A stretch of 64,000 bases of DNA, taken from IMG/VR virus record IMGVR_UViG_3300046171_000182, positions 32,001-96,000 of that record, one strand, 5' to 3'. Origin of the DNA: a virus. Made by a program: the position numbers and the translations under genes. Shown here one piece after another: positions 1 to 64,000 of the stretch (position 1 is the stretch's first letter; every line of letters begins with the position of its first letter). Under the pieces are notes generated by a model. It saw only the letters and a program-made list of their open reading frames with translations. It was not told the origin of the DNA and made no database searches.

Positions 1-2
1 AA

Positions 3-392
3 ACAAGTTTAGACGAATCATCTAGACAAACCCCAATGTTACACGCAAAATATTTAGAGCTTCTTTCTACAATGAAATTGAGGCTAAAGAAAGCTGAGCA
101 ACAACAGAAAATATTACTTAAAGACAAATGGCTTTATTATAATGGAAAAATGGATCAGGATCAAATAATTGAAAAAGGGTGGAAGCCAGACCCTTTTGAT
201 GGACTTAAAATTCTTAAAGGTGAAATGGATTACTACTACGATTCCGATCCAGAAATTCAGCAGTCTGTTGAGAAAATAGAGTATTTAAAAACTATAATAG
301 ATACTTTAAATGAGATTATGAATAACGTAAATTGGAGACATCAGACTATCGGTAATATGATCAAATGGAGGATCTTCGAAAGTGGTGGCTAA
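3..392 (+). CDS. uvsY: Recombination mediator UvsY (5'-truncated by window)
   Basis: Frame open from the window start; C-terminal ...IMNNVNWRHQTIGNMIKWRIFESGG typical of T4-like UvsY; lies upstream of uvsW. Confidence 0.85.
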   Translation, partial: TSLDESSRQTPMLHAKYLELLSTMKLRLKKAEQQQKILLKDKWLYYNGKMDQDQIIEKGWKPDPFDGLKILKGEMDYYYDSDPEIQQSVEKIEYLKTIIDTLNEIMNNVNWRHQTIGNMIKWRIFESGG

Positions 393-552
393 ATATAATA
401 GAGAGTTTAAACTAAACCCTAAAGATATTGAAATAATTGAAAATGCGTTAATAAAATATCAAAGAGATGATGCTAAAGCGACTGAGATATTAGCAAAACT
501 ATATCACCAAAAAGTATGGTACAGACCAGATGAGAATTTTGTAAGTGGCTAA
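385..552 (+). CDS. Small hypothetical protein (55 aa, MAKYNREFKL...KLYHQKVWYRPDENFVSG)
   Basis: GTG-start ORF filling the uvsY-uvsW gap and overlapping both; translated by hand, below the ORF-track cutoff. Confidence 0.6.
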   Translation: MAKYNREFKLNPKDIEIIENALIKYQRDDAKATEILAKLYHQKVWYRPDENFVSG

Positions 553-2062
553 CATTAAAATATGGAAGAAAAATGAAAGTATAGCTTTAGTTGATTGCGA
601 TCCTGGTATTGCTCAAGGCTTAAGTGAGTATTTTTCTTTCTTTGTTCCTGGTTACAAGTACATGAAATTGTACAAACGTAAAATATGGGACGGCAAAATT
701 AGATTATTTAATGTTAACTCCCATGAGTTACCAGCCGGATTATATCCTTTTGTAGAAGAGTTTTGTAAAAGAAATAATTATAGCTTACTTACTAAATCTT
801 CTGATTATGGATCTTTATTAGATAAAGACGAACAAGATCCTAATCAAATTTATGAATATATAAAAGATTTAAATTTAACTAGCCGCGGGCAACCTATTGA
901 GATTCGTGACTATCAGTTTGATGCCGTCATGAAAGCATTAAACTTAAATCGCTGTGTATTACTGTCTCCGACAGGATCCGGCAAGTCACTTATAATCTAT
1001 TGCTTATCTCAAATCTGGCTTAAATATTTAACAGATGGATTAAGATACCCTCATGCTGGTAAAGTATTAGTAGTAGTACCTACAACATCTCTCGTTGAAC
1101 AAATGCAAAAAGATTTTGTTGATTATGGTTTAGGTGAAAAAGCTATACATAAGATATATTCTGGCAAAGACAAAGATAATATAAATTCTGCTATTGTTAT
1201 ATCTACATGGCAATCAATATATAAGTTGCCAAAGGAATGGTTTGATCAGTTTGGTATGGTAATCGGCGATGAATGTCATGGGTTTAAATCAAAGTCATTA
1301 ACTGACATTATGAACAAATGTACCGAAGCAAAGTATAGAATTGGCACAACCGGTACTCTGGACAATGCACAAGTCCATCACCTCGTCCTACAAGGCTTGT
1401 TTGGAAAAATCCATAGGGTAACAACAACCAAAGCTCTGCAAGACAATAATACTCTTGCCAAACTCGATATAAATATAATTATGTTAAAATACAAAGAAGA
1501 GACACGTAAGTCTCTTGGGAAGATGACATATCAGGATGAAATTGATTGGATCGTTAGAAATAATTCTCGCAACTCTTTCATTCGCAATTTGGCTTTGGAT
1601 GCTGATGGCAATACTCTCGTCTTATTTAATTTTGTTGATAAGCATGGTAAACCTCTCTTTGATATGATTAATGACAAAGTTGAAGAAGGAAGAAAAGTAT
1701 TTTACGTATCAGGTGAAGTAGAAACGTCAGATAGAGAAGCTATAAGAGAGATTACGGAGAAACAAAAAAATGCTATCATTGTTGCAAGCTTGGGTACATT
1801 TAGTACAGGAATCAACATTAAAAATTTGCATAATATTGTTTTCGCCTCGCCGTCAAAATCGCAAATCAAAGTTCTTCAATCAATCGGCAGAGGACTCAGA
1901 AAAGCGGATGATGGCCGCCACACAAGACTATTCGATATCGCAGACGACTTACACACGAAAAGCAGGAAAAACTACGCGCTCCTCCACTCCGAGGAAAGAG
2001 TAAAAATATATAATAAAGAAAAATTTGATTATAAAATCATAGAGGTGCCAATTGGAAATTAG
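545..2062 (+). CDS. uvsW: UvsW SF2 DNA/RNA helicase
   Basis: SPTGSGKS, DECH and QSIGRGLR motifs; WDGKIRLF N-terminal motif; synteny with uvsY. Confidence 0.95.
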   Translation: MANIKIWKKNESIALVDCDPGIAQGLSEYFSFFVPGYKYMKLYKRKIWDGKIRLFNVNSHELPAGLYPFVEEFCKRNNYSLLTKSSDYGSLLDKDEQDPNQIYEYIKDLNLTSRGQPIEIRDYQFDAVMKALNLNRCVLLSPTGSGKSLIIYCLSQIWLKYLTDGLRYPHAGKVLVVVPTTSLVEQMQKDFVDYGLGEKAIHKIYSGKDKDNINSAIVISTWQSIYKLPKEWFDQFGMVIGDECHGFKSKSLTDIMNKCTEAKYRIGTTGTLDNAQVHHLVLQGLFGKIHRVTTTKALQDNNTLAKLDINIIMLKYKEETRKSLGKMTYQDEIDWIVRNNSRNSFIRNLALDADGNTLVLFNFVDKHGKPLFDMINDKVEEGRKVFYVSGEVETSDREAIREITEKQKNAIIVASLGTFSTGINIKNLHNIVFASPSKSQIKVLQSIGRGLRKADDGRHTRLFDIADDLHTKSRKNYALLHSEERVKIYNKEKFDYKIIEVPIGN

Positions 2063-2495
2063 ACAATTTAAATTAGCTAACAATGATGAAATCATGTGTG
2101 AAGTGGTTGAGTACCATGAAGAAGATGATGCAATCGTTATACGCAGAACCATGAAAATGGTACAGATGGACAATATGACAAACGGTACTCGTTATTACGC
2201 ATTCCGTCCGTTTATGATGTATCAGATGACAAAAGAAGCTTTTCAAATTATAAATTGCGGGCATATTATTTCAGAAGCAAATCCTAATCAAGATCTTATT
2301 TTAGAATATTTCAAAGCAATAGAAGTCGCGATGGAAGATGAAGTTGGCTCCGAAGAAAATATGGATGATATGAGAAGTAAGTATAATGAATTTGTAAAAA
2401 AACAACATGAAATGTTAATGTCTGATTTCGACGCAGATTCTGAATCAGGAAGTAACGTAATTAAGTTTACCGTTGATAAAAATAAGATGCATTAA
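2052..2495 (+). CDS. T4-like hypothetical protein
   Basis: 147 aa ORF between uvsW and gp55. Confidence 0.6.
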   Translation: MEIRQFKLANNDEIMCEVVEYHEEDDAIVIRRTMKMVQMDNMTNGTRYYAFRPFMMYQMTKEAFQIINCGHIISEANPNQDLILEYFKAIEVAMEDEVGSEENMDDMRSKYNEFVKKQHEMLMSDFDADSESGSNVIKFTVDKNKMH

Positions 2496-2532
2496 TAAGA
2501 GGTATACTGTCCACCCTCAAGCTTACTCTTTT

Positions 2533-2561
2533 ATTATACACCAGTTTTCTAGTATTGTACA
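2533..2561 (-). promoter_or_regulatory. Minus-strand copy of the phage early-type promoter
   Basis: Reverse complement reads AATTAACTG-TGTACA-N17-TATAAT. Confidence 0.65.
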
Positions 2562-2594
2562 CAGTTAATTTAGCAAAAATAAATATTTTTTTAG

Positions 2595-2623
2595 TGTACA
2601 TCCGTGGCAAAACGTGATAGAAT
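2595..2623 (+). promoter_or_regulatory. Early/middle-type promoter for gp55
   Basis: TGTACA-N17-TAGAAT with TG just upstream of the -10. Confidence 0.75.
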
Positions 2624-2645
2624 TATATTATATTAAGGATATATT

Positions 2646-3224
2646 ATGAAACCTAAAGATCGCCCTCATTACGTAAATAATGCACAATTTTCAGCAGCAG
2701 TAGTAGAATATGTGACGACAGTCCGTGAAGCAAAGGAAAAGGAAAGTAAGCTTCCTATTGTTCCTGACTATATTGCTACGTGCTTTCTTAAAATTGCAGA
2801 AGGACTTTCCCATAAATCTAATTTTATACGATATACGTATCGAGAAGAGATGGTTATGGACGCAGTCGAAAACTGTCTTAAAGCAATTGAAAACTATAAC
2901 CTAGAAGCAGCTACACGATCTGGTAAACCTAATGCATTTGCATACTTTACCCAGATTTCATGGTATGCATTCTTACGGCGTATTGCTAAAGAAAAGAAAC
3001 AACAAGATATTAAATTTAAATATATGTCGCAGTCAGGAGTAGAAGCTTTTTTACTAGACGAAACAGATAATAGCGTAGCAGCTCATTTTGTTGATACTCT
3101 GAAAGATAGAATAGAAAAAATAAAAGATTTCGATACTGAAGTAAAAGTATTTGCTAAAAAAGAAAAGAAACGAAAAAGGCCAATACAAAAAGTAGATTCG
3201 GATCTGACAGGCTTTTTTAAATGA
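2646..3224 (+). CDS. gp55: Late-transcription sigma factor gp55
   Basis: HYVNN start, NFIRYTYREEMVMDAVENC and NAFAYFTQI motifs. Confidence 0.95.
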   Translation: MKPKDRPHYVNNAQFSAAVVEYVTTVREAKEKESKLPIVPDYIATCFLKIAEGLSHKSNFIRYTYREEMVMDAVENCLKAIENYNLEAATRSGKPNAFAYFTQISWYAFLRRIAKEKKQQDIKFKYMSQSGVEAFLLDETDNSVAAHFVDTLKDRIEKIKDFDTEVKVFAKKEKKRKRPIQKVDSDLTGFFK

Positions 3225-4282
3225 AGGTAGCAATTATTAATGACACTCATTGTGGGATTCGCAATAGCTCTGACGTCTTTCTCGATAATGCAGAGAAATT
3301 TTATAATGATGTATTTTTTCCTACTCTTTTGGAACGGGGTATTAGCCATATTATCCATCTTGGCGATTACTTTGATCACCGGAAGTTTATCAATTTCCGT
3401 GCCCTTAACCGTAACCGGCATGTATTTCTTGAACGGCTTAGGAAAGAACGAATAACAATGGATATTATTTGTGGTAATCATGATACTTACTACAAAAATA
3501 CTAATGAGTTAAACTCACTCAAAGAATTACTAGGACATTATATGAATGAGGTTCATATTATACATGAGCCTACAGTTATGGAATACGGTTCTTTAAAGAT
3601 GGGTATGGTTCCATGGATATGTGACGAGAACCATGATAAGACTATGGAGTTTTTAAAGACTGCTAAGTGTGATTGGATCGGTGGTCATTTTGAGTTTGCA
3701 GGATTCAGCGTATTACGTGGCGTACTTGCTCCGCATGGATTAGATCACACACAATTATCACGATTTGAAAAAGTATTATCTGGTCATTATCATACAAAGT
3801 CTCAAAAAGATAATGTAACATATCTTGGCACGCAAATGGAATTCTCTTGGAATGATGCACACGATCCTAAGCATTTTCATATTCTCGATACAGAAACACG
3901 TGAGCTAGAAGCCATACAAAATAATAACACTTTATTTCAAAAAATAGTGTACAACGACGATGAAATAGATTATAATAAATATAACGTAACTGATTTAGAC
4001 GGTAAGTTTGTCAAGGTAGTTGTTGTCAATAAAAAAGATCTATTTACATTTGATAGATTTATTGACAGAATACAGAACAGAAAGATTCACGATCTTAAGA
4101 TTGCTGAAAACTTCGATGAGTTTTTAGGATCTAGCGTAGAGGATGAATCCGTTTCTATTGAAGAAACAACTGAACTATTAGATACGTATATTGAAGCAGT
4201 AGAAACTGATCTTGATAAAGGCAGGTTAAAACTTTCTATGCGTAATCTTATGACTGAAGCACAGGCTATCGAAACAGTATGA
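3221..4282 (+). CDS. gp47: Recombination endonuclease subunit gp47 (Mre11/SbcD-like)
   Basis: DTH, GDYFD, GNHD and SGHYH metallophosphoesterase motifs. Confidence 0.95.
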   Translation: MKVAIINDTHCGIRNSSDVFLDNAEKFYNDVFFPTLLERGISHIIHLGDYFDHRKFINFRALNRNRHVFLERLRKERITMDIICGNHDTYYKNTNELNSLKELLGHYMNEVHIIHEPTVMEYGSLKMGMVPWICDENHDKTMEFLKTAKCDWIGGHFEFAGFSVLRGVLAPHGLDHTQLSRFEKVLSGHYHTKSQKDNVTYLGTQMEFSWNDAHDPKHFHILDTETRELEAIQNNNTLFQKIVYNDDEIDYNKYNVTDLDGKFVKVVVVNKKDLFTFDRFIDRIQNRKIHDLKIAENFDEFLGSSVEDESVSIEETTELLDTYIEAVETDLDKGRLKLSMRNLMTEAQAIETV

Positions 4283-6009
4283 TCGTATTTACATCGTTAA
4301 AGTTTAAGAATTTCCTATCTACTGGAAATGCTTGGACTGATATTAAACTAGATAAATCTAAGTCTACCTTGATTGTAGGCCAAAATGGTGCTGGTAAATC
4401 TACCATGCTAGATGCTATTGCATTTGGTTTGTTTGGTAAACCACACCGTAATATCAATAAACCTCAGCTAATTAATACTATCAACAATAAGAACTGTATC
4501 GTTGAAGTAACTTTTGTAATAGGTAAAGCAAAATATAAAATTATACGTGGCATAAAGCCAAACGTATTTGAGATTTGGAAGAATGGTGATATGATTAATC
4601 AATCATCTCATTCCAAAGAGTACCAGAAGATTCTCGAGCAAAACATCTTGAAGCTAAATCATAAAAGTTTTCATCAGATTGTCGTCTTGGGGTCCTCCTC
4701 CTTTGTTCCTTTCATGCAACTCCCTGCACAACATCGACGAGATGTGATCGAGGATCTTCTGGACATTAACGTATTCTCAAAAATGAATAGTCTTCTAAAA
4801 GAAAAGACTACTACTCTAAAAGACAAAATGAAAGATTTGTCCTTTAAGTTTGATGTTGAAACAAATAAAATTACTACGCAGAAAAAATATATCTCCGATA
4901 TTAAAGCATTAAATAATTCTGAAAAAGAAAAGAAAGATTCTCGCATTAAAGAATTAAATGCTGAGATTAAGGATCTACAAGATGAAAATGCAATTGCGTC
5001 ACAGGAAGTTGAAGAAAAGCAAAAACCACTTGAAGAAGAACTCAACAAGGTTCATGACAAAAGGCAATCTATTGTCCAATACCAAGCGCAGTTCAGACAG
5101 CAAATGTCCCAGGTTGTTAAAGACTCAAAATTCTATGAAGATAACGAGACGTGTCCAACATGCAGCCAAGATATTAGTAATGAACTCAGATCATCGAAGC
5201 TGGCTGATTCCAAAGCTAAAGCGAAAGAGCTTAAAGAAGCTATGGACCATGCCTTTGAAAAGTCGACTGATATTCAAACAAATATCGACCGGATCACGGA
5301 TGAACTCACTAGAGTGCGATCGAAGCAGTCAGACATTCATTCTAACAATCAAGCAATCACCAGGATCCAAAACGAAATACAAAATTTGGAGACAGAATTA
5401 AATCAAACAGGCGATCTTGAATCTGCAAAAGAAGAACTTGAGGCAATGCAAAATATTGCTAATGAGTTTAACATGTCTAAGTTTCAGTTAAATGATGAAT
5501 ACGCATATAATAATGTTATGTCAGAGATGCTGAAAGATACAGGCATTAAGACAAAGATCATTAAACAATACATACCTGTTATTAATAAATTAGTAAATCA
5601 ATATTTGCAGATATTAGATTTTTATGTGCATTTTGATTTAGATGAAAGCTTTACCGAAACGATTCGATCACGTCATAGAGATCAGTTTTCATACGATTCC
5701 TTTTCTGAAGGTGAAAAGCAACGTATTGACTTAGCTTTATTATTTACATGGCGGATGATTGCTAAAATGAAAAACTCAATATCAACAAATCTTCTCTTAC
5801 TTGATGAAACATTTGATTCAAGCTTAGATCACGATGGTGTTGAGAACCTAATGAAGATTCTACATTCTCTTGATGAGAATTCGAATACGTTTATTATATC
5901 GCACAAGGGTGATATTCTTGACGGTAAGTTTAAAGATAAGATAGAATTTGTAAAAGAAAAGAATTTTAGCAAAATAAAAGATTTACAAGTCCTAGAAGAT
6001 GTGGTATAA
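4279..6009 (+). CDS. gp46: Recombination ATPase gp46 (Rad50/SbcC-like)
   Basis: GQNGAGKS, CPTC zinc hook, FSEGEK signature, LLDE Walker B. Confidence 0.95.
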   Translation: MIVFTSLKFKNFLSTGNAWTDIKLDKSKSTLIVGQNGAGKSTMLDAIAFGLFGKPHRNINKPQLINTINNKNCIVEVTFVIGKAKYKIIRGIKPNVFEIWKNGDMINQSSHSKEYQKILEQNILKLNHKSFHQIVVLGSSSFVPFMQLPAQHRRDVIEDLLDINVFSKMNSLLKEKTTTLKDKMKDLSFKFDVETNKITTQKKYISDIKALNNSEKEKKDSRIKELNAEIKDLQDENAIASQEVEEKQKPLEEELNKVHDKRQSIVQYQAQFRQQMSQVVKDSKFYEDNETCPTCSQDISNELRSSKLADSKAKAKELKEAMDHAFEKSTDIQTNIDRITDELTRVRSKQSDIHSNNQAITRIQNEIQNLETELNQTGDLESAKEELEAMQNIANEFNMSKFQLNDEYAYNNVMSEMLKDTGIKTKIIKQYIPVINKLVNQYLQILDFYVHFDLDESFTETIRSRHRDQFSYDSFSEGEKQRIDLALLFTWRMIAKMKNSISTNLLLLDETFDSSLDHDGVENLMKILHSLDENSNTFIISHKGDILDGKFKDKIEFVKEKNFSKIKDLQVLEDVV

Positions 6010-6010
6010 T
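5982..6010 (+). promoter_or_regulatory. Early/middle-type promoter for gp45
   Basis: TTTACA-N17-TATAAT with TGG before the -10. Confidence 0.75.
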
Positions 6011-6034
6011 AGATAGATAATCAAGGAGTATATA

Positions 6035-6709
6035 ATGGAACTGAAAGACGAAACACTTTCTGTATTGAAGAATTACGCATCAATAAATCCTAACATCGTA
6101 ATTCAACAAGGTAATACAATCAAAACAATGACTGAAGCACGTAATGTGTTATCTTCGGCCACACTTGGCGAAGACTTTCCACAAGAGTTTGGCATCTATG
6201 ATCTTAATGAGTTTCTTGGTGTTATTAATCTTGTCGGAGAACCAAGACTTAAATTTGAAAATGACTACGTAGTTGTTACAGATAGTAGCAATCGTTCTCG
6301 TGTCAAATACTTTTACTCTGATCCAGAGATGTTGACAACTCCCACTAAAGATGTGAAAATGCCACCGGCTGATGTGTCATTCATTTTAGATAACGATACA
6401 TTAGGTCGTATTAAAAGAGCAGCGTCAACACTTGGACATTCAGAACTTTCTATTACAGGAAATGACGGCGTACTAAGCCTATCAGTTGTTGATAGTCAAA
6501 ACGCTACATCGAATGCGTTCTCTATTGATGTGAGTGGAGATTTTGCTGGAGATAACTTTAACTTCGTGTTTAATATTGCAAATCTGAAAATGATCCCGGG
6601 CGATTACGAAGTTGGTATTTCATCTAAACTAATTTCACATTTTGTTAACAAAGAAATGGGCATTGAATATTGGATTGCCCTTGAAAAGACATCAACCTTC
6701 GGAGTATAA
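6035..6709 (+). CDS. gp45: Sliding clamp gp45
   Basis: LKNYASINP, FGIYDLNEFL, YWIALE; synteny. Confidence 0.95.
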   Translation: MELKDETLSVLKNYASINPNIVIQQGNTIKTMTEARNVLSSATLGEDFPQEFGIYDLNEFLGVINLVGEPRLKFENDYVVVTDSSNRSRVKYFYSDPEMLTTPTKDVKMPPADVSFILDNDTLGRIKRAASTLGHSELSITGNDGVLSLSVVDSQNATSNAFSIDVSGDFAGDNFNFVFNIANLKMIPGDYEVGISSKLISHFVNKEMGIEYWIALEKTSTFGV

Positions 6710-6710
6710 T

Positions 6711-6944
6711 ATGTCAGATAAAAAAGAAGAAACAACAGAAGCAGCTATCGATCCTCATGCTCCTATGTATGAAACATCAAATCGTGCTGCGCGCAGTATG
6801 ATTGCTGTTGTTGATACCATGTGTCAACGTGGCGGATTTAAAGGTGAAGAGCTTTCTACTATTGGTACGCTCCGCGATCAATGTGTACAATTAATTCAAA
6901 TGGCAGAGAACTATCAGCAGGAGCAAGCTCAAGCTGAAAAATAA
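6711..6944 (+). CDS. Hypothetical protein
   Basis: ATG with GGAG RBS directly after gp45. Confidence 0.6.
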   Translation: MSDKKEETTEAAIDPHAPMYETSNRAARSMIAVVDTMCQRGGFKGEELSTIGTLRDQCVQLIQMAENYQQEQAQAEK

Positions 6945-6973
6945 TGTACTTTCCTATTGAACTGTGTTATAAT
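6945..6973 (+). promoter_or_regulatory. Early/middle-type promoter for gp44
   Basis: TGTACT-N17-TATAAT. Confidence 0.7.
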
Positions 6974-6992
6974 ATATTATGAAGGAAAGACT

Positions 6993-7931
6993 ATGTCAAA
7001 TGAATTTTTATGGGTCGAGAAATATCGACCAAAAGTAATTTCTGAAACAGTACTGCCTCCCCGATTAAAAGATGTGTTTCAGAAAATGGTGGATACTGGT
7101 GAATTGCCTAATATGCTTTTCACTGGTACTGCCGGTTTAGGCAAAACAACAGTTGCTAAAGCATTATGCGATGAACTAGGATTAGATTACATTGTAATTA
7201 ATGGTTCAGAAGAAGGCAACATTGATACGCTTCGTGGTAAAATAAAACAATTTGCGTCCTCTGTATCTTTACAGGGTGGCGTTAAAGTCGTTATATTAGA
7301 CGAAGCAGACTACTTAAATCCTCAATCTACTCAACCTGCTCTTCGCGGTTTTATTGAAGAGTTTAGTAATAATTGTAGATTCATTCTCACCTGCAATTTT
7401 AAGAATCGTATTATTGAGCCACTTCATTCTCGGTGTGGCGTTTATGAATTTAATACGACTAAAAAAGAAATGGCAGAGCTCGCCGCTGAGTTCTTTAAAC
7501 GGTTTATAAATATACTAAATCATGAAGGCGTAACGTTCGAGAAAAATGCCGCGGCAGATCTCGTTATGAAATACGCTCCAGATTGGAGGAGAGTATTAAA
7601 TGAAGGGCAAAGGGGTGGATTTAGTGATAGCGGCATTAATGGTAACAATAATAGTAATGGCATTGCTTCCATTAATGATCTCGCCAAGCACTTAAAAGAA
7701 AAAGACTTTAAGAAGATGAGGCATTGGGTCGCTAATAATATGGATGTCGACGCATCATCTATCTTTCGTGGATTATATGATAATATGGCAGAAGTAGTTG
7801 CCAGCAGATCGATACCACAACTCGTTCTTATATTAGCGGACTACCAATATAAACATGCCTTTGTGGCAGACCATGAGTTAAACGTTGTAGCTTGTATGAC
7901 GGAGATAATGGCAAACGTAGAATTTAAGTAA
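6993..7931 (+). CDS. gp44: Clamp loader large subunit gp44
   Basis: LWVEKYRP, GTAGLGKT, DEAD and SRC motifs of RFC-type AAA+ ATPases. Confidence 0.95.
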   Translation: MSNEFLWVEKYRPKVISETVLPPRLKDVFQKMVDTGELPNMLFTGTAGLGKTTVAKALCDELGLDYIVINGSEEGNIDTLRGKIKQFASSVSLQGGVKVVILDEADYLNPQSTQPALRGFIEEFSNNCRFILTCNFKNRIIEPLHSRCGVYEFNTTKKEMAELAAEFFKRFINILNHEGVTFEKNAAADLVMKYAPDWRRVLNEGQRGGFSDSGINGNNNSNGIASINDLAKHLKEKDFKKMRHWVANNMDVDASSIFRGLYDNMAEVVASRSIPQLVLILADYQYKHAFVADHELNVVACMTEIMANVEFK

Positions 7932-8134
7932 TGAAAGAATTTGTATTAGTAATTAGCATGTGGGGTAATAATGGCACCGCATGGGAATATATAGGTAATC
8001 AATATGTGATGAATGAAAAATTTACAGAAGCTCAATGCGAGATTCTAGTAGATAATTCTAATTGGAAAAAGCATATAATAAACGAATACTATAAATTACA
8101 ATTTAATTGTTTTCACGAGGACGACCATAACTAA
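7931..8134 (+). CDS. Hypothetical protein
   Basis: 67 aa ORF with coupled start/stop codons on both sides. Confidence 0.55.
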   Translation: MKEFVLVISMWGNNGTAWEYIGNQYVMNEKFTEAQCEILVDNSNWKKHIINEYYKLQFNCFHEDDHN

Positions 8135-9174
8135 TGTTAGTATTATATACGCAACCTAGATGTCACTATTGTGAGATCATGAAAAGGATGCTGAGTAAAA
8201 TGGACGAGGTCGAAGGCTTTCAAACCTTAGACATTACTAAAGATCCTGAAGCTAGAGCCTTTCTAAAAAAGAAAGGTCACAAAACCGTTCCTATGCTTTA
8301 TTTGAAAGTGCCTGATCACGAGATATGGATTAATAAAGATATTGATACTAGAAAGCTAACCGGTGAAAACTTAGGTAAAAGAATAACAGATGCTATAGCA
8401 CAGACAAAAAAGGATAACTGTCTAGTATTTGATGTTGATGGTACGTTAACACCAAGTAGAGAAAAGATTGATCCTGCACATGCAGAAATAATAATGGATC
8501 TTGCTAGTAAGGTCGACGTTTACCTTATAACAGGATCAGACTTTCCAAAAACAAAAGAACAATTAGGCGACATTACTAAAGTTGTAAAAGGTTCCTATCA
8601 ATGTGCAGGCAATGAATTATGGGTAAATGATAAGTTAGTTCAATCTGTTCCTGAATTTAATATGTCTAAAGTAATGGTACAATGGTGTAAGCAAAAACTA
8701 GAAGAAAGTAGATTTCCACACAGAACCGGCAAGAAGCATATTGACCTTCGTCCAGGTATGATGAACTTTTCTATTCTAGGTAGAGGCTGTACTAAGGCTC
8801 AAAGAAAACAATACATTGATTATGACACAAAAAATAATGAGAGAGAAGTTTTAGCAAGCGAGTTTAATTCAATATTCCATACATACTCTGCTCAAATAGC
8901 TGGAGAAACAGGTATCGACGTGTGCGAACGAGGAAGAGATAAAGGACAGGTGTACAAACCGCTAGAAACATTGTATAATAGTATTATCTTCTTTGGCGAT
9001 GATACGCAAGAAGGTGGGAACGATTATCCGTTTGCCAAGCAAATAGAAGGATTCCCGCATCGATGTTTTCATGTCAGCGGACCGGAAGAAACATTTGAAT
9101 CTCTAGAAGGCATTAAAAGATTATTCATTGACTCTTGGCCTGGTCAAGACGGTGGAATAGAAGGACAGCTATGA
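8134..9174 (+). CDS. Glutaredoxin-like domain fused to HAD-IIB phosphomannomutase-like domain
   Basis: N-terminal CHYC and TVP (Grx/NrdH); then FDVDGTLT, TGSD, NFSILGR and FFGD..GGND (PMM-type HAD). Confidence 0.8.
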   Translation: MLVLYTQPRCHYCEIMKRMLSKMDEVEGFQTLDITKDPEARAFLKKKGHKTVPMLYLKVPDHEIWINKDIDTRKLTGENLGKRITDAIAQTKKDNCLVFDVDGTLTPSREKIDPAHAEIIMDLASKVDVYLITGSDFPKTKEQLGDITKVVKGSYQCAGNELWVNDKLVQSVPEFNMSKVMVQWCKQKLEESRFPHRTGKKHIDLRPGMMNFSILGRGCTKAQRKQYIDYDTKNNEREVLASEFNSIFHTYSAQIAGETGIDVCERGRDKGQVYKPLETLYNSIIFFGDDTQEGGNDYPFAKQIEGFPHRCFHVSGPEETFESLEGIKRLFIDSWPGQDGGIEGQL

Positions 9175-9557
9175 ATCCATTTGATTATTTAAATTCTATT
9201 AACACTACAAAAAAAGATGTTATAATAGACGACATAACAGAAAAAGCGTACAACAGTTTTATGGTTAATCGCTCACTTTCTTACTTTAATGATACCGTCG
9301 TACTAGCTAATGAGATGAACCGCTACCACAACCTTGATAATAAACTACAATTCGACTTTCTTATAAATATGGTTAGAAAGCGTAAACGCTTTTCTAAATG
9401 GATAAAGCCTCAAATTGAGAGTGACGTCGAAGTGGTAAAAGAATATTATGGCTATAGCAATGAGAAAGCTCGTCAAGTATTGCCGCTTCTGTCACCCGAA
9501 CAAATAAATGGGTTAAAGAAGAAGGTGAATAAAGGTGGAAGAACAAGCACTAGTTGA
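9171..9557 (+). CDS. gp62: Clamp loader small subunit gp62
   Basis: MNPFDYLNSIN, RKRKRFSKW, VKEYYGYSNEKA. Confidence 0.92.
   Translation: MNPFDYLNSINTTKKDVIIDDITEKAYNSFMVNRSLSYFNDTVVLANEMNRYHNLDNKLQFDFLINMVRKRKRFSKWIKPQIESDVEVVKEYYGYSNEKARQVLPLLSPEQINGLKKKVNKGGRTSTS
9362..9369 (+). promoter_or_regulatory. T4-type late promoter TATAAATA upstream of regA
   Basis: Exact gp55 consensus inside gp62. Confidence 0.5.
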
Positions 9558-9945
9558 GTGGTCTCCAACTTCAATGTTGGAAATAACTCTAAGCGAACCA
9601 GATGATTTTCTAAAGGTTCGTGAAACACTGACACGAATAGGTGTCGCATCCCGAAAAGATAAAAAATTATTTCAGTCTTGCCATATATTACATAAGCAAG
9701 GCAGATATTTTATCGTACATTTTAAAGAACTATTCTTACTTGACGGTAAGAAAGCTAATCTAGAAGAAAACGACGTAGCTCGTAGAAATACTATTACTAC
9801 TTTGATGTCAGACTGGGGTTTAGTTGAAATTCAAAATAATGAAGAAGCTAAACCGCTAGCACCATTACGACAGATAAAGATTATTCCGTTTAAAGAGAAA
9901 GATCAATGGGAGCTTTGTCCTAAATATAATATCGGAAATAAGTAG
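9535..9945 (+). CDS. regA: Translational repressor RegA
   Basis: DDFLKVRETLTRIG and CHILHKQGRYFIVHFKELF. Confidence 0.95.
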   Translation: MEEQALVEWSPTSMLEITLSEPDDFLKVRETLTRIGVASRKDKKLFQSCHILHKQGRYFIVHFKELFLLDGKKANLEENDVARRNTITTLMSDWGLVEIQNNEEAKPLAPLRQIKIIPFKEKDQWELCPKYNIGNK

Positions 9946-9948
9946 TAA

Positions 9949-10128
9949 ATGGCCGAAAACCTATATGTAACTCCTTGTGTTGGGATCTGTACTTTAGATC
10001 CTGACACTAGGATGTGCATTGCGTGCAAGCGTACTAGTGAAGAAATAACTTGCTGGATAAAATATACGCATGATGAACGCATGGCTATTATGAATAGACT
10101 AGGTTACGGAAAAAGACGTAAAAAATGA
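9949..10128 (+). CDS. DUF1289-like Cys-rich small protein (59 aa)
   Basis: TPCVGICTLD...CIACKRTSEEI..W pattern; translated by hand. Confidence 0.75.
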   Translation: MAENLYVTPCVGICTLDPDTRMCIACKRTSEEITCWIKYTHDERMAIMNRLGYGKRRKK

Positions 10129-10138
10129 ATAGCGGCTA

Positions 10139-10171
10139 TGTACATTTGACATAGCAACCACTATATAAATA
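10139..10171 (+). promoter_or_regulatory. Overlapping early-type (TGTACA-N17-TATATA) and late (TATAAATA 10164-10171) promoters for hsp20
   Basis: Direct motif matches. Confidence 0.6.
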
Positions 10172-10202
10172 CTACGGGTGCAGAATATTCTGGCCCATAC
10201 TA

Positions 10203-10225
10203 ATCTTGCTTGATCAAAAGGAGAT
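10203..10225 (+). promoter_or_regulatory. ROSE-like RNA thermometer hairpin
   Basis: ATCTTGCTT pairs with AAGGAGAT (the SD) with a bulged G; contains the UUGCU motif; directly 5' of a small heat-shock gene. Confidence 0.7.
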
Positions 10226-10229
10226 AACA

Positions 10230-10703
10230 ATGACAGGCGTACACACACTTTTCCCACGTTCATCTTTCGTAGGGTTTGACCATTTATTCAATGAACTTGA
10301 ATGGACAGCAAAACACTCGAACGATCATTATCCACCCCATAACATTATTAGAGCCACAGAAACAGATTATCTGATTGAATTGGCTATTGCTGGGTTTACA
10401 AAAGATGAAATAACTGTAGAAGTTAAAGATAGAACTTTGACTGTTACAGGGGAACATGTTTCTAAAGGTAGAGAGTTTATCCATCGTGGCATTTCGACAA
10501 AGAAATTTAAGCGTACTTTTAGGCTGTCCGAACACGTAAACGTAAACGGAGCAGATATTCAGGATGGCATCTTGGCAATTGAATTGCAATATGTTATTCC
10601 AGAAGAAATGCGTCCTCGTAAAATTAATATTGGAAAATTTAACGAGGTCGAACATGACACAAGCAATACTAACGGCACACAGCTACTCAACGAGGGCAGT
10701 TGA
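10230..10703 (+). CDS. Small heat shock protein (Hsp20/IbpA-like)
   Basis: YPPHNI, IELAIAGF, HRGIS..FKRTFRL, DGILAIEL. Confidence 0.93.
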   Translation: MTGVHTLFPRSSFVGFDHLFNELEWTAKHSNDHYPPHNIIRATETDYLIELAIAGFTKDEITVEVKDRTLTVTGEHVSKGREFIHRGISTKKFKRTFRLSEHVNVNGADIQDGILAIELQYVIPEEMRPRKINIGKFNEVEHDTSNTNGTQLLNEGS

Positions 10704-10908
10704 ACTAATCATGGACGCAATCAAAAGCGTCTACAACGCACGGATTGAGCGGAAAGCGATTCGGGAAACTGAAAAAGCTCTAAGCAGTCTATCTGATTAT
10801 GACTTAGCAGACATTGGCATTAGCCGCGGCGAGATCTATGAGATCGCTAGGTATAAATCGTCTATTGAACACGTCAAAGTAAATCAAAATTTGCAAGGAT
10901 GGGTTTAA
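10654..10908 (+). CDS. DUF1127 family small protein
   Basis: LSSLSDYDLADIGISRGEI signature; GAGG RBS before the ATG. Confidence 0.8.
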   Translation: MTQAILTAHSYSTRAVELIMDAIKSVYNARIERKAIRETEKALSSLSDYDLADIGISRGEIYEIARYKSSIEHVKVNQNLQGWV

Positions 10909-11081
10909 TGACAACAGCAGTAATGTCTACTATATTCTCGCCCTTATCGGGTTTGTGGTCCTCTATCGATCGTTTTACCCAAGTGGTGGGATATTCGAGA
11001 GCGGCAGCGGAACTCGCAAGGCTTGGGTATCAAGAGGAAGCGAAAGCGTGCATGATGCAGGTTACAAAATTGCGTAACTAA
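10908..11081 (+). CDS. Small hypothetical protein (GYSRAAAELARLGYQEEAK motif)
   Basis: Coupled TAATG start; resembles Rhodobacteraceae small proteins (from memory). Confidence 0.55.
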   Translation: MTTAVMSTIFSPLSGLWSSIDRFTQVVGYSRAAAELARLGYQEEAKACMMQVTKLRN

Positions 11082-11109
11082 AATATATAGAACAATAGCC
11101 AGAGGTGAT

Positions 11110-11517
11110 ATGATAAAAAACATTGTAAATAAAATTCCAGAATTTTGTATGAGTCATTGGCTTTTTCGTATTCCATTGGCTATTGTTTTTCTACAGCAAG
11201 GCTTTACTAAATTGCCAGTAACAATAGAAGGTGCAGAAAGTTTTGACTTGCCTTACATTGTGTGGTGGTTTGTAGCATACGGTGAGATCGGTGCTGGTAT
11301 CGGCTTGCTTGTAGGCGGAGCCATTATATGGCAGAAGCTAAAAGAAATTAATGATATTATAACTCGGTTCAGCGGTATTACAATTTGTAGTATTATGACA
11401 GGAGTTATATGGGTAGGTCAACCAGAAAGTTTCTGGGATGTTATCTTATATGATAACTTCCATGTGTTTCTTTGGGTTGGCGGTTTATATTTTGCACTGA
11501 GAGGTAATAGAACATGA
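11110..11517 (+). CDS. DoxX-family membrane protein
   Basis: R..LAIVFLQQG..K and VAYGEIGAGIGLLVG; several TM segments. Confidence 0.75.
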   Translation: MIKNIVNKIPEFCMSHWLFRIPLAIVFLQQGFTKLPVTIEGAESFDLPYIVWWFVAYGEIGAGIGLLVGGAIIWQKLKEINDIITRFSGITICSIMTGVIWVGQPESFWDVILYDNFHVFLWVGGLYFALRGNRT

Positions 11518-11714
11518 GAGAGCAACTAATTAAGGCAGTTAGAATGCACGCAGAAGGTGAGCTAGAGCGGGCTAAAACTAATTTTGAGGTCTACTTAAAT
11601 CATCCTGTAGGCATTGGTGAACATAGCGATATTGTTGAAGCTATGCAGAAAGAGCTAAGTACTATGGGTCACGCATCCGAACGATTAGAAATGCTAGCTA
11701 AGCATTTTGAATAA
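11514..11714 (+). CDS. Hypothetical protein
   Basis: 66 aa ORF containing HPVGIGEHSDIVE. Confidence 0.6.
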   Translation: MREQLIKAVRMHAEGELERAKTNFEVYLNHPVGIGEHSDIVEAMQKELSTMGHASERLEMLAKHFE

Positions 11715-11869
11715 TGAGCGAGAACTATTGTACTACTAAAGGGCTAGGATGGGCCTTTCTAATTATTATTATTGGAATGGTAGGTATGCCTATTCTTGGG
11801 TCAGCGATTGCTTATCCAGACAACTGTAAGCAGTCCATTCTTATTCCATGCATAGGACTAGGTGAATAA
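11714..11869 (+). CDS. Small membrane protein (51 aa)
   Basis: Hand-translated MSENYCTTKGLGWAFLIIIIGMVGMPILG...; one TM helix. Confidence 0.55.
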   Translation: MSENYCTTKGLGWAFLIIIIGMVGMPILGSAIAYPDNCKQSILIPCIGLGE

Positions 11870-12061
11870 ATGCACTTTACTATTATTAATAATAGCACTG
11901 GTGAAACATTTGACATGGAATTTGATTCTCATGAACAGAAAGAAAAGTGGCTTGATCTATCCAAGGGGTTTAAATGCCTTGGTGAAGTACAAGGTGACTA
12001 TCTTCCAACTCGTCACGTGAGAATGAGAAACAAAGAGGACCACGCAGGATGGGGGAGTTAG
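11870..12061 (+). CDS. Hypothetical protein
   Basis: Tightly packed ORF. Confidence 0.5.
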   Translation: MHFTIINNSTGETFDMEFDSHEQKEKWLDLSKGFKCLGEVQGDYLPTRHVRMRNKEDHAGWGS

Positions 12062-12267
12062 ACCCAAGAGCAGAAGCTCAAGAAGAAGCTGAAGTAACAT
12101 TTGACGCTTTTATGTTATGGACAAAAAGAGTTACAATGTATGCTGCAATATTTCTTGGTATTGTTGTGTTTGGTTGTAATGCAGGAGTAGAAACTGGTAA
12201 AAATAAGACTGGCTCTCAATATAACGGAGAACAGTACGACCCATATAATTTAAATAAGGATAAGTAA
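12049..12267 (+). CDS. Possible aa3-type cytochrome c oxidase subunit IV-like protein
   Basis: E.TFDAF..W followed by a single TM helix, reminiscent of alphaproteobacterial CtaH. Confidence 0.4.
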   Translation: MGELDPRAEAQEEAEVTFDAFMLWTKRVTMYAAIFLGIVVFGCNAGVETGKNKTGSQYNGEQYDPYNLNKDK

Positions 12268-12593
12268 TGAATGGAAGTATAAAAGCATTTCCTCCTATGG
12301 CTTTGTGGATAGTAGCCAAGGAAGGGTGGAAGAGTATAATGACTATAGAGCATTCGCCTCTTCGTAAACTACCACCTCAACTCGGATTAATGGTATTTTT
12401 GATTCTGTCAGTTATGTGGAGTGGCATCTTTGCTGCTCTTATAAGCAACCCATACATATTTGGTTGGACAGCTGGCGGACATGTACTAGTTGTTTCCGGA
12501 ATTTTTATAACAGCAATTGTTCATCAACAGGCTGATAAGTATCCCACGCACATGAAGTATAGTGGAAGAAGCGCTAATGGTGAACACGAATAA
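12267..12593 (+). CDS. Membrane hypothetical protein
   Basis: Two TM segments. Confidence 0.55.
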   Translation: MNGSIKAFPPMALWIVAKEGWKSIMTIEHSPLRKLPPQLGLMVFLILSVMWSGIFAALISNPYIFGWTAGGHVLVVSGIFITAIVHQQADKYPTHMKYSGRSANGEHE

Positions 12594-12602
12594 GGATAAG
12601 AT

Positions 12603-13034
12603 ATGAATAAAGCTCTAATATTTACTATGGTACTTACCTTTTTGAGTACTATGATTATATCAGCTGCTAACGCAGGAGATATTACTATTGAAATGTTGAA
12701 CAAACGTGATGATGGACAAAAGATGGTTTACTCGGCAGATATTGCTAGAGTAGAAGTAGGTACTACAATAACATGGATTCCGACGTCAAAAGGACATAAC
12801 GTAGAATTTATTGCTGGACCTGATGAATGGGATATGCCGAAGAAATCAAAGAACAATAAAGAAGTTTCTATTACCTTTGATGTTCCAGGCGTTTATGTAT
12901 ATCAATGTACGCCGCACGCAACAATGGGCATGATTGCTTTAGTTGTAGTTGGTGATGGTGATAATGACGTATCTAAAGCAAAGGTACGAGGAAAGTCTAA
13001 AAGAAAGCTAAAGGAACTTTTAAAGGAGCTGTAA
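12603..13034 (+). CDS. Pseudoazurin-like blue copper protein
   Basis: Signal peptide; IEMLNK, KGHNVE and CTPHATMGM give type-1 Cu ligands His, Cys, His, Met. Confidence 0.9.
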   Translation: MNKALIFTMVLTFLSTMIISAANAGDITIEMLNKRDDGQKMVYSADIARVEVGTTITWIPTSKGHNVEFIAGPDEWDMPKKSKNNKEVSITFDVPGVYVYQCTPHATMGMIALVVVGDGDNDVSKAKVRGKSKRKLKELLKEL

Positions 13035-13082
13035 TGCTTGATCCTGATCACTCATATCGAAAAAAAGTTGGAAAATAAAAAT

Positions 13083-13103
13083 GGCGCTTCGGCGCCTTTT
13101 TTT
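13083..13103 (+). terminator. Intrinsic terminator
   Basis: GGCGC-TTCG-GCGCC followed by 7 T. Confidence 0.85.
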
Positions 13104-13104
13104 G

Positions 13105-13133
13105 TTTACATTCCTCGCAAAATGTGATAGAAT
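13105..13133 (+). promoter_or_regulatory. Early/middle-type promoter for gp43
   Basis: TTTACA-N17-TAGAAT. Confidence 0.75.
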
Positions 13134-13157
13134 AAGTATATCGTTGGAGGTTTTTAT

Positions 13158-15668
13158 TTGTCATTCTATACATCAGTAAATCGCTATGGGAATCAGATCC
13201 TGTATTGCGGCTATAACGACAATGGCGTACGTGTCGAAAAGAAAATAAAGTTTGCGCCCACACTTTTTATTCCAAGTAAAAATAAAAATGCCGAGTGGCT
13301 TGCCCTCGATGGCACTCCAGTAGAACCCATGGGGTTTCCTACTATGAGAGATGCCAAGAATTTTATCGACCAATATAAAGACGTCGATCAGTTTAAAGTA
13401 TATGGTAATACAAACTACATTCAACAATGTATTACTGACATGTTTCCAAGTGAAATAAAGTTCCACACAAATCAAGTCAATATCGTTAATTTTGATATTG
13501 AGGTTATGTCTGATGACGGCTTTCCAAAACCAGAAGAAGCAATTCAGCCAATTATTTCTATTGCTCTAAAATCTAGTCAATCTTCAATCTATCACGTTTG
13601 GGGCTTAGGAGATTATGACTATGAAAAGTGTTCTATAGAAATGCATGGCGATCTTATTCAATATCGTAAGTTCGATACTGAAGAAGCTCTATTGGCCAGC
13701 TTCCATAAATATTGGTGTGATAACAGGCCGGACATTGTTACTGGTTGGAATAGTCGCTTCTTCGATATTCCTTATCTCATTAATCGTATTGCACGTATTG
13801 GATCCATGGAGGCCGTAAAAAGATTGTCGCCTTGGAATATGGTAAACGAACGTAATACAGAAATCACAGGCCGTACTCAGTATGGCTATGAAATTGTCGG
13901 CATACAGCAGGCCGACTATCTCGAACTATTTAAGAAATTTGGTTATTCATATGGCGCACAAGAATCATACAAGCTTGATCACATTGCTCACGTTGTTCTC
14001 GGTGAAAAGAAGTTATCTTACGAAGAACATGGCAATCTATATACCTTGTATAAAGAAGATCATCAAAAGTTTATAGACTATAACATCAAAGATGTTCAGC
14101 TCGTCAATCGAATCGAAGAAAAGATGGGCCTCATTGAGCTTGCTCAAACTATGGCGTATCGTGGCGGTGTTAATCTTTCTGATACCTTTGGCGTAACATC
14201 GATATGGGATTCTATTATCTATCGTGAGCTTAACAAGAAAAAGGTTGCGATACCGCCTAACAATGAAAAGATTAAAAACCCATATGCTGGCGGTTATGTG
14301 AAAGAACCTCAAGTCGGTCTACATGACTGGGTCGTATCCTTCGATCTTAATTCTCTGTATCCAAACCTAATTGTACAATACAATATGTCACCAGAGACGC
14401 TTATAGGTCAAACAGAGCGCTCCGGTGTTGATTATTATCTTGAGCTAGATGGCAAGGTTTCATCTCAGCATTCTGTAGCTGCTAATGGTTCGACATATCA
14501 TAAACAATTTCAAGGCATTTTGCCTAAGATTATTGAAGCATATTATGCTGAGCGTAGTCAGATCAAAAAAGAAATGCTTAGCGTTGAGCAAGAATATCAA
14601 AAGAATAAAACCGTTGAACTTGAACGTGAAATCAATCGATACAATAATCGTCAGATGTCTATTAAAATCTTGCTTAACTCTCTTTATGGCGCGCTAGGTA
14701 ATAAGTACTTTCGATATTTTGATATGCGTATGGCCGAAGGTATTACTTTGTCTGGCCAACTTTCTGTACTATGGGCTGAAAAAGCCGTTAATGAGGAGAT
14801 GAACAATGTACTCAAGACTGATAATGTTGACTATGTTATCGCTATTGATACTGATTCTTTGTATATTAACATGGGCGATCTCGTAGAACAATTTAAACCA
14901 AAAGATCCTGTTAAGTTTCTTGATCAGATTTGCTCAGATCATTTTGAAAAGGTGTTGAGTAAATCGTATGCAAAACTATTTGACAAGATGAATGCATATA
15001 AGCCCCGCATGGAGATGGGCAGAGAAGTTATTGCCGATCGTGGTATCTGGACTGCAAAGAAACGTTATATTCTAAATGTCCATAACTCAGAAGGCGTACA
15101 ATATGCTGAACCTAAACTTAAGATCATGGGCATTGAAGCTATTAAGTCTTCAACTCCAGAAGTAGTTCGTGATAAATTTAAGCAAGCGTTTAAGATTATT
15201 ATTAGTGGCTCTGAAGATAAAACACAAGAATTCATCACAAATTTCTATAATGAGTTTCGATCTCTTCCTCCTGAAAATATATCTTTTCCACGTGGTGCCC
15301 GGGAGGTAACTAAGTGGGCAACAAAAAAAGGTGAAAAAATCGCATATAAAAAGGGAACGCCTATTCACATCCGTGGCAGTTTGTTGTATAATGGTCTTAT
15401 TGATAAATATAATTTACATAAGAAATATGCCAAGATTCAGAATGGCGAGAAGATAAAGTTTTGTTATCTCAAGACTCCTAATCCGATTCATGAGAATGTC
15501 ATTGCTTTTCCAGATTATTTGCCAAAAGAATTTGGACTAGAGAAGTTTGTAGATTACGACTTACAGTTTTCTAAAACGTTTAGCGATCCGCTAAAACCTA
15601 TTCTAGATCCAACTGGTTGGTTTATTAATTATGATAACTCAAACACGTTGGAGGATTTCTTTGTATGA
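13158..15668 (+). CDS. gp43: Family B DNA polymerase gp43
   Basis: DIE exonuclease motif, DLNSLYP, KILLNSLYG, DTDS, KKRY; TTG start with GGAGG RBS. Confidence 0.97.
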   Translation: MSFYTSVNRYGNQILYCGYNDNGVRVEKKIKFAPTLFIPSKNKNAEWLALDGTPVEPMGFPTMRDAKNFIDQYKDVDQFKVYGNTNYIQQCITDMFPSEIKFHTNQVNIVNFDIEVMSDDGFPKPEEAIQPIISIALKSSQSSIYHVWGLGDYDYEKCSIEMHGDLIQYRKFDTEEALLASFHKYWCDNRPDIVTGWNSRFFDIPYLINRIARIGSMEAVKRLSPWNMVNERNTEITGRTQYGYEIVGIQQADYLELFKKFGYSYGAQESYKLDHIAHVVLGEKKLSYEEHGNLYTLYKEDHQKFIDYNIKDVQLVNRIEEKMGLIELAQTMAYRGGVNLSDTFGVTSIWDSIIYRELNKKKVAIPPNNEKIKNPYAGGYVKEPQVGLHDWVVSFDLNSLYPNLIVQYNMSPETLIGQTERSGVDYYLELDGKVSSQHSVAANGSTYHKQFQGILPKIIEAYYAERSQIKKEMLSVEQEYQKNKTVELEREINRYNNRQMSIKILLNSLYGALGNKYFRYFDMRMAEGITLSGQLSVLWAEKAVNEEMNNVLKTDNVDYVIAIDTDSLYINMGDLVEQFKPKDPVKFLDQICSDHFEKVLSKSYAKLFDKMNAYKPRMEMGREVIADRGIWTAKKRYILNVHNSEGVQYAEPKLKIMGIEAIKSSTPEVVRDKFKQAFKIIISGSEDKTQEFITNFYNEFRSLPPENISFPRGAREVTKWATKKGEKIAYKKGTPIHIRGSLLYNGLIDKYNLHKKYAKIQNGEKIKFCYLKTPNPIHENVIAFPDYLPKEFGLEKFVDYDLQFSKTFSDPLKPILDPTGWFINYDNSNTLEDFFV

Positions 15669-15874
15669 CAAACTGGCTAAAAAGACTTTTGTATGACAAG
15701 TACGAAGTCACAATATGGTTTACAGAAGATGGCAAGAAAACTAAAAGTTTCTTTGAATTAACTGAACTAAATAAGATTGACCAAACATCTTTGCGCGGTA
15801 GAGATATGGATGGTCGTAAAATTAATATCAAGACTACCGAGAAATTTGATTATCAAGTGAGGAAAATATACTGA
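15665..15874 (+). CDS. Hypothetical protein
   Basis: Coupled ATGA overlap. Confidence 0.55.
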   Translation: MTNWLKRLLYDKYEVTIWFTEDGKKTKSFFELTELNKIDQTSLRGRDMDGRKINIKTTEKFDYQVRKIY

Positions 15875-16320
15875 TGAGTGATTGGGCTAATGACATTTAT
15901 ATGATGCATAATAAATTTGGCGTCAAAGAATGGTTCGAAAAAAATAAAGATGATAAAGATCTAATGCAGAAATATATTATGTTTCGTATGCTTATGATCG
16001 GTGAAGAATATCAAGAAACTTTATCTGCTATTAATAACTCTGATGCTGAAGAAGTGGTTGATGGTTTGATTGACATGTGCGTCTTTGCTATCGGTACTCT
16101 TGATGTTATGGGAGTAGATGCTAATAAAGCATGGGACAAAGTCTATGAAGCTAATATGGCTAAACAGCCTGGTGTAAAACCGGGTCGACCTAACCGATTT
16201 GGTCTACCAGATCTGCTAAAGCCTAGTAGATGGCAACCACCTGAGCATAAAGGTAACCACGGCGATTTGAATCTAGCTATAGGCACACCGCCGGTAATCG
16301 CTGTCGATGACGGCTGGTAA
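15874..16320 (+). CDS. MazG-like nucleotide pyrophosphohydrolase (candidate dCTPase/dUTPase)
   Basis: EEYQE...EEVVDGLID...ANMAK all-alpha NTP-PPase pattern. Confidence 0.75.
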   Translation: MSDWANDIYMMHNKFGVKEWFEKNKDDKDLMQKYIMFRMLMIGEEYQETLSAINNSDAEEVVDGLIDMCVFAIGTLDVMGVDANKAWDKVYEANMAKQPGVKPGRPNRFGLPDLLKPSRWQPPEHKGNHGDLNLAIGTPPVIAVDDGW

Positions 16321-16324
16321 TACC

Positions 16325-17254
16325 ATGGCGATTTCGCTAACGCTCTTTAAGAGCGTCTTTGATAATAAGACGCATCGTAGAATGGACTTCGAGAACTGGC
16401 AACAGCTCTCGGAGCTCTTCTATAAACTGTCTAAACAACCTTTGAAAGGAAAGAAAGATGCGCAACTTATATCACCAGCTGTATATGTTCCTGATACAAC
16501 TAGGGCCAACAAGAATGTGGATGCTTGGGCAGGTTGGGCTGCTATTGATGTTGACGATCACGCTTTTAAAGGCAAACTAGAAGATGAACTTAATGAGCGC
16601 TTTGGTAATTACACATATGTGTGTTATAGTACCGCTAGTAGCACTCATGAATTTCCAAAGTTTCGTGTGGTTTTCCCACTTAAAAGTTCGGTTGAGCAAG
16701 ATAAGATCAAGCACTTCTGGTATGCGCTCAACTCAGAGCTTGGTAATATGGCAGATAAACAGACTAAAGACTTATCTCGTATGTATTATATTCCTGCAAC
16801 TTACGATAACGCTTATAACTTCATCTTCTCTAATGATAATGGCGAATATGTTGATCCAGCCAAACTCATGGGAAAATATGAGTACGCACAAAAATCAAGC
16901 AAAAACTTTATCGACAGACTCCCTGAAGCTTTACAAAAACAAGTTCTTGAACACAAAAAATCAAAACTAGATAATACAAATATAGTATGGACAAGCTATC
17001 GCGATTGTCCTTTCTGGCCAAAGAAATTGGCTAGCGAATACCAGATTATATCTAATACGGGTTGGTATCATAAAATGTACCAGATAATGGTTGCGGTTGC
17101 GGCAAGAGCTGTTGAACGGCAGTATCCAATCACATCACATGAGATAACTAATCTATGTCGAGAGTTTGATATGGGAACCGGTAACTGGTATGAGAATCGT
17201 CCTATGGACGTAGAAGCAGATAGGGCACTAGAATATGTTTACAAAAATATCTAA
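16325..17254 (+). CDS. Putative primase/PrimPol-like protein
   Basis: AIDVDD, YSTASS, KFRVVFPL, D.QTKDLSRMYY resemble AEP-type primase motifs. Confidence 0.6.
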   Translation: MAISLTLFKSVFDNKTHRRMDFENWQQLSELFYKLSKQPLKGKKDAQLISPAVYVPDTTRANKNVDAWAGWAAIDVDDHAFKGKLEDELNERFGNYTYVCYSTASSTHEFPKFRVVFPLKSSVEQDKIKHFWYALNSELGNMADKQTKDLSRMYYIPATYDNAYNFIFSNDNGEYVDPAKLMGKYEYAQKSSKNFIDRLPEALQKQVLEHKKSKLDNTNIVWTSYRDCPFWPKKLASEYQIISNTGWYHKMYQIMVAVAARAVERQYPITSHEITNLCREFDMGTGNWYENRPMDVEADRALEYVYKNI

Positions 17255-17720
17255 ATTTAACGCAAAAGATATTGATCCAGTATCTTTAAGAAATAGAGCT
17301 AAAAATGAGGCTAACGCAATTTGGAATAATCCCAAATCAAGGCGAGGTAGGACTTATAAAAAACTATTAGCCGATTGTATGCTAGGACAGGCTGCTGAAA
17401 TTAATTTATTGAATTGCGGTTATAAAGATAATACTACAAAATATATGGACGTAAAAGAGCCTGATGAAACTACTGTTGAGGTCAAAGTAATTACAAATAA
17501 GAATTTAAGATATGTAGAAGCTTCGGTAAACAATACGTTAGACAGATGCGCAAAACAAAAATTAGCATCGCTGAGTTCACAAGTATATGAATTTGCAAAA
17601 AAGATTTATATGTACACGTGCGATGAAAAAACACCAGACTATAATCTTATTGGTATATACGAATGGAATGATTCTAAAAAACAATTTATTGGTGTACAAA
17701 AATCTAATGATGTGTTATAA
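17235..17720 (+). CDS. Hypothetical protein, possible PD-(D/E)XK-like fold
   Basis: GQAAE...DV....VEVK pattern. Confidence 0.4.
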   Translation: MFTKISKFNAKDIDPVSLRNRAKNEANAIWNNPKSRRGRTYKKLLADCMLGQAAEINLLNCGYKDNTTKYMDVKEPDETTVEVKVITNKNLRYVEASVNNTLDRCAKQKLASLSSQVYEFAKKIYMYTCDEKTPDYNLIGIYEWNDSKKQFIGVQKSNDVL

Positions 17721-17721
17721 T
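17693..17721 (+). promoter_or_regulatory. Early/middle-type promoter
   Basis: TGTACA-N17-TATAAT. Confidence 0.75.
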
Positions 17722-17741
17722 AGAGTGAGAAAGGATATGTT

Positions 17742-18086
17742 ATGAAAGAATCACTAAAAGTCCTGCAAGAATGTGCAGAAATTCAAGCAAGAAAATCTAA
17801 CGACTATCAGAACGAAAACTCACGTATTCGTCAAGCTGATTATTATCCACGTGGCGTCATGTCAATTATGGAATTGATTAACACAAAGACTATTCGTCTA
17901 TGGTCTGTACTTGAAGCTATGGAGAATGATCCTAACTATGAGCCTAACTTTGAAGGCGTTGAAGACTCCCTCAAAGATTTAATTAACTATTCTTCGTTTG
18001 CTGTCGCATACGCTCGTGGTAAGATTGACGGTCAAGACCCTAATCGCGATTTCTTAAACAGGACCAGAAAAAATGACAAAGTATGA
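17742..18086 (+). CDS. DUF1599 / nucleotide-modification-associated domain protein
   Basis: RKSNDY...K..RL...EDSLKDLINY pattern. Confidence 0.6.
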   Translation: MKESLKVLQECAEIQARKSNDYQNENSRIRQADYYPRGVMSIMELINTKTIRLWSVLEAMENDPNYEPNFEGVEDSLKDLINYSSFAVAYARGKIDGQDPNRDFLNRTRKNDKV

Positions 18087-18276
18087 AGAGATAGATTTAT
18101 TAAAAAGAAATATTCATGATTTGCAAAGACAATTGCAGGATGCTTATATTAGAATCAAAGAACTAAATAATGAGATTCCTGATGGAACTGGCCATGGTCC
18201 AGCTATTATAGATGACGGGTGGGCAGACGAAACTGATATTCAAATCATGTCTACTAGTAGAGGACACAACCAATAA
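18073..18276 (+). CDS. Small coiled-coil hypothetical protein
   Basis: Packed ORF. Confidence 0.5.
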   Translation: MTKYEEIDLLKRNIHDLQRQLQDAYIRIKELNNEIPDGTGHGPAIIDDGWADETDIQIMSTSRGHNQ

Positions 18277-19058
18277 TGTTAAGAGTTATTGCTGGACCAT
18301 GTCAACACGAATCGCTAGAGCAGTCAATGGAGATTGCCAAGCATTGTAAAGATGTATGCGATAAGTATGATATTGAATACGTCTTTAAAGCTAGTTTTGA
18401 TAAGGCAAATAGAACATCTCTTAATGGTGAACGAGGACTAGGTCTGGTGCCAACAGCATATAGTTTTATAGATATTAAACAAGAGATTCCTGGCTTAAAA
18501 ACATTAACAGATGTTCATAGTGTTGAACAAATCAGAACGATTAGAAATCAGTTTAATTCTTGTATTGATGTATTACAGATACCAGCATTCTTATGTAGAC
18601 AAACTGATATAATTAGAGAAGCTTGTCGTACAGATAAGATAGTTAATATTAAGAAAGGCCAGTTCTTGGCACCTTGGGATGTAGCTGGCATTCTAAGTAA
18701 AACAAAAGATGCTAAAGAAGTCTGGATAACAGAAAGAGGATCGAGTTTTGGTTATAATAATCTTGTTGTTGATTTTAATGGTTTGCAGTACATGCTTGAT
18801 AACTATAGCGTTCCGATTGTATTTGATGCAACACACTCGTGCCAGAAACCTGGTGGAAGCGGTGAAAGTTCAGGTGGCAATCGTGCTTGGGTCCCAGGGC
18901 TTACTCGTGCTGCTTCTGCTATGGGTGTATCTAACTTCTTCTTAGAAGTACATCCAGATCCAGATAACGCACCATCCGATGGACCAAATATGTTAAAACT
19001 AGAAGACTTCGATAGAGTTATAGAAAAAATAGTGGAGTGTAATTATGATCGCGGGTAA
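18276..19058 (+). CDS. kdsA: KDO-8-phosphate synthase
   Basis: IAGPC, FKASFDKANRTS, QIPAFLCRQTD, KKGQF, FDATHS, SDG. Confidence 0.93.
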   Translation: MLRVIAGPCQHESLEQSMEIAKHCKDVCDKYDIEYVFKASFDKANRTSLNGERGLGLVPTAYSFIDIKQEIPGLKTLTDVHSVEQIRTIRNQFNSCIDVLQIPAFLCRQTDIIREACRTDKIVNIKKGQFLAPWDVAGILSKTKDAKEVWITERGSSFGYNNLVVDFNGLQYMLDNYSVPIVFDATHSCQKPGGSGESSGGNRAWVPGLTRAASAMGVSNFFLEVHPDPDNAPSDGPNMLKLEDFDRVIEKIVECNYDRG

Positions 19059-19386
19059 AGTTTGGGGTAATACGGAGCTGATAGAAGCAAACGGCGCTCT
19101 AGAGTTTCATAGAATTGAAATGAATAAAGGCGGTGTTTGTTCTAAGCACCTGCATGAGTTTAAATGGAATGGATTCTATGTTGAGTCTGGTCGTATGCTT
19201 ATTCGCGTATGGCAAAAAGATTATGATTTAGTAGACGAAACAATATTAGACCCAGGTGATTATACTAAAGTTAAACCTGGCGTCTATCATCAATTTGAAT
19301 GTTTAGAATCTGGAGTCGCTTTTGAATTGTATTGGGCAGAATTTAATCATAACGACATTAAGAGAGAAACTGTTGGTCATGCATGA
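19045..19386 (+). CDS. Cupin-domain protein (sugar isomerase-like)
   Basis: KVWG, SKHLH..K...F, PGVYHQF. Confidence 0.7.
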   Translation: MIAGKVWGNTELIEANGALEFHRIEMNKGGVCSKHLHEFKWNGFYVESGRMLIRVWQKDYDLVDETILDPGDYTKVKPGVYHQFECLESGVAFELYWAEFNHNDIKRETVGHA

Positions 19387-19964
19387 AAGTAAGTGATGCT
19401 GCAACTCACGTAAAATATTATGCTAGTCATCAAATGATGATTACAAAATTGCAAACCTTTAATGATATAACATATACTGCCGGAGCAGAACAAAGTTTAA
19501 GGATATTGCAATTAAATATGGAAAGGCTTAATTGGTTCCTTGGAGATGTAAGAATACCTAAATTTAATTATACTGTCGACTTTGATAAAAATCAAATAAC
19601 TACTTATTCTGAATACATGTTTGGTACTCAAATACACCCAAGAATTGCATATGAAAATAAAGATGTTATTTATGATAGTATGGTAAACAGCGATCAAACA
19701 TGGTTTTATCAAGAAGGAATAAATACGAAACTAGTCGATTGGCCTCTGCACAAACGTTCTATGTTAATGAGAACTAAAAAAAGTAAAAATTATGGTTTTA
19801 AAGATTACTCATTAGAAAATTTTATTATAAGAGGAACTAAACCATTAGGAAAAGATGAACCACCTTGGAATATTGCATATGTAGATTTAGAAGCTTTTTG
19901 TGAATGTACAAATGATGATCGCAAAAAAGCATTTAAATTTTATGAAGGGGCTATAATTTTATGA
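19383..19964 (+). CDS. Hypothetical protein
   Basis: 193 aa ORF with no confident motif. Confidence 0.5.
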   Translation: MKVSDAATHVKYYASHQMMITKLQTFNDITYTAGAEQSLRILQLNMERLNWFLGDVRIPKFNYTVDFDKNQITTYSEYMFGTQIHPRIAYENKDVIYDSMVNSDQTWFYQEGINTKLVDWPLHKRSMLMRTKKSKNYGFKDYSLENFIIRGTKPLGKDEPPWNIAYVDLEAFCECTNDDRKKAFKFYEGAIIL

Positions 19965-19977
19965 AGGGGGCTATAAC

Positions 19978-20400
19978 ATGAAAGTAGGATTTACAGCTTC
20001 AACTTTTGATTTACTTCATGCAGGACATGTGGCAATGTTGCGTGAGGCAAAATCAGTTTGTGATTATTTAATTTGTGGTTTGCAGGTAGATCCTACATTG
20101 GATAGACCTAGAAAGAATCGACCTGTTCAATCAATTGTAGAACGACAAGCACAATTAGCCGCAATAAAATATGTCGATGAAGTAATTATTTATTGTACAG
20201 AAGAAGAATTATGTGATATAATAAACATGTATCCAATTGACGTAAGGATATTGGGTGAAGAGTATAGAGACAAAGATTTTACTGGTAAGGATGAATGTCG
20301 CAAACGTGGCATTCAACTTTACTTTAATAAACGAGACCATAGGTTCTCGACGTCTGATTTAAGGAAAAGAGTACAGTATGCAAATGACAGCAGTCCGTGA
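19978..20400 (+). CDS. Cytidylyltransferase (TagD/RfaE-like)
   Basis: TFDLLHAGH HIGH motif; C-terminal FSTS..R. Confidence 0.85.
   Translation: MKVGFTASTFDLLHAGHVAMLREAKSVCDYLICGLQVDPTLDRPRKNRPVQSIVERQAQLAAIKYVDEVIIYCTEEELCDIINMYPIDVRILGEEYRDKDFTGKDECRKRGIQLYFNKRDHRFSTSDLRKRVQYANDSSP
20194..20222 (+). promoter_or_regulatory. Internal early/middle-type promoter upstream of the dCMP hydroxymethylase
   Basis: TGTACA-N17-TATAAT. Confidence 0.65.
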
Positions 20401-21061
20401 TATTCGTCAATATTTTATTGATGAACTAAAAGACGAAGCTTTTACAATTGATAAGACCGGCGCTAAGACAATAGAAATGCTTGGCGCATCTTTCATTGCT
20501 GATGAGGCAGCCATATTTGGAACAGTTAGTTATGATTATGTTCAAGAAGAATTAGACTGGTATGATAGCCAGTCTACAAACATTAACGACATTCGTGATA
20601 ATCCACCAAAAGCCTGGGAGTATGCTGCAAATACTCATGGTGAAATTAATTCTAATTACGGACATCTTATTTTTTCAGACAAATATTATAACCAATATGG
20701 CTGCGTGCTGGATGAATTACTAGAAAATCCTGACGGTCGACGTGCTTCCATGATTTACAATAGACCGTCTATTTGGATGGAGTATAATGAAAATGGAAAA
20801 TCGGATTTTATTTGTACTAACAGCGTCACTTACTATATTCGTGATAGTATTCTACATTCTGTAGTTCAGATGCGTTCTAATGATGTGGTGTTTGGATATA
20901 AGAATGATTACGCGTGGCAACGTGAGGTAATGAAAAGATTAGTCAGAGATTATAATGCTCTAAGTACTTACGATACAGGTAATATAATTGAAGAAGGTCA
21001 CATTACTTGGCAAGTACAAAACTTGCACGTCTATGAAAAGCACTTTAACCTTGTCAAGTAA
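20378..21061 (+). CDS. gp42: dCMP hydroxymethylase (T4 gp42-like)
   Basis: DKTGAKTIE, GASFIADE, GEINSNYG, SDFICTN and MRSNDVVFGYKNDYAWQ closely follow T4 gp42; Asp at the cytosine-specificity position (Asn in thymidylate synthases). Confidence 0.88.
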   Translation: MQMTAVRDIRQYFIDELKDEAFTIDKTGAKTIEMLGASFIADEAAIFGTVSYDYVQEELDWYDSQSTNINDIRDNPPKAWEYAANTHGEINSNYGHLIFSDKYYNQYGCVLDELLENPDGRRASMIYNRPSIWMEYNENGKSDFICTNSVTYYIRDSILHSVVQMRSNDVVFGYKNDYAWQREVMKRLVRDYNALSTYDTGNIIEEGHITWQVQNLHVYEKHFNLVK

Positions 21062-21506
21062 GTGGGATCACCGCTATTTAGAGTTAGCGCGCGCGGTTGG
21101 TACCTGGTCTAAGGATCCTTCCACAAGAATAGGAGCTATTGCTGTTGGAATTAAAGGACAGGTATTGGCTCAGGGATATAACGGATTGCCTAGAGGAGTT
21201 TCTGATTCTGATGAAAGATACCAGGATCGAGAGACTAAATACAAATACATTGTTCATGCAGAACAAAATTTAATTTATAATGCAACATGGAATGGTGTCT
21301 CCTTAGATCAATCTACTTTATATGTGACTGGGCTTCCTGTTTGTTCTGAGTGTGCTAAAGGCGTTATTCAAGTTGGAATAAAGAGAGTAGTTATGCCAGC
21401 TAGTGAAGACATAAGGGGATGGGGTGATAAGGCACGTTGGAACGATTCGTGGGAATTGTCTGCTTCTATGTTTAAGGAAGCCAACGTGTTATACGAGTTT
21501 ATATAA
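21051..21506 (+). CDS. cd: dCMP deaminase
   Basis: SKDPST, GYNG, HAE and CSEC zinc motif. Confidence 0.9.
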   Translation: MSSKWDHRYLELARAVGTWSKDPSTRIGAIAVGIKGQVLAQGYNGLPRGVSDSDERYQDRETKYKYIVHAEQNLIYNATWNGVSLDQSTLYVTGLPVCSECAKGVIQVGIKRVVMPASEDIRGWGDKARWNDSWELSASMFKEANVLYEFI

Positions 21507-22069
21507 TGGATATGGGATTCAACTCGAGTGTGGAGTTTGTCAAGCTACCAGTAGGATTTAACTTTTGGACTTTTGATAATATACTGTCAGGAGATTTGCC
21601 AAATCAGTTACTGGAAGACAGCAATCAATTCAACTTTTTTAAATTAGATCAGCGCAGGACATCAAGACCTGACCGTATCTATATGCATGAGTATAATATC
21701 GATAGTTTTAAAACTATCGTGGATTTATTAACCAGTAATGGCACCAAAAAGTATTTTAGTGATATTACAGGTATTGATTACACTCGACAACAGGCTAGAA
21801 TTGAACTATGCAAAGACGCAACTGGAAGTTGGTTAGAGCAACATTGCGATGATCCAGCAAAAACTATGACTTGCCAGATATATCTGAGCAACGCCCCTTC
21901 AAGCACAAAAATTGGAACCTTTGGAAGCAAAGCAAAATTTAATTGTGGTTGGGTCTTTTCCAATACTGGGACTGAACCGCATGGATTACCTCCATTGACA
22001 TTTGATAGAACCAGTATTATCTTAAATTATGTAAGTGAAAACTGGCGTGATAGAGAAGTTTTAATATGA
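21506..22069 (+). CDS. 2OG-Fe(II) oxygenase-like protein
   Basis: HCD...QIYL...H...R pattern. Confidence 0.65.
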   Translation: MDMGFNSSVEFVKLPVGFNFWTFDNILSGDLPNQLLEDSNQFNFFKLDQRRTSRPDRIYMHEYNIDSFKTIVDLLTSNGTKKYFSDITGIDYTRQQARIELCKDATGSWLEQHCDDPAKTMTCQIYLSNAPSSTKIGTFGSKAKFNCGWVFSNTGTEPHGLPPLTFDRTSIILNYVSENWRDREVLI

Positions 22070-22170
22070 GTTTATATAATGGATGATGAAGTATTATTGC
22101 TACTAGCTTTGATGACAGTTATCTTTGGCGGTACGTTAATTATTAATTGGATATTTTGGGGAATAGCCGG

Positions 22171-23127
22171 ATGAACGTAATTACAAATCCTATATCAAAT
22201 ATTCCGAAGAATGAGAAGTCGCACGTTCATGGTTGGTCGCAGTTGTGGCGTGATCAACTTGGTGCCTTTATTGATCACAAATGTACTCCACGAATAACAA
22301 AAGCAGATGTTGTTTATATAGATCATGGTGCTAACTTTGGCGGTAGTTTAAATTTATTTGGCGGAGCTAATAAAGAAGTTTATGATAGAATCAATCTTGT
22401 AATGTCATGCGAAAACATTGTCTCGTTAGATTGGGATATGCCTGATTATGGGGCAATGTTAAAGAAAAGACTTTCAGCTGAGACAACCTATAAAGATATT
22501 ACAGAAAAGTGGTGTGATTCTATTTCTAAACGAATTAAAAGTATTACGTCTCTTAAGCAGAAAGATTTAAAAACAGATGGTGTTATTTTTGGAGACTCAC
22601 ATACTATCGCTTTTAGTGATGCAGGGGATCGCGTGTATAGGACTGACGGTAAGACTCTTTTTGGTAGTATACGTAAGGGACTTCGACAAGACATACAAGA
22701 ACCATTGGGCCGACTTACCATATCTCTTGGCTCTATTGACATTAGGCATCACATTCTGCGTCACCCTGGCTTTTCTCTTAAATATAACATCAAAGAATAT
22801 GTAAGAGAAGGTAATCAGATGGCTGACGATGTATGGTTTGCTGCTCCGGTTCCTGTAGAGTTTGAAGGAAGACGTATACCTAAATCAGGATTCTACAAGA
22901 AGACTCCATTCTATGGCTCATGGAAAGAGCGTTGGGATCTTACAAACGAATTTATTGAAATGCTTTACGAAGAATCTAAAGGTAAAGTTGTTATGCCGCC
23001 AAAAGAATGGTATACAATGGATCCTGAAAAATACGCAAATACTTATATGGAACACGGTTCTAGTTTTCATATAGCGCCACCATATTATAGACGCAACGAT
23101 TGGGGAGTATCACCTCTTGGCACATAA
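22171..23127 (+). CDS. Hypothetical protein with SGNH/GDSL-like C-terminal domain
   Basis: FGDSHT block, GSID, late SFH. Confidence 0.5.
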   Translation: MNVITNPISNIPKNEKSHVHGWSQLWRDQLGAFIDHKCTPRITKADVVYIDHGANFGGSLNLFGGANKEVYDRINLVMSCENIVSLDWDMPDYGAMLKKRLSAETTYKDITEKWCDSISKRIKSITSLKQKDLKTDGVIFGDSHTIAFSDAGDRVYRTDGKTLFGSIRKGLRQDIQEPLGRLTISLGSIDIRHHILRHPGFSLKYNIKEYVREGNQMADDVWFAAPVPVEFEGRRIPKSGFYKKTPFYGSWKERWDLTNEFIEMLYEESKGKVVMPPKEWYTMDPEKYANTYMEHGSSFHIAPPYYRRNDWGVSPLGT

Positions 23128-24001
23128 CAATCATGTCATAGACGGAATCAATAAAGATATTAATCCATTTTATGGAGATCCAAAAGAGTATTATTTAGAA
23201 CTAGCAAAAGATTGGGAGGATCCATATGGAATACCTAATATTACTGAGCATAGCGGGATTCGTGTTGTTCGCGACGATTCTCTTGTTGGTAGTAAGGTTA
23301 GGGGCGGCGATTGCCTCATTAGTAGTTTGGGCTCTCACATTGACACTATCGTTTATGTTCAACCTCGCACTGGTCTTGCCGGTGTTAGTATACTTGACGT
23401 CGCCAAACGACATGGAAAAGATGTCATGCTCTTCATGCCCTCAAGTAAACGCATCAGCGATCACCAAGCCTGCTGTATTGAACGGGGAGCACGTACTAGT
23501 TTTCATAGAATAGCAGCTATGCCTAATTTAAATCTAATTGCAAAGAAATGGGCAGATGAAAGAAAGAATGCTTTCTTTGTACCGTTAGGCTTAAAACATG
23601 AAATGGTAACAGCAGGCATTGTAAAGGCTGCTTCTAAGATAAGAGAACCTGAAGAAGTATACACTGCCACGTCCACGGGCGTGCTCACACGGGGGCTGCA
23701 GATTGCTTGGCCTAATGCCAAGTTTACTTCCGTCTGCGTGTCTCGTAATATGAAAGCTGGTGAATTAGGTATTGCAGAAGCCGTATCAGAGCCATTGGCG
23801 TTTACGGCTTCAGAGAAAAAAGACAATCTTCCGCCATTCCCGACTATAGATACCTACGATGGTAAGGTATGGAAATATATTCCAAAGAATACAGGACGTG
23901 ATATTTTATTCTGGAACGTAGGCAAAGAACCGATATTGCAAAATTCAGGTTTACCGGATACCATAGATTCATATAGAGATTGGGAAAAGAATGTGGCTTA
24001 A
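23117..24001 (+). CDS. PLP-dependent fold-type II enzyme
   Basis: VRDD...GSKVR (PLP lysine), TSTG loop, YDGK and LFWNVG. Confidence 0.7.
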   Translation: MAHNNHVIDGINKDINPFYGDPKEYYLELAKDWEDPYGIPNITEHSGIRVVRDDSLVGSKVRGGDCLISSLGSHIDTIVYVQPRTGLAGVSILDVAKRHGKDVMLFMPSSKRISDHQACCIERGARTSFHRIAAMPNLNLIAKKWADERKNAFFVPLGLKHEMVTAGIVKAASKIREPEEVYTATSTGVLTRGLQIAWPNAKFTSVCVSRNMKAGELGIAEAVSEPLAFTASEKKDNLPPFPTIDTYDGKVWKYIPKNTGRDILFWNVGKEPILQNSGLPDTIDSYRDWEKNVA

Positions 24002-25007
24002 CGAAGAAGCAATTGATGTTCTCGTAAATTATTATTATCCGAAGGCCGGATGGTTGCAAGACAATGTAAACTGGGGACCTTTAGATTATGAAGGTCCTGA
24101 AGCAAATGAAATTGTTAATGATCCGCTTCTGCAAAAGATTGACATCTATGATTGTAAAACAAGAAACGCTGCAGGCTTCTCAAACGTATTACAAGATCTG
24201 AGGTTCGGATCTAAAACTCCTAAATGGAGATGGCAGAAAGAAGATAGACGTAAGATCTCAGCATCTAATGATAATATTAGTTGGTCAATTGAAACGTGGC
24301 TATACACATTTCTCTGTCATCGAATTACTGGGTCAGGTGCTTCATTTGAAAACGATCATGGTTATCGTAATAATATAATTCAGCATTGGGGTAAGCACAG
24401 AGACATTAAAGATATGGCAGAGGATTTGGTAGAGACTAAAGCCTCTGGAAAACCAATGTTTACATCTATCGGCAATCAACCTCCGGCTCCTAAGAAAGGA
24501 GTTAGTAATGTTGACTTTATGGTAAATGAATTGCCAGAAGTTATCAATAGATTTACAGATTTTCTTCTCTTAAAAAGAAGAGGCCACAAAGAAATTGTAG
24601 ATCATCTAAATGAACATAATAAAAAAGCAGGTCATCGTAAATTTAATTTTCAGTATGCTGCTTTCTCTATGGATTGCTCTGACTATTTTCCTGAACACGC
24701 TGATGTGGATTCTCATACATATTTAGGAAACAACGCAGTACGATGTATGAAAAAATTATCTAAAGGTTGGAAAGATGACGACTTTATGGATCTACTAAGA
24801 GAAAAAACTGGCGGTAAACCAAAAGACCTCGAAGATGTTATGTGTGATTTTGTTCGGTTTGGACAGAATTATGTGCCACGAGGTAATGGAACATTCGATC
24901 ATATTCCTTCAACATTAGCTAATGCATCTGGATGGGAATCTGGATGGGAACAAAGACAAGGCCATCCGCCTATAAAAGGTTTACAATTAGATGAATTTAT
25001 GGTATAA
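23991..25007 (+). CDS. aGPT-pyrophosphorylase / amino-acid:DNA transferase-like protein
   Basis: HRITGSG, F.YAAFSMD, LGNNAVRC and LEDVMCDFVRF resemble the HhH-like motifs of phage base-hypermodification transferases. Confidence 0.6.
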   Translation: MWLNEEAIDVLVNYYYPKAGWLQDNVNWGPLDYEGPEANEIVNDPLLQKIDIYDCKTRNAAGFSNVLQDLRFGSKTPKWRWQKEDRRKISASNDNISWSIETWLYTFLCHRITGSGASFENDHGYRNNIIQHWGKHRDIKDMAEDLVETKASGKPMFTSIGNQPPAPKKGVSNVDFMVNELPEVINRFTDFLLLKRRGHKEIVDHLNEHNKKAGHRKFNFQYAAFSMDCSDYFPEHADVDSHTYLGNNAVRCMKKLSKGWKDDDFMDLLREKTGGKPKDLEDVMCDFVRFGQNYVPRGNGTFDHIPSTLANASGWESGWEQRQGHPPIKGLQLDEFMV

Positions 25008-25008
25008 T
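24980..25008 (+). promoter_or_regulatory. Early/middle-type promoter
   Basis: TTTACA-N17-TATAAT. Confidence 0.7.
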
Positions 25009-25013
25009 AACAT

Positions 25014-25865
25014 ATGTTAAAAATTACAATTATAGGCCACGGTTTTGTTGGTAAAGCAATCGACTACGCATTTCAAGATGATGTAGAAAAACAAATTATA
25101 GATCCTAAGTATGACGTTCATTTACACGATGTAAGATTATCTTCTGATGTAACGTTTGTTTGCGTTCCAACGCCAATGCATAAAGATGGCCAATGCGATG
25201 TAAGTATTCTTCGAGATGTTTTACATAAAATTGCTCAACGAAGAAGTGGACTCATAGTTGTCAAATCTACAGTACCGCCTGATCAAATAGAAAATTTATT
25301 TCGTGGTTCTGCTAAACATAGAATGGTTTATAATCCAGAATTCTTGACAGAAAAAAATGCAAATGAAGATATTATAAATCCGTTCGTACATATTTTTGGT
25401 GGCGAGAACGAGGCTACTAAAAAGCTGGAAAGTTTTTATAAAGAATATAGTATATGTAAGCCATGTCCAATATCACATATGTCAGCAACAGATGCTAGCT
25501 TTGTAAAGTATGGAATCAATACTTTCCTAGCAACTAAGCTAACATTCTTTAATGAACTTTATGATACAATAAAAGACTTTGGAGGTAATTATGGTCGTAT
25601 CGCAAACGCAATTGGTACTGATCCAAGAATTGGGCACTCCCATACTCGTGTCCCTGGTTTTGACGGCAAGCGTGGTTTTGGCGGTGCTTGTTTTCCAAAA
25701 GATGTTTCCGCCTTCGTAAACTTTACAACTCATACTCCTTTACTAGAATATGTTATGAATCGTAACAATCAATATCGATCCGAGTATGAAAAAGACGAAA
25801 GAGAAATAGCACAGAACATAGAGTATAATATGACTGGTGAAATAGCACACGTGAATGAACGATGA
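25014..25865 (+). CDS. UDP-glucose/GDP-mannose dehydrogenase family protein (short form)
   Basis: GHGFVG, CVPTP, KSTVPP, NPEFL, GFGGACFPKD. Confidence 0.88.
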   Translation: MLKITIIGHGFVGKAIDYAFQDDVEKQIIDPKYDVHLHDVRLSSDVTFVCVPTPMHKDGQCDVSILRDVLHKIAQRRSGLIVVKSTVPPDQIENLFRGSAKHRMVYNPEFLTEKNANEDIINPFVHIFGGENEATKKLESFYKEYSICKPCPISHMSATDASFVKYGINTFLATKLTFFNELYDTIKDFGGNYGRIANAIGTDPRIGHSHTRVPGFDGKRGFGGACFPKDVSAFVNFTTHTPLLEYVMNRNNQYRSEYEKDEREIAQNIEYNMTGEIAHVNER

Positions 25866-26794
25866 AAATATTCATAACAGGAATATCAGGGTTTATCGGA
25901 TTCCATTTAGCTAGAGAGCTTAAAGCTTACGGCCATGATATCTTGGGTTGTGATAATTACAACGGCATGTATAATCCATCTCTAAAAATATCTCGATACA
26001 GGATTCTAGAGATGTCAGAGATTCCTGTTAAAAATGCTGATATATGCTCGTTGACTCAATCAGAGGTTGAAGACTGCGATGTTATTGTACACTTAGCGGC
26101 GTGGGCTGGTGTTAGACATTCATTGGAAATGCAAAATGTTTATACAAAAAATAATATAATTGGTACACAAAACATTATAGATATTGCTGAGACGCTAAAC
26201 ATTCCTGTGGTTTATGCTTCTTCATCAAGTGTGTACGCTGGTCAAAATCCACCATTCATGGAAGATATGAATTTTACACATCATCTAAATCCTTATGCTT
26301 GGAGTAAATATGTTAATGAATGTCAATTCAAACACAGTAATGTACCTTCGTCAATCGGCTTTAGATTTTTTACAGTGTATGGTCCTTATGGACGGCCTGA
26401 CATGGCACTTCATGGATTTACGAACAAGATTATAAAAGATGAACCAATAGAAGTTTTTGGTCACGGTGATATGTCACGTGATTTTACATATGTACAAGAC
26501 ATCGTAAATGGTGTACAATTGTTAATAGATAAAGTTTCTAAAATAGATGATCATCAAATCTATAATATTGGTAGTGGCGAATCAGTTCCGCTTATGAGTT
26601 TTGTAAGACTCATAGAAGAAAATCTAGATCGCAAAGCAAAGATTAATTATGTTGATATACATCCAGCGGATATTCGACATACTTTAGCTGATATAACAGA
26701 AATAAAAAGATTAGGCTATCGGCCGATGACTTCTATAGAAACCGGTATTCGCAGCTTTATCAGTTGGTATAAAGATTATTATAAAAAAAATTAG
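25862..26794 (+). CDS. NAD-dependent epimerase (UDP-glucuronate 4-epimerase-like)
   Basis: TGISGFIG, HLAAWAGVRHS, YAWSK, RFFTVYGPYGRPDMA. Confidence 0.88.
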   Translation: MKIFITGISGFIGFHLARELKAYGHDILGCDNYNGMYNPSLKISRYRILEMSEIPVKNADICSLTQSEVEDCDVIVHLAAWAGVRHSLEMQNVYTKNNIIGTQNIIDIAETLNIPVVYASSSSVYAGQNPPFMEDMNFTHHLNPYAWSKYVNECQFKHSNVPSSIGFRFFTVYGPYGRPDMALHGFTNKIIKDEPIEVFGHGDMSRDFTYVQDIVNGVQLLIDKVSKIDDHQIYNIGSGESVPLMSFVRLIEENLDRKAKINYVDIHPADIRHTLADITEIKRLGYRPMTSIETGIRSFISWYKDYYKKN

Positions 26795-26803
26795 GAGACG
26801 CAT

Positions 26804-27850
26804 ATGTCAGTAATGGACAAACTCAAAAAGAACTCTAAGTTAAAAAACACGGAGGTTCTTTCTGAGTCAAAATTCTTTAATGAAAAAGATATGACTCCGA
26901 CCGATTCGCCAATGATTAACGTGGCGTTATCGGGATCGGTAGATGGAGGTTTAGCCTCTGGCCTTACTGTTCTTGCAGGCCCGTCAAAACATTTTAAGAC
27001 TTCCTTTGCTTTGATTATGGCTGCAGCCTATTTGAAAAAGCATAAAGACGCTGTTATGCTATTTTATGATTCAGAGTTTGGCTCTCCTCAGGCATACTTC
27101 GAGCAATTTGAAGTTGATACTTCTCGAGTTCTTCATACACCAATTACAAATGTAGAAGAACTAAAATTTGATATGATTGGTCAATTGGAAGCGTTAGACC
27201 GAGGTGATAAAGTAATTGTTGTTATTGATTCTATCGGTAACCTTGCTTCAAAGAAAGAGATGGAAGACGCTCTAAATGAAAAATCAGTTGCTGATATGTC
27301 AAGAGCGAAGGCACTAAAAGGTCTATTCCGTATGGCAACACCTTATCTTGCCATGAAGAATATTCCTATGCTAGCAGTCAATCACACATATCAAGAGATC
27401 GGTTTGTTCCCTAAAGCTATCGTCTCTGGCGGTACTGGCATTTATTATTCAGCTGATAATATCTGGATCCTTGGTCGCCAGCAGGATAAGAAAGGTACAG
27501 AGATCCAAGGGTATCATTTTGTAATCAATGTAGAGAAATCACGTTATGTTAAAGAAAAGTCTAAGATTCCTATTACTGTTTCCTGGGACGGTGGTGTTCG
27601 CGGTTACTCTGGGCTTCTTGACGTGGCTCTTGCTGGTGGGTACGTCACTAAGCCTTCAAATGGCTGGTATGCAACGGTTGATATGGAAAGTGGTGAAGTT
27701 GGCCCAAAGGTGCGGCATGATACAACTTTAGAAAAAGAGTTTTGGGATCCTATTTTTGCTGAGACTAATTTTAAAGAGTTTATTAAAAAACAATATACGA
27801 TTGGGCACAGAGAACAAGTATCTATGGATGAGATTGTAGAGGAAGCATGA
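26804..27850 (+). CDS. uvsX: RecA-like recombinase UvsX
   Basis: AGPSKHFKT, YDSEFG, DSIGNLASKKE, SGGTG. Confidence 0.95.
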   Translation: MSVMDKLKKNSKLKNTEVLSESKFFNEKDMTPTDSPMINVALSGSVDGGLASGLTVLAGPSKHFKTSFALIMAAAYLKKHKDAVMLFYDSEFGSPQAYFEQFEVDTSRVLHTPITNVEELKFDMIGQLEALDRGDKVIVVIDSIGNLASKKEMEDALNEKSVADMSRAKALKGLFRMATPYLAMKNIPMLAVNHTYQEIGLFPKAIVSGGTGIYYSADNIWILGRQQDKKGTEIQGYHFVINVEKSRYVKEKSKIPITVSWDGGVRGYSGLLDVALAGGYVTKPSNGWYATVDMESGEVGPKVRHDTTLEKEFWDPIFAETNFKEFIKKQYTIGHREQVSMDEIVEEA

Positions 27851-28152
27851 TAGATGTAAATAAACTTTCTGAGGGTATTGACTATAAGTTAATACCTGCT
27901 CCGGATAACGAACAAGCTTGGAACATAAGGGTCTTAACTGGTCCTTATATTGAGACAGTTGTACAGTTTGGCGCCATTTCTATTAATGGTCCAGAAGAAG
28001 CAATTAATTTTAATTTTACTATTATTGAAAGTCCTGATGATTTATTAACGGTTGAAGATAAGCACTTTCAAGAGTTTTGTGGATTAGTCTTACATGATGT
28101 CATTGAAATGGCTATAAGTAAAGACGAATTAATCATGAAAGATAAAAAATGA
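27847..28152 (+). CDS. Hypothetical protein (position of T4 gp40)
   Basis: Synteny only. Confidence 0.4.
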   Translation: MIDVNKLSEGIDYKLIPAPDNEQAWNIRVLTGPYIETVVQFGAISINGPEEAINFNFTIIESPDDLLTVEDKHFQEFCGLVLHDVIEMAISKDELIMKDKK

Positions 28153-28571
28153 GAATATTAATTATGGGTTTGCCTGGATCTGGTAAAACTCATTTAGCTG
28201 TAAGATTACAGGGCCTTTTAAAAAATTGTGCATGGTACAATGCTGATGCTATTCGTAAGATGGCTGACGATTGGGACTTTACCGAATCAGGTAGACATAG
28301 ACAAGCAGAACGAATGAATACACTAGCCAACTTTGAAGGTGTTCGAGGTCGTACAGTCATATGTGACTTTGTATGTCCAACAATTGAAACTAGAAAATTG
28401 TTTGATCATGATATTATGATTTGGATGAATACTATAGAGCAAGGCAGATTTAAAGACACAAATAAGCTGTTTCAAAATCCTGATAATGCTACATATACGG
28501 TTAAGGGATTTCAGTCAGACGAAGAAATACAAAATTTTGCAATACAATTAGGGAGTGCATATGGCATTTGA
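28149..28571 (+). CDS. Adenylylsulfate-kinase-like P-loop kinase
   Basis: MGLPGSGKT, NAD.IR, DFVCP. Confidence 0.75.
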   Translation: MRILIMGLPGSGKTHLAVRLQGLLKNCAWYNADAIRKMADDWDFTESGRHRQAERMNTLANFEGVRGRTVICDFVCPTIETRKLFDHDIMIWMNTIEQGRFKDTNKLFQNPDNATYTVKGFQSDEEIQNFAIQLGSAYGI

Positions 28572-28975
28572 TTGGAAAAAACCAACGGCGCAAATGCTGG
28601 GGCGATGGCAACCATGGCATAAAGGCCATACCACATTATTCAAGAAAGCATTAGAACAAACTGGCCAAGTTGCTATTATGGTTCGTGATGTTGGTGGAAT
28701 TATTGGTCAAGATGCTGGCGGTGGTCGTACCGCAAAGCAAGATGATAACCCATTTGATTTTAATTTTGTTTCTGCACAAATTATTCTTAATTTGCAAAAT
28801 GAAGGATTTACAATAAACGATGAGTATGTTATAATGGAAGGTACCAAACATTGTTGACATTAGTTATGGTCGTGGTGTTGGGTATACATTTACAGAGCAC
28901 GATCTTGGAGAAGAGATTCATAAGATTAGTGCTACCAATATCCGTAAAAACATGCGAGAAAGTGGAATGCTTTGA
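28561..28975 (+). CDS. Cytidyltransferase-like protein, frameshifted near 28840
   Basis: GRWQPWHKGH; continues in another frame as VPNIVDISYGRGVGY...ISATNIR. Confidence 0.7.
28807..28835 (+). promoter_or_regulatory. Early/middle-type promoter upstream of gp41
   Basis: TTTACA-N17-TATAAT. Confidence 0.65.
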
Positions 28976-30339
28976 ACACAAACATTGAACAGACTATATT
29001 GCGAAACCTTCTGGTGGATGATAAATTCATGCGGAAGGTTTTGCCTTTTATAAAGAATGAATATTTTGAAGGTGTCTATCGCCAACTGTTTAAACAAGTC
29101 GGACTATATGTTCAGAAATATAATAAACTACCAACACAAGAATCTTTTAAAATTGAATTAGATGATGCTGATAATTTTAACGATGAGCAATATCGCCATG
29201 CCGTAGAAATCCTACCTGAGATATTTAAGACAGAAGAAATTGATAATGAATGGCTGATTGACAAGACTGAGAAGTGGTGTCAAGATAGAGCATTACATAA
29301 TGCTGTAATGGAATCTATCAGTATTATAGATGGTAAACATCAAAGTCTTTCAAAGAATGCGTTACCAGAGATCCTCTCTGATGCTCTGGCAGTCAACTTT
29401 GACGCAAATATCGGTCATGACTATCTTGGTAACTTTAATGCTCGATATGAGTTTTATCATAAAGAGGAAGAACGTGTAGCATTTGATTTAGAATATTTTA
29501 ATAAAATTACAAAAGGCGGTTTGCCAAATAAGACTTTAAACATTTGCCTTGCCGGTACGGGTGTCGGTAAATCGTTGTTTATGTGTCACCAAGCTTCGGC
29601 TGCTCTTACAGATCAAAAGAATGTTCTTTACATTACAATGGAAATGGCAGAAGAACGTATCGCAGAGCGTATTGATGCCAACCTTCTTAATATTCCAATC
29701 GATCAACTAGATAAACTTTCAAGAGATATGTTCTCGCAGAAAGTATCTCAGCTTGCTAAACAAACAAACGGTCGATTAATTGTAAAAGAATATCCTACTG
29801 GCTCTGCACACTCTGGTCACTTCCGTGCATTACTTAACGAACTAAAACTAAAAAAGAAATTTGTGCCAGATATTATCTTCATTGATTATCTTAATATCTG
29901 TGCATCTTCACGTATGAAAGCAATGGGAGGATCAATCAATTCCTATACGTACATTAAAGCAATTGCTGAAGAGCTACGTGGTCTTGCGGTCGAGTTTGAC
30001 GTACCGGTCGTCTCTGCAACGCAAACGACTCGTAGTGGTTATTCTAACTCAGATATTGGGCTTGAAGATACGTCCGAGTCTTTTGGATTACCCGCAACCG
30101 CCGACTTAATGTTTGCACTTATCTCTTCTGAAGAGCTTGAGAAAGAAGGCAAGATTATGGTCAAGCAATTAAAGAATAGATATAACGATCCAACTTATAA
30201 AAAGAAATTTGTAGTAGGCGTCGATAGATCTAAGATGAGATTGTACGACGTTGATGAAACTAGTCAGACTCTTAGTGATGATACTCCGGTCTTTGATCGG
30301 GCAGAAATGAACAAGCGATTTGAGGACTTTAAACTTTGA
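28972..30339 (+). CDS. gp41: Replicative helicase gp41 (DnaB-like)
   Basis: AGTGVGKS, MEMAEE, IDYLNI, SESFGLP, KQLKNRY. Confidence 0.95.
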   Translation: MNTNIEQTILRNLLVDDKFMRKVLPFIKNEYFEGVYRQLFKQVGLYVQKYNKLPTQESFKIELDDADNFNDEQYRHAVEILPEIFKTEEIDNEWLIDKTEKWCQDRALHNAVMESISIIDGKHQSLSKNALPEILSDALAVNFDANIGHDYLGNFNARYEFYHKEEERVAFDLEYFNKITKGGLPNKTLNICLAGTGVGKSLFMCHQASAALTDQKNVLYITMEMAEERIAERIDANLLNIPIDQLDKLSRDMFSQKVSQLAKQTNGRLIVKEYPTGSAHSGHFRALLNELKLKKKFVPDIIFIDYLNICASSRMKAMGGSINSYTYIKAIAEELRGLAVEFDVPVVSATQTTRSGYSNSDIGLEDTSESFGLPATADLMFALISSEELEKEGKIMVKQLKNRYNDPTYKKKFVVGVDRSKMRLYDVDETSQTLSDDTPVFDRAEMNKRFEDFKL

Positions 30340-30989
30340 AGGTAAGATTAATTGGTTACACTCAACCACCAGAAGATATCGTCGGTCTCGACGATCTACA
30401 AGACATCGTCGCGTATTGTGCCCGTGTCTCCAACCCATCCAACCAAATCAACTCAGAGACATCGGGAAAACTCCTCGACTACCTCATCAAGCACAAACAC
30501 TGGTCACCGTTCGAAATGTGCTCGGCCACGCTCGAAGTCGAAACGACAAGAGATATTGCGAGACAGTTCCTCAGGCACAGGTCGTTTTCCTTTCAAGAGT
30601 TTAGCCAGCGTTATGCTGATATTCGTTCTTTTAATAATTCTTTTGTGATACGTGAGGCAAGACTTCAAGACGAAAAGAATCGGCAAAATAGCGTAGCTAA
30701 TACAGATAAGAAGCTTTCTATGGAATGGGACGCTAAACAAAATAAAGTAATAAAAGAAGCTAAAGCTGCTTATAATTGGGCAATAGAAAATGGAATCGCA
30801 AAAGAACAAGCAAGAGCAGTGTTGCCAGAAGGTAACACCGTTAGTAAGCTCTATGTTAATGGCACCATTCGTAGCTGGATACATTATATCGAGCTCCGTT
30901 CTGCAAATGGGACACAACTTGAACATATGGAATTGGCAAGAGAAGTCGGACAAACAATAGCAAAGATTTTTCCATATTTTGCAGAGTGA
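30336..30989 (+). CDS. thyX: Flavin-dependent thymidylate synthase ThyX
   Basis: HWSPFE and RHRSFSFQEFSQRY ThyX motif. Confidence 0.93.
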   Translation: MKVRLIGYTQPPEDIVGLDDLQDIVAYCARVSNPSNQINSETSGKLLDYLIKHKHWSPFEMCSATLEVETTRDIARQFLRHRSFSFQEFSQRYADIRSFNNSFVIREARLQDEKNRQNSVANTDKKLSMEWDAKQNKVIKEAKAAYNWAIENGIAKEQARAVLPEGNTVSKLYVNGTIRSWIHYIELRSANGTQLEHMELAREVGQTIAKIFPYFAE

Positions 30990-31027
30990 CAATTATGTTA
31001 CACATAACCGCTGAGACAAAATAACTG

Positions 31028-31056
31028 TGTACATTTGTTTTTTTATGTGGTAAGAT
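31028..31056 (+). promoter_or_regulatory. Early/middle-type promoter
   Basis: AACTG-TGTACA-N17-TAAGAT. Confidence 0.65.
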
Positions 31057-31084
31057 AGTATCATATAAAAAATGAGGCAGTACA

Positions 31085-31573
31085 ATGAAAAAGTTAATAT
31101 CAGCAGTATTAATCAATACCGTTATAGCAACATCAGTTGCGTACGCAGGTATTGACGTTGTTAAGAAGAAGCAACAAGCAGAGAACCTAGAATGTTTGGC
31201 TTTAAATATTTACTTTGAGACTTCAGCTCGCAGTTTAGCAGATTCTATGGCTGTAACAGATGTTGTTTTAAATAGAGTTGAGAGTACACGTTATCCGGAT
31301 AATATTTGTGACGTTGTACAGCAAGGATATAAAAAAGGTAGTCGCTATTGTCAGTTTAGCTGGTATTGTGACGGCAAATCAGACACACCTCATAATGATG
31401 AGGTATGGGAAAAGTCACGTAAGTTTGCACGTGATATGTTATTCATACGCCAGTTTCGTGGTATTACTGAAGGCGCAACACATTATCATGCGACGTATAG
31501 TAAACCATTCTGGTCAAAGAAACTTAACCGTATTGCTCGTATCGGAGCACACATTTTTTACTGGGAGAAGTAA
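31085..31573 (+). CDS. SleB-like cell wall hydrolase (Hydrolase_2)
   Basis: CLALNIYFE, VVLNRV, CQFSWYCDGK, GATHYHA, IGAHIFY. Confidence 0.88.
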   Translation: MKKLISAVLINTVIATSVAYAGIDVVKKKQQAENLECLALNIYFETSARSLADSMAVTDVVLNRVESTRYPDNICDVVQQGYKKGSRYCQFSWYCDGKSDTPHNDEVWEKSRKFARDMLFIRQFRGITEGATHYHATYSKPFWSKKLNRIARIGAHIFYWEK

Positions 31574-31962
31574 TGAAAGATATGACTATGGCAGCTGACA
31601 CTCTAACTATGAATAGCGGAATGGACGGAATGGATACTATTGTTACAATAGATGATATTACATTTGGTGAAACAACATTAAATCACGTTGATTATAAGTT
31701 CGGTGAGAATAAATACTTACGAGAGCTAAAGGAGTATATTGATTCAACTTATCAAGGACACTATGCTACAAATAAATTTCAGTCGACTGAAGTTATTATT
31801 GCTAGAGGTCATGGTACAGGTTTCTGTATGGGCAATGTTGATAAGTATGCTAATCGCTACGGTAAAAAAGGTACTAGGGAGGATGCACGTAAGGATCTTC
31901 TAAAAGTTATCCATTACGCATTATTACAATTACATGTACACGATAGTGAAGAGGAAGAATAG
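31573..31962 (+). CDS. DUF3310-like protein
   Basis: HY...GFCMGNVDKY..RYGKKG...DLLKVIHY. Confidence 0.65.
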   Translation: MKDMTMAADTLTMNSGMDGMDTIVTIDDITFGETTLNHVDYKFGENKYLRELKEYIDSTYQGHYATNKFQSTEVIIARGHGTGFCMGNVDKYANRYGKKGTREDARKDLLKVIHYALLQLHVHDSEEEE

Positions 31963-32068
31963 ATACGTAGCATATGACGATAAAGGTTATGTGATAATTA
32001 TATCACATAATCCACGTATAGTTAAGCATCAAGCCAAATTGGAGATGCAAAGAAGGGTAAATAACCCC

Positions 32069-32331
32069 ATAGATGATTGAGGATATACAGCACCCCGGGG
32101 CGGTACCGGGCGCCTCCACCACAACTACACTATGTCCGTGGCTCCTTGGCGGATTTGATCAATAACAGGAGTAGGTTGCAACCGTAGTGTAGTTTTGATG
32201 GGGGCGAAATAGGAATCGACTGGTATTTGAGTCTATAAATCACAAATGCAAACAATAATTTTGCACCTTCTAATTACGCCTTAGCGGCATAATTAAGGGG
32301 GCGGCCACTGCCTAGCAACAGAAGTGTGGCG
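32069..32331 (+). ncRNA. ssrA: Circularly permuted two-piece tmRNA (alphaproteobacterial type); outer ends approximate
   Basis: T-arm CCCGG-GGCGGTA-CCGGG and CGCCTCC-A-CCA end at 32121; intervening hairpin; GGGGGCG starts at 32200 (G3.U70 Ala identity); tag ORF 32248-32292 = ANNNFAPSNYALAA*. Confidence 0.92.
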
Positions 32332-32354
32332 TTTAACTAATCAAGGGGACAACT

Positions 32355-32588
32355 ATGGAAATCTTAAACAAAGTAAAAGCCTGGGCTGGAGGACTAGCTG
32401 AGGTTGGTCTTAGTTTAGCAGCTCTAGCGATTATACTTGAAATCTTAGGCCTACGTAATATGCCATTTATGCCAGCAAATATGAGCGTGGTTGACAATGT
32501 CACTGATATGGTATCAGCTATAGGATCTCAAGGTGTAATAGGTTTGATCGCTGTTTGGATTCTATATGAAATCTGGAATCGTAAATAA
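32355..32588 (+). CDS. Small two-TM membrane protein
   Basis: Hydrophobic ORF with RBS. Confidence 0.6.
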   Translation: MEILNKVKAWAGGLAEVGLSLAALAIILEILGLRNMPFMPANMSVVDNVTDMVSAIGSQGVIGLIAVWILYEIWNRK

Positions 32589-32600
32589 AAGGAACGAATA

Positions 32601-32966
32601 ATGAAATATGCTGCTTTAACAGCTGCTGCTCTACTAACAGCAACATCCATCCAAGCTGCCGAGATTGGTGCCACTGGCATTTCAATCGGTGCTTCTGCAA
32701 CATCTGAATATAACGTTGATGCAGAAAACATGACACTAGAAGTTACTCCTTCAATGGGCTATGAGCTCTGGGGAACAGATCTAAGTGTATCTACTGATCT
32801 CATGATTTACAACGATGAGTTTGTATTCATGGACGTTAATCCAACAATTGATTTCAAAGTTGGATACGGCATTTGGGATAATGCAGAAGTCTATGTAGAG
32901 ACTGGTTATGATTTAGAAACGGAAGATATGTCAGACGTTGTAGTCGGCGGAACTTTCTCATTCTAA
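32601..32966 (+). CDS. Exported beta-strand-rich outer-membrane-like protein
   Basis: Signal peptide; alternating strand pattern; C-terminal GGTFSF. Confidence 0.6.
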   Translation: MKYAALTAAALLTATSIQAAEIGATGISIGASATSEYNVDAENMTLEVTPSMGYELWGTDLSVSTDLMIYNDEFVFMDVNPTIDFKVGYGIWDNAEVYVETGYDLETEDMSDVVVGGTFSF

Positions 32967-32974
32967 TATAAATA
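32967..32974 (+). promoter_or_regulatory. Late promoter TATAAATA
   Basis: Exact consensus, intergenic. Confidence 0.65.
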
Positions 32975-32998
32975 GTGTCACGACTTAAATAGTGCGCA

Positions 32999-33025
32999 GG
33001 GGGCCATGGTTAGCCCCCATTTTTT
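32999..33025 (+). terminator. Intrinsic terminator
   Basis: GGGGGC-loop-GCCCCC followed by ATTTTTT. Confidence 0.75.
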
Positions 33026-33041
33026 ATGGATATATAGTATT

Positions 33042-33684
33042 ATGGAATTAGTTTACGCAATAATATTAGGTATACTTTGGAGTCAAGTGATTTCTCACTG
33101 GGGCGCTAGCATACTTTTACACAGATACTATTGTCATAATCAATTTAAAGTGCCGATATGGTTTGAAACTATTGGTTTAGCCATGCTAATGATTGCGTGT
33201 ATCAGAACACCAATCGGTTGGATTGCATCACACAGAATGCATCATCAACATTCAGATACAGAAGACGATCCTCATGCCGCAGAGCATGTAGGTTATTGGA
33301 AAGTATTGTTTACTACATGGGATATTCCTAATATACCATCTAAATACGCTAGAGATCTATATAAAAATCCTAGATTAGTTTTTTGCCATAAACATTGGCT
33401 GAAAAATATTAATCGTTGTTAATGTCATTAGTTTTATTATTAGTCCTTATTTCTGGATAGCATTTTGCGCAGTACCGTTTGTATTTGCAAAGATAGGATT
33501 CGGATTGCTAAATACTGTAGGACATAAAGAAGAAGGTGGAGCAAACGTTCCTTGGTTAAATTTTTTTATAGCAGGCGAAGGTTATCATAAAAATCACCAT
33601 GATAATTGGAAAAGAGTAAGGCTGCATAAATACGATACCGCTGGATGGATTGCTGAAAAATTATTTAAAAATGAAAAAGCATGA
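33042..33684 (+). CDS. Fatty acid desaturase (delta-9-like), frameshifted at the A-run near 33402
   Basis: His boxes HRYYCH and HRMHH; GEGYHKNHH in the shifted frame. Confidence 0.82.
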
Positions 33685-34292
33685 ATTACCCACAATAGCA
33701 AACTTTAATCTAAATATTGATTTAAAAGATTTGCAACTACGAAGCGCATAAGCTTTACGAAAAATTTACCGATGTACGAACTGCTAATCCAATGTTATGT
33801 GACAATCACATGGAATTAGTTAAGAACGTATACGATAACTTTGAACAGATTAATCTAACGGAGCCAAGCGAAATACTTCCATATACGGAAAGTATTAAAG
33901 AACGGCTTAAGCGTAGGGAAGAGCATTTATATAATGTTCCAACTGAAGATTATACTAATAGTTATTTTGAAAAGATTGTCACACAACTTAAATCGCCAGC
34001 CAGTAGAGTTCGAATAACCAAATTGGCACCAGGCAAAACAATTCCGTTCCATGTTGATTATGATGTATCGTATGCGGTAAGATGCATATGTCCAATCTAT
34101 GGTGGTAAGAATGTTATAAATCTCTTTAGAAGAGACGGTAAACTTGAAGCATATAATTTAGAAGACGGAAATGCATACTTTCTGAATATAGGTTACCCTC
34201 ATGCAGTTGTGAACATGAGTGATGCACCTAGGATTGCATTGATGTTTAGTTTGGATGGAACAGATGACCTTACAGATCTCAGATTACGCTGA
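33671..34292 (+). CDS. Asp/Asn beta-hydroxylase-like 2OG-Fe(II) oxygenase (5' part probably frameshifted; intact frame from 33792)
   Basis: RVRITKLAPG..IPFHVD...HAVVN....RIAL. Confidence 0.72.
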
Positions 34293-35049
34293 TGGACAAT
34301 TAAGACAACTTTGCACAGATGTTCAGTTTTATGGCTGGCAAATAATGCATGAGCAAGATCTTAACGAAAGCCAACTAGCAGATTTATTTAAACGAATAGG
34401 AGACTGTGAAACTCCTGATCTGTTTATGAATCATAAAGAAAATCCAGAAATATTTAACGTCTCAGGTGAACGTGATAGTGCCGGCAAGAAGATTGGAATG
34501 TTTGGGGATGGAGAGCTGGGTTGGCATTCTAATGGAAACAGTAGACACCTTATTGATAAAATTCTAATCGGATTATATTGTGTTAAAGGTGACGTCAACA
34601 CTACGTTAAGTGTTTGTAATACATCAAAGCCATTTTTAGATATGTCTGAAGATGAACAAGAGTATTATCGTAGCATAAAAATTAAGTTAAAATTTAAAAA
34701 TCATACCATGTATAGTTTAGACGAAGATGATCCTGAGCTTGAGTTCATGAGTAAGAACAAAGGTAGTATTAGGCCATTAGTTGGCCAGCATCCACATACT
34801 AACGCCGATTATTTTTACTTTCCATACCATTTTATTTGTGGAGCATGGGAAGGTAAGAAGAAAGTAGATCACGAACCAATCATTGAAAAACTTATGCCAA
34901 AAATATTTAAAAGTAAGTATATGATCCATCATATATTTCAAGAAGGTGATTTGTTATTAATGGATCAATTCACTTCCTTACATAGAAGAACACCAGTAAT
35001 GGGACCTAGATTATTATGGAGAGTAGCGAGTGATTACTCAAAAGTTTAG
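34255..35049 (+). CDS. TauD/TfdA-like dioxygenase
   Basis: GWHSNG, PLV..HP, GDLLLMDQ...LHRR, RLLWR. Confidence 0.75.
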   Translation: MEQMTLQISDYADGQLRQLCTDVQFYGWQIMHEQDLNESQLADLFKRIGDCETPDLFMNHKENPEIFNVSGERDSAGKKIGMFGDGELGWHSNGNSRHLIDKILIGLYCVKGDVNTTLSVCNTSKPFLDMSEDEQEYYRSIKIKLKFKNHTMYSLDEDDPELEFMSKNKGSIRPLVGQHPHTNADYFYFPYHFICGAWEGKKKVDHEPIIEKLMPKIFKSKYMIHHIFQEGDLLLMDQFTSLHRRTPVMGPRLLWRVASDYSKV

Positions 35050-35929
35050 AAACTATCCTTACGTAGATGTTCCATATCATTCTAAAGTAGCAAAACTATT
35101 TAATAGCCAAAAAGTATCAGATACCTATTTTTCTAGAGGTAAAGGTCAAGCGCTTGCACTCTTAAAAGAAACGGAAACAATTCATAGAGAATGGGTTAGC
35201 TCTATGATTGATTTATCAGACTTTCCATATTGTTATGCCACCCATGGTACTACCGATGCAATACATCATTGGGTTATGACAGAAAACCGTGGTTCACAAG
35301 TTATGTGCTATGGAGAATATGAATATTCAAGTATGATTGGATTATCTCGCACAGTTACATGCGATGTACCAGGACAGTACATGGAGAATGGCAGATCGGC
35401 TATACCTGGTATTGCATTGCCTGACGTGCCATTGTTTGTATCAATTCCCTCTGCGGCTGATGGGAATATATTTGATCCTGGCTTTGAGAATTGGAAAGTA
35501 AAACCACCGGTCATATTAGACTGCACGTACGTAGGTTCTACTAAGATTGAAAAAATAAACGTACCATCTACAACAGAACAAGTGTTTTTTAGTTTCTCTA
35601 AGGGCTTTGGCGCAATAGGTCAACGCTTAGGTTTGGTATACACTAAAAAGCCACATGCTAGTTTACATAGATTAAAAAAATATGAGAACTGGAACTATGG
35701 ATCTGTTATGACAATGAAATTGCTTATGGAGACATTTACAGTAGATGAAATGTGGAATACATATAGTGGTAGACAGCTAGAAATTTGTAAAGAATATGGG
35801 TTTAAGCCGTCGAGTGTTTACTATCTAGCTACTACAAAAGATGAATATTATAAAAAAAGACGAAGAATGAAATGGAATGATGATGCAAGAATATGTCTAA
35901 CGCCGTTGTTTGAAGAGAGAATAAGATGA
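35030..35929 (+). CDS. PLP-dependent aminotransferase-like (fold type I) protein
   Basis: GTTDAI, LDCTY, FSFSKGF...RLG. Confidence 0.68.
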   Translation: MITQKFRNYPYVDVPYHSKVAKLFNSQKVSDTYFSRGKGQALALLKETETIHREWVSSMIDLSDFPYCYATHGTTDAIHHWVMTENRGSQVMCYGEYEYSSMIGLSRTVTCDVPGQYMENGRSAIPGIALPDVPLFVSIPSAADGNIFDPGFENWKVKPPVILDCTYVGSTKIEKINVPSTTEQVFFSFSKGFGAIGQRLGLVYTKKPHASLHRLKKYENWNYGSVMTMKLLMETFTVDEMWNTYSGRQLEICKEYGFKPSSVYYLATTKDEYYKKRRRMKWNDDARICLTPLFEERIR

Positions 35930-36804
35930 AACAAATATTAGATTACACACATGAAGATTTTGCAGAGCTTGTAACTAAAATAGTTGATAAGGGTTCAGCT
36001 GTACTTTATGATCAGAAGTTAACCCGCCAAGAACTAGCAGCGGTTTGTGCTAAAATGGGTAAAGTCGAAGAACTAGATTATTTTATGAATCCAAAAGATA
36101 GTCCTCAGATTAGCATTGTATCCGGTAAAGTAATTGATGGTAAAGCTATAGGAATGTTTGGACCTACTGAACTTGAATGGCATGCAAACGGTACTGGTCG
36201 ATATGACTTTGATGAGGTTTGCGTAGGATTGTATTGTCAAACAGAATGCATTGATACAGTACTATCTCTCGTAGATCAGCGAGCAAGCTTTGCAGAATTA
36301 TCTGAAGAAGATAAAGAATATTTTCGCAGCATTGATATTAATTTAAATAATTCTGGACCTCGTGCAAGAATCTGGCGAGATGACGGCGTATATTCAAAGG
36401 CTTATAAAAGTCAAGGCGAGGCAAGCTTTCGTATAGGGCAAGAACATTACAAAGAAACTATTGATAGACGTCCATTAGTAGCAAAACATCCTGTAGATGG
36501 AACAGAATACTTTTATCCTATGTTTATCTATTTGTATAAAGCATGGGTGAATGATGTAGAAATGACACAAGAAGAATTTGACAAGTTTTTTGACAGGCTA
36601 AATAGTATTGTTACTCGCTCAAAATATATGGTTCATCATGTATTTAGGGAAGGCGACTTATTGTTCATGGATCAGTTAATTACAAGTCATCGTAGAAGTG
36701 CTGTTAAAAATAAAGACAGACAGCTTTGGAGAACAGCTTTTGATTATAGTGTTGCAGTTAAAGATTATACACCGGTAAGATTTGATGAATCAAAACGCGA
36801 TTGA
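35926..36804 (+). CDS. TauD/TfdA-like dioxygenase (paralog of 34255)
   Basis: GMFG..ELEWHANG, PLVAKHP, GDLLFMDQ...SHRR, RQLWR. Confidence 0.75.
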   Translation: MKQILDYTHEDFAELVTKIVDKGSAVLYDQKLTRQELAAVCAKMGKVEELDYFMNPKDSPQISIVSGKVIDGKAIGMFGPTELEWHANGTGRYDFDEVCVGLYCQTECIDTVLSLVDQRASFAELSEEDKEYFRSIDINLNNSGPRARIWRDDGVYSKAYKSQGEASFRIGQEHYKETIDRRPLVAKHPVDGTEYFYPMFIYLYKAWVNDVEMTQEEFDKFFDRLNSIVTRSKYMVHHVFREGDLLFMDQLITSHRRSAVKNKDRQLWRTAFDYSVAVKDYTPVRFDESKRD

Positions 36805-37459
36805 TGTTCCCTGGCCTAAAATACATAAGTTAGATAATTTAGTAAAGGATAGTACTGAAAAGGTTAATGTTCCTTTACAAGAAAATTATTCTATGGAGGA
36901 CATGTGGTATTTAGATACGCCTGAAGCATATCCTTTATTTGAAAAACAGGCTAGAATAATCACAGAACGCAAATACAAAAACATCTTAGATGTCGGTTGT
37001 AGACATGGTCCAGTAAATAAAATACTACATGAAGACTTTGATTATATTAATTATTCTTATTTCGGTTTTGATACTTCAGAAGAACCCATTGAACTCGCAA
37101 ATGAAACATGGAAATATTATGAGCATATAAAATACGAATGTGCTAGTTGGGAAAATAATATAGATGTAGGATTTACTCCAGACGTTATTATATTCAGCGG
37201 AGTGCTATTATATATTAAGGATGATAGTGATCGCTCTAATTTCTTTGATGAGATTATGTTAAAAAACAACTGCGTCAATGCCATAATTCAAGAACCATAT
37301 CATGAACAAAGATATTGGGATGATAGACTTATTCTAAACACAATAACAAATGGCGGATTAGATTTTCTCAACGAGGAGTATAATGTAGATAAACATTACT
37401 TAGACCTTCCTGTATTTGCTGGAAAGAGAATGATATACGATGTCACTTATAAGTCTTAG
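36782..37459 (+). CDS. Class I SAM-dependent methyltransferase
   Basis: ILDVGCRHG, GFD, DVIIFSGVLLY. Confidence 0.78.
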   Translation: MMNQNAIDVPWPKIHKLDNLVKDSTEKVNVPLQENYSMEDMWYLDTPEAYPLFEKQARIITERKYKNILDVGCRHGPVNKILHEDFDYINYSYFGFDTSEEPIELANETWKYYEHIKYECASWENNIDVGFTPDVIIFSGVLLYIKDDSDRSNFFDEIMLKNNCVNAIIQEPYHEQRYWDDRLILNTITNGGLDFLNEEYNVDKHYLDLPVFAGKRMIYDVTYKS

Positions 37460-38033
37460 TACCAGCTCATCGGAAAATGCTTTAAACTATAGAGGATTGT
37501 TAGTTTTAAATGAGCTAGTAGATTTAGGAACTATAGATGGACTACACAATTATAATCTCCCAGTAATTAATGTAAATGGCATAGACGAGAAAATACCTGA
37601 CGAAGTAAATAGACTTATAGATTATATGCATACCTTTGATCAGTTTATATTCACAGTACCAGAATTTACCGGTATGATGAGCGCGTCTACAAAAAATTTA
37701 TTAGATTGGTTAGTGGTTGCAACTAATATGAATTTAGATCATGGCAAAGGTTATCCGTTTAGTGATAAGCATACAATGATATTTACTTTTACTCCAAGTG
37801 GTTCAGAAGGTGGCGGTAGACACATGCCACAAACCAAAGATATATTTAAGAAGTTAGGCGCTAACGTAATTCATACAGAAGTGTTTAATTACGGATGGGA
37901 AACGGTAGTTCCTGGAAATACTGAACCGTTTAAAGATGCTGCTGATAGAATAAATAATTATTTAAACTATAAACCAGATCAATCACAGGCTTTTAAACAA
38001 AAATATAATGAATGGAATGATAAGTGGAATTAA
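37440..38033 (+). CDS. NAD(P)H-dependent FMN reductase (flavodoxin-like)
   Basis: VPEFTG..SASTKNLLDWL. Confidence 0.78.
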   Translation: MSLISLSTSSSENALNYRGLLVLNELVDLGTIDGLHNYNLPVINVNGIDEKIPDEVNRLIDYMHTFDQFIFTVPEFTGMMSASTKNLLDWLVVATNMNLDHGKGYPFSDKHTMIFTFTPSGSEGGGRHMPQTKDIFKKLGANVIHTEVFNYGWETVVPGNTEPFKDAADRINNYLNYKPDQSQAFKQKYNEWNDKWN

Positions 38034-38425
38034 ATAACAAAGGGCTTTACATATTAAAAAATGGTGATTATGTGCCATATAATATACCACAAGATAAAGT
38101 AATACTATGCGGAGTACCAGGAGCATTTACACCAGGATGTAATAAACACCTACCAGGCTTTGCAAATAATTTAGATAAATTAGACGCTAAGGTAGTATTT
38201 GTTGCGGTAAACGATCCGAGCGTTATGCACGAATGGAATGTGTTATTTGGTCATCCTGATATTGATGCTGTAGCAGATCCGCTGGCAGTGTTTACTAAAA
38301 ATATTAATAAAGATATTGACTTCGGAGACTATATGGGCATTAGATGCAAAAGATATGCTATGCTTATACAAGATGGAGTATTTGTAAAAGAATACGAAAA
38401 CCCGTTTATTGAAGGTGTACTATGA
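38024..38425 (+). CDS. Peroxiredoxin (Prx5-type)
   Basis: PGAFTPGC..HLPGF, AVND, RCKRYA. Confidence 0.88.
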   Translation: MELNNKGLYILKNGDYVPYNIPQDKVILCGVPGAFTPGCNKHLPGFANNLDKLDAKVVFVAVNDPSVMHEWNVLFGHPDIDAVADPLAVFTKNINKDIDFGDYMGIRCKRYAMLIQDGVFVKEYENPFIEGVL

Positions 38426-39087
38426 TACCAGGAATTGCAGAGTACGTAGACGTTAATCCACAACACGAATTATTACTTAGTTTGTATGATAAAGTAAGGG
38501 GCGTACGTGCAGGAGAAGATTTTAATACATTTGGCAAAACTCCGTTCGAAAGTTATTCATTAGAGTATAGTATGACTGGTAAAGATACTGGATACGAACA
38601 AGTTTACGATCCAATATTATCTCTTCATAGAAAAGTGCATCCACATTATCAGTTTAGATCAACTGGATTTAACACTGCAGATAGTACAGAGAAAGATGTA
38701 TTCCCTCATACAGACATAGATCAGAACAGAGAACACAGTCAAGGGTATAATATTATCTACCCCGTACTTGGTGCAAGCCGCTTGGATTATTATGAAACAT
38801 TAGAAGATGAAATATGTTTACCTGAAAAGAACGCTCAAGGATATTATTACTATCACGAATTTAAAGCTCAAGCAGAGATGGGACAGGGTACACCTGAGTT
38901 TGAAAAATTCTTAGCTGACCGTAAGATAGGTGAAATTATTATCGACAAACCATGTCTTATTGACACCGAGACAATGCATAGGGTTGTTATCACTGAAGCA
39001 CCTAGATGCGCATTTGTAACAAGATGGAATAATATACCTCCTATTGATTTTCATTCTTTTAAAGAAAGAGTTGAATCGATATTATGA
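38422..39087 (+). CDS. Cupin/2OG-oxygenase-like hypothetical protein
   Basis: PHTD...MHRV...PR pattern. Confidence 0.5.
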   Translation: MIPGIAEYVDVNPQHELLLSLYDKVRGVRAGEDFNTFGKTPFESYSLEYSMTGKDTGYEQVYDPILSLHRKVHPHYQFRSTGFNTADSTEKDVFPHTDIDQNREHSQGYNIIYPVLGASRLDYYETLEDEICLPEKNAQGYYYYHEFKAQAEMGQGTPEFEKFLADRKIGEIIIDKPCLIDTETMHRVVITEAPRCAFVTRWNNIPPIDFHSFKERVESIL

Positions 39088-39590
39088 GAATAGTAAGCTT
39101 GCATGAAGAACCTAACTTGTGTATGGCTGCGATACAAAAAGCAGAAGAAGAAAGTAAAGGCGACAGATTAGCTAATAACTATACTAAGAATAAATTAAAT
39201 TTAGATCAGATGATTTTATTTAATTTTGTGTTTGATGGAGATAATCCTGTTTTAATGTCAGGATGCCAGAAGATTACAAAGGATGTCGTGAGAGTGTTTT
39301 CTCGATACTATCATTTTAAAGATTATAGAACTGATGGTTCTAATATGTTTGAGAAGGTAGACGATTTTATGGAATTGCAATATAGTTTAGATTTTTTATC
39401 TGGCTATGCTGGCGTAATATGGACGAGAGATAAATCACCAGGATTTTTTAAAAAGTTAAAAAATGCAAGGGCAGATATATTTAATGATTGGAAAGTTTAT
39501 CCAGATAAAGTAAAAATATTATATCCAGATAATTACCAATACGTATTTTATACTGGAGATATTTCTTCACTAACACATCCTACAATATGA
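39084..39590 (+). CDS. Hypothetical protein
   Basis: Coupled ORF ending the operon. Confidence 0.55.
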   Translation: MRIVSLHEEPNLCMAAIQKAEEESKGDRLANNYTKNKLNLDQMILFNFVFDGDNPVLMSGCQKITKDVVRVFSRYYHFKDYRTDGSNMFEKVDDFMELQYSLDFLSGYAGVIWTRDKSPGFFKKLKNARADIFNDWKVYPDKVKILYPDNYQYVFYTGDISSLTHPTI

Positions 39591-40001
39591 AGTCTGTCTT
39601 CAAATGATGCATTAACAAACGTGTGTATCTTTCGAGTATCAATTAAATAGTGATTGCCGTCCGCAGGAAGTCTAATCACTTCATCATCGACTACAAAGAA
39701 ACAATTCTCATTTGTAATAAGAGGAATATGCATTCTTGGCGTAGGATCTTTGTGATAGCTATAACAATACTTTGGTCGGCATATTCATCAACCTGCTTCT
39801 GTACATTTTTAAATCTGACAAAACAGAATTAGTGTACGGTAAATCATATGCAAAGACATTAAAGTCTTCTTCTTTATGATCCAGCTTTGCTAGTTGTCCT
39901 TCACCGCTAGTACCTTGATCTGTTATTTGCAAAGACAACTGCTGATTATATTTTGGTAATGATTGTATCTCAAGTAAAATTCGATCTATATCTATATGCA
40001 T
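39548..40001 (-). CDS. Asp/Asn beta-hydroxylase-like protein, frameshifted near 39775
   Basis: Removing one base joins the two ORFs into RSRLMNMP-KYCYSYHKDPTPRMHIPL...HTFVN...RLHIVG, paralogous to 47184. Confidence 0.72.
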
Positions 40002-40417
40002 GCCGTTATCTCTTTTATTCTTAAAGGATTATTTACTATCCAATCAATAACATCTACAGCTTGATCTATAGACATTTTGTCAACATCAGTCCTGTGTGCA
40101 GATCTTTCCGTATCTATGTAACCAAAATTTATACAGGTTACATTATAACCTTCAATATAAAGTTGATTGTTGGCTTCTCGCAGCGCTCGTTTCTCTACAG
40201 CATACTTATGCAGGTACGTAAAGTCACTTGCATGACTTCCAATACTTATTACTCTTTTTCCTAAAGACGTAGCTTTATATAGCATTTCAACTTGGTTAAA
40301 TCCATCATGTTTGCAATTTATGAGTATGTCACAATGATCTAGTGAGCCGATGTTGCCGTATTTCCAAGCAAGTACTTTACCCAGACCTCTCCTGGTTCCT
40401 GTTATATAGTAACTCAT
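39992..40417 (-). CDS. Minimal short-chain dehydrogenase/reductase-like protein
   Basis: ITGTRRGLG, YAVEK (YxxxK), FGYIDT. Confidence 0.7.
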   Translation of the reverse strand: MSYYITGTRRGLGKVLAWKYGNIGSLDHCDILINCKHDGFNQVEMLYKATSLGKRVISIGSHASDFTYLHKYAVEKRALREANNQLYIEGYNVTCINFGYIDTERSAHRTDVDKMSIDQAVDVIDWIVNNPLRIKEITACI

Positions 40418-40979
40418 AAGCCCATTTCTTTTCCCTGCATTGCCAACATTTTCCGCACTCTTTCTCTATAGATGTAATACAACTCATTGTATCCGACAAA
40501 TCTATTTTCTCTTGTCTAGCTAGATCAATTATATGATACTTATATAGATGTAGAAAAGGAAGTCTTAGTTTATATTTTTCGGGATCTATATACCATGGCC
40601 TTTTTGGTCTATCTGGTGTATCAAATTCAGGAAAGTATGTTAAAGGCGGAGTATGATTTGTTCCAGCATATATCTCGTCATATTCATATTCTTTAATTAT
40701 TTGATAGATAGAGTGCTCTATTCTTGTAGTAGAATCTGTTGTCGGCTCATCGATTATATTTACTTTTTTACCGGTTAGTCGTTCTACTCTTTTATAATTA
40801 TCAAAGCCATCCTGTCTGTTAACATTAAAAATATCTACATTAGATACTAAATTTAACAAATTAAACAGTACGAAGCTATCTATACCTCCACTCATAATAA
40901 TAGCACAACGACCTTTAGGATTTATTTCTACAACCCTTTGATCCCATTTTGGGCCGCATATATAATTCATTGTTTTCAT
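40377..40979 (-). CDS. QueC-like PP-loop ATPase
   Basis: SGGIDS and terminal SC...CGKCWQC zinc motif. Confidence 0.7.
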   Translation of the reverse strand: MKTMNYICGPKWDQRVVEINPKGRCAIIMSGGIDSFVLFNLLNLVSNVDIFNVNRQDGFDNYKRVERLTGKKVNIIDEPTTDSTTRIEHSIYQIIKEYEYDEIYAGTNHTPPLTYFPEFDTPDRPKRPWYIDPEKYKLRLPFLHLYKYHIIDLARQEKIDLSDTMSCITSIEKECGKCWQCREKKWAYELLYNRNQERSG

Positions 40980-41000
40980 TGTAAACTATTTTTTAAAAAA

Positions 41001-41042
41001 CCGCATTTTTTTATGTACATTACCTTTTAGATAGTGTATAGT
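41001..41042 (+). promoter_or_regulatory. Early promoter
   Basis: CCGCATTTTTTTA-TGTACA-N17-TATAGT; first 27 bp identical to 45158-45184. Confidence 0.75.
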
Positions 41043-41067
41043 GTATATATCAAATGAGGAGATAACC

Positions 41068-41283
41068 ATGTTATTATCAAACGGCGCAATGATCAAGAAT
41101 GACGTAATCGAAGCTTTTAACAAAGCCACTACGAATCCTGAGAATATTAATTCGTCAGGTGGTATTAATTGGAACTTTGTTGACGCTGACCTAAACTTAG
41201 AACTTTCGACGTGGTACACTTCAGAATATCTGTATGAGTGCTTTGAAGTTCTAGTCGATAACTTTTTTGGAGAAACAGTGTAA
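41068..41283 (+). CDS. Hypothetical early protein
   Basis: GAGGAG RBS after an early promoter. Confidence 0.65.
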   Translation: MLLSNGAMIKNDVIEAFNKATTNPENINSSGGINWNFVDADLNLELSTWYTSEYLYECFEVLVDNFFGETV

Positions 41284-41543
41284 TGGAATCATACATTCAA
41301 GAAACGCGTAATGGATTTGAAATGGCTGTAGATGAAGTAGAACGCCTCTATTCCGAGAATGTTAAAGGCGTACAGGAAGAGACTGTGCGGAAAGAGATGA
41401 AAGCTTGGGCTACATCAAGTGGGATGATAACTGCTGAGTATAAAGATATCGTTAGCGCCCATGCTAAGGCTCGCGGTTGGACTCAAGAAGGTTTTACAGG
41501 AATGGAAGTTTGTGATCCCTTTTGGGATTGGCAAGAAGATTAA
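41283..41543 (+). CDS. Hypothetical protein
   Basis: TAATG coupling. Confidence 0.6.
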   Translation: MESYIQETRNGFEMAVDEVERLYSENVKGVQEETVRKEMKAWATSSGMITAEYKDIVSAHAKARGWTQEGFTGMEVCDPFWDWQED

Positions 41544-41549
41544 TAGTTT

Positions 41550-41626
41550 GGTTCCTTAGCTCAGCTGGATAGAGCAACTGCCTTCTAAGCAGTAGGCCAT
41601 AGGTTCGAATCCTATAGGGACCGCCA
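41550..41626 (+). tRNA. tRNA-Arg (TCT)
   Basis: GGTTCCT/AGGGACC acceptor stem, CTTCTAA loop, GTTCGAAT T-loop, encoded CCA. Confidence 0.95.
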
Positions 41627-41630
41627 ATAC

Positions 41631-41707
41631 ACTCCTCTAGCTCAATTGGTTAGAGCAGAGCGCTCATAACGCTTTGGTTACAGGTTCGAGTCCTGTGGGG
41701 AGTACCA
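41631..41707 (+). tRNA. tRNA with CAT anticodon (Met or Ile2)
   Basis: ACTCCTC/GGGGAGT acceptor stem, CTCATAA loop, GTTCGAGT T-loop, encoded CCA. Confidence 0.93.
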
Positions 41708-41809
41708 GAAAACGCTAGTCGTGAAGAGAAAAGTCTATGATAAGCAAAGATGATATAGAAGCTATGGCCGAAACTAAAGAACAGAAAAAGTTTTGGGATA
41801 TAGATAGTG

Positions 41810-41985
41810 ATGGCGAGGACGGCCAGCCTAGCAATTTCGCTAAAGAGCCGTCGAAAAAGCCTGACCGCGGTAATCCTACGTAGGGCGGTTTAGGTCGGTA
41901 TAAGCACTGGTACCGTAAACCCAGTCGGTTGTTGCATACGTGAAATGCAAATAAGGGGAGGGGCACTGCAGAAAGCCCCTCCTTC
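41810..41985 (+). ncRNA. Candidate structured RNA downstream of the tRNAs
   Basis: GC-rich run of hairpins: GACGGC/GCCGTC, CCTGACCGC/GCGGTTTAGG, ACTGG/CCAGT, TTGCAT/ATGCAA, GGAGGGGC/GCCCCTCC. Confidence 0.5.
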
Positions 41986-41986
41986 G

Positions 41987-42079
41987 AAAACTATTTTGAT
42001 CAGCGTCCATGTAGAGGGGACCGGGCCTGAAAGCATTTTACTAGTTTTAATAACTAGGGGCGCTGATCAAAATAGTTTT
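41987..42079. repeat. Perfect 19 bp inverted repeat enclosing two inner stems
   Basis: AAAACTATTTTGATCAGCG (41987-42005) / CGCTGATCAAAATAGTTTT (42061-42079). Confidence 0.9.
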
Positions 42080-42085
42080 GAGGTT

Positions 42086-42373
42086 ATGATGGTTAATGAA
42101 GAAATAAAAAATAGGATTCGCTTGTCAGTCGCAGCTTACGCTTACGAGTACAAAGACGATCCTGTAATGTCCGATGCTGAGTTTGATGAGTTATCTCAAA
42201 AGATTAATCCGACTGAGAAGACCGGCAATCGTAAGTTAGACAACTTCTTTAAAAAACATTTCCAACCTGATACTGGCATGTGGGTACGACGTCATCCAGA
42301 AAAAAACAAGTTGGATTACATCTATAGGAATTATTATGACACGAACAGTACACTATGTGGGGTTCAGGGGTGA
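42086..42373 (+). CDS. Stand-alone NAD-dependent DNA ligase subdomain Ia-like protein
   Basis: AYAYEYKDDPVMSDAEFDEL matches the LigA Ia motif; GAGG RBS. Confidence 0.65.
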   Translation: MMVNEEIKNRIRLSVAAYAYEYKDDPVMSDAEFDELSQKINPTEKTGNRKLDNFFKKHFQPDTGMWVRRHPEKNKLDYIYRNYYDTNSTLCGVQG

Positions 42374-42533
42374 CGAATATGTAAGAGCTCGTAGGATCTT
42401 CGGTGGACCTATCTACATCCACCTTCATTACGATGAGCGAGTATTCACTGAAGTTGGTGATGATGACGTCGTCATCTTTGGTCCTAAATACCATTTCGTT
42501 GATTATGTCGACGACGTTTCTAGGCGGGTTTAA
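42336..42533 (+). CDS. Hypothetical protein
   Basis: 65 aa ORF. Confidence 0.5.
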   Translation: MTRTVHYVGFRGDEYVRARRIFGGPIYIHLHYDERVFTEVGDDDVVIFGPKYHFVDYVDDVSRRV

Positions 42534-42784
42534 TCGTAGTGCCCGCCTAGCACTGCTACAGTAGAGACTTCTTCATTAAGAATTTCTGCCTCTCTTGCTT
42601 TATAAGCTTGTTCAAATCCGTCTTCGTATTCGGTTAAACACTGCGATTCATTGTTCCATAATCTTTTAAAATAGCTTTCATAGTAACCTTCAACAATGTC
42701 GTCCGGTTCTGTTTTAGGAATAAGATGGCCTTTAACCATCCAAAATAAACGATTGGCTTCTTTGCGTTTCCATGGGCTGCACAT
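42530..42784 (-). CDS. Hypothetical protein
   Basis: Lone minus-strand ORF with AAGG upstream. Confidence 0.55.
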   Translation of the reverse strand: MCSPWKRKEANRLFWMVKGHLIPKTEPDDIVEGYYESYFKRLWNNESQCLTEYEDGFEQAYKAREAEILNEEVSTVAVLGGHYD

Positions 42785-42874
42785 ATTGTCACACCTTTTG
42801 TTTAAGATGTAGATATCTATAAAATGTTAGTGCTAACAAAATGAAAAAAAGTTTAAAAAAACGCAAATTAACTG

Positions 42875-42903
42875 TGTACATATGATAAGTACTGTGCTAT
42901 AAT
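42875..42903 (+). promoter_or_regulatory. Early promoter
   Basis: TTAACTG-TGTACA-N17-TATAAT with A-tract upstream. Confidence 0.8.
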
Positions 42904-42934
42904 GGTCTTATCAAATGAATGAGAGGAATCGTTA

Positions 42935-43096
42935 ATGTTATATCTAAAAGACATCATGAAGCTGTTAAACTGCGATATGGAAAAAGCGGAAAAAGTATTT
43001 GATAATATGGTGCTTGACTTTTCGCAGTCTACTACAAGACAGTTTAATGCTGAAGTAAAGATGGTTAACGAATTAATGGAACAAGGAGTTATATAA
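42935..43096 (+). CDS. Small hypothetical early protein (53 aa)
   Basis: GAGAGGA RBS; translated by hand. Confidence 0.55.
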   Translation: MLYLKDIMKLLNCDMEKAEKVFDNMVLDFSQSTTRQFNAEVKMVNELMEQGVI

Positions 43097-44046
43097 TGTC
43101 ACATGAAGTAGAAACAATGGCTTACGCAGGTGAGCTTCCATGGCACGGTCTTGGAACAGAAGTTAGCAATGAATTAACACCATTGCAAATGATGCAAAAA
43201 GCTGGAGTCGACTGGGAAGTCGAACAGCAAAAAATCGTTACCGAATCTGGTCTCGAAATCAATGACAAGGTTGCTCTTGTCAGAACCTCAGACAATACTT
43301 TGCTTGACGTGACTGGCAAAGATTGGAAGCCAGTACAAAACCAAGAAGCATTTACTTTCTTCTCAGAGTTTGTTGCTGCTGGTGATATGGAAATGCATAC
43401 AGCAGGATCTTTGAAAGAAGGTCGTAATGTGTGGGCTTTGGCAAAAGTCAAAGAGTCTTTTGATGTGTTCGGTGAAGATCGTGTTGACTCATATCTTCTC
43501 TTCTCAAATCCACATCAGTATGGAAAAGCAGTAGACGTACGGTTTACTCCAATTCGTGTTGTATGTAATAACACATTGACTTTCTCTTTACAGTCTGCTT
43601 CTAAAAATTCTGTCAAAGTTGGTCACCGTACAGCATTCGATGCTGATACTGTAAAAGAAACTCTTGGTCTTGCATCTGAAAAGTTTGCTAAGTACAAAGA
43701 GATGGCTCAGTTCTTAGGCTCTCGTAAAGTTACCGCAGAGGCTCTTATCCAATATTACAACGATGTGTTTCCAACTACATCTCGTAAAGAAGAGAAAACT
43801 CCGGTTGTAAGCTATGACGACATGTCAAAGGCTGCGAAGATGTGTTACGACGCTCTTGAGGTTCAGCCAGGTGCTCAGTTCGCTGCTGGTACATGGTGGC
43901 AGGCATTCAACAGTGTGACTTACTACACTGATCACCTACAAGGACGGAACTCAGAGAATCGTCTTCACAATCAGTGGTTTGGTTACAATCAAGCCAAAAA
44001 AGTAACTGCGGCAGAAAAAGCAGTGGCATACGCCACTGCTGCCTAA
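43096..44046 (+). CDS. DUF932-family protein
   Basis: PWHGLG, PVQN.EAF, TAGSL..GR..WALA, TPIRVVCNNTL. Confidence 0.85.
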   Translation: MSHEVETMAYAGELPWHGLGTEVSNELTPLQMMQKAGVDWEVEQQKIVTESGLEINDKVALVRTSDNTLLDVTGKDWKPVQNQEAFTFFSEFVAAGDMEMHTAGSLKEGRNVWALAKVKESFDVFGEDRVDSYLLFSNPHQYGKAVDVRFTPIRVVCNNTLTFSLQSASKNSVKVGHRTAFDADTVKETLGLASEKFAKYKEMAQFLGSRKVTAEALIQYYNDVFPTTSRKEEKTPVVSYDDMSKAAKMCYDALEVQPGAQFAAGTWWQAFNSVTYYTDHLQGRNSENRLHNQWFGYNQAKKVTAAEKAVAYATAA

Positions 44047-44070
44047 AATTGATAGAAGGAAAAATATATT

Positions 44071-44562
44071 ATGAATACCGTCGAGAAAGATGACGAACAG
44101 CCCAAAAGGCCATGGAAAGAACGAAGAGAAGAAGCAATACAAAAAATTCGTAATTTTGCCAAAGGTTGGGATAGTAAAAATCATTTCTATGCTTATAATT
44201 TAACGCACGATTTAAAAATGCATAGCTTTATGCAAGAGCAAAAAGACATAAGAAAAGCTCTTGAATATCTAGCAGATAAGCCCGATTATATATTTGAAGA
44301 TGAAAGCAAATACCAAATCGTTAAACCGAATAAGCCCGATTATGTATTTGAAGATATATGGGGTCAAAAATGTAGGATTATAATTACAGGAAAAGACTTC
44401 AGTTACAATAGGGTTGAAGCAGTTGGAAAATCAATGTGGTCAAAAAATGAATCATTTCAATTTCTTTTTGAGCATGTTGATAAAACATATAGGCCACCTC
44501 GTGAAAAGATGCCGGCAAAAATAATTATAATAGATGGGACAACATACAAGATAGCTGCCTAA
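44071..44562 (+). CDS. Hypothetical protein with short internal duplication (KPDY.FED twice)
   Basis: ORF with RBS. Confidence 0.55.
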   Translation: MNTVEKDDEQPKRPWKERREEAIQKIRNFAKGWDSKNHFYAYNLTHDLKMHSFMQEQKDIRKALEYLADKPDYIFEDESKYQIVKPNKPDYVFEDIWGQKCRIIITGKDFSYNRVEAVGKSMWSKNESFQFLFEHVDKTYRPPREKMPAKIIIIDGTTYKIAA

Positions 44563-44638
44563 AACTTAATATAATCGTTACACAAAAAATAAAAGAAAAG
44601 GGTATATAGTACATGCCCTTTTTATTTAAGGAAACGCT

Positions 44639-45119
44639 ATGTCAAAATCTAAACTTTGGAAGAAGGTAAAGAAAATGGATCTAGGAAATCCCGTAATTAC
44701 CGCTCTCGTTGGACTGGTAATTTTTTACATCGGACTTAAAACTTTCTCAGGAGGTATGAAGTCGATGGGTAACATGGATCATCTGCAATTCTTTTTAGGT
44801 AATCCTATATACATGTTTATTGGCGGAATAGTCATGACTCTCTTATGGCAATCGTCATCACTATCAACCACTGCGATCATTGCATTAGTTGCTTCACAGG
44901 AGCGTTAACCGCTGCCAGCTGCTATTAGCGTGTACGTGCTCGGAGCAAACATCGGAACAACCGGCACGATCTGGCTAGCTGGACTTCTTTGTATCTGATG
45001 GAATGCCAAAAGGCGATACGCTACGAATTGCAATGGCGCATACAGGAATGAATCTGATGATGGCAGTTATGTTACTACCGTTTGTTAGTCACATAGGAAA
45101 GTTTCTCGGTAAGTTCTAG
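44639..45119 (+). CDS. Na+/Pi cotransporter-family protein, multiple frameshifts 44895-44995
   Basis: TLLWQSSSLSTT then LGANIGTT in a shifted frame, the hallmark NptA motifs. Confidence 0.75.
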
Positions 45120-45157
45120 TGATATAAATGATACACTCTAAATTAATGCGGTTAACG

Positions 45158-45199
45158 CCGCATTTTTTTATGTACATTACCTTTCAACTGTGGTAGTAT
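45158..45199 (+). promoter_or_regulatory. Early promoter
   Basis: TGTACA-N17-TAGTAT; shares 27 bp with 41001. Confidence 0.72.
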
Positions 45200-45223
45200 G
45201 GTTACATGATAAGGAGATCAAAA

Positions 45224-45424
45224 ATGCTTATAGTAAATGACATTCAAGATACAATCACAATGAAGAACAAACTATCTAGTTTGCTTCGTCGCTCAAACAC
45301 ATTTGGTATGTCGCGACATGACATTCAAATTGAGTTAGATATGATTATCACAGACCTTATGATAAACGAAGCTCGCATTGAGCAAGAGATGCAGGCCGAA
45401 TGCAATTTGCAGGAGGCCGCGTAA
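45224..45424 (+). CDS. Hypothetical early protein
   Basis: AAGGAG RBS. Confidence 0.6.
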   Translation: MLIVNDIQDTITMKNKLSSLLRRSNTFGMSRHDIQIELDMIITDLMINEARIEQEMQAECNLQEAA

Positions 45425-45672
45425 TGTACACGACCCGGACATCAGATGCTTACATTGCAACTTTTATGGATCGTCAAGATCCACAAATTGCAGACCTTAG
45501 ATCTTTTGTATCTAAATGTAACCGAATGTTGAAAGAGGATGGTAAGTACCAGCGGTACTATATCAAACTTCAAGCACGTGGTCATCGGCGAGGCGTTCGC
45601 CGGTACAACCAGTCACTACCTCTTAAGTATGCTGACAGAGTCGATGCATACATTTATGAGAGACGTGACTAA
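45424..45672 (+). CDS. Hypothetical protein
   Basis: GGAGG RBS, TAATG coupling. Confidence 0.6.
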   Translation: MYTTRTSDAYIATFMDRQDPQIADLRSFVSKCNRMLKEDGKYQRYYIKLQARGHRRGVRRYNQSLPLKYADRVDAYIYERRD

Positions 45673-45739
45673 ACGCCAGCTAGTGAGTGGACTCATGGTT
45701 AGTCATGGCATCTCACTGGCACTTTTTTCTCCCCAACTT

Positions 45740-45766
45740 AAGCAGCTTCGGCTGCTTTCTTTTTTT
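45740..45766 (+). terminator. Intrinsic terminator
   Basis: AAGCAGC-TTCG-GCTGCTT plus T-tract. Confidence 0.88.
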
Positions 45767-45767
45767 A

Positions 45768-45775
45768 TATAAATA
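45768..45775 (+). promoter_or_regulatory. Late promoter TATAAATA
   Basis: Exact consensus between a terminator and the next RBS. Confidence 0.8.
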
Positions 45776-45798
45776 GAGATAAGTTTCTTGGAGTAAAT

Positions 45799-47172
45799 AT
45801 GGCTACGTTTGCAAAAATGTCTAGGGCGGAATGGGGTAAACCTGTTAGCGGATCAAGAGAAAGCAGAGTCGACGTCTTTATTGATGCAATAAAGGCTGGA
45901 GATCCCGTAAGCGATATTGAAGGAAAAGACGTTCATATTGCTAATACACAAAAAAATATAGATGCAATAAAAAAATACGTATCTGATTCTACATCAGGTT
46001 CAACTACAACCTTTGATTTAAAATCTGGAGGTACAATAGTTTCGAATCAGATTGGTAAATCTCCATTGTTTGGAGGTCAAGGCGCAGGAGCAGGAGCAAC
46101 TGGAGAGACTGCAAAGTTTGAATCATTACAATGTTTGTATATTGCTGCAGTGCTAGGCGAAGGCTCGACACACGAATTTTCACACTATACGATAGAAACT
46201 TTAAAAAAATATAAAGATAAAGTATTTGTAAGTGAACCTTTTGATACGTATGTAGCTATTGATGGATCATGGCATATATCTGGATTTAAAATAGCCAAGA
46301 AATTAATTAAAGCAGGATACGTAACTACAAGACATACATTGCACCGTGGCGATAAAAAAATGGATTCGTTGTATGCATTAAAAAATAAATTACGTAAAGC
46401 TGAAGGTTTGCCTGCTATTAATCATGATAAATGGAATCCAGGTGATATATGGGCCATGAAAGATCAAGCAACACTATCTGTTAAATTAAATAAGATAAAA
46501 ACATTTGGAGAACTAAACGAATTCATTGTTAATAATTTTATGAGTAGAAACGTGATCGGAATCTCTCTTAAAAAAGTAAAAGACAGAGAAACCGTTAAGC
46601 TCACTGATTACAACGTAGAACAAAAAGCTTTGGATAAACACAAGTTTACAAAAGTTACATTAGAAACTGCTGCGGGTAAAGGCGTATTCTCATCTAAAAA
46701 TGGAATGTTTTTCTTTGATACAATAAGTAAAGCAGATATACGTGCACCAAACTCTTTTGGTGCTTTAAATATGGAACTACAAGGTAAGGGAGCTCGAGGT
46801 GGTAGAACTGGATATGCACAAATAGTATATTCGGCTGCGGCACATTTAAACAAGACAATGCCTACAAATAAACAACTTGTAAGTCAGGCAAGAATATTAG
46901 CAGCTCCAAATCCTTCAAAAAGTAATAAAGATAGTTTTTATAACCTAGTAAAAGAAGTAAACCCTGAAATTGATAGAGCAACATTTGAGGATGGGCTATC
47001 ATCTAAGAAAGGTCAAGCGCATTTTATACACCCATTATTGGGAGCTGCACATCTTGGTGCAGCACTTATGAAAGCAAACACAAGCCAGCGGAATAGCTTT
47101 ACATCCGAAATAGTAAATGTTATGGGAGCCAAAACAAACGATTCGTCGGCCTATACAAAGGCATCAGCATAG
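45799..47172 (+). CDS. Late hypothetical protein, possible restriction-endonuclease-like fold
   Basis: E...DKWNPGDIW...GISLK pattern. Confidence 0.5.
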   Translation: MATFAKMSRAEWGKPVSGSRESRVDVFIDAIKAGDPVSDIEGKDVHIANTQKNIDAIKKYVSDSTSGSTTTFDLKSGGTIVSNQIGKSPLFGGQGAGAGATGETAKFESLQCLYIAAVLGEGSTHEFSHYTIETLKKYKDKVFVSEPFDTYVAIDGSWHISGFKIAKKLIKAGYVTTRHTLHRGDKKMDSLYALKNKLRKAEGLPAINHDKWNPGDIWAMKDQATLSVKLNKIKTFGELNEFIVNNFMSRNVIGISLKKVKDRETVKLTDYNVEQKALDKHKFTKVTLETAAGKGVFSSKNGMFFFDTISKADIRAPNSFGALNMELQGKGARGGRTGYAQIVYSAAAHLNKTMPTNKQLVSQARILAAPNPSKSNKDSFYNLVKEVNPEIDRATFEDGLSSKKGQAHFIHPLLGAAHLGAALMKANTSQRNSFTSEIVNVMGAKTNDSSAYTKASA

Positions 47173-47183
47173 AGGATAATAAT

Positions 47184-47771
47184 ATGATATGGATAAGTGA
47201 ATATGAACATATAGAAGAACATGATTTAAATATTGATGTTGATCGCCTATATATGGATTATATTAGATTTACAAAAGAACATGAACATGTAACAGATGAT
47301 GCACGCAATATTGATTTTAATGCAGTATGCGTCAATAGAATACCTGGTGATCCTAACTCGGTCACTGGTGGAAATGTCAGAGGTAAGTACTGGACTTATC
47401 CAACTGACGAAGATAAAGAAGAAGAACGTCTGCCATACGTAGATGAAGCTGCATACACTGAAATTTGTCCGGAATTTGAGGACACATATACTGAAGAAGT
47501 ATTTAGTTTATTAAGTTTAAAGTGGAATATTGGTAGACTCAGGTTCTTGATGAAACCCCCCAGATCGTGCCTGTCTTGGCATAGAGATCCAGAGCGGAGA
47601 ATCCATATTCCACTTTACACCAATAAAGGTTGTAGAATGATTATTGAAGATCGTGCGTATTATATGCGTGCAGATGGTACAGTTTACATTACAGATAATA
47701 CTGTATATCATAACTTCTTTAATGGCGGTGAGGAAAATAGAGTACATTTAGTCGCAACAAAATTAGAATAA
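47184..47771 (+). CDS. Asp/Asn beta-hydroxylase-like 2OG-Fe(II) oxygenase
   Basis: RLRFL..PRSCLSWHRD...HIPL...HNFFN...RVHLV. Confidence 0.75.
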   Translation: MIWISEYEHIEEHDLNIDVDRLYMDYIRFTKEHEHVTDDARNIDFNAVCVNRIPGDPNSVTGGNVRGKYWTYPTDEDKEEERLPYVDEAAYTEICPEFEDTYTEEVFSLLSLKWNIGRLRFLMKPPRSCLSWHRDPERRIHIPLYTNKGCRMIIEDRAYYMRADGTVYITDNTVYHNFFNGGEENRVHLVATKLE

Positions 47772-47774
47772 CTG

Positions 47775-47803
47775 TGTACATTTAAAAAGAATCGTGGTAT
47801 AAT
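47775..47803 (+). promoter_or_regulatory. Early/middle-type promoter
   Basis: AACTG-TGTACA-N17-TATAAT. Confidence 0.72.
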
Positions 47804-47809
47804 AAGCAT

Positions 47810-49039
47810 ATGGAAAATTTTAAAACACATATAACTGAAAATAAAAACACGCATATGACTCATATCGAAGATAAGGTTATATATGGTGGTGTTAAGGGAA
47901 CACGAAATGCTATTATGGCCTTACGTTCTTTACGAGATATGTTGAAAGGCGAACACGATGGAAACGTATCTGTTAAATGGGATGGTGCTCCTGCTATATT
48001 TGCTGGTATTGATCCTGGTGATGGAAGATTCTTCGTGGCAAAAAAAGGAATCTTTAATAAGAATCCCAAAGTTTATAAAACTCCTGCTGATGTTGATGCT
48101 GACACTAGCGGCGATCTTGCTGATAAGCTTAAAACCGCTTTGTCAGAACTCCCTGCCTTGGGTATCAAAGGTGTCGTGCAAGGCGATTTCTTATATGGAC
48201 CAGGCGATGTAAAAACTAAAAAGATTGCTGGTGACTCTTATGTTACATTTCATCCTAATACTATAGTCTATGCAGTGCCAAGTAACTCAGCTGCAGCTGC
48301 AGAGATTAAGAAATCTAAAATAGGAATTGTATGGCATACTACATACACTGGTAAAACATTTGAAACTATGAGAGCGTCATATGGTGTAAATGTTTCGAAA
48401 CTAAAAAAATCTAAAGGCGTGTGGTCGCAAGATGCAATGCTTAGAGATTTAACCAATATAACTATGAGCAAACGTGATACGGAGGAAGTCAATGAATATC
48501 TTTCACAAGCTGGTAAAATCTTTAACAAAATCTCAGGAACAACCCTCAGGGAGCTCGAAAAACAGGAAGAGTTACAGAGGCTCATTGAAACGTACAACAA
48601 CTCCTTTGTTAGATCGGGTACAGTCATTGGAAATACAAGAGGACATGTATCTGGGCTCATTCGCTTCGTCACGCAAAGATACAAAAAAGAAATAGATAAG
48701 CGCAAAACCGAAAAAGGTAAAGGTGCACAGCAGCAAAAATTAGATACAATATTGTCATTCTTTAGTATACAAAACAAAAAAAGTTTAGAACAGATGTTTG
48801 AACTGCAAAAAGTTATAGTTTTGGCAAAATTAAAACTTATAAATATACTTAATAAGCTAGCGAAGGTGAAGACCTTCGTAAAGACTCATAATGGATACAA
48901 GGTAACTGGAGAAGAAGGTTACGTTGCAATTGATAAACTTGGTGGTGATGCTGTTAAGATTGTTGATCGAATGGAATTTTCGTACAACAACTTCAGCAAA
49001 GATATATTAAAGGGATGGGATAAACCAACGAGGAAGTAA
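47810..49039 (+). CDS. DUF6267-like T4-like protein
   Basis: KNTHMTHIED, KWDGAPA, QGDF, EGYV and KIVDRMEFS; KxDG resembles ligase-type nucleotidyltransferase motif I. Confidence 0.65.
   Translation: MENFKTHITENKNTHMTHIEDKVIYGGVKGTRNAIMALRSLRDMLKGEHDGNVSVKWDGAPAIFAGIDPGDGRFFVAKKGIFNKNPKVYKTPADVDADTSGDLADKLKTALSELPALGIKGVVQGDFLYGPGDVKTKKIAGDSYVTFHPNTIVYAVPSNSAAAAEIKKSKIGIVWHTTYTGKTFETMRASYGVNVSKLKKSKGVWSQDAMLRDLTNITMSKRDTEEVNEYLSQAGKIFNKISGTTLRELEKQEELQRLIETYNNSFVRSGTVIGNTRGHVSGLIRFVTQRYKKEIDKRKTEKGKGAQQQKLDTILSFFSIQNKKSLEQMFELQKVIVLAKLKLINILNKLAKVKTFVKTHNGYKVTGEEGYVAIDKLGGDAVKIVDRMEFSYNNFSKDILKGWDKPTRK
48838..48845 (+). promoter_or_regulatory. Late promoter TATAAATA
   Basis: Exact consensus upstream of the basic-protein cluster. 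Confidence 0.55.
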
Positions 49040-49573
49040 ATGTATAGTTTTAAAGAACTAATGATATTGCCTGTTGAACCAGGCGAAGACGAGTACTTAA
49101 AGTACCGTGCGATGAAACGTCGCAAGCATATGTATGAAGCTACGATTCCTAATGGCCAAACAGCTATGACGAAGAAGCCTGATCTTACCAATAAAGATAA
49201 GAAAACTATGGGTAAGATTGCAGATCTCATGAAGCGTGCTAATGAGGACAATGAAGAATCTACAGACGAAGCGCTATCAATGGCGGCTCGTCGTAAGCGT
49301 TCTCGCGATATGCGAAAAAATAAAAACAAATTAAGAATTGCTAGAAACCGCATGAAGAACCGTGTTGCTAATCCTGAGCGGATTAAGAAACGTGCGAAAA
49401 AGCAGGCAATAGATAAAATATATAAAAAGTTGACAAAAGGTATGTCAAGAAAAGATTTAACTCCTGCTAAAAAGGCTGAGCTTGAAAAACGTATTAGTAA
49501 AATGAAACCAAGAGTAAATCGCATAGCAAAAAAGCTTTTGCCATCAGTAAGAAGAGCTGCACACGGAAAATGA
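49040..49573 (+). CDS. Highly basic putative internal virion protein
   Basis: MYSFKEL start; EALSMAARRKR and K/R-rich C-terminus. Confidence 0.55.
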   Translation: MYSFKELMILPVEPGEDEYLKYRAMKRRKHMYEATIPNGQTAMTKKPDLTNKDKKTMGKIADLMKRANEDNEESTDEALSMAARRKRSRDMRKNKNKLRIARNRMKNRVANPERIKKRAKKQAIDKIYKKLTKGMSRKDLTPAKKAELEKRISKMKPRVNRIAKKLLPSVRRAAHGK

Positions 49574-50700
49574 TAAATCGGTTTAGTGAATACTTAGTAG
49601 AAGAAGAAAAAATTGGTTATTTGGTCTTTGGCCGAATGAATCCTCCTACTATTGGACATGGTAAATTATTAGATAAGCTCGCCACAACAGCTGGCCGAGC
49701 ACCTTATCGTATCTATCTGTCGCAGTCAAACGATCAAAAAGATAATCCTCTTACGTATTCTGACAAAGTAAAGTATGCACGTAAGATGTTTCCTCGTCAC
49801 GCAAGATCAATTATTATTGATAAAAAAGTCGTAACGCCCTTCCATGCACTATCTGCAATGTATAGTGCAGGATTTAAAAAGGTTATATTAGTTGCAGGAT
49901 CTGATCGTGTAAAAGAATATGACTTGCGTCTAAATAAATATAATGGAAAAAAGGGTACTCATGGATTTTATAACTTTGATGGTGGTGTAAAAGTTGTTAG
50001 TGCAGGCCAAAGAGATCCTGATGGAAAAGGTGCAGAAGGCGCATCTGGTACAAAGCAAAGAGGTTATGCAAAGAATAACGACTTTACTGGATTTGCACAA
50101 GGATTATCTAAAGCTATATCAAACCCTGATGCGAAGAAGATGTTCAACGCTGTACGCAATGGTATGGGGTTAAAAGAAGAGAATGAATTTAAAAGACATA
50201 TTCAACTTAAAACCGTATCAGAAACTAGAGAAGCTTTTATTAAAGGTGAGCTCTTTGAACTCGGGGAACAAGTCATTGTCAAGAAAACATCTGAGGTTGG
50301 TAAAATCACACTCATCGGATCGAACTACGTCATTGTAGAAACTTCTGATAAGACTACGAGACAGTGGTTAGATGCTGTTGAGAAGATTGTAGAAGAAGCA
50401 AAGTATGATTATGGAACTGATGCATCAGTAAAGTATATGAAAAAGACTACACCTGGACAGAATGAGAGCACACCTCAAGATTCTGACATTAAGGATCGTG
50501 AAGGATCGCAGCCTAAAGCGTATCATAAAGGCCTAAAGAAAGCTACAAAGGTAGCAAGAGATCGGCACTTTAAGAAACATGGTAAAAAAGCAGATAACGA
50601 TCCTAGTGCATATAAACCAGCACCAGGTGATAAAAAGAATAAAGGTAAAACTAAACAATCGACTTGGACTACTAAGTTTAAGCAGATGTATGGGGATTAA
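49570..50700 (+). CDS. HIGH-family nucleotidyltransferase with basic DUF5824-like tail
   Basis: FGRMNPPTIGH, VAGSDR, VSAG.RDPD, SGTK.R. Confidence 0.75.
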   Translation: MINRFSEYLVEEEKIGYLVFGRMNPPTIGHGKLLDKLATTAGRAPYRIYLSQSNDQKDNPLTYSDKVKYARKMFPRHARSIIIDKKVVTPFHALSAMYSAGFKKVILVAGSDRVKEYDLRLNKYNGKKGTHGFYNFDGGVKVVSAGQRDPDGKGAEGASGTKQRGYAKNNDFTGFAQGLSKAISNPDAKKMFNAVRNGMGLKEENEFKRHIQLKTVSETREAFIKGELFELGEQVIVKKTSEVGKITLIGSNYVIVETSDKTTRQWLDAVEKIVEEAKYDYGTDASVKYMKKTTPGQNESTPQDSDIKDREGSQPKAYHKGLKKATKVARDRHFKKHGKKADNDPSAYKPAPGDKKNKGKTKQSTWTTKFKQMYGD

Positions 50701-50940
50701 ATGATAAACTTCAAAGAATATATCACAGAAGATAAAGCAGGTAGCTCACTTGCCGATAAATCTAAAAAGTCAGGTATCTCTACAGGTACTTTGCGTAAAG
50801 TATTTAATCGTGGCGTTGCTGCATGGAAAACCGGTCACAGACCTGGCACCACGCCAACTCAGTGGGGACATGCACGAGTCAATGCTTTTATTGTCAAAAA
50901 GAAAAAAGGTGGGCTTAACCATGATAAGGACCTAGCATAA
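50701..50940 (+). CDS. DUF5824-like small basic protein
   Basis: MINFKEYITE start; RGVAAWKTGHRPG..QWGHARVNAF. Confidence 0.65.
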   Translation: MINFKEYITEDKAGSSLADKSKKSGISTGTLRKVFNRGVAAWKTGHRPGTTPTQWGHARVNAFIVKKKKGGLNHDKDLA

Positions 50941-51287
50941 TGAAATCTTTTATTCAAATAAGGCAGGAACTAAATGAATCTCCTTACGGTGATCCATATA
51001 GAACTGTTCAACGAACAAAAGATGCTATGTCTAGTCATACTGCTGCTATAAAAAAACATGATACAGCTATGCAATCTCATATAAACAAAGCTAATGCTGC
51101 AGAGAAAAAGGGTTTAAATACCAAAGCTGATAACCATAGAGAAGCTGCTAATGCACACCACCTTGGAAAAGAAGATCACGATCACGCTAAAAGCTTATTA
51201 AAAAAACATGGACCAGATCATAATGGATATGAATCAGCTGCAAAAAGTGCACATTCAAGTTCAGATCGTATTCATAAAGATAACTAG
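50940..51287 (+). CDS. His/Ala/Lys-rich putative internal protein
   Basis: MKSFIQIRQELNE start; many H..A repeats. Confidence 0.55.
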   Translation: MKSFIQIRQELNESPYGDPYRTVQRTKDAMSSHTAAIKKHDTAMQSHINKANAAEKKGLNTKADNHREAANAHHLGKEDHDHAKSLLKKHGPDHNGYESAAKSAHSSSDRIHKDN

Positions 51288-51296
51288 GGGTTAAAA

Positions 51297-52628
51297 ATGA
51301 AAACATTTAAAGAAATAAGTGAAGCCTCAGGCGTTTCATCAAGCGGTGCACAGCACATGCTTAGTAATGATGCTGAGAAAAAAGCACATTCAGCTCTCAT
51401 GCAAAAGAAGCATGGCGTTAAAACAACTTATCATGGCAGCGATGAACTAAAATATCACGGTTCTCAAAAGAATGTAAAGAAAGCTCTTGGTACTCATTAT
51501 GGCGGTGATCATGATCATGCAAAAGATGATCATCCACACATTTATAAAGAAAACGTCAAAACCGCTGATAGAAAACCTGAAATCTATACAAAGCCTGATG
51601 GAAAAAAGGGTACACGTATGGTGCCTATGGATAGAGAAGTTATCAAGAAGGAAAAAACTCTTGAATGGCTAAAGGCATCTCTTGCAAGAGAAGCTGCAAA
51701 AGTTAAACCACGTCAAGATGACATGGAAGAAGCTTACGAAAACACAATGTACTGTAAAAAGTGTGGGTGTGAAAGAGGTAATCCAGATCCTGACTGTTCA
51801 TGCAAAATGGAAAACGCTTCATTGACAGATGCACAATGTTATTCAGAACAATCTAAATGTGGATCTTTACGTAAAGAAGACGTTAACGAGCTAACAATTG
51901 CTGATGTCCAAAAGGCTACTGCGATGGCAAAGAAACGTCAAGCAAAAGAACGTGAAGCCGGAAAGAAAAGTGTATCAACCACTGATCTTGGAGCACGTAT
52001 GCCTAAAAAAGAAACATTTGAGCCTCATATGATGTATGATCCAAAAACAGGCAAAGGCTATAAAGCTGAAAAAGAAGCCGATCACCTTCGAATGAAGAAG
52101 ATGGGATACACTCACGACAAACCTAAAAACGAAGGCGTTAAAACATTTGCCGAGATCTCAAAAGGTATGGCAGGCCGTTATATCAAAAAGGCACAAGTAA
52201 GTACAGCAGATGCTGCAAAGAGTACTGAGCGTGGATACGTTGACTCACGCTCGCCTGATCGTGGTATTGCTACAGCAGGAAAAGCTCAGACTAGAAAAGG
52301 CATTAAGACATTTATTAATCGCAATAAGGGTACATCTACTGCTGTTAATAAATTAACTGGTAAAGCTAAAGTACCTGCAAGAGAAAGTAAAGGCATTGAC
52401 GCAATGAAGAAGGCTGGTAATGCTAAAGCTGATGCTGAAGCAGCCGACCGTAAGAAAATGAAAAACGAAATTTCAAATAATAAGATGGGCCAATACGTAC
52501 GTAAAGCTGGCGCCGATATTGCAAAAAAGGCCGGAGCTGGAGATACCGATAAAGCTAAAGCAAGAGTAAAAGGCGTATCTAAAGCTATGGATAAGATGGA
52601 CAAGAACAGATTGTTTGGAAGGCAGTAA
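51297..52628 (+). CDS. Modular Lys/Ala-rich putative internal polyprotein
   Basis: MKTFKEISE start; internal KTFAEIS and NEIS modules. Confidence 0.55.
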   Translation: MKTFKEISEASGVSSSGAQHMLSNDAEKKAHSALMQKKHGVKTTYHGSDELKYHGSQKNVKKALGTHYGGDHDHAKDDHPHIYKENVKTADRKPEIYTKPDGKKGTRMVPMDREVIKKEKTLEWLKASLAREAAKVKPRQDDMEEAYENTMYCKKCGCERGNPDPDCSCKMENASLTDAQCYSEQSKCGSLRKEDVNELTIADVQKATAMAKKRQAKEREAGKKSVSTTDLGARMPKKETFEPHMMYDPKTGKGYKAEKEADHLRMKKMGYTHDKPKNEGVKTFAEISKGMAGRYIKKAQVSTADAAKSTERGYVDSRSPDRGIATAGKAQTRKGIKTFINRNKGTSTAVNKLTGKAKVPARESKGIDAMKKAGNAKADAEAADRKKMKNEISNNKMGQYVRKAGADIAKKAGAGDTDKAKARVKGVSKAMDKMDKNRLFGRQ

Positions 52629-53041
52629 TGACAACTACACGAGAGCTGTTAGCACAAATATATCAACATAGTCAAGTTGGAACTATGGAAGAAGCTAAAG
52701 ATCCTGGCGAATATGATCAGGAAGGTGGAATGGCTAAAGGTCAATTAAAAACAATGATTGATGCTGCTCAAGAGTTGCATGATATGCTAGGTGAAAATGA
52801 TAACCTTCCAGAATGGGTACAGTCAAAAATAACAAAGGCTACCGATTATATTGATTCAGTAAGAGATTATATGAAGAGCGAAGTATCTGAAGGTCCGGCA
52901 CGAGATCGTATTCTAAAGCAAATGGATAAAGCTAGTGGTAGAACACAAGCCGATCGTGAAGCTGATGCAAAGAAAGCTGCAGCACGACGTAAGGCTGCAG
53001 ATAAAGACTTAGCCGATTTTAGAAAGAAAATGGGATCATGA
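52628..53041 (+). CDS. Hypothetical protein (EYDQEGGMA, LPEWVQSKITKA)
   Basis: Coupled ORF within the cluster. Confidence 0.6.
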   Translation: MTTTRELLAQIYQHSQVGTMEEAKDPGEYDQEGGMAKGQLKTMIDAAQELHDMLGENDNLPEWVQSKITKATDYIDSVRDYMKSEVSEGPARDRILKQMDKASGRTQADREADAKKAAARRKAADKDLADFRKKMGS

Positions 53042-53271
53042 TAAAGTTTAAGCAATTCATATCTGAAAAAAAATCAGAGTCTTGGGAAGCAGGATATAAA
53101 CGTAGAGTTGTGAAAACTACTGATGCCGATCATAAAGCCGATGGCTATAAATGGAGAATCAAAGGTAAAGAACGTCCTGAGATTTCTATTAAATTATATA
53201 AATCTAAACCAAATCAAGCTGAATTTAACAAGCAGATGAGACGAGTTGCGGGGCACGAGTTCGGTGGATAG
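53038..53271 (+). CDS. Small basic putative internal protein
   Basis: MIKFKQFISE start. Confidence 0.6.
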   Translation: MIKFKQFISEKKSESWEAGYKRRVVKTTDADHKADGYKWRIKGKERPEISIKLYKSKPNQAEFNKQMRRVAGHEFGG

Positions 53272-53554
53272 ATTTAAGACTTTCGCAGAAAAAGACTCAA
53301 AGGGTCATTTTCGTGCAACCGATAAGGGTGCCGGCATGACACAAAAAGGAGTCGATGCTGAGAATAGAAGAACTGGTGGTAACCTAAAGACTGCGGTTAC
53401 TACTAAACCTAGTAAGTTGAAGAAGGGATCCAAAGCTGCTAATAGGCGTAAATCATATTGCGCTCGAAGTGCAGGACAAATGAAAAAGTTTCCAGCTGCC
53501 GCTAAAGATCCTGATAGTAGACTTCGTCAAGCGAGGCGGAGGTGGAATTGTTAG
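53264..53554 (+). CDS. DUF6321-like basic protein
   Basis: GTG start MDRFKTFAE; GAGMTQKG...RRKSYCARSAG...RRWNC. Confidence 0.65.
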   Translation: MDRFKTFAEKDSKGHFRATDKGAGMTQKGVDAENRRTGGNLKTAVTTKPSKLKKGSKAANRRKSYCARSAGQMKKFPAAAKDPDSRLRQARRRWNC

Positions 53555-53593
53555 GCTATGCGGCAAACTCTAGAACTAACTACGGAATTGAAA

Positions 53594-53866
53594 ATGACTA
53601 CTAATGCTAGACTAGATAGAATTGAAGAGAAGCTCGATAACCTCACCGAGGCTATGATTGCTTTAGCGCGCGCTGAAGAAAAGATCGCCGGTATTAAAGA
53701 AGCCCAAGATAGCGGTTGGGAACGTATGAATCGATTTAGTGAAAAGTTAGATAGTATAGAGAGACAGGTGCAAGACAATGCACAGACTGTTAAAGTAATA
53801 AATAAACTATTCTGGGTAGCAGTTATAGCTGTGGCCGGATCAATCGCAGCCCAAATGTGGATGTAA
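53594..53866 (+). CDS. Coiled-coil protein with C-terminal TM helix
   Basis: RLDRIEEKLD heptads and hydrophobic tail. Confidence 0.6.
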   Translation: MTTNARLDRIEEKLDNLTEAMIALARAEEKIAGIKEAQDSGWERMNRFSEKLDSIERQVQDNAQTVKVINKLFWVAVIAVAGSIAAQMWM

Positions 53867-53877
53867 AGGAAACTAAA

Positions 53878-54552
53878 ATGAAAACGCAAGACATAAGAAA
53901 TATGGGCCTCGCTTTGCAATCGGTCCAAGAGACATTTAACGATGCTCGCCCTGGAACTAAGCAGAATCAAAAAGATTTTGATAAGGCTTCTAAAATGGCA
54001 AAGCCAAAAAGCCAAGTATCTTTGAAACCTATGCCAACATCCTTAGCTAAGAAAATGGCTAAAGACGAAGGTGCTGACAGTTCACCAATGAAAAAAGAAG
54101 CATTGAAAGGTGATCAACATAAACTAGATCACGATAAAGATGGCGACATCGATGGTAAAGATTTTGCTATGCTTCGCAAAAAGAAAAAAGGCGAAAAGTC
54201 TGAAGTAAAACCACGTCAAGAACCTAATACCGAAAATGGAAAAGGTGATGCAGCAATGGAGAAGAAAGAATCTACTCGCTGGCCTGTATACGCTCGTATC
54301 ATGGAAAAGCAATCTCATACTGCAGGTGCTACAGCTCCTGAAGAAATGGATTCTAAGGATTCACCTTCTGCAAAGAAAATGAAAAAAGATCATAAGCCTG
54401 ACGTAAATGACATTGAAGCAAAAAGTCATCAAGATGCAGCAGATGCTGGTCGTAAAGGACCAGCTGCAAAAGCCCGCCCAAATGATAACATGAAAGGCGA
54501 TAAGAATATTGTAAACCCAGTAAAAGGAGCAGTGACAAGTGGCAGCAATTAG
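53878..54552 (+). CDS. Charged protein with EF-hand-like DHDKDGDIDGKD loop
   Basis: Dx(D/N)xDG motif; AAGGA RBS. Confidence 0.6.
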   Translation: MKTQDIRNMGLALQSVQETFNDARPGTKQNQKDFDKASKMAKPKSQVSLKPMPTSLAKKMAKDEGADSSPMKKEALKGDQHKLDHDKDGDIDGKDFAMLRKKKKGEKSEVKPRQEPNTENGKGDAAMEKKESTRWPVYARIMEKQSHTAGATAPEEMDSKDSPSAKKMKKDHKPDVNDIEAKSHQDAADAGRKGPAAKARPNDNMKGDKNIVNPVKGAVTSGSN

Positions 54553-54889
54553 TCCTCCAAGTTGGGCGAAGAACGCAATTCCAACCTTAAATGGCTGGAG
54601 AGATCCTCGTACTAATGAATTATTAAAGTCTCAAAATATATCACAAGAAGATATTGATGCCTATTCAGGTGTAGTTGAACAGCACGTTATGAAAAAATCA
54701 CCAAGGCCGGAGACTCCACCTATGCCTAAACCAATACAATTAAATGAAGCGCCAGCAAATAATACTTCAATGGAAGCTATGACTAAACTTCAGTTAGAAG
54801 CTTTAGGTAGACAACATGGCGTTGAGTTAGATCGTAGGAAAAGTAAATCTGATTTGATTGACGAATTAAACGAGATAATTTCTGAATAA
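54539..54889 (+). CDS. Hypothetical protein with C-terminal helix-extension-helix-like motif
   Basis: MTKLQLEALGRQHGVELDRRKSKSDLI. Confidence 0.55.
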   Translation: MAAISPPSWAKNAIPTLNGWRDPRTNELLKSQNISQEDIDAYSGVVEQHVMKKSPRPETPPMPKPIQLNEAPANNTSMEAMTKLQLEALGRQHGVELDRRKSKSDLIDELNEIISE

Positions 54890-54918
54890 ATAGGTGTGAA
54901 ACTTATTTAGGATAGATT

Positions 54919-55284
54919 ATGGAATTTACTGAAGTTACCGAAGAAAATGTACTTCTTTATGCGGCTAAGAATTATAATAATCCTCTGGGTGCAAGTTCAG
55001 AGGATTTTTACGAAGATCTTAAGAGAATAAAATATATTAAGAGATTAGTAAATCGTTATATTGGTTATGGTGAATTGTCAGAAAGATTGATATTAAATCA
55101 TCTTATAGTATTTTTTAATATGTTTGGTATTGAAGCTGGATGCAAAATATTAGAATTAAAATTAGATCCAATGCATTGGCCTGTGGTAAAACCATTTTTA
55201 ATATTTTTAAAGTATGTAAAGAATACAGAGTATGCACAATACAGGATGGATGAAGGTATCGTAGAAGCCTTAAGGAAAATTTGA
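54919..55284 (+). CDS. T4-like hypothetical protein
   Basis: YNNP...FYEDLKRIKYIKRL...ERLILNHLI. Confidence 0.65.
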   Translation: MEFTEVTEENVLLYAAKNYNNPLGASSEDFYEDLKRIKYIKRLVNRYIGYGELSERLILNHLIVFFNMFGIEAGCKILELKLDPMHWPVVKPFLIFLKYVKNTEYAQYRMDEGIVEALRKI

Positions 55285-55850
55285 TGGGAATAGTTAAAAG
55301 AGCAGCAGACCTAGTTTATACATTCAGATTTCTCAAACTTCTTGTTACGTCGTTTGATAAAACTGCTGCATTCAAATTAGGCATAATCGACGAAAAAGGT
55401 AAGCGTCTGAAAAAACCTAAAACTCCTGAGGAAAAAGATGCATACACACCATTTAATAGACTAGTGTTTAATGTTAAAAGACTTATACCAGCAGGTAAAG
55501 TCGGCTCTTACGCTTCTGCCCTTTATTTAATAAAAGAACACGGTCAACTATCTGATGAATCAGTAGAAAAAATTATGAAAGAATTAGGATTAAACTCTAT
55601 AGAATTTATGTTAGAAGAAAACAGATGGTTTGTTTGTGAAGATAAAATGTTATCTCCTGGAATATATCGTTTACAAAATGATAAGATGATTAATTCTACG
55701 TTTGAAGATATAGTTAAAATGAAAGATAGAATTAGAATAAAAGAAGATTCATATCCTATAGGTGATGTATACGGTATTGACATATATGAAGCTGTTCACA
55801 TGAATACAAATCAAAATATTTACATTTCATCAATGGAGCTTATCAAATGA
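55284..55850 (+). CDS. T4-like hypothetical protein
   Basis: YTFRFLKLL..F....AFKLGIIDEKG. Confidence 0.65.
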   Translation: MGIVKRAADLVYTFRFLKLLVTSFDKTAAFKLGIIDEKGKRLKKPKTPEEKDAYTPFNRLVFNVKRLIPAGKVGSYASALYLIKEHGQLSDESVEKIMKELGLNSIEFMLEENRWFVCEDKMLSPGIYRLQNDKMINSTFEDIVKMKDRIRIKEDSYPIGDVYGIDIYEAVHMNTNQNIYISSMELIK

Positions 55851-56107
55851 AAGAAGCAGGATTATGGGCAAATATATGGGCTAAGCGCCGCGCCGGTAAA
55901 AAGATGAGAAAAAAAGGTGAGGCAGGCGCGCCAACTCCAGATGCTATTAAGAAGGCTCAAGAGATGACAGGCGGAACTACTACTGCATCTGTTGTAGGTG
56001 CAGGAGATAATCCTTCTGGTACTGTTGTTATAGATAAACGTAGACGTAAGGATAGAGATCCTAGAGTACTAAAACGTTTTAGGACATATACTGGTTCAGA
56101 TGCTTAG
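55847..56107 (+). CDS. Small basic hypothetical protein
   Basis: GLWANIWAKRRAGKKMRKKG. Confidence 0.55.
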   Translation: MKEAGLWANIWAKRRAGKKMRKKGEAGAPTPDAIKKAQEMTGGTTTASVVGAGDNPSGTVVIDKRRRKDRDPRVLKRFRTYTGSDA

Positions 56108-56525
56108 AGTTTATTTATTTTTATTTTTGATTGCTACGTTTAGTGGTATAGGTTACACTGCATATTGGTATTATGAAACATCAGAAGCCGAGAAGGCGCA
56201 ACTAAGAAAAAATAATGTTGTGCTACAAGGGGCTACTGAAACGTTAGAAAAAACTGTAGCTGAATTAAGAGACGAAGCTAATAATAATTCTTTGATGATA
56301 GTTGAACTACAAGAAGCATTACAAAAGTCAGAAGCCGGACTTGATAGGCTTAGAAAAAGATTTAGTCAAATTGATATAACAAGAGAAGCTCTCGAAGATC
56401 CGGCGGATCTCGAGCGGAGGATTAATCGTGGCGTGGACCGACTCATACAAAATATTTTATCTGATACCTCTCCTTCTATTACTGACGAGTTGCGCGAAGA
56501 CACCGGAACCGATAGTAGTAACTGA
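56100..56525 (+). CDS. Inner-membrane spanin (Rz-like)
   Basis: N-terminal TM and coiled coil, overlapped by a lipoprotein gene. Confidence 0.75.
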   Translation: MLRVYLFLFLIATFSGIGYTAYWYYETSEAEKAQLRKNNVVLQGATETLEKTVAELRDEANNNSLMIVELQEALQKSEAGLDRLRKRFSQIDITREALEDPADLERRINRGVDRLIQNILSDTSPSITDELREDTGTDSSN

Positions 56526-56796
56526 GAAAGAATACATTTATCCAACCATTCCTTTACAGGCAGCACCGAAACCGGTTGATATGCCTGACGTTGAGTGGTT
56601 TGTTATCAATGAAGATAACCTAGAAGAATCTATTGCAAGGATTAAAGAAGCCGGTGGTGTTGCCGCCTTCATGGCTATTACGCCAAAAGGATATGAAAAC
56701 CTATCATTAGGCATATCAGATATACGCAGATATATACTTCAGCAAAAAGAAATTATTGCGTACTATGAGACACAAATTCAAGAAATAAAAAAATAA
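56428..56796 (+). CDS. Outer-membrane spanin (Rz1-like lipoprotein)
   Basis: LLLLLTSC lipobox, Pro-rich segment, overlaps the i-spanin. Confidence 0.75.
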   Translation: MAWTDSYKIFYLIPLLLLLTSCAKTPEPIVVTEKEYIYPTIPLQAAPKPVDMPDVEWFVINEDNLEESIARIKEAGGVAAFMAITPKGYENLSLGISDIRRYILQQKEIIAYYETQIQEIKK

Positions 56797-56847
56797 AATA
56801 AATACAATATGTTGTATTTTTATCACTAAATATGGTACATATTGCTA

Positions 56848-56876
56848 TTTACAAAGATGTGGTTTTGATATATAAT
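56848..56876 (+). promoter_or_regulatory. Early/middle-type promoter for nrdJ
   Basis: TTTACA-N17-TATAAT. Confidence 0.7.
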
Positions 56877-56915
56877 ACCACATAAGAGAAAATCATTTAT
56901 ATAAAGGAAATTGCA

Positions 56916-59132
56916 ATGGCAACAGCTTCTGTTGACACACGTAAACTTTTGTCCGAAACAAAGTTTTACGATAGTTACTCACGCTTTAACGACGATAACG
57001 AAAGGTACGAAACATGGGAGGAAGCTGTAGATCGTGTGATCGAAATGCACGCAAATCAATACAAAGAAAATGATAACGGATTAAAGTCTTATTTAGAAGA
57101 AGCTAGACAGGCTTATAAAGAACAAAGAGTGTTAGGTGCTCAACGTGCTCTTCAATTCGGTGGAGACCAATTGCTTAAGCATCAAATGAGAATGTATAAC
57201 TGTACGTCTTCATATGCAGATAGGCCATCATTTTTCGGTGAGATTTTCTATATTTTATTATGTGGCGCAGGTGCAGGATTTTCGGTACAAGAGCATCATA
57301 TTGCTAGACTTCCAAAGATTACAGCACGAAGCAAGCCTGCAAAAACTCACGTAGTCACAGATGACATTGAAGGATGGGCAACCGCTGTTGATATTCTTAT
57401 GTCGTCTTATTTTGCAGATGGTGGTAAATATCCAGACTATGCCGGCCGCAGAGTCTATTTTGATTTGTCAAATATCCGTCCAAAGGGATCTAAAATTTCT
57501 GGTGGATTTAAAGCTCCAGGCCCTGATGGTCTACGACGTGCTCTTGATAAGATTGAACATCTGTTGCAAGACATCGTAATCGATGCAAAGGAATCAATTG
57601 CGTTGCGTCCAATTAATGTTTATGATATTTGTATGCATACCGCTGATGCTGTACTATCAGGCGGTGTTCGTCGCTCTGCGACTATTTGTCTGTTCTCACC
57701 TGACGACGAAGAAATGATGTCAGCTAAAACAGGTAATTGGTTTATCGATAATCCACAACGTGGTCGTTCAAATAACTCCGCTGTCATAGTTCGAGACACA
57801 ACTACACCTGAACAGTTCGGCAAGATCATGACAAATGTAAAAGAGTTTGGTGAACCAGGTTTTGTGTTTGTAGAGTCAACTGAGCATACAACTAACCCAT
57901 GTGTTGAGATAGGAATGTTCCCGCAGATAGACGGACAGTCTGGATGGCAGGGATGTAATCTTACAGAAATTAACGGTGGTAAATGTGTAACTAAAGAAGA
58001 TTTCTTTCTTGCATGCCGCGCTGGTGCGATCTTAGGTACCCTCCAGGCAGGTTACACTGACTTTAAATTCTTACCGGACACAACAAAAGATATTTTTGAC
58101 CGTGAAGCTTTGCTTGGCGTATCAATTACAGGATGGATGAATAATCCGGATATTCTATTTAATGCAGAAATACTTGAGGAAGGGGCAAACATTGTCAGAC
58201 AAGTCAACAGAGAAGTTGCAGGAGTTATTGGAATCAACGCAGCGGCTAGAACGACTTGTGTTAAACCAAGCGGCAACGCTTCGGTTCTATTGCAAACTGC
58301 TAGCGGTATTCATGCTGAGCATTCTAGCATGTACATACGTAATGTTCAAATGAATAAAGAGTCTGAGGTTACTCAGGCAATACAAAAAACCAATCCACAC
58401 ATGGTCGAAGAATCAGTTTGGTCTTCAGGCGGAACTGATGTCGTTGTATCATTTCCTATTTTGCCTAAAGAAGGATCAATGCTTAAAGACGAATTAATCG
58501 GAGTAGATCATTTAGAACTAGTAAAGAAAGCTCAAGAACATTGGGTGAATGCTGGTACTAACGAAGAGCTATGTGCTGATAAAGGTATTCGACACAATGT
58601 ATCTAATACTATTATTGTAAAGGATTGGGATGAAGTAGAAGATTACGTATTTAAGAATCGTCGCAGCTTTGCTGGTATTTCTTTCTTATCTTCTATGGGC
58701 GATAAAGACTTTAATCAAGCACCAAACACCGGTGTCATCGATGCAAATACCATGGTTGATAAATACGGAACAGCTGCCATCTTTGCAAGTGGCTTAGTTG
58801 TTGATGCACTCAATGCATTTGATAATCTTTGGAATGCTTGTTCTACGGCTCAAGGTATGGGTGAAGATTTATCAGTCGAGTCTACACAAACTGTATTGAA
58901 GAAAGATTGGATTCGTAGGTTCAACAACTTTGCAAATAATTATTTAGATGGTAATTTAAAGGAAACAGAATATTGCTTGAAGGATTCGTACTTGTTACAT
59001 AAGTGGAATAAGATTAACGCTAACTTTAGGGATATTAGTTGGGAACATGATCTGACCGAGAAGAAGTATACTGACGTTGATACGTTAGGTGCGGCAGCTT
59101 GTGCAGGCGGAGCTTGTGAGATAGACTTTTAA
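56916..59132 (+). CDS. nrdJ: Class II (B12-dependent) ribonucleotide reductase
   Basis: YNC, GGVRRSA, TNPCVEI, CNLTEI, VKPSG and C-terminal CAGGAC; no beta subunit adjacent. Confidence 0.88.
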   Translation: MATASVDTRKLLSETKFYDSYSRFNDDNERYETWEEAVDRVIEMHANQYKENDNGLKSYLEEARQAYKEQRVLGAQRALQFGGDQLLKHQMRMYNCTSSYADRPSFFGEIFYILLCGAGAGFSVQEHHIARLPKITARSKPAKTHVVTDDIEGWATAVDILMSSYFADGGKYPDYAGRRVYFDLSNIRPKGSKISGGFKAPGPDGLRRALDKIEHLLQDIVIDAKESIALRPINVYDICMHTADAVLSGGVRRSATICLFSPDDEEMMSAKTGNWFIDNPQRGRSNNSAVIVRDTTTPEQFGKIMTNVKEFGEPGFVFVESTEHTTNPCVEIGMFPQIDGQSGWQGCNLTEINGGKCVTKEDFFLACRAGAILGTLQAGYTDFKFLPDTTKDIFDREALLGVSITGWMNNPDILFNAEILEEGANIVRQVNREVAGVIGINAAARTTCVKPSGNASVLLQTASGIHAEHSSMYIRNVQMNKESEVTQAIQKTNPHMVEESVWSSGGTDVVVSFPILPKEGSMLKDELIGVDHLELVKKAQEHWVNAGTNEELCADKGIRHNVSNTIIVKDWDEVEDYVFKNRRSFAGISFLSSMGDKDFNQAPNTGVIDANTMVDKYGTAAIFASGLVVDALNAFDNLWNACSTAQGMGEDLSVESTQTVLKKDWIRRFNNFANNYLDGNLKETEYCLKDSYLLHKWNKINANFRDISWEHDLTEKKYTDVDTLGAAACAGGACEIDF

Positions 59133-59275
59133 TGAAAGAAAGAAGTTTTATAGTCGAGTGCAATTATTGTGACATTGAAGCAGAAATATATTGCGAAACC
59201 GACATGGCTGTCGAATTCTGTCCTTTTTGTGGTGAAGAAAATAATGCGCTTGAATTAGACTCAGACGAATACTAA
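59132..59275 (+). CDS. Small zinc-ribbon protein (47 aa)
   Basis: CNYC...CPFCG; translated by hand. Confidence 0.65.
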   Translation: MKERSFIVECNYCDIEAEIYCETDMAVEFCPFCGEENNALELDSDEY

Positions 59276-59288
59276 GATATATAAACCT

Positions 59289-59693
59289 ATGTGGGTTTAT
59301 GAAAACAAAGACTTTAACCAAACCCCTGATGAATTTCAGGGGTTTGTTTATATGGTAACCGAGAAAGATACCGGTAAAAAATATATCGGCAAAAAATTCT
59401 TCTGGAAGCCAAAAATATTGCCTGTTACTAAATCACGCAAACGTAGAGTCCGCACAAGAGTTGAATCTGATTGGCGTACATATTACGGTTCAAGTAAAGA
59501 AGTACAAAGTTTAGTAGAATCAAAAGGCAAAGACAATTATCAAAGAGAAATATTAAGACTTTGTAAGACTAAGGGTGAATGCTCTTATTACGAAGCCAAA
59601 CTCCAATTTCAATATGATGTATTATTATCTGATGAATATTATAATGAATTTATCGGTTGTAAGATACATGCAAAACATATACGAGATAAATAG
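59289..59693 (+). CDS. GIY-YIG endonuclease
   Basis: GFVY...KYIGKK...YYGSS...E...YYN. Confidence 0.8.
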   Translation: MWVYENKDFNQTPDEFQGFVYMVTEKDTGKKYIGKKFFWKPKILPVTKSRKRRVRTRVESDWRTYYGSSKEVQSLVESKGKDNYQREILRLCKTKGECSYYEAKLQFQYDVLLSDEYYNEFIGCKIHAKHIRDK

Positions 59694-59708
59694 ATTAATG
59701 AGGATGAT

Positions 59709-60131
59709 ATGGTAAGACCAGTATATGAAGTGATTCGCCGAACTAAGAATCGACGAAACAAAGAAGAAAAAATAAAAGAGTTACAAGAAGGAGAATCTTG
59801 GGCTCTAAAAGATATTTTACGCGGTGCATACGATAGCACAGTAGAATTTAACTTTCCTCAAGGCGATCCGCCTTTTACTCCCAATCAAAAGCACAATGCA
59901 CCATCAAATCTTTTAAAAGAACACAAGAGATTTATGTACTTTGTTTCTGGAGGCCCAGGTGATGAGTTACCTACCTACAAACGAGAACGTATTCTATTTG
60001 AAATTTTAGAAGGCGTACATCCAGATGATGCAAAGCTTGTTGTGTCAATGATCAACAAAAAGAAATTAGAAGGCATTTCGAGGCCGGTAATCGAGGAAGC
60101 ATTTCCTGGATTATTGCAGGATACATCATGA
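59709..60131 (+). CDS. T4-like hypothetical protein
   Basis: PQGDPPF, KRE..F..LEGVHPDDA. Confidence 0.6.
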   Translation: MVRPVYEVIRRTKNRRNKEEKIKELQEGESWALKDILRGAYDSTVEFNFPQGDPPFTPNQKHNAPSNLLKEHKRFMYFVSGGPGDELPTYKRERILFEILEGVHPDDAKLVVSMINKKKLEGISRPVIEEAFPGLLQDTS

Positions 60132-60168
60132 TGGTGTGATTATTTTACTTTTAAGGAGACAATTATAC

Positions 60169-60321
60169 ATGTCAGAAAATCAGCTAGAACGTCTTAGACA
60201 AGATTCGCTTGAACTACAGGAATATGCCCAAAAACTTGAACGGAAAGGCAAGATCTCACTAATGCAAAAAATTCTGGCTAAGCGAAAATATTTAGACAAT
60301 CGTATAAAAGAAGCTTCATAG
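60169..60321 (+). CDS. Small hypothetical protein
   Basis: AAGGAG RBS. Confidence 0.55.
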   Translation: MSENQLERLRQDSLELQEYAQKLERKGKISLMQKILAKRKYLDNRIKEAS

Positions 60322-60333
60322 TAAAAAAAGGAG

Positions 60334-60362
60334 TGTACTTCCCCCTTAAGTCGTGGTATAAT
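60334..60362 (+). promoter_or_regulatory. Early/middle-type promoter
   Basis: TGTACT-N17-TATAAT. Confidence 0.7.
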
Positions 60363-60395
60363 AAAGTATCATTACTTAGAGGGGGATAGTATACC

Positions 60396-60962
60396 ATGAA
60401 TATCTTTATTCTAGACAAAGATCCAATAGTTGCAGCTCAATGGCAATGCGACAAGCATGTCGTAAAAATGATAGTCGAGTCAGCACAAATGCTTTCAACA
60501 GCACATCGTATGTTAGATGGTGAAGAGACTAAACGTCCTTCTAAATCTGGTAAACGTATGGTAAAGTATTGGGTACATCCTAACGATCATATGGAAAATA
60601 CTTTGTACAAAGCCGTACACATGGGTCATCCATGTACCATATGGACAATGGAATCTAATAGTAACTATAATTGGCATTATGTTCACTTCAGAGCACTTTG
60701 TATCGAGTATCGGTTTCGCTATGGGAAAACTCACAGTACAGAAACTTTATTGACAGACGTATTACGAGATGCTCCACGTAATATTAATTACGATGAGAAT
60801 CTAACACCATTTGCTCTTGCAATGACACATGAACCACAATGCATTCACGAAGGTGATCCTGTCAGATCTTATCAAGAATATTATCATACAAAACAAGATC
60901 GTTTTAAAATGGTATGGACAAGACGTGAGACTCCGGAGTGGTTTAATGTTTGCGCAGCTTGA
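60396..60962 (+). CDS. Pyrimidine-dimer DNA glycosylase-like protein (DenV superfamily)
   Basis: MNIFILD, CDKHVVKMIVESAQMLSTAH, HPCTIW, YRFRYGKTH. Confidence 0.75.
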   Translation: MNIFILDKDPIVAAQWQCDKHVVKMIVESAQMLSTAHRMLDGEETKRPSKSGKRMVKYWVHPNDHMENTLYKAVHMGHPCTIWTMESNSNYNWHYVHFRALCIEYRFRYGKTHSTETLLTDVLRDAPRNINYDENLTPFALAMTHEPQCIHEGDPVRSYQEYYHTKQDRFKMVWTRRETPEWFNVCAA

Positions 60963-61233
60963 ATACAAAATATTAGAAGAACTTAAGTTTGGAGACCCAG
61001 ACAATCCAGGTACATGGCTAAGACTTGAGGAAAGCGAAAGAGGAACTAAAGTCATTAGGACATGGTCGAATCTTTCTAAACAATGGAACGTCATATATAG
61101 ATACAACGTAGAAGAAAATTGGGAAAAGTGGAAGAGATTATCATGCCGATTTATACAGTCAGAAGAGATAACGAAAAAGCCGAAAAGTCGTGGGAAGTCT
61201 CGTGTTCGTGGAAAGAACTCCAAGACATGTTAG
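60946..61233 (+). CDS. Hypothetical protein
   Basis: GGAG RBS; overlapping ORF. Confidence 0.45.
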   Translation: MFAQLEYKILEELKFGDPDNPGTWLRLEESERGTKVIRTWSNLSKQWNVIYRYNVEENWEKWKRLSCRFIQSEEITKKPKSRGKSRVRGKNSKTC

Positions 61234-61379
61234 AAGAGTACAAACTAGTTCAAGTTTTATCTGCTCCTAAAATTGTCGAATCTACCGGTGGAGTTTTATC
61301 TAAAACACCTGATAGTTGGAAAGAACATCTTGGTCGCATAAAGAAGGGAGCGGGCAGGAGAAATACTATCCGAACATGA
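61143..61379 (+). CDS. Hypothetical protein (MPIYT start)
   Basis: Small ORF directly before phoH. Confidence 0.55.
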   Translation: MPIYTVRRDNEKAEKSWEVSCSWKELQDMLEEYKLVQVLSAPKIVESTGGVLSKTPDSWKEHLGRIKKGAGRRNTIRT

Positions 61380-62071
61380 AAAGAAATAAGCAACCAAATA
61401 ACTCAATGACGGTTCGTATTGACGATTTACTAGAGTACGATCCATTAACTGAAACTCAACGAAAAGCCTTTGATTCGTGGGATGATGATAACAATATGGT
61501 ATTGGCCGGGTCGGCTGGCACCGGTAAAACATTTGTTGGAATGTATCTTGGTTTAGAAGCAGTCCTAGATCCTAATAGTCTACAAGACAGATTAATTATT
61601 ATAAGATCTATGGTTCCAACAAGAGACATGGGATATTTACCGGGTACTAAGGCTGAAAAAGAGGAAGCATACATTGCTCCATATAAAGCAATTGCCTGTG
61701 ATCTATTTGGTGATAAGGGATCTTGGAGTAAAGCGATATCTTCAGGTAAAATACAATTTGAGTCTACCTCTTTTATTAGAGGAGTAACCGTAGATAATGC
61801 TGTGATATTAGTAGATGAAATGCAGAATCTAAACTTTCATGAACTAGATTCCGTTATAACACGCGTAGGTAGAGATTCTCGTATTATATTTAGTGGCGAT
61901 CATCTACAAACAGATTTTAAATATGATGACGATAAACAAGGAATATATAAATTCCTTACTATTGTTGAACAACTAAAGAACTTTGATATAATCAATTTTG
62001 GATGGCAGGATATCGTGCGATCTGATTTTGTGAGAGACTATATAATGACAAAAGAAATGCTTAACCTATAG
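61376..62071 (+). CDS. phoH: PhoH-family ATPase
   Basis: GSAGTGKT, GYLPG, FIRG, DEMQN, TRVG, GD..Q.D, DIVRS. Confidence 0.93.
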   Translation: MKRNKQPNNSMTVRIDDLLEYDPLTETQRKAFDSWDDDNNMVLAGSAGTGKTFVGMYLGLEAVLDPNSLQDRLIIIRSMVPTRDMGYLPGTKAEKEEAYIAPYKAIACDLFGDKGSWSKAISSGKIQFESTSFIRGVTVDNAVILVDEMQNLNFHELDSVITRVGRDSRIIFSGDHLQTDFKYDDDKQGIYKFLTIVEQLKNFDIINFGWQDIVRSDFVRDYIMTKEMLNL

Positions 62072-62080
62072 GAGGATTAT

Positions 62081-62548
62081 ATGGCATTTAATCTATCAAA
62101 CCGATCAAAAGGTAAACTCGAAGGAGTTCATCCTGATATGGTAGCCGTAGTCGAACGTGCAATTGAATTAACTAAAGTCGATTTCGGTGTTACGTACGGA
62201 GTACGTACTGTAGAAGAACAAGAGAAGCTGGTTGCTGCAGGCAGATCTCAAACAATGAAATCAAAACATCTTGTACAAGATACTGGTTTTTCACATGCTG
62301 TCGATGTTGTAGCATATGATGGATCTGATGTTGTATGGGAACTAAATGTCTATGATGATATTTGTGATGCATTTAAAGAAGCAGCTATTGAAAAAGGTGT
62401 AGCAATTAAATGGGGAGCAGCATGGTCTGAGGGTGACATTCGTACGTATGAAGGAACAGCCGAAGATGCTATGAATAACTATATTGATCTACGTCGATCT
62501 CAAGGACGTCGACCGTTTATTGATGGACCTCATTTTGAATTAATGTAA
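62081..62548 (+). CDS. Endolysin, M15 L-Ala-D-Glu peptidase family
   Basis: GVHPD, G.RT...Q, SKH, AVD, WGAAW, DGPHFEL. Confidence 0.9.
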   Translation: MAFNLSNRSKGKLEGVHPDMVAVVERAIELTKVDFGVTYGVRTVEEQEKLVAAGRSQTMKSKHLVQDTGFSHAVDVVAYDGSDVVWELNVYDDICDAFKEAAIEKGVAIKWGAAWSEGDIRTYEGTAEDAMNNYIDLRRSQGRRPFIDGPHFELM

Positions 62549-62556
62549 ATTAACTG

Positions 62557-62585
62557 TGTACAAACCCAGTTATATGTGTTAGAAT
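62557..62585 (+). promoter_or_regulatory. Early/middle-type promoter
   Basis: TTAACTG-TGTACA-N17-TAGAAT. Confidence 0.75.
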
Positions 62586-62591
62586 GTTATT

Positions 62592-63272
62592 ATGAATTAT
62601 ATACATGAAAAAATTGACTTAGGCTATGAAACTCTCACACGAGAAGATGGCAAGCAGCGCAGATATGTCACTCCCAAAGGCGTGGCATATCCTAGCGTTA
62701 CAACTGTAACCTCTATTCTAAATGAAGACAAGATCGCTGCATGGCGAGCTCGTGTTGGTGAAGAAGAAGCTAACAAGATCGGTAGCAAAGCTGCTACTCG
62801 TGGTACTGCGGTACACAATCTTGTAGAGAAATATCTACAAAACGATCCTGACTATGGCGAAGGCGTAATGCCACACGTCATGCAAAGTCTAACTAACATG
62901 AAACCAATTCTTGAAAAACGTATGAATGTAATCTACGATCAAGAAGTTCCACTCTATAGCGACTATCTTAAGTTAGCCGGTACTTGTGACTGCGCTTGTA
63001 AGTTTGACGGTGTTAATAGCATCGTTGATTTTAAGACTTCTCGCTTTCCTAAAAAGAAATCTATGCTTGACCATTATTTCATTCAAGCATGCGCCTACTC
63101 AATTATGTGGGAAGAACGCACAGGCATGTCAATGCCTAATCTTGTTATTCTTATGGATGTTGATAATGGTAGAGCTCTGACATACAAAGAGCATCGCGAT
63201 AACTGGACAGAGAAGTTACACGAAACGATAGAATTGTTTTATCGAAGACAGAAACAAATGGTACTGTCTTAA
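62592..63272 (+). CDS. PD-(D/E)XK exonuclease
   Basis: YPSVTT, RGTAVH, AGTCD, VDFKTS, Q..AY. Confidence 0.85.
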   Translation: MNYIHEKIDLGYETLTREDGKQRRYVTPKGVAYPSVTTVTSILNEDKIAAWRARVGEEEANKIGSKAATRGTAVHNLVEKYLQNDPDYGEGVMPHVMQSLTNMKPILEKRMNVIYDQEVPLYSDYLKLAGTCDCACKFDGVNSIVDFKTSRFPKKKSMLDHYFIQACAYSIMWEERTGMSMPNLVILMDVDNGRALTYKEHRDNWTEKLHETIELFYRRQKQMVLS

Positions 63273-63301
63273 ATTATTTTTCCAAAAACCGCAATTAACT
63301 G

Positions 63302-63330
63302 TGTACATCTCCTTAGAAGTATGGTATAAG
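63302..63330 (+). promoter_or_regulatory. Early promoter
   Basis: AAAAACCGCAATTAACTG-TGTACA-N17-TATAAG. Confidence 0.72.
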
Positions 63331-63354
63331 TGTATTATGATAAGGAGAATACAA

Positions 63355-63591
63355 ATGTTTAGAATTTCAAATTTTTACCAAGAAGCTGACATGACCTGGG
63401 AACGGGCTAAATCCCTGATCGAAAATATGGGTAATGGAGACCTCTTGGCTGGAATGGAAACTATGGATGCTGCATGGGAAGAACACTGCAAAGACGAACA
63501 CGCATATGATGACGATTTTGCAGATAACTATGGCGCTGAAATGAATGCTTTCAATATTGTGTTCAAAACATTTAAACCACTGTTCGCATGA
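63355..63591 (+). CDS. Hypothetical early protein
   Basis: AAGGAG RBS. Confidence 0.6.
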   Translation: MFRISNFYQEADMTWERAKSLIENMGNGDLLAGMETMDAAWEEHCKDEHAYDDDFADNYGAEMNAFNIVFKTFKPLFA

Positions 63592-63602
63592 AAGGAAAAT
63601 AT

Positions 63603-64000
63603 ATGAACAATCTAAATAATCTAAATAAAGTAATCTTAACTGACTGCGATGGTGTTCTCATGAATTGGGAATATGCCATGAACGTCTGGATGCAATCCAA
63701 AGGATATGAGATTGTAAATGATGGTCAGGAATATTACGATATGGGCGATCGTTATAACCTAAGTCACTATGATAAGAAAATGCTTGTTCGGCATTTTAAT
63801 GAATCTGCCGCTATGGGTTTCTTGCCACCTCTTCGAGATGCAATGTATTACGTAGATCTCTTACATCGTAAGCATGGTTATACATTTCATATGATTACAT
63901 CTCTATCTAAAAACGAGCATGCTCAAAAGCTTCGTATTCAAAATACTAAAAAGCTTTTTGGTGATACTGCTTTTACTAAATTTATCTTCGAAGATACTGG
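63603..64000 (+). CDS. HAD-family deoxyribonucleotidase-like protein (T4 30.2-like), 3'-truncated
   Basis: ILTDCDGVLMNW, ITS; frame open to the window end. Confidence 0.75.
   Translation, partial: MNNLNNLNKVILTDCDGVLMNWEYAMNVWMQSKGYEIVNDGQEYYDMGDRYNLSHYDKKMLVRHFNESAAMGFLPPLRDAMYYVDLLHRKHGYTFHMITSLSKNEHAQKLRIQNTKKLFGDTAFTKFIFEDT

What the first reader, a model, noticed from the sequence alone, without database searches (positions are those of the whole stretch)
20378..25007. Candidate new cytosine hypermodification pathway: 5hmC synthase beside amino-acid:DNA-transferase and PLP genes
Seen: the thymidylate-synthase-family ORF follows T4 gp42 closely and has Asp (RSNDVVFGYKND) where thymidylate synthases have Asn. 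ThyX elsewhere covers dTMP supply. Downstream lie a 2OG oxygenase, an SGNH-like protein, a fold-II PLP enzyme and an aGPT-PPase-like protein. I recognise no T4-type glucosyltransferase in the window. Known: aGPT-PPase/AADT enzymes, with PLP enzymes in some cases, build thymine hypermodifications on 5hmU in phages such as ViI, M6 and PhiW-14. Inference: similar chemistry may be applied here to 5hmC, giving an amine- or acyl-substituted cytosine.
Basis: partly seen in the sequence, partly recalled or inferred. Interest (0 to 1): 0.88.

Follow-up and report, generated by a model that had tools for sequence, protein, structure and literature searches.

The report
Phage cassette for hypermodified cytosine DNA
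A marine T4-like phage carries, where T4 keeps its DNA glucosyltransferase, a conserved gene set that probably turns hydroxymethylcytosine in its DNA into an amino-acid-derived base, a kind of DNA modification so far worked out only for thymine.

Summary
ORF 20378-21061 is a T4-type dCMP hydroxymethylase. It is 52% identical to T4 gp42, with Asp at both diagnostic active-site positions, so it is not an RB69-type 5-hydroxycytosine synthase. Downstream lie a two-domain protein with an SGNH C-terminal domain (22171-23127), a fold-II PLP enzyme (23117-24001) and an all-helical protein (23991-25007). The PLP enzyme falls in the same PHROG as the proven DNA decarboxylase M6 gp52. The nearest named structural neighbours of the helical protein's model are amino acid:DNA transferases.

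These four genes stay together in 54 of 56 related metagenomic phage loci with enough flank, in several gene orders and two different backbones. The hydroxymethylase is Asp-type in 115 of 115 loci that carry it. In seven protein clusters the SGNH protein and the transferase-like protein are fused. In this phage the cassette fills the slot between gene 42 and uvsX, where T4 has beta-glucosyltransferase.

Not part of the core: the 2OG oxygenase (0 of 56 loci) and the flanking sugar-nucleotide genes (variable). No 5-hmdU-type DNA kinase was found, so the activating step is unexplained; the SGNH protein is my candidate for it.

No chemistry is shown. I read this as a new variant of the known hypermodification pathways. 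My searches of the held papers found no description of it.

The parts
15874..16320 (+). MazG/HisE-like NTP pyrophosphohydrolase. Candidate dCTPase, a functional stand-in for T4 gp56. This role is inferred, and the gene is not shown to belong to the cassette.
   Evidence: Pfam PRA-PH, E 5.9e-10, 39.9 bits against a cut-off of 21.3. No T4 gp56 homologue in the record.
17742..18086 (+). 114-aa DUF1599-like protein ('nucleotide modification associated domain 1'). It lies directly upstream of the hydroxymethylase in most related loci. In this window five accessory genes are inserted between them.
   Evidence: 25 of 28 family members give a weak PF07659 match (best E 9.2e-05, below the cut-off). Present in 21 of 30 and 20 of 26 flanked loci. 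phrog_18404 'hydrolase', 6.7e-12.
20378..21061 (+). T4-type dCMP hydroxymethylase (5hmdCMP synthase)
   Evidence: 52% identical to T4 gp42 and 25% to RB69 gp48. Asp at both the ThyA-D169 and ThyA-N177 columns. The catalytic Cys aligns.
20988..21506 (+). dCMP deaminase. A frequent but not constant neighbour; probably supplies dUMP to ThyX.
   Evidence: PF00383, 5.3e-18; phrog_174, 1.3e-40. Present in 27 of 30 and 16 of 26 loci.
21506..22069 (+). 2OG-Fe(II) oxygenase-fold protein. An insertion peculiar to this genome, not part of the core cassette.
   Evidence: Atlas structure TM 0.82-0.85 to 2OG-FeII_Oxy_3 clusters. 0 of 30 and 0 of 26 loci. No phage tblastn hit.
22171..23127 (+). 'p326': an unassigned alpha/beta N-domain (residues 1-130) plus an SGNH/GDSL-fold C-domain with invariant G-D-S-H. 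Candidate activating or acyl-transfer enzyme acting on 5hmC in DNA.
   Evidence: AF2 pLDDT 83.7. VIA Z 12.2 to 4rsh over residues 134-310. phrog_13881, 5.7e-91. Invariant G141 D142 S143 H144 and H300. Fused to the AADT-like domain in 7 clusters.
23117..24001 (+). Fold-type-II PLP enzyme of the M6 gp52 / ViI gp226 kind. Predicted decarboxylase of a DNA-tethered amino acid.
   Evidence: phrog_7093, 3.8e-34. M6 gp52 matches the same PHROG at 2.2e-159. K60 aligns with M6 gp52 K36. Shared C-terminal motif by BLASTP, E 5e-6.
23991..25007 (+). AADT/aGPT-Pplase-like helical (HhH-glycosylase-fold) protein. Predicted transferase that attaches an amino acid or amine at the C5 methylene of cytosine in DNA.
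   Evidence: AF2 pLDDT 87.2. BFVD Foldseek E 1.7e-13 to 3.8e-12, TM 0.74-0.81, one of the three annotated 'Amino acid:DNA transferase domain'. PDB 8z2m (PaMx11 gp46) Z 8.6, tied with AGOG at 8.7.
25014..26794 (+). Short UDP-glucose-dehydrogenase-like gene and an SDR epimerase/dehydratase gene. Accessory neighbours, probably not part of the cassette.
   Evidence: Pfam and NCBIfam hits. Present in 12 and 7 of 30 close loci, and in 0 and 1 of 26 distant loci.
26804..27850 (+). UvsX recombinase. Marks the downstream border of the T4 beta-gt slot.
   Evidence: PF21134 T4_UVSX_C, 7.2e-13. T4 gene order 42, b-gt, segA, uvsX, 40, 41.
30336..30989 (+). ThyX. It makes dTMP, so thymine is presumably kept as thymine.
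   Evidence: PF02511, 2.6e-44.

Best explanation
This is a conserved cassette for post-replicative hypermodification of 5-hydroxymethylcytosine.

- Step 1, well supported: the gp42-type enzyme makes 5hmdCMP. A MazG-like pyrophosphatase (15874-16320) may supply dCMP. 5hmC then enters the DNA in place of C, while ThyX keeps thymine normal.
- Step 2, inferred: the two-domain SGNH protein acts on the 5-CH2OH group in DNA. It takes the place that the P-loop 5-hmdU DNA kinase holds in the thymine pathways. My guess is that it installs an acyl leaving group instead of a phosphate.
- Step 3, inferred from fold and context: the AADT-like helical protein flips the base out and replaces the leaving group with an amino acid or amine.
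- Step 4, inferred from family: the PLP enzyme, a relative of M6 gp52 and ViI gp226, decarboxylates the tethered amino acid. This leaves an aminoalkyl- or aminoalkoxy-methyl cytosine.

The 2OG oxygenase and the sugar-nucleotide genes are passengers.
For: The hydroxymethylase is T4-type.
- It is 52% identical to gp42.
- The motif MRSND..G..ND is shared with T4. RB69 gp48 has Asn at the D169 column and M6 dUMP hydroxymethylase has Asn at the N177 column. The rule that D169N marks 5hoC synthases comes from PMC13326640, section 28.

The PLP enzyme is of the DNA-decarboxylase kind.
- It is in the same PHROG as M6 gp52, and the Schiff-base Lys aligns.
- M6 gp52 and ViI gp226 are shown to be DNA-acting decarboxylases in PMC8989533 (passages).

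The helical protein is AADT-like by structure.
- The nearest named structural neighbours are AADT, Pplase1 and HMUDK_hel proteins and PaMx11 gp46.
- A second, remote paralogue sits beside it in other lineages (hhalign probability 79%, E 1.6e-5). This echoes the paralogous aGPT-Pplase pairs described in PMC8989533.

The genes are linked.
- Hydroxymethylase, p326 and PLP are all present in 30 of 30 close loci and 24 of 26 distant loci that have at least 4 kb on both sides of the AADT-like gene. They occur in at least five gene orders.
- The linkage holds both next to uvsX/gp41 and away from it; in the distant set uvsX is nearby in only 1 of 26 loci.
- All 115 hydroxymethylase genes found in these loci are Asp/Asp type (55 of 55 and 60 of 60).

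There are natural fusions.
- 7 of the 14 long family members examined are fusions of a p326-like domain and an AADT-like domain.
- Aeromonas phage 44RR has a T4-type gp42 (47% identical) and, according to PMC2993671, no glucosyltransferase. It carries a p326-like domain fused to a C-terminal region with a weak HMUDK_hel match.

Position: in this phage the cassette fills the T4 beta-gt slot between gene 42 and uvsX.
Against: - No chemistry of any kind is available.
- 23991 does not match Pfam ADDT. Only 1 of 35 distant relatives touches it, at E 0.00099. hhalign against M6 gp51 finds nothing.
- In the PDB the fold match to gp46 (Z 8.6) is no better than the match to AGOG glycosylases (Z 8.7). 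The tool itself warns that Z under about 13 can be trivial for helical proteins.
- No 5-hmdU-type DNA kinase was found. PF18748 gives nothing in the 135-kb record, which is 77% complete. M6 gp54 is found in 0 of 26 distant loci. The known AADT substrate therefore has no evident source.
- The SGNH protein's role is a guess. By my reading of the alignment, the block-III Asn of SGNH hydrolases is replaced (G-S-I-D).
- No homologue of T4 gp56 or gp1 was found by tblastn. The route from 5hmdCMP to 5hmdCTP is therefore unshown.
- 2 of the 26 flanked distant loci, and 11 of all 80, carry the AADT-like gene without the other three.
- The loci are related phages, so part of the linkage is inheritance.
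Confidence: 0.6

Rival explanations
1. The SGNH protein is the real group-transfer enzyme. It forms an acyl-enzyme and esterifies the 5-CH2OH of 5hmC with an acyl or aminoacyl group. The AADT-like helical protein serves only as its DNA-binding, base-flipping module, as HMUDK_hel does for the P-loop kinases. The product would be an O-acyl- or O-aminoacyl-5hmC, which the PLP enzyme then reworks.
For: - Fusions of a p326-like domain with the helical domain have the same layout as kinase plus HMUDK_hel.
- The G-D-S-H motif and a C-terminal His are invariant.
- SGNH-fold O-acetyltransferases (PatB, OatA) are among the structural matches, at Z 9.7.
- No kinase was found.
Against: - A decarboxylase of the M6 gp52 kind needs a free carboxylate, which an aminoacyl ester lacks.
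- The helical family has many invariant polar residues (His, Asp, Arg, Cys, Glu), which suggests catalysis rather than mere binding.
- No acyl donor is indicated.
Confidence: 0.15
2. The cassette glycosylates 5hmC. The flanking sugar-nucleotide genes (KDO8P/DAHP-synthase family, cupin, cytidylyltransferase-like, UDP-glucose dehydrogenase-like, SDR epimerase) make a donor sugar, and one of the unknown proteins is a new DNA glycosyltransferase.
For: - In RB69 the sugar-activation genes lie between the polymerase gene and the TS homologue, and the glycosyltransferase lies between the TS homologue and uvsX (PMC13326640 sections 25 and 27). The layout here is similar.
- The p326 N-domain is an unassigned alpha/beta domain.
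Against: - The sugar genes are variable. UGDH is in 12 of 30 close loci and SDR, KdsA-like, cupin and CTase are in 7 to 10 of 30. In the distant loci that keep the cassette, three of the four tested are in 0 of 26 and SDR in 1 of 26; cupin was not counted there.
- No GT-A or GT-B fold was found in the cassette. hhalign of p326 against T4 beta-gt aligns only 12 residues, at probability 1%.
- rfaE- and UGDH-type genes are described as common LPS-related auxiliary genes of marine myophages in PMC7029224 (passage).
Confidence: 0.1
3. The modification ends up on thymine positions. The neighbouring dCMP deaminase converts 5hmdCMP to 5hmdUMP, 5hmU is incorporated, and the AADT-like and PLP enzymes act as in M6 or ViI.
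For: - The dCMP deaminase sits inside the cassette in many loci (27 of 30 and 16 of 26).
- All characterised AADT and PLP pairs act on 5hmU derivatives (PMC8989533).
Against: - ThyX is present, so dTMP is made.
- The deaminase is absent from 3 of 30 and 10 of 26 loci that keep the cassette.
- T4 itself carries both gp42 and a dCMP deaminase (recalled).
- No 5-hmdU DNA kinase was found.
Confidence: 0.07
4. The genes do not modify DNA. They act on free nucleotides or make a small molecule, for example a hydroxymethylcytosine-derived nucleoside metabolite of the kind begun by the CMP hydroxymethylase MilA.
For: - MilA-type enzymes share the Asp/Asp active-site signature (PMC13326640 section 24).
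- PLP and SGNH enzymes are common in small-molecule pathways.
Against: - The hydroxymethylase is closest to the T4 gp42 proteins.
- The cassette sits in the replication module, at the beta-gt slot.
- The helical protein has a DNA-glycosylase-type fold.
- The PLP enzyme's nearest characterised relative works on DNA.
Confidence: 0.08

Closest known systems
Thymidine hypermodification clusters of phages M6, ViI, PaMx11 and PhiW-14: dUMP hydroxymethylase, 5-HMUDK P-loop DNA kinase, AADT (aGPT-Pplase), and a PLP decarboxylase or other tailoring enzymes
   Same: - A thymidylate-synthase homologue supplies a 5-hydroxymethylpyrimidine handle.
- A helical HhH-fold transferase-like protein is present, and in some lineages a paralogous pair.
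- The PLP enzyme is of the same PHROG as M6 gp52.
- Natural fusions occur between the 'first-step' enzyme and the helical domain.
   Different: - The hydroxymethylase is dCMP-specific by its signature, so the base is cytosine.
- No 5-HMUDK kinase is present. A two-domain SGNH protein is the constant fourth partner instead.
- The helical protein is outside Pfam ADDT by sequence.
T4 gp42 and beta-glucosyltransferase (glucosyl-5hmC)
   Same: - The same kind of dCMP hydroxymethylase (52% identical).
- The same genomic slot between gene 42 and uvsX in a T4-like replication module.
- Post-replicative decoration of 5hmC is the expected logic.
   Different: - No glucosyltransferase homologue.
- The slot holds the SGNH, PLP and AADT-like genes.
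- No gp56, gp1 or beta-gt homologue was found by tblastn in the 135-kb record.
RB69 / DLP3 arabinosyl-5-hydroxycytosine pathway (PMC13326640)
   Same: - A T4-like phage in which a TS homologue and the modification genes lie between the polymerase gene and uvsX.
- Sugar-nucleotide genes lie nearby.
   Different: - The RB69-type enzyme has Asn at the ThyA-D169 column and makes 5hoC. The enzyme here keeps Asp, like T4.
- No GT-B transferases are present here.
Phage C5-methyltransferase/TET clusters with a P-loop kinase and aG/PT-PPlase (Burke et al. 2021, PMC8256090)
   Same: That paper raised the idea that 5hmC could be activated and then further modified by an aGPT-Pplase-type enzyme, for some metavirome contigs.
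   Different: - There, 5hmC is made after replication by a methyltransferase plus TET, at specific sites, and a P-loop kinase is present.
- Here, 5hmC is made before replication by a gp42-type enzyme, and no such kinase is found.
- The paper's contig tables are in supplements that I could not open.
Aeromonas phage 44RR2.8t / 31 / 25 ORF233c (795 aa, hypothetical protein)
   Same: - The N-terminal 334 aa are homologous to p326 (phrog_13881, 1.2e-111), with the G-D-S-H motif.
- The phage has a T4-type gp42 and, according to PMC2993671, no glucosyltransferase.
- The C-terminal part gives a weak HMUDK_hel match.
   Different: - It is a single fused protein.
- No PLP homologue was found in these phages (tblastn).
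- Its C-terminal domain shows no detectable sequence similarity to the 23991 family.

Membership tests
T4-type dCMP hydroxymethylase (gp42) | Thymidylate-synthase fold and family match | tested here: met
   PF00303, E 4.7e-14, 52.6 bits against a cut-off of 24.3. 52% identity to T4 gp42 over 222 aa.
T4-type dCMP hydroxymethylase (gp42) | Catalytic Cys, and Asp in place of ThyA Asn177 (dCMP rather than dUMP) | tested here: met
   DFICTN aligns with T4 DFMCTN. GYKND aligns with T4 GFRND, whereas M6 dUMP hydroxymethylase has Asn there.
T4-type dCMP hydroxymethylase (gp42) | Asp kept at the ThyA D169 column. Asn there marks 5hoC synthases (PMC13326640). | tested here: met
   RSND here and in T4; RSQN in RB69 gp48. 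The rule is read in section 28.
T4-type dCMP hydroxymethylase (gp42) | Makes 5hmdCMP from dCMP and methylene-tetrahydrofolate | not testable with these tools
   Needs an enzyme assay.
Amino acid:DNA transferase (AADT / aGPT-Pplase, Pfam PF18724) | Match to the family HMM | tested here: not met
   No Pfam hit at E <= 0.01. The six-frame search of the record hits only the clamp loader, spuriously. 1 of 35 distant relatives matches, at E 0.00099. M6 gp51, used as a control, scores 1.4e-46.
Amino acid:DNA transferase (AADT / aGPT-Pplase, Pfam PF18724) | HhH-glycosylase-like helical fold like PaMx11 gp46 | tested here: met
   8z2m_A at Z 8.6, rmsd 3.9, 206 aa, tied with AGOG 7olb at Z 8.7. BFVD neighbours annotated AADT, Pplase1 or HMUDK_hel, with the best at E 1.7e-13 and TM 0.76-0.81.
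Amino acid:DNA transferase (AADT / aGPT-Pplase, Pfam PF18724) | Works with a 5-HMUDK P-loop DNA kinase that phosphorylates the hydroxymethyl group | tested here: not met
   PF18748 has no match at E <= 1 in the 135-kb record, which is 77% complete. M6 gp54 is found in 0 of 26 distant loci, and tblastn with it finds no match in the own record.
Amino acid:DNA transferase (AADT / aGPT-Pplase, Pfam PF18724) | Clusters with a pyrimidine hydroxymethylase and tailoring enzymes | tested here: met
   54 of 56 flanked loci.
Amino acid:DNA transferase (AADT / aGPT-Pplase, Pfam PF18724) | Transfers an amino acid or amine to the C5 methylene in DNA | not testable with these tools
   Needs biochemistry.
M6 gp52 / ViI gp226-type PLP-dependent DNA decarboxylase (phrog_7093) | Family HMM match | tested here: met
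   phrog_7093, 3.8e-34, residues 45-270 against profile positions 15-279 of 279. M6 gp52 scores 2.2e-159.
M6 gp52 / ViI gp226-type PLP-dependent DNA decarboxylase (phrog_7093) | Schiff-base lysine (M6 gp52 K36) | tested here: met
   K60 is in an invariant column together with M6 gp52 K36. K36 is named in PMC8989533.
M6 gp52 / ViI gp226-type PLP-dependent DNA decarboxylase (phrog_7093) | Pfam PALP above the gathering score | tested here: not met
   15.8 bits against a cut-off of 35. M6 gp52 itself reaches 39.5 bits.
SGNH/GDSL hydrolase superfamily (C-domain of 22171-23127) | SGNH fold | tested here: met
   Z 12.2 to 9 for more than 40 SGNH chains over residues 133-310. Foldseek finds 8 hits at E <= 0.001, all SGNH esterases.
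SGNH/GDSL hydrolase superfamily (C-domain of 22171-23127) | Block I G-D-S serine and block V histidine | tested here: inconclusive
   G141 D142 S143 H144 and H300 are invariant in 33 sequences. I could not superpose them on a known triad, because no coordinates were available to me.
SGNH/GDSL hydrolase superfamily (C-domain of 22171-23127) | Block III G-x-N-D asparagine | tested here: inconclusive
   The likely equivalent reads G187 S188 I189 D190. The assignment is by eye only.
T4 beta-glucosyltransferase (N-domain of 22171-23127, a lead from another reader) | Detectable homology to T4 b-gt | tested here: not met
   hhalign aligns 12 residues (the LNLFGG stretch), probability 1%, E 0.057. phmmer against PDB sequences finds no b-gt. 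tblastn with T4 b-gt finds nothing in the record.
2OG-Fe(II) oxygenase (21506-22069) | Double-stranded beta-helix fold of the 2OG-FeII_Oxy_3 kind | tested here: met
   The Atlas's own model gives TM 0.82-0.85 to clusters carrying PF13640. There is no direct Pfam hit. The H-x-D...H motif is read by eye only.

The most novel reading that the evidence does not exclude
A widespread, kinase-independent route turns 5hmC in the DNA of abundant aquatic T4-like phages into an aminoalkyl-type cytosine. An SGNH-fold enzyme, not a P-loop DNA kinase, activates the hydroxymethyl group, using an acyl instead of a phosphoryl leaving group. A new branch of the aGPT-Pplase fold then performs the substitution. 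That would be the first amino-acid-derived cytosine hypermodification and a new activation chemistry on DNA.
Probability: 0.3. Interest if true: 0.9.

Novelty: new variant of a known kind. Interest (0 to 1): 0.8.

Why it matters
- Amino-acid-derived hypermodified bases have been worked out only for thymine. For cytosine, the known phage decorations are sugars, methyl or hydroxymethyl groups, a carbamoyl group and carboxymethyl derivatives. A cytosine counterpart would add a new natural DNA base.
- The enzymes would act on 5hmC in duplex DNA, which is of practical interest for 5hmC labelling and sequencing.
- It would also raise the question of which host defences aquatic bacteria use against T4-like phages.
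- The cassette is common. A pattern scan of IMG/VR found at least 542 stretches encoding relatives. Such phages may therefore be under-recovered or mis-called by sequencing methods that are sensitive to modified bases.
- The cassette also suggests a function for the long-unexplained ORF233c of the cultured Aeromonas phages 44RR, 31 and 25. These phages make 5hmC but have no glucosyltransferase.

Tried and rejected
- Megablast of 18000-27000 and tblastn of 23991 and 21506 against 50,697 phage records found no match.
- Sequence searches of PDB chains with A1, p326, the PLP enzyme and g17742 gave nothing significant.
- hhalign of the AADT-like family against M6 gp51 gave nothing. Against the C-terminal part of 44RR ORF233c it also gave nothing.
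- The weak PF18724 hit in the record falls in the gp44 clamp loader and is spurious.
- The BGT-like reading of the p326 N-domain was not supported. An Atlas feature search of residues 1-132 gave no usable hit. The N-domain remains unassigned.
- Complex prediction of p326 with the AADT-like protein returned 'no answer', score 0.00. This is no evidence either way.
- The P-loop protein at 28149-28571 was considered as the missing kinase. It matches AAA_18 and APS_kinase and phrog_10255 'kinase'. I rejected it as a core member because it is present in only 7 of 30 close loci, and my tables list no match to it in the distant loci.
- I looked for pelagimyophage hallmarks, peptide deformylase and S21. 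Neither is in the record. The host is unknown. The nearest cultured polymerase is that of Phage C48C1, at 56.5%.
- g17742 has no names or Pfam domains among its 729 homologues.
- Literature: searches found no paper describing this cassette. Iyer et al. 2013, the source of the aGPT-Pplase and DUF1599 names, is recalled and was not read.

Full report
WHAT IS THERE. The window is part of a 135-kb viral record that CheckV rates 77% complete. It carries a T4-like replication module in this order:
- UvsW, gp46/47-like proteins, gp45, gp44, gp62 and RegA;
- a family-B DNA polymerase at 13158-15668;
- UvsX at 26804-27850, a DnaB-like gp41 at 28972-30339 and ThyX at 30336-30989.

The nearest cultured polymerase is that of 'Phage C48C1' (56.5%), followed by cyanomyoviruses at about 49%. 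Between the polymerase and UvsX, all on the + strand, lie:
- a MazG/PRA-PH-like pyrophosphatase (15874-16320);
- a primase-like protein (16307-17254);
- a 114-aa DUF1599-like protein (17742-18086);
- a DAHP/KDO8P-synthase-family protein, a cupin, an unknown protein and a cytidylyltransferase-like protein;
- the stretch of the finding itself.

THE HYDROXYMETHYLASE. ORF 20378-21061 is a thymidylate-synthase-family protein. Its best phage matches are the gp42 proteins of T4-like phages, at 52-55% identity across 1249 matching records. It is 52% identical to T4 gp42 over 222 residues.

A 2026 paper shows that some gp42-like enzymes (RB69 gp48, DLP3 gp80) make 5-hydroxy-dCMP rather than 5-hydroxymethyl-dCMP. 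It proposes Asn at the column of E. coli ThyA Asp169 as their signature, while Asp at the Asn177 column marks dCMP as substrate (PMC13326640, sections 24 and 28). In my alignment the window protein and T4 gp42 both read M-R-S-N-D...N-D. RB69 gp48 reads M-R-S-Q-N at the first site. M6 dUMP hydroxymethylase has Asn at the second site. The enzyme is therefore a T4-type 5hmdCMP synthase by every feature I could test. ThyX elsewhere in the window means dTMP is still made.

THE THREE DOWNSTREAM PARTNERS.

(a) 23991-25007. This protein has no Pfam, PHROG or NCBIfam match and no hit in 50,697 phage records. It has 302 metagenomic homologues. With an alignment of 33 of them, AlphaFold2 gives a confident all-helical model (pLDDT 87.2, pTM 0.86).
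- Against predicted viral structures, the three best matches are uncultured-phage proteins at E 1.7e-13 to 3.8e-12, TM 0.74-0.81 and 28-29% identity. UniProt annotates one of them as 'Amino acid:DNA transferase domain-containing'. The next named matches are Pplase1 proteins and '5-hmdU DNA kinase helical domain' proteins.
- Against solved structures, Foldseek finds nothing at E <= 0.001.
- The exhaustive aligner ranks the 5-PmdU glycinyltransferase gp46 of PaMx11 (8z2m: Z 8.6, rmsd 3.9, 206 residues) level with archaeal AGOG 8-oxoguanine glycosylases (Z 8.7) and DUF2419 (Z 8.2). Other HhH glycosylases follow.
- The fold claim therefore holds, but sequence membership in Pfam ADDT does not. hhalign against M6 gp51 is empty.
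- It is best described as a separate, remote branch of the aGPT-Pplase/HhH fold. The branch is small: 140 clusters at E <= 0.001 among 1.84 billion representatives.

(b) 23117-24001. This protein scores below threshold on Pfam PALP but matches phrog_7093 at 3.8e-34.
- M6 gp52 is the archetype of that PHROG (2.2e-159). It was shown experimentally to decarboxylate a glycine tethered to DNA, as ViI gp226 does with serine (PMC8989533, passages).
- Lys60 of the window protein aligns with M6 gp52 Lys36, the predicted Schiff-base lysine. The two share a C-terminal P-F-P...Y-D-x-K-x-W-K...F-W-N-V/I-G motif.

(c) 22171-23127 ('p326'). The ORF opens at a TTG at 22147. It matches phrog_13881, of unknown function, and has 318 homologues.
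- Its model (pLDDT 83.7) has a C-terminal domain, residues 133-310, that matches dozens of SGNH/GDSL esterases and O-acetyltransferases at Z 12.2 to 9. G-D-S-H and a C-terminal His are invariant.
- The N-terminal 130 residues form a small alpha/beta domain that I could not assign.
- Another reader of this scan suggested a likeness to T4 beta-glucosyltransferase. That did not hold up.

LINKAGE. This is the strongest evidence. I fetched two sets of 80 IMG/VR loci and mapped the window's proteins on them by tblastn. Set 1 used the close family as query, with AADT-like identity of 63-99%. Set 2 used 35 distant members, about 30% identical to the window protein. Set 1 was scored at E <= 1e-5 and at least 50% query cover. 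Set 2 was scored at E <= 1e-4 and at least 40% cover. I counted only loci with at least 4 kb on both sides of the AADT-like gene.
- Set 1: 30 loci qualified. The hydroxymethylase, p326 and the PLP enzyme are each present in 30 of 30.
- Set 2: 26 loci qualified, and 24 have all three. The other two, and 11 of the 80 loci overall, have the AADT-like gene alone. In the one I examined (L159) it sits beside an HhH-GPD protein.
- The four genes occur in at least five orders, for example TS-dCD-p326-PLP-AADT, TS-AADT-PLP-p326 and TS-p326-AADT-PLP.
- In set 1 they lie next to uvsX/gp41. In set 2 uvsX is nearby in only 1 of 26.
- Every hydroxymethylase found in these loci has Asp at both diagnostic positions (55 of 55 and 60 of 60).
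- The DUF1599-like gene precedes the hydroxymethylase in 21 of 30 and 20 of 26 loci.

By contrast:
- The 2OG oxygenase is in none of the 56 loci.
- UGDH, SDR, the KdsA-like gene, the cupin, the cytidylyltransferase and the P-loop protein are each in 7 to 12 of 30 close loci.
- In the 26 distant loci, three of the four sugar genes counted are absent and SDR is in 1. The cupin was not counted there, and the P-loop protein gave no match.

Of the 14 longest members of the AADT-like family, seven are fusions with a p326-like domain at the N-terminus and the AADT-like domain at the C-terminus. In some distant loci a second, remote paralogue of the AADT-like protein sits between it and the PLP gene (L097; hhalign probability 79%, E 1.6e-5). 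This recalls the paralogous aGPT-Pplase pairs of the thymine systems.

SYNTENY. T4 reads 43, imm, 42, beta-gt, segA, uvsX, 40, 41. RB69 places its arabinosyltransferase in the same slot and its sugar-activation genes between 43 and the TS homologue. Here the slot between the gp42 homologue and uvsX holds p326, the PLP enzyme and the AADT-like protein. This fits a post-replicative 5hmC-decorating function.

THE MISSING STEP. Known AADTs displace a phosphate that a P-loop 5-hmdU DNA kinase has put on the hydroxymethyl group (PMC8989533; PMC11472151 abstract).
- No such kinase is found in the record (PF18748; tblastn with M6 gp54) or in the distant loci (0 of 26).
- The one constant extra partner is p326. 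Its fusion to the helical domain mirrors the kinase plus HMUDK_hel architecture.
- I therefore propose that p326 performs the activating step, possibly by O-acylation. This is inference only.
- A variant, in which p326 is itself the transferase and the helical protein only presents the base, is listed as the first rival.
- I also found no homologue of T4 gp56 or gp1. The MazG-like protein at 15874-16320 is a candidate dCTPase. The dNMP kinase step is open, and the record is incomplete.

A CULTURED HANDLE. p326 homologues occur in 43 phage records: 38 Aeromonas, 2 'Stenotrophomonas' IME13 and 3 Tenacibaculum.
- In Aeromonas phage 44RR the homologue is the N-terminal 334 residues of the 795-aa ORF233c. 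Its C-terminal part gives a weak HMUDK_hel match, E 0.0036.
- 44RR has a T4-type gp42 (47% identical, Asp/Asp).
- According to Petrov et al. 2010, 44RR, 31 and 25 have genes 42 and 56 but no glucosyltransferase genes (PMC2993671, passages).
- No cultured phage in the collection has the AADT-like domain of this family.

LITERATURE. Seven full-text searches found no description of this cassette. The nearest statements are these:
- Burke et al. 2021 note a P-loop kinase and aG/PT-PPlase beside C5-methyltransferase/TET genes in some contigs. They suggest an analogous phosphorylation of TET-made 5hmC (PMC8256090, passages).
[quoted passage not shown] It treats rfaE and UDP-glucose dehydrogenase genes as LPS-related auxiliary genes (PMC7029224, passages).
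- The MetaGPA paper links Asp177-type thymidylate synthases with modified-cytosine phage DNA in environmental samples (PMC8670742, passages).

Supplements were closed, so contig lists in these papers could already include such loci.

VERDICT. There are three corrections:
- The 2OG oxygenase and the sugar genes are not part of the core.
- The 'AADT' is a remote structural relative, not a Pfam family member.
- The kinase is absent and the SGNH protein is the fourth core component.

The function is inferred throughout, and nothing here shows the chemical product.

Noticed in passing
window 21506-22069: A 2OG-Fe(II) oxygenase-fold gene is wedged between the dCMP deaminase and p326 in this genome only. 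It is absent from all 56 flanked related loci, including loci 97-98% identical in the neighbouring genes. It has no hit in 50,697 phage records.
   Followed up: partly
L001 5995-8382 (Aeromonas phage 44RR2.8t ORF233c): A 795-aa hypothetical protein of cultured Aeromonas T4-like phages. It consists of a p326-like SGNH module, a Lys-rich linker and a C-terminal region with a weak HMUDK_hel match. It sits next to a sodium:solute symporter gene. It is a candidate 5hmC-modifying enzyme in phages known to lack glucosyltransferases.
   Followed up: partly
L002 (Erythrobacter phage vB_EliS_R6L gp1) and L003 5986-6696 (Microcystis phage Mae-JY30): Homologues of the PLP enzyme (phrog_7093) are annotated 'DNA modification methylase'. 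In R6L the homologue is the C-terminal part of a large gp1 that wraps the record's origin. In Mae-JY30 it follows two ParB/sulfiredoxin genes. This recalls the ParB-dependent T-dioxygenase hypermodification clusters of PMC13229309.
   Followed up: no
L159 6448-10292, and 10 similar loci (L149, L153-L157, L162, L165-L167): A sub-lineage carries the AADT-like gene without a detectable hydroxymethylase, PLP enzyme or p326. In L159 it is preceded by an HhH-GPD protein and followed by unknown proteins of 186 and 334 aa. Methyltransferase/glycosyltransferase fusion genes lie nearby.
   Followed up: partly
L097 9589-10014, 11109-12140 and 14081-14401: In the distant version of the cassette a UDG-superfamily-like protein of 141 aa (E 0.0011) takes the place of the dCMP deaminase. 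A remote paralogue of the AADT-like protein (343 aa) lies between the AADT-like and PLP genes. A DUF3310 protein follows p326.
   Followed up: partly
window 8134-9174: A fusion of a glutaredoxin domain with a phosphomannomutase (HAD) domain, inserted between the gp44 and gp62 clamp-loader genes.
   Followed up: no
window 25014-25865: The UDP-glucose-dehydrogenase-like protein is only 283 aa. Its Pfam matches cover the end of the NAD-binding domain and the central domain. No C-terminal UDP-binding domain was reported.
   Followed up: no
window 28149-28857: A 140-aa P-loop 'kinase' (phrog_10255; weak APS-kinase and AAA_18 matches) overlaps a 100-aa HIGH-motif nucleotidyltransferase-like ORF. The pair is present only in the closest relatives: 7 and 6 of 30 loci.
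   Followed up: partly
window 18276-20400: A DAHP/KDO8P-synthase-family gene, a cupin (WbuC-like, weak), an unknown 193-aa ORF and an RfaE-domain-II-like nucleotidyltransferase are inserted between the DUF1599-like gene and the hydroxymethylase. In most related loci those two genes are adjacent.
   Followed up: partly
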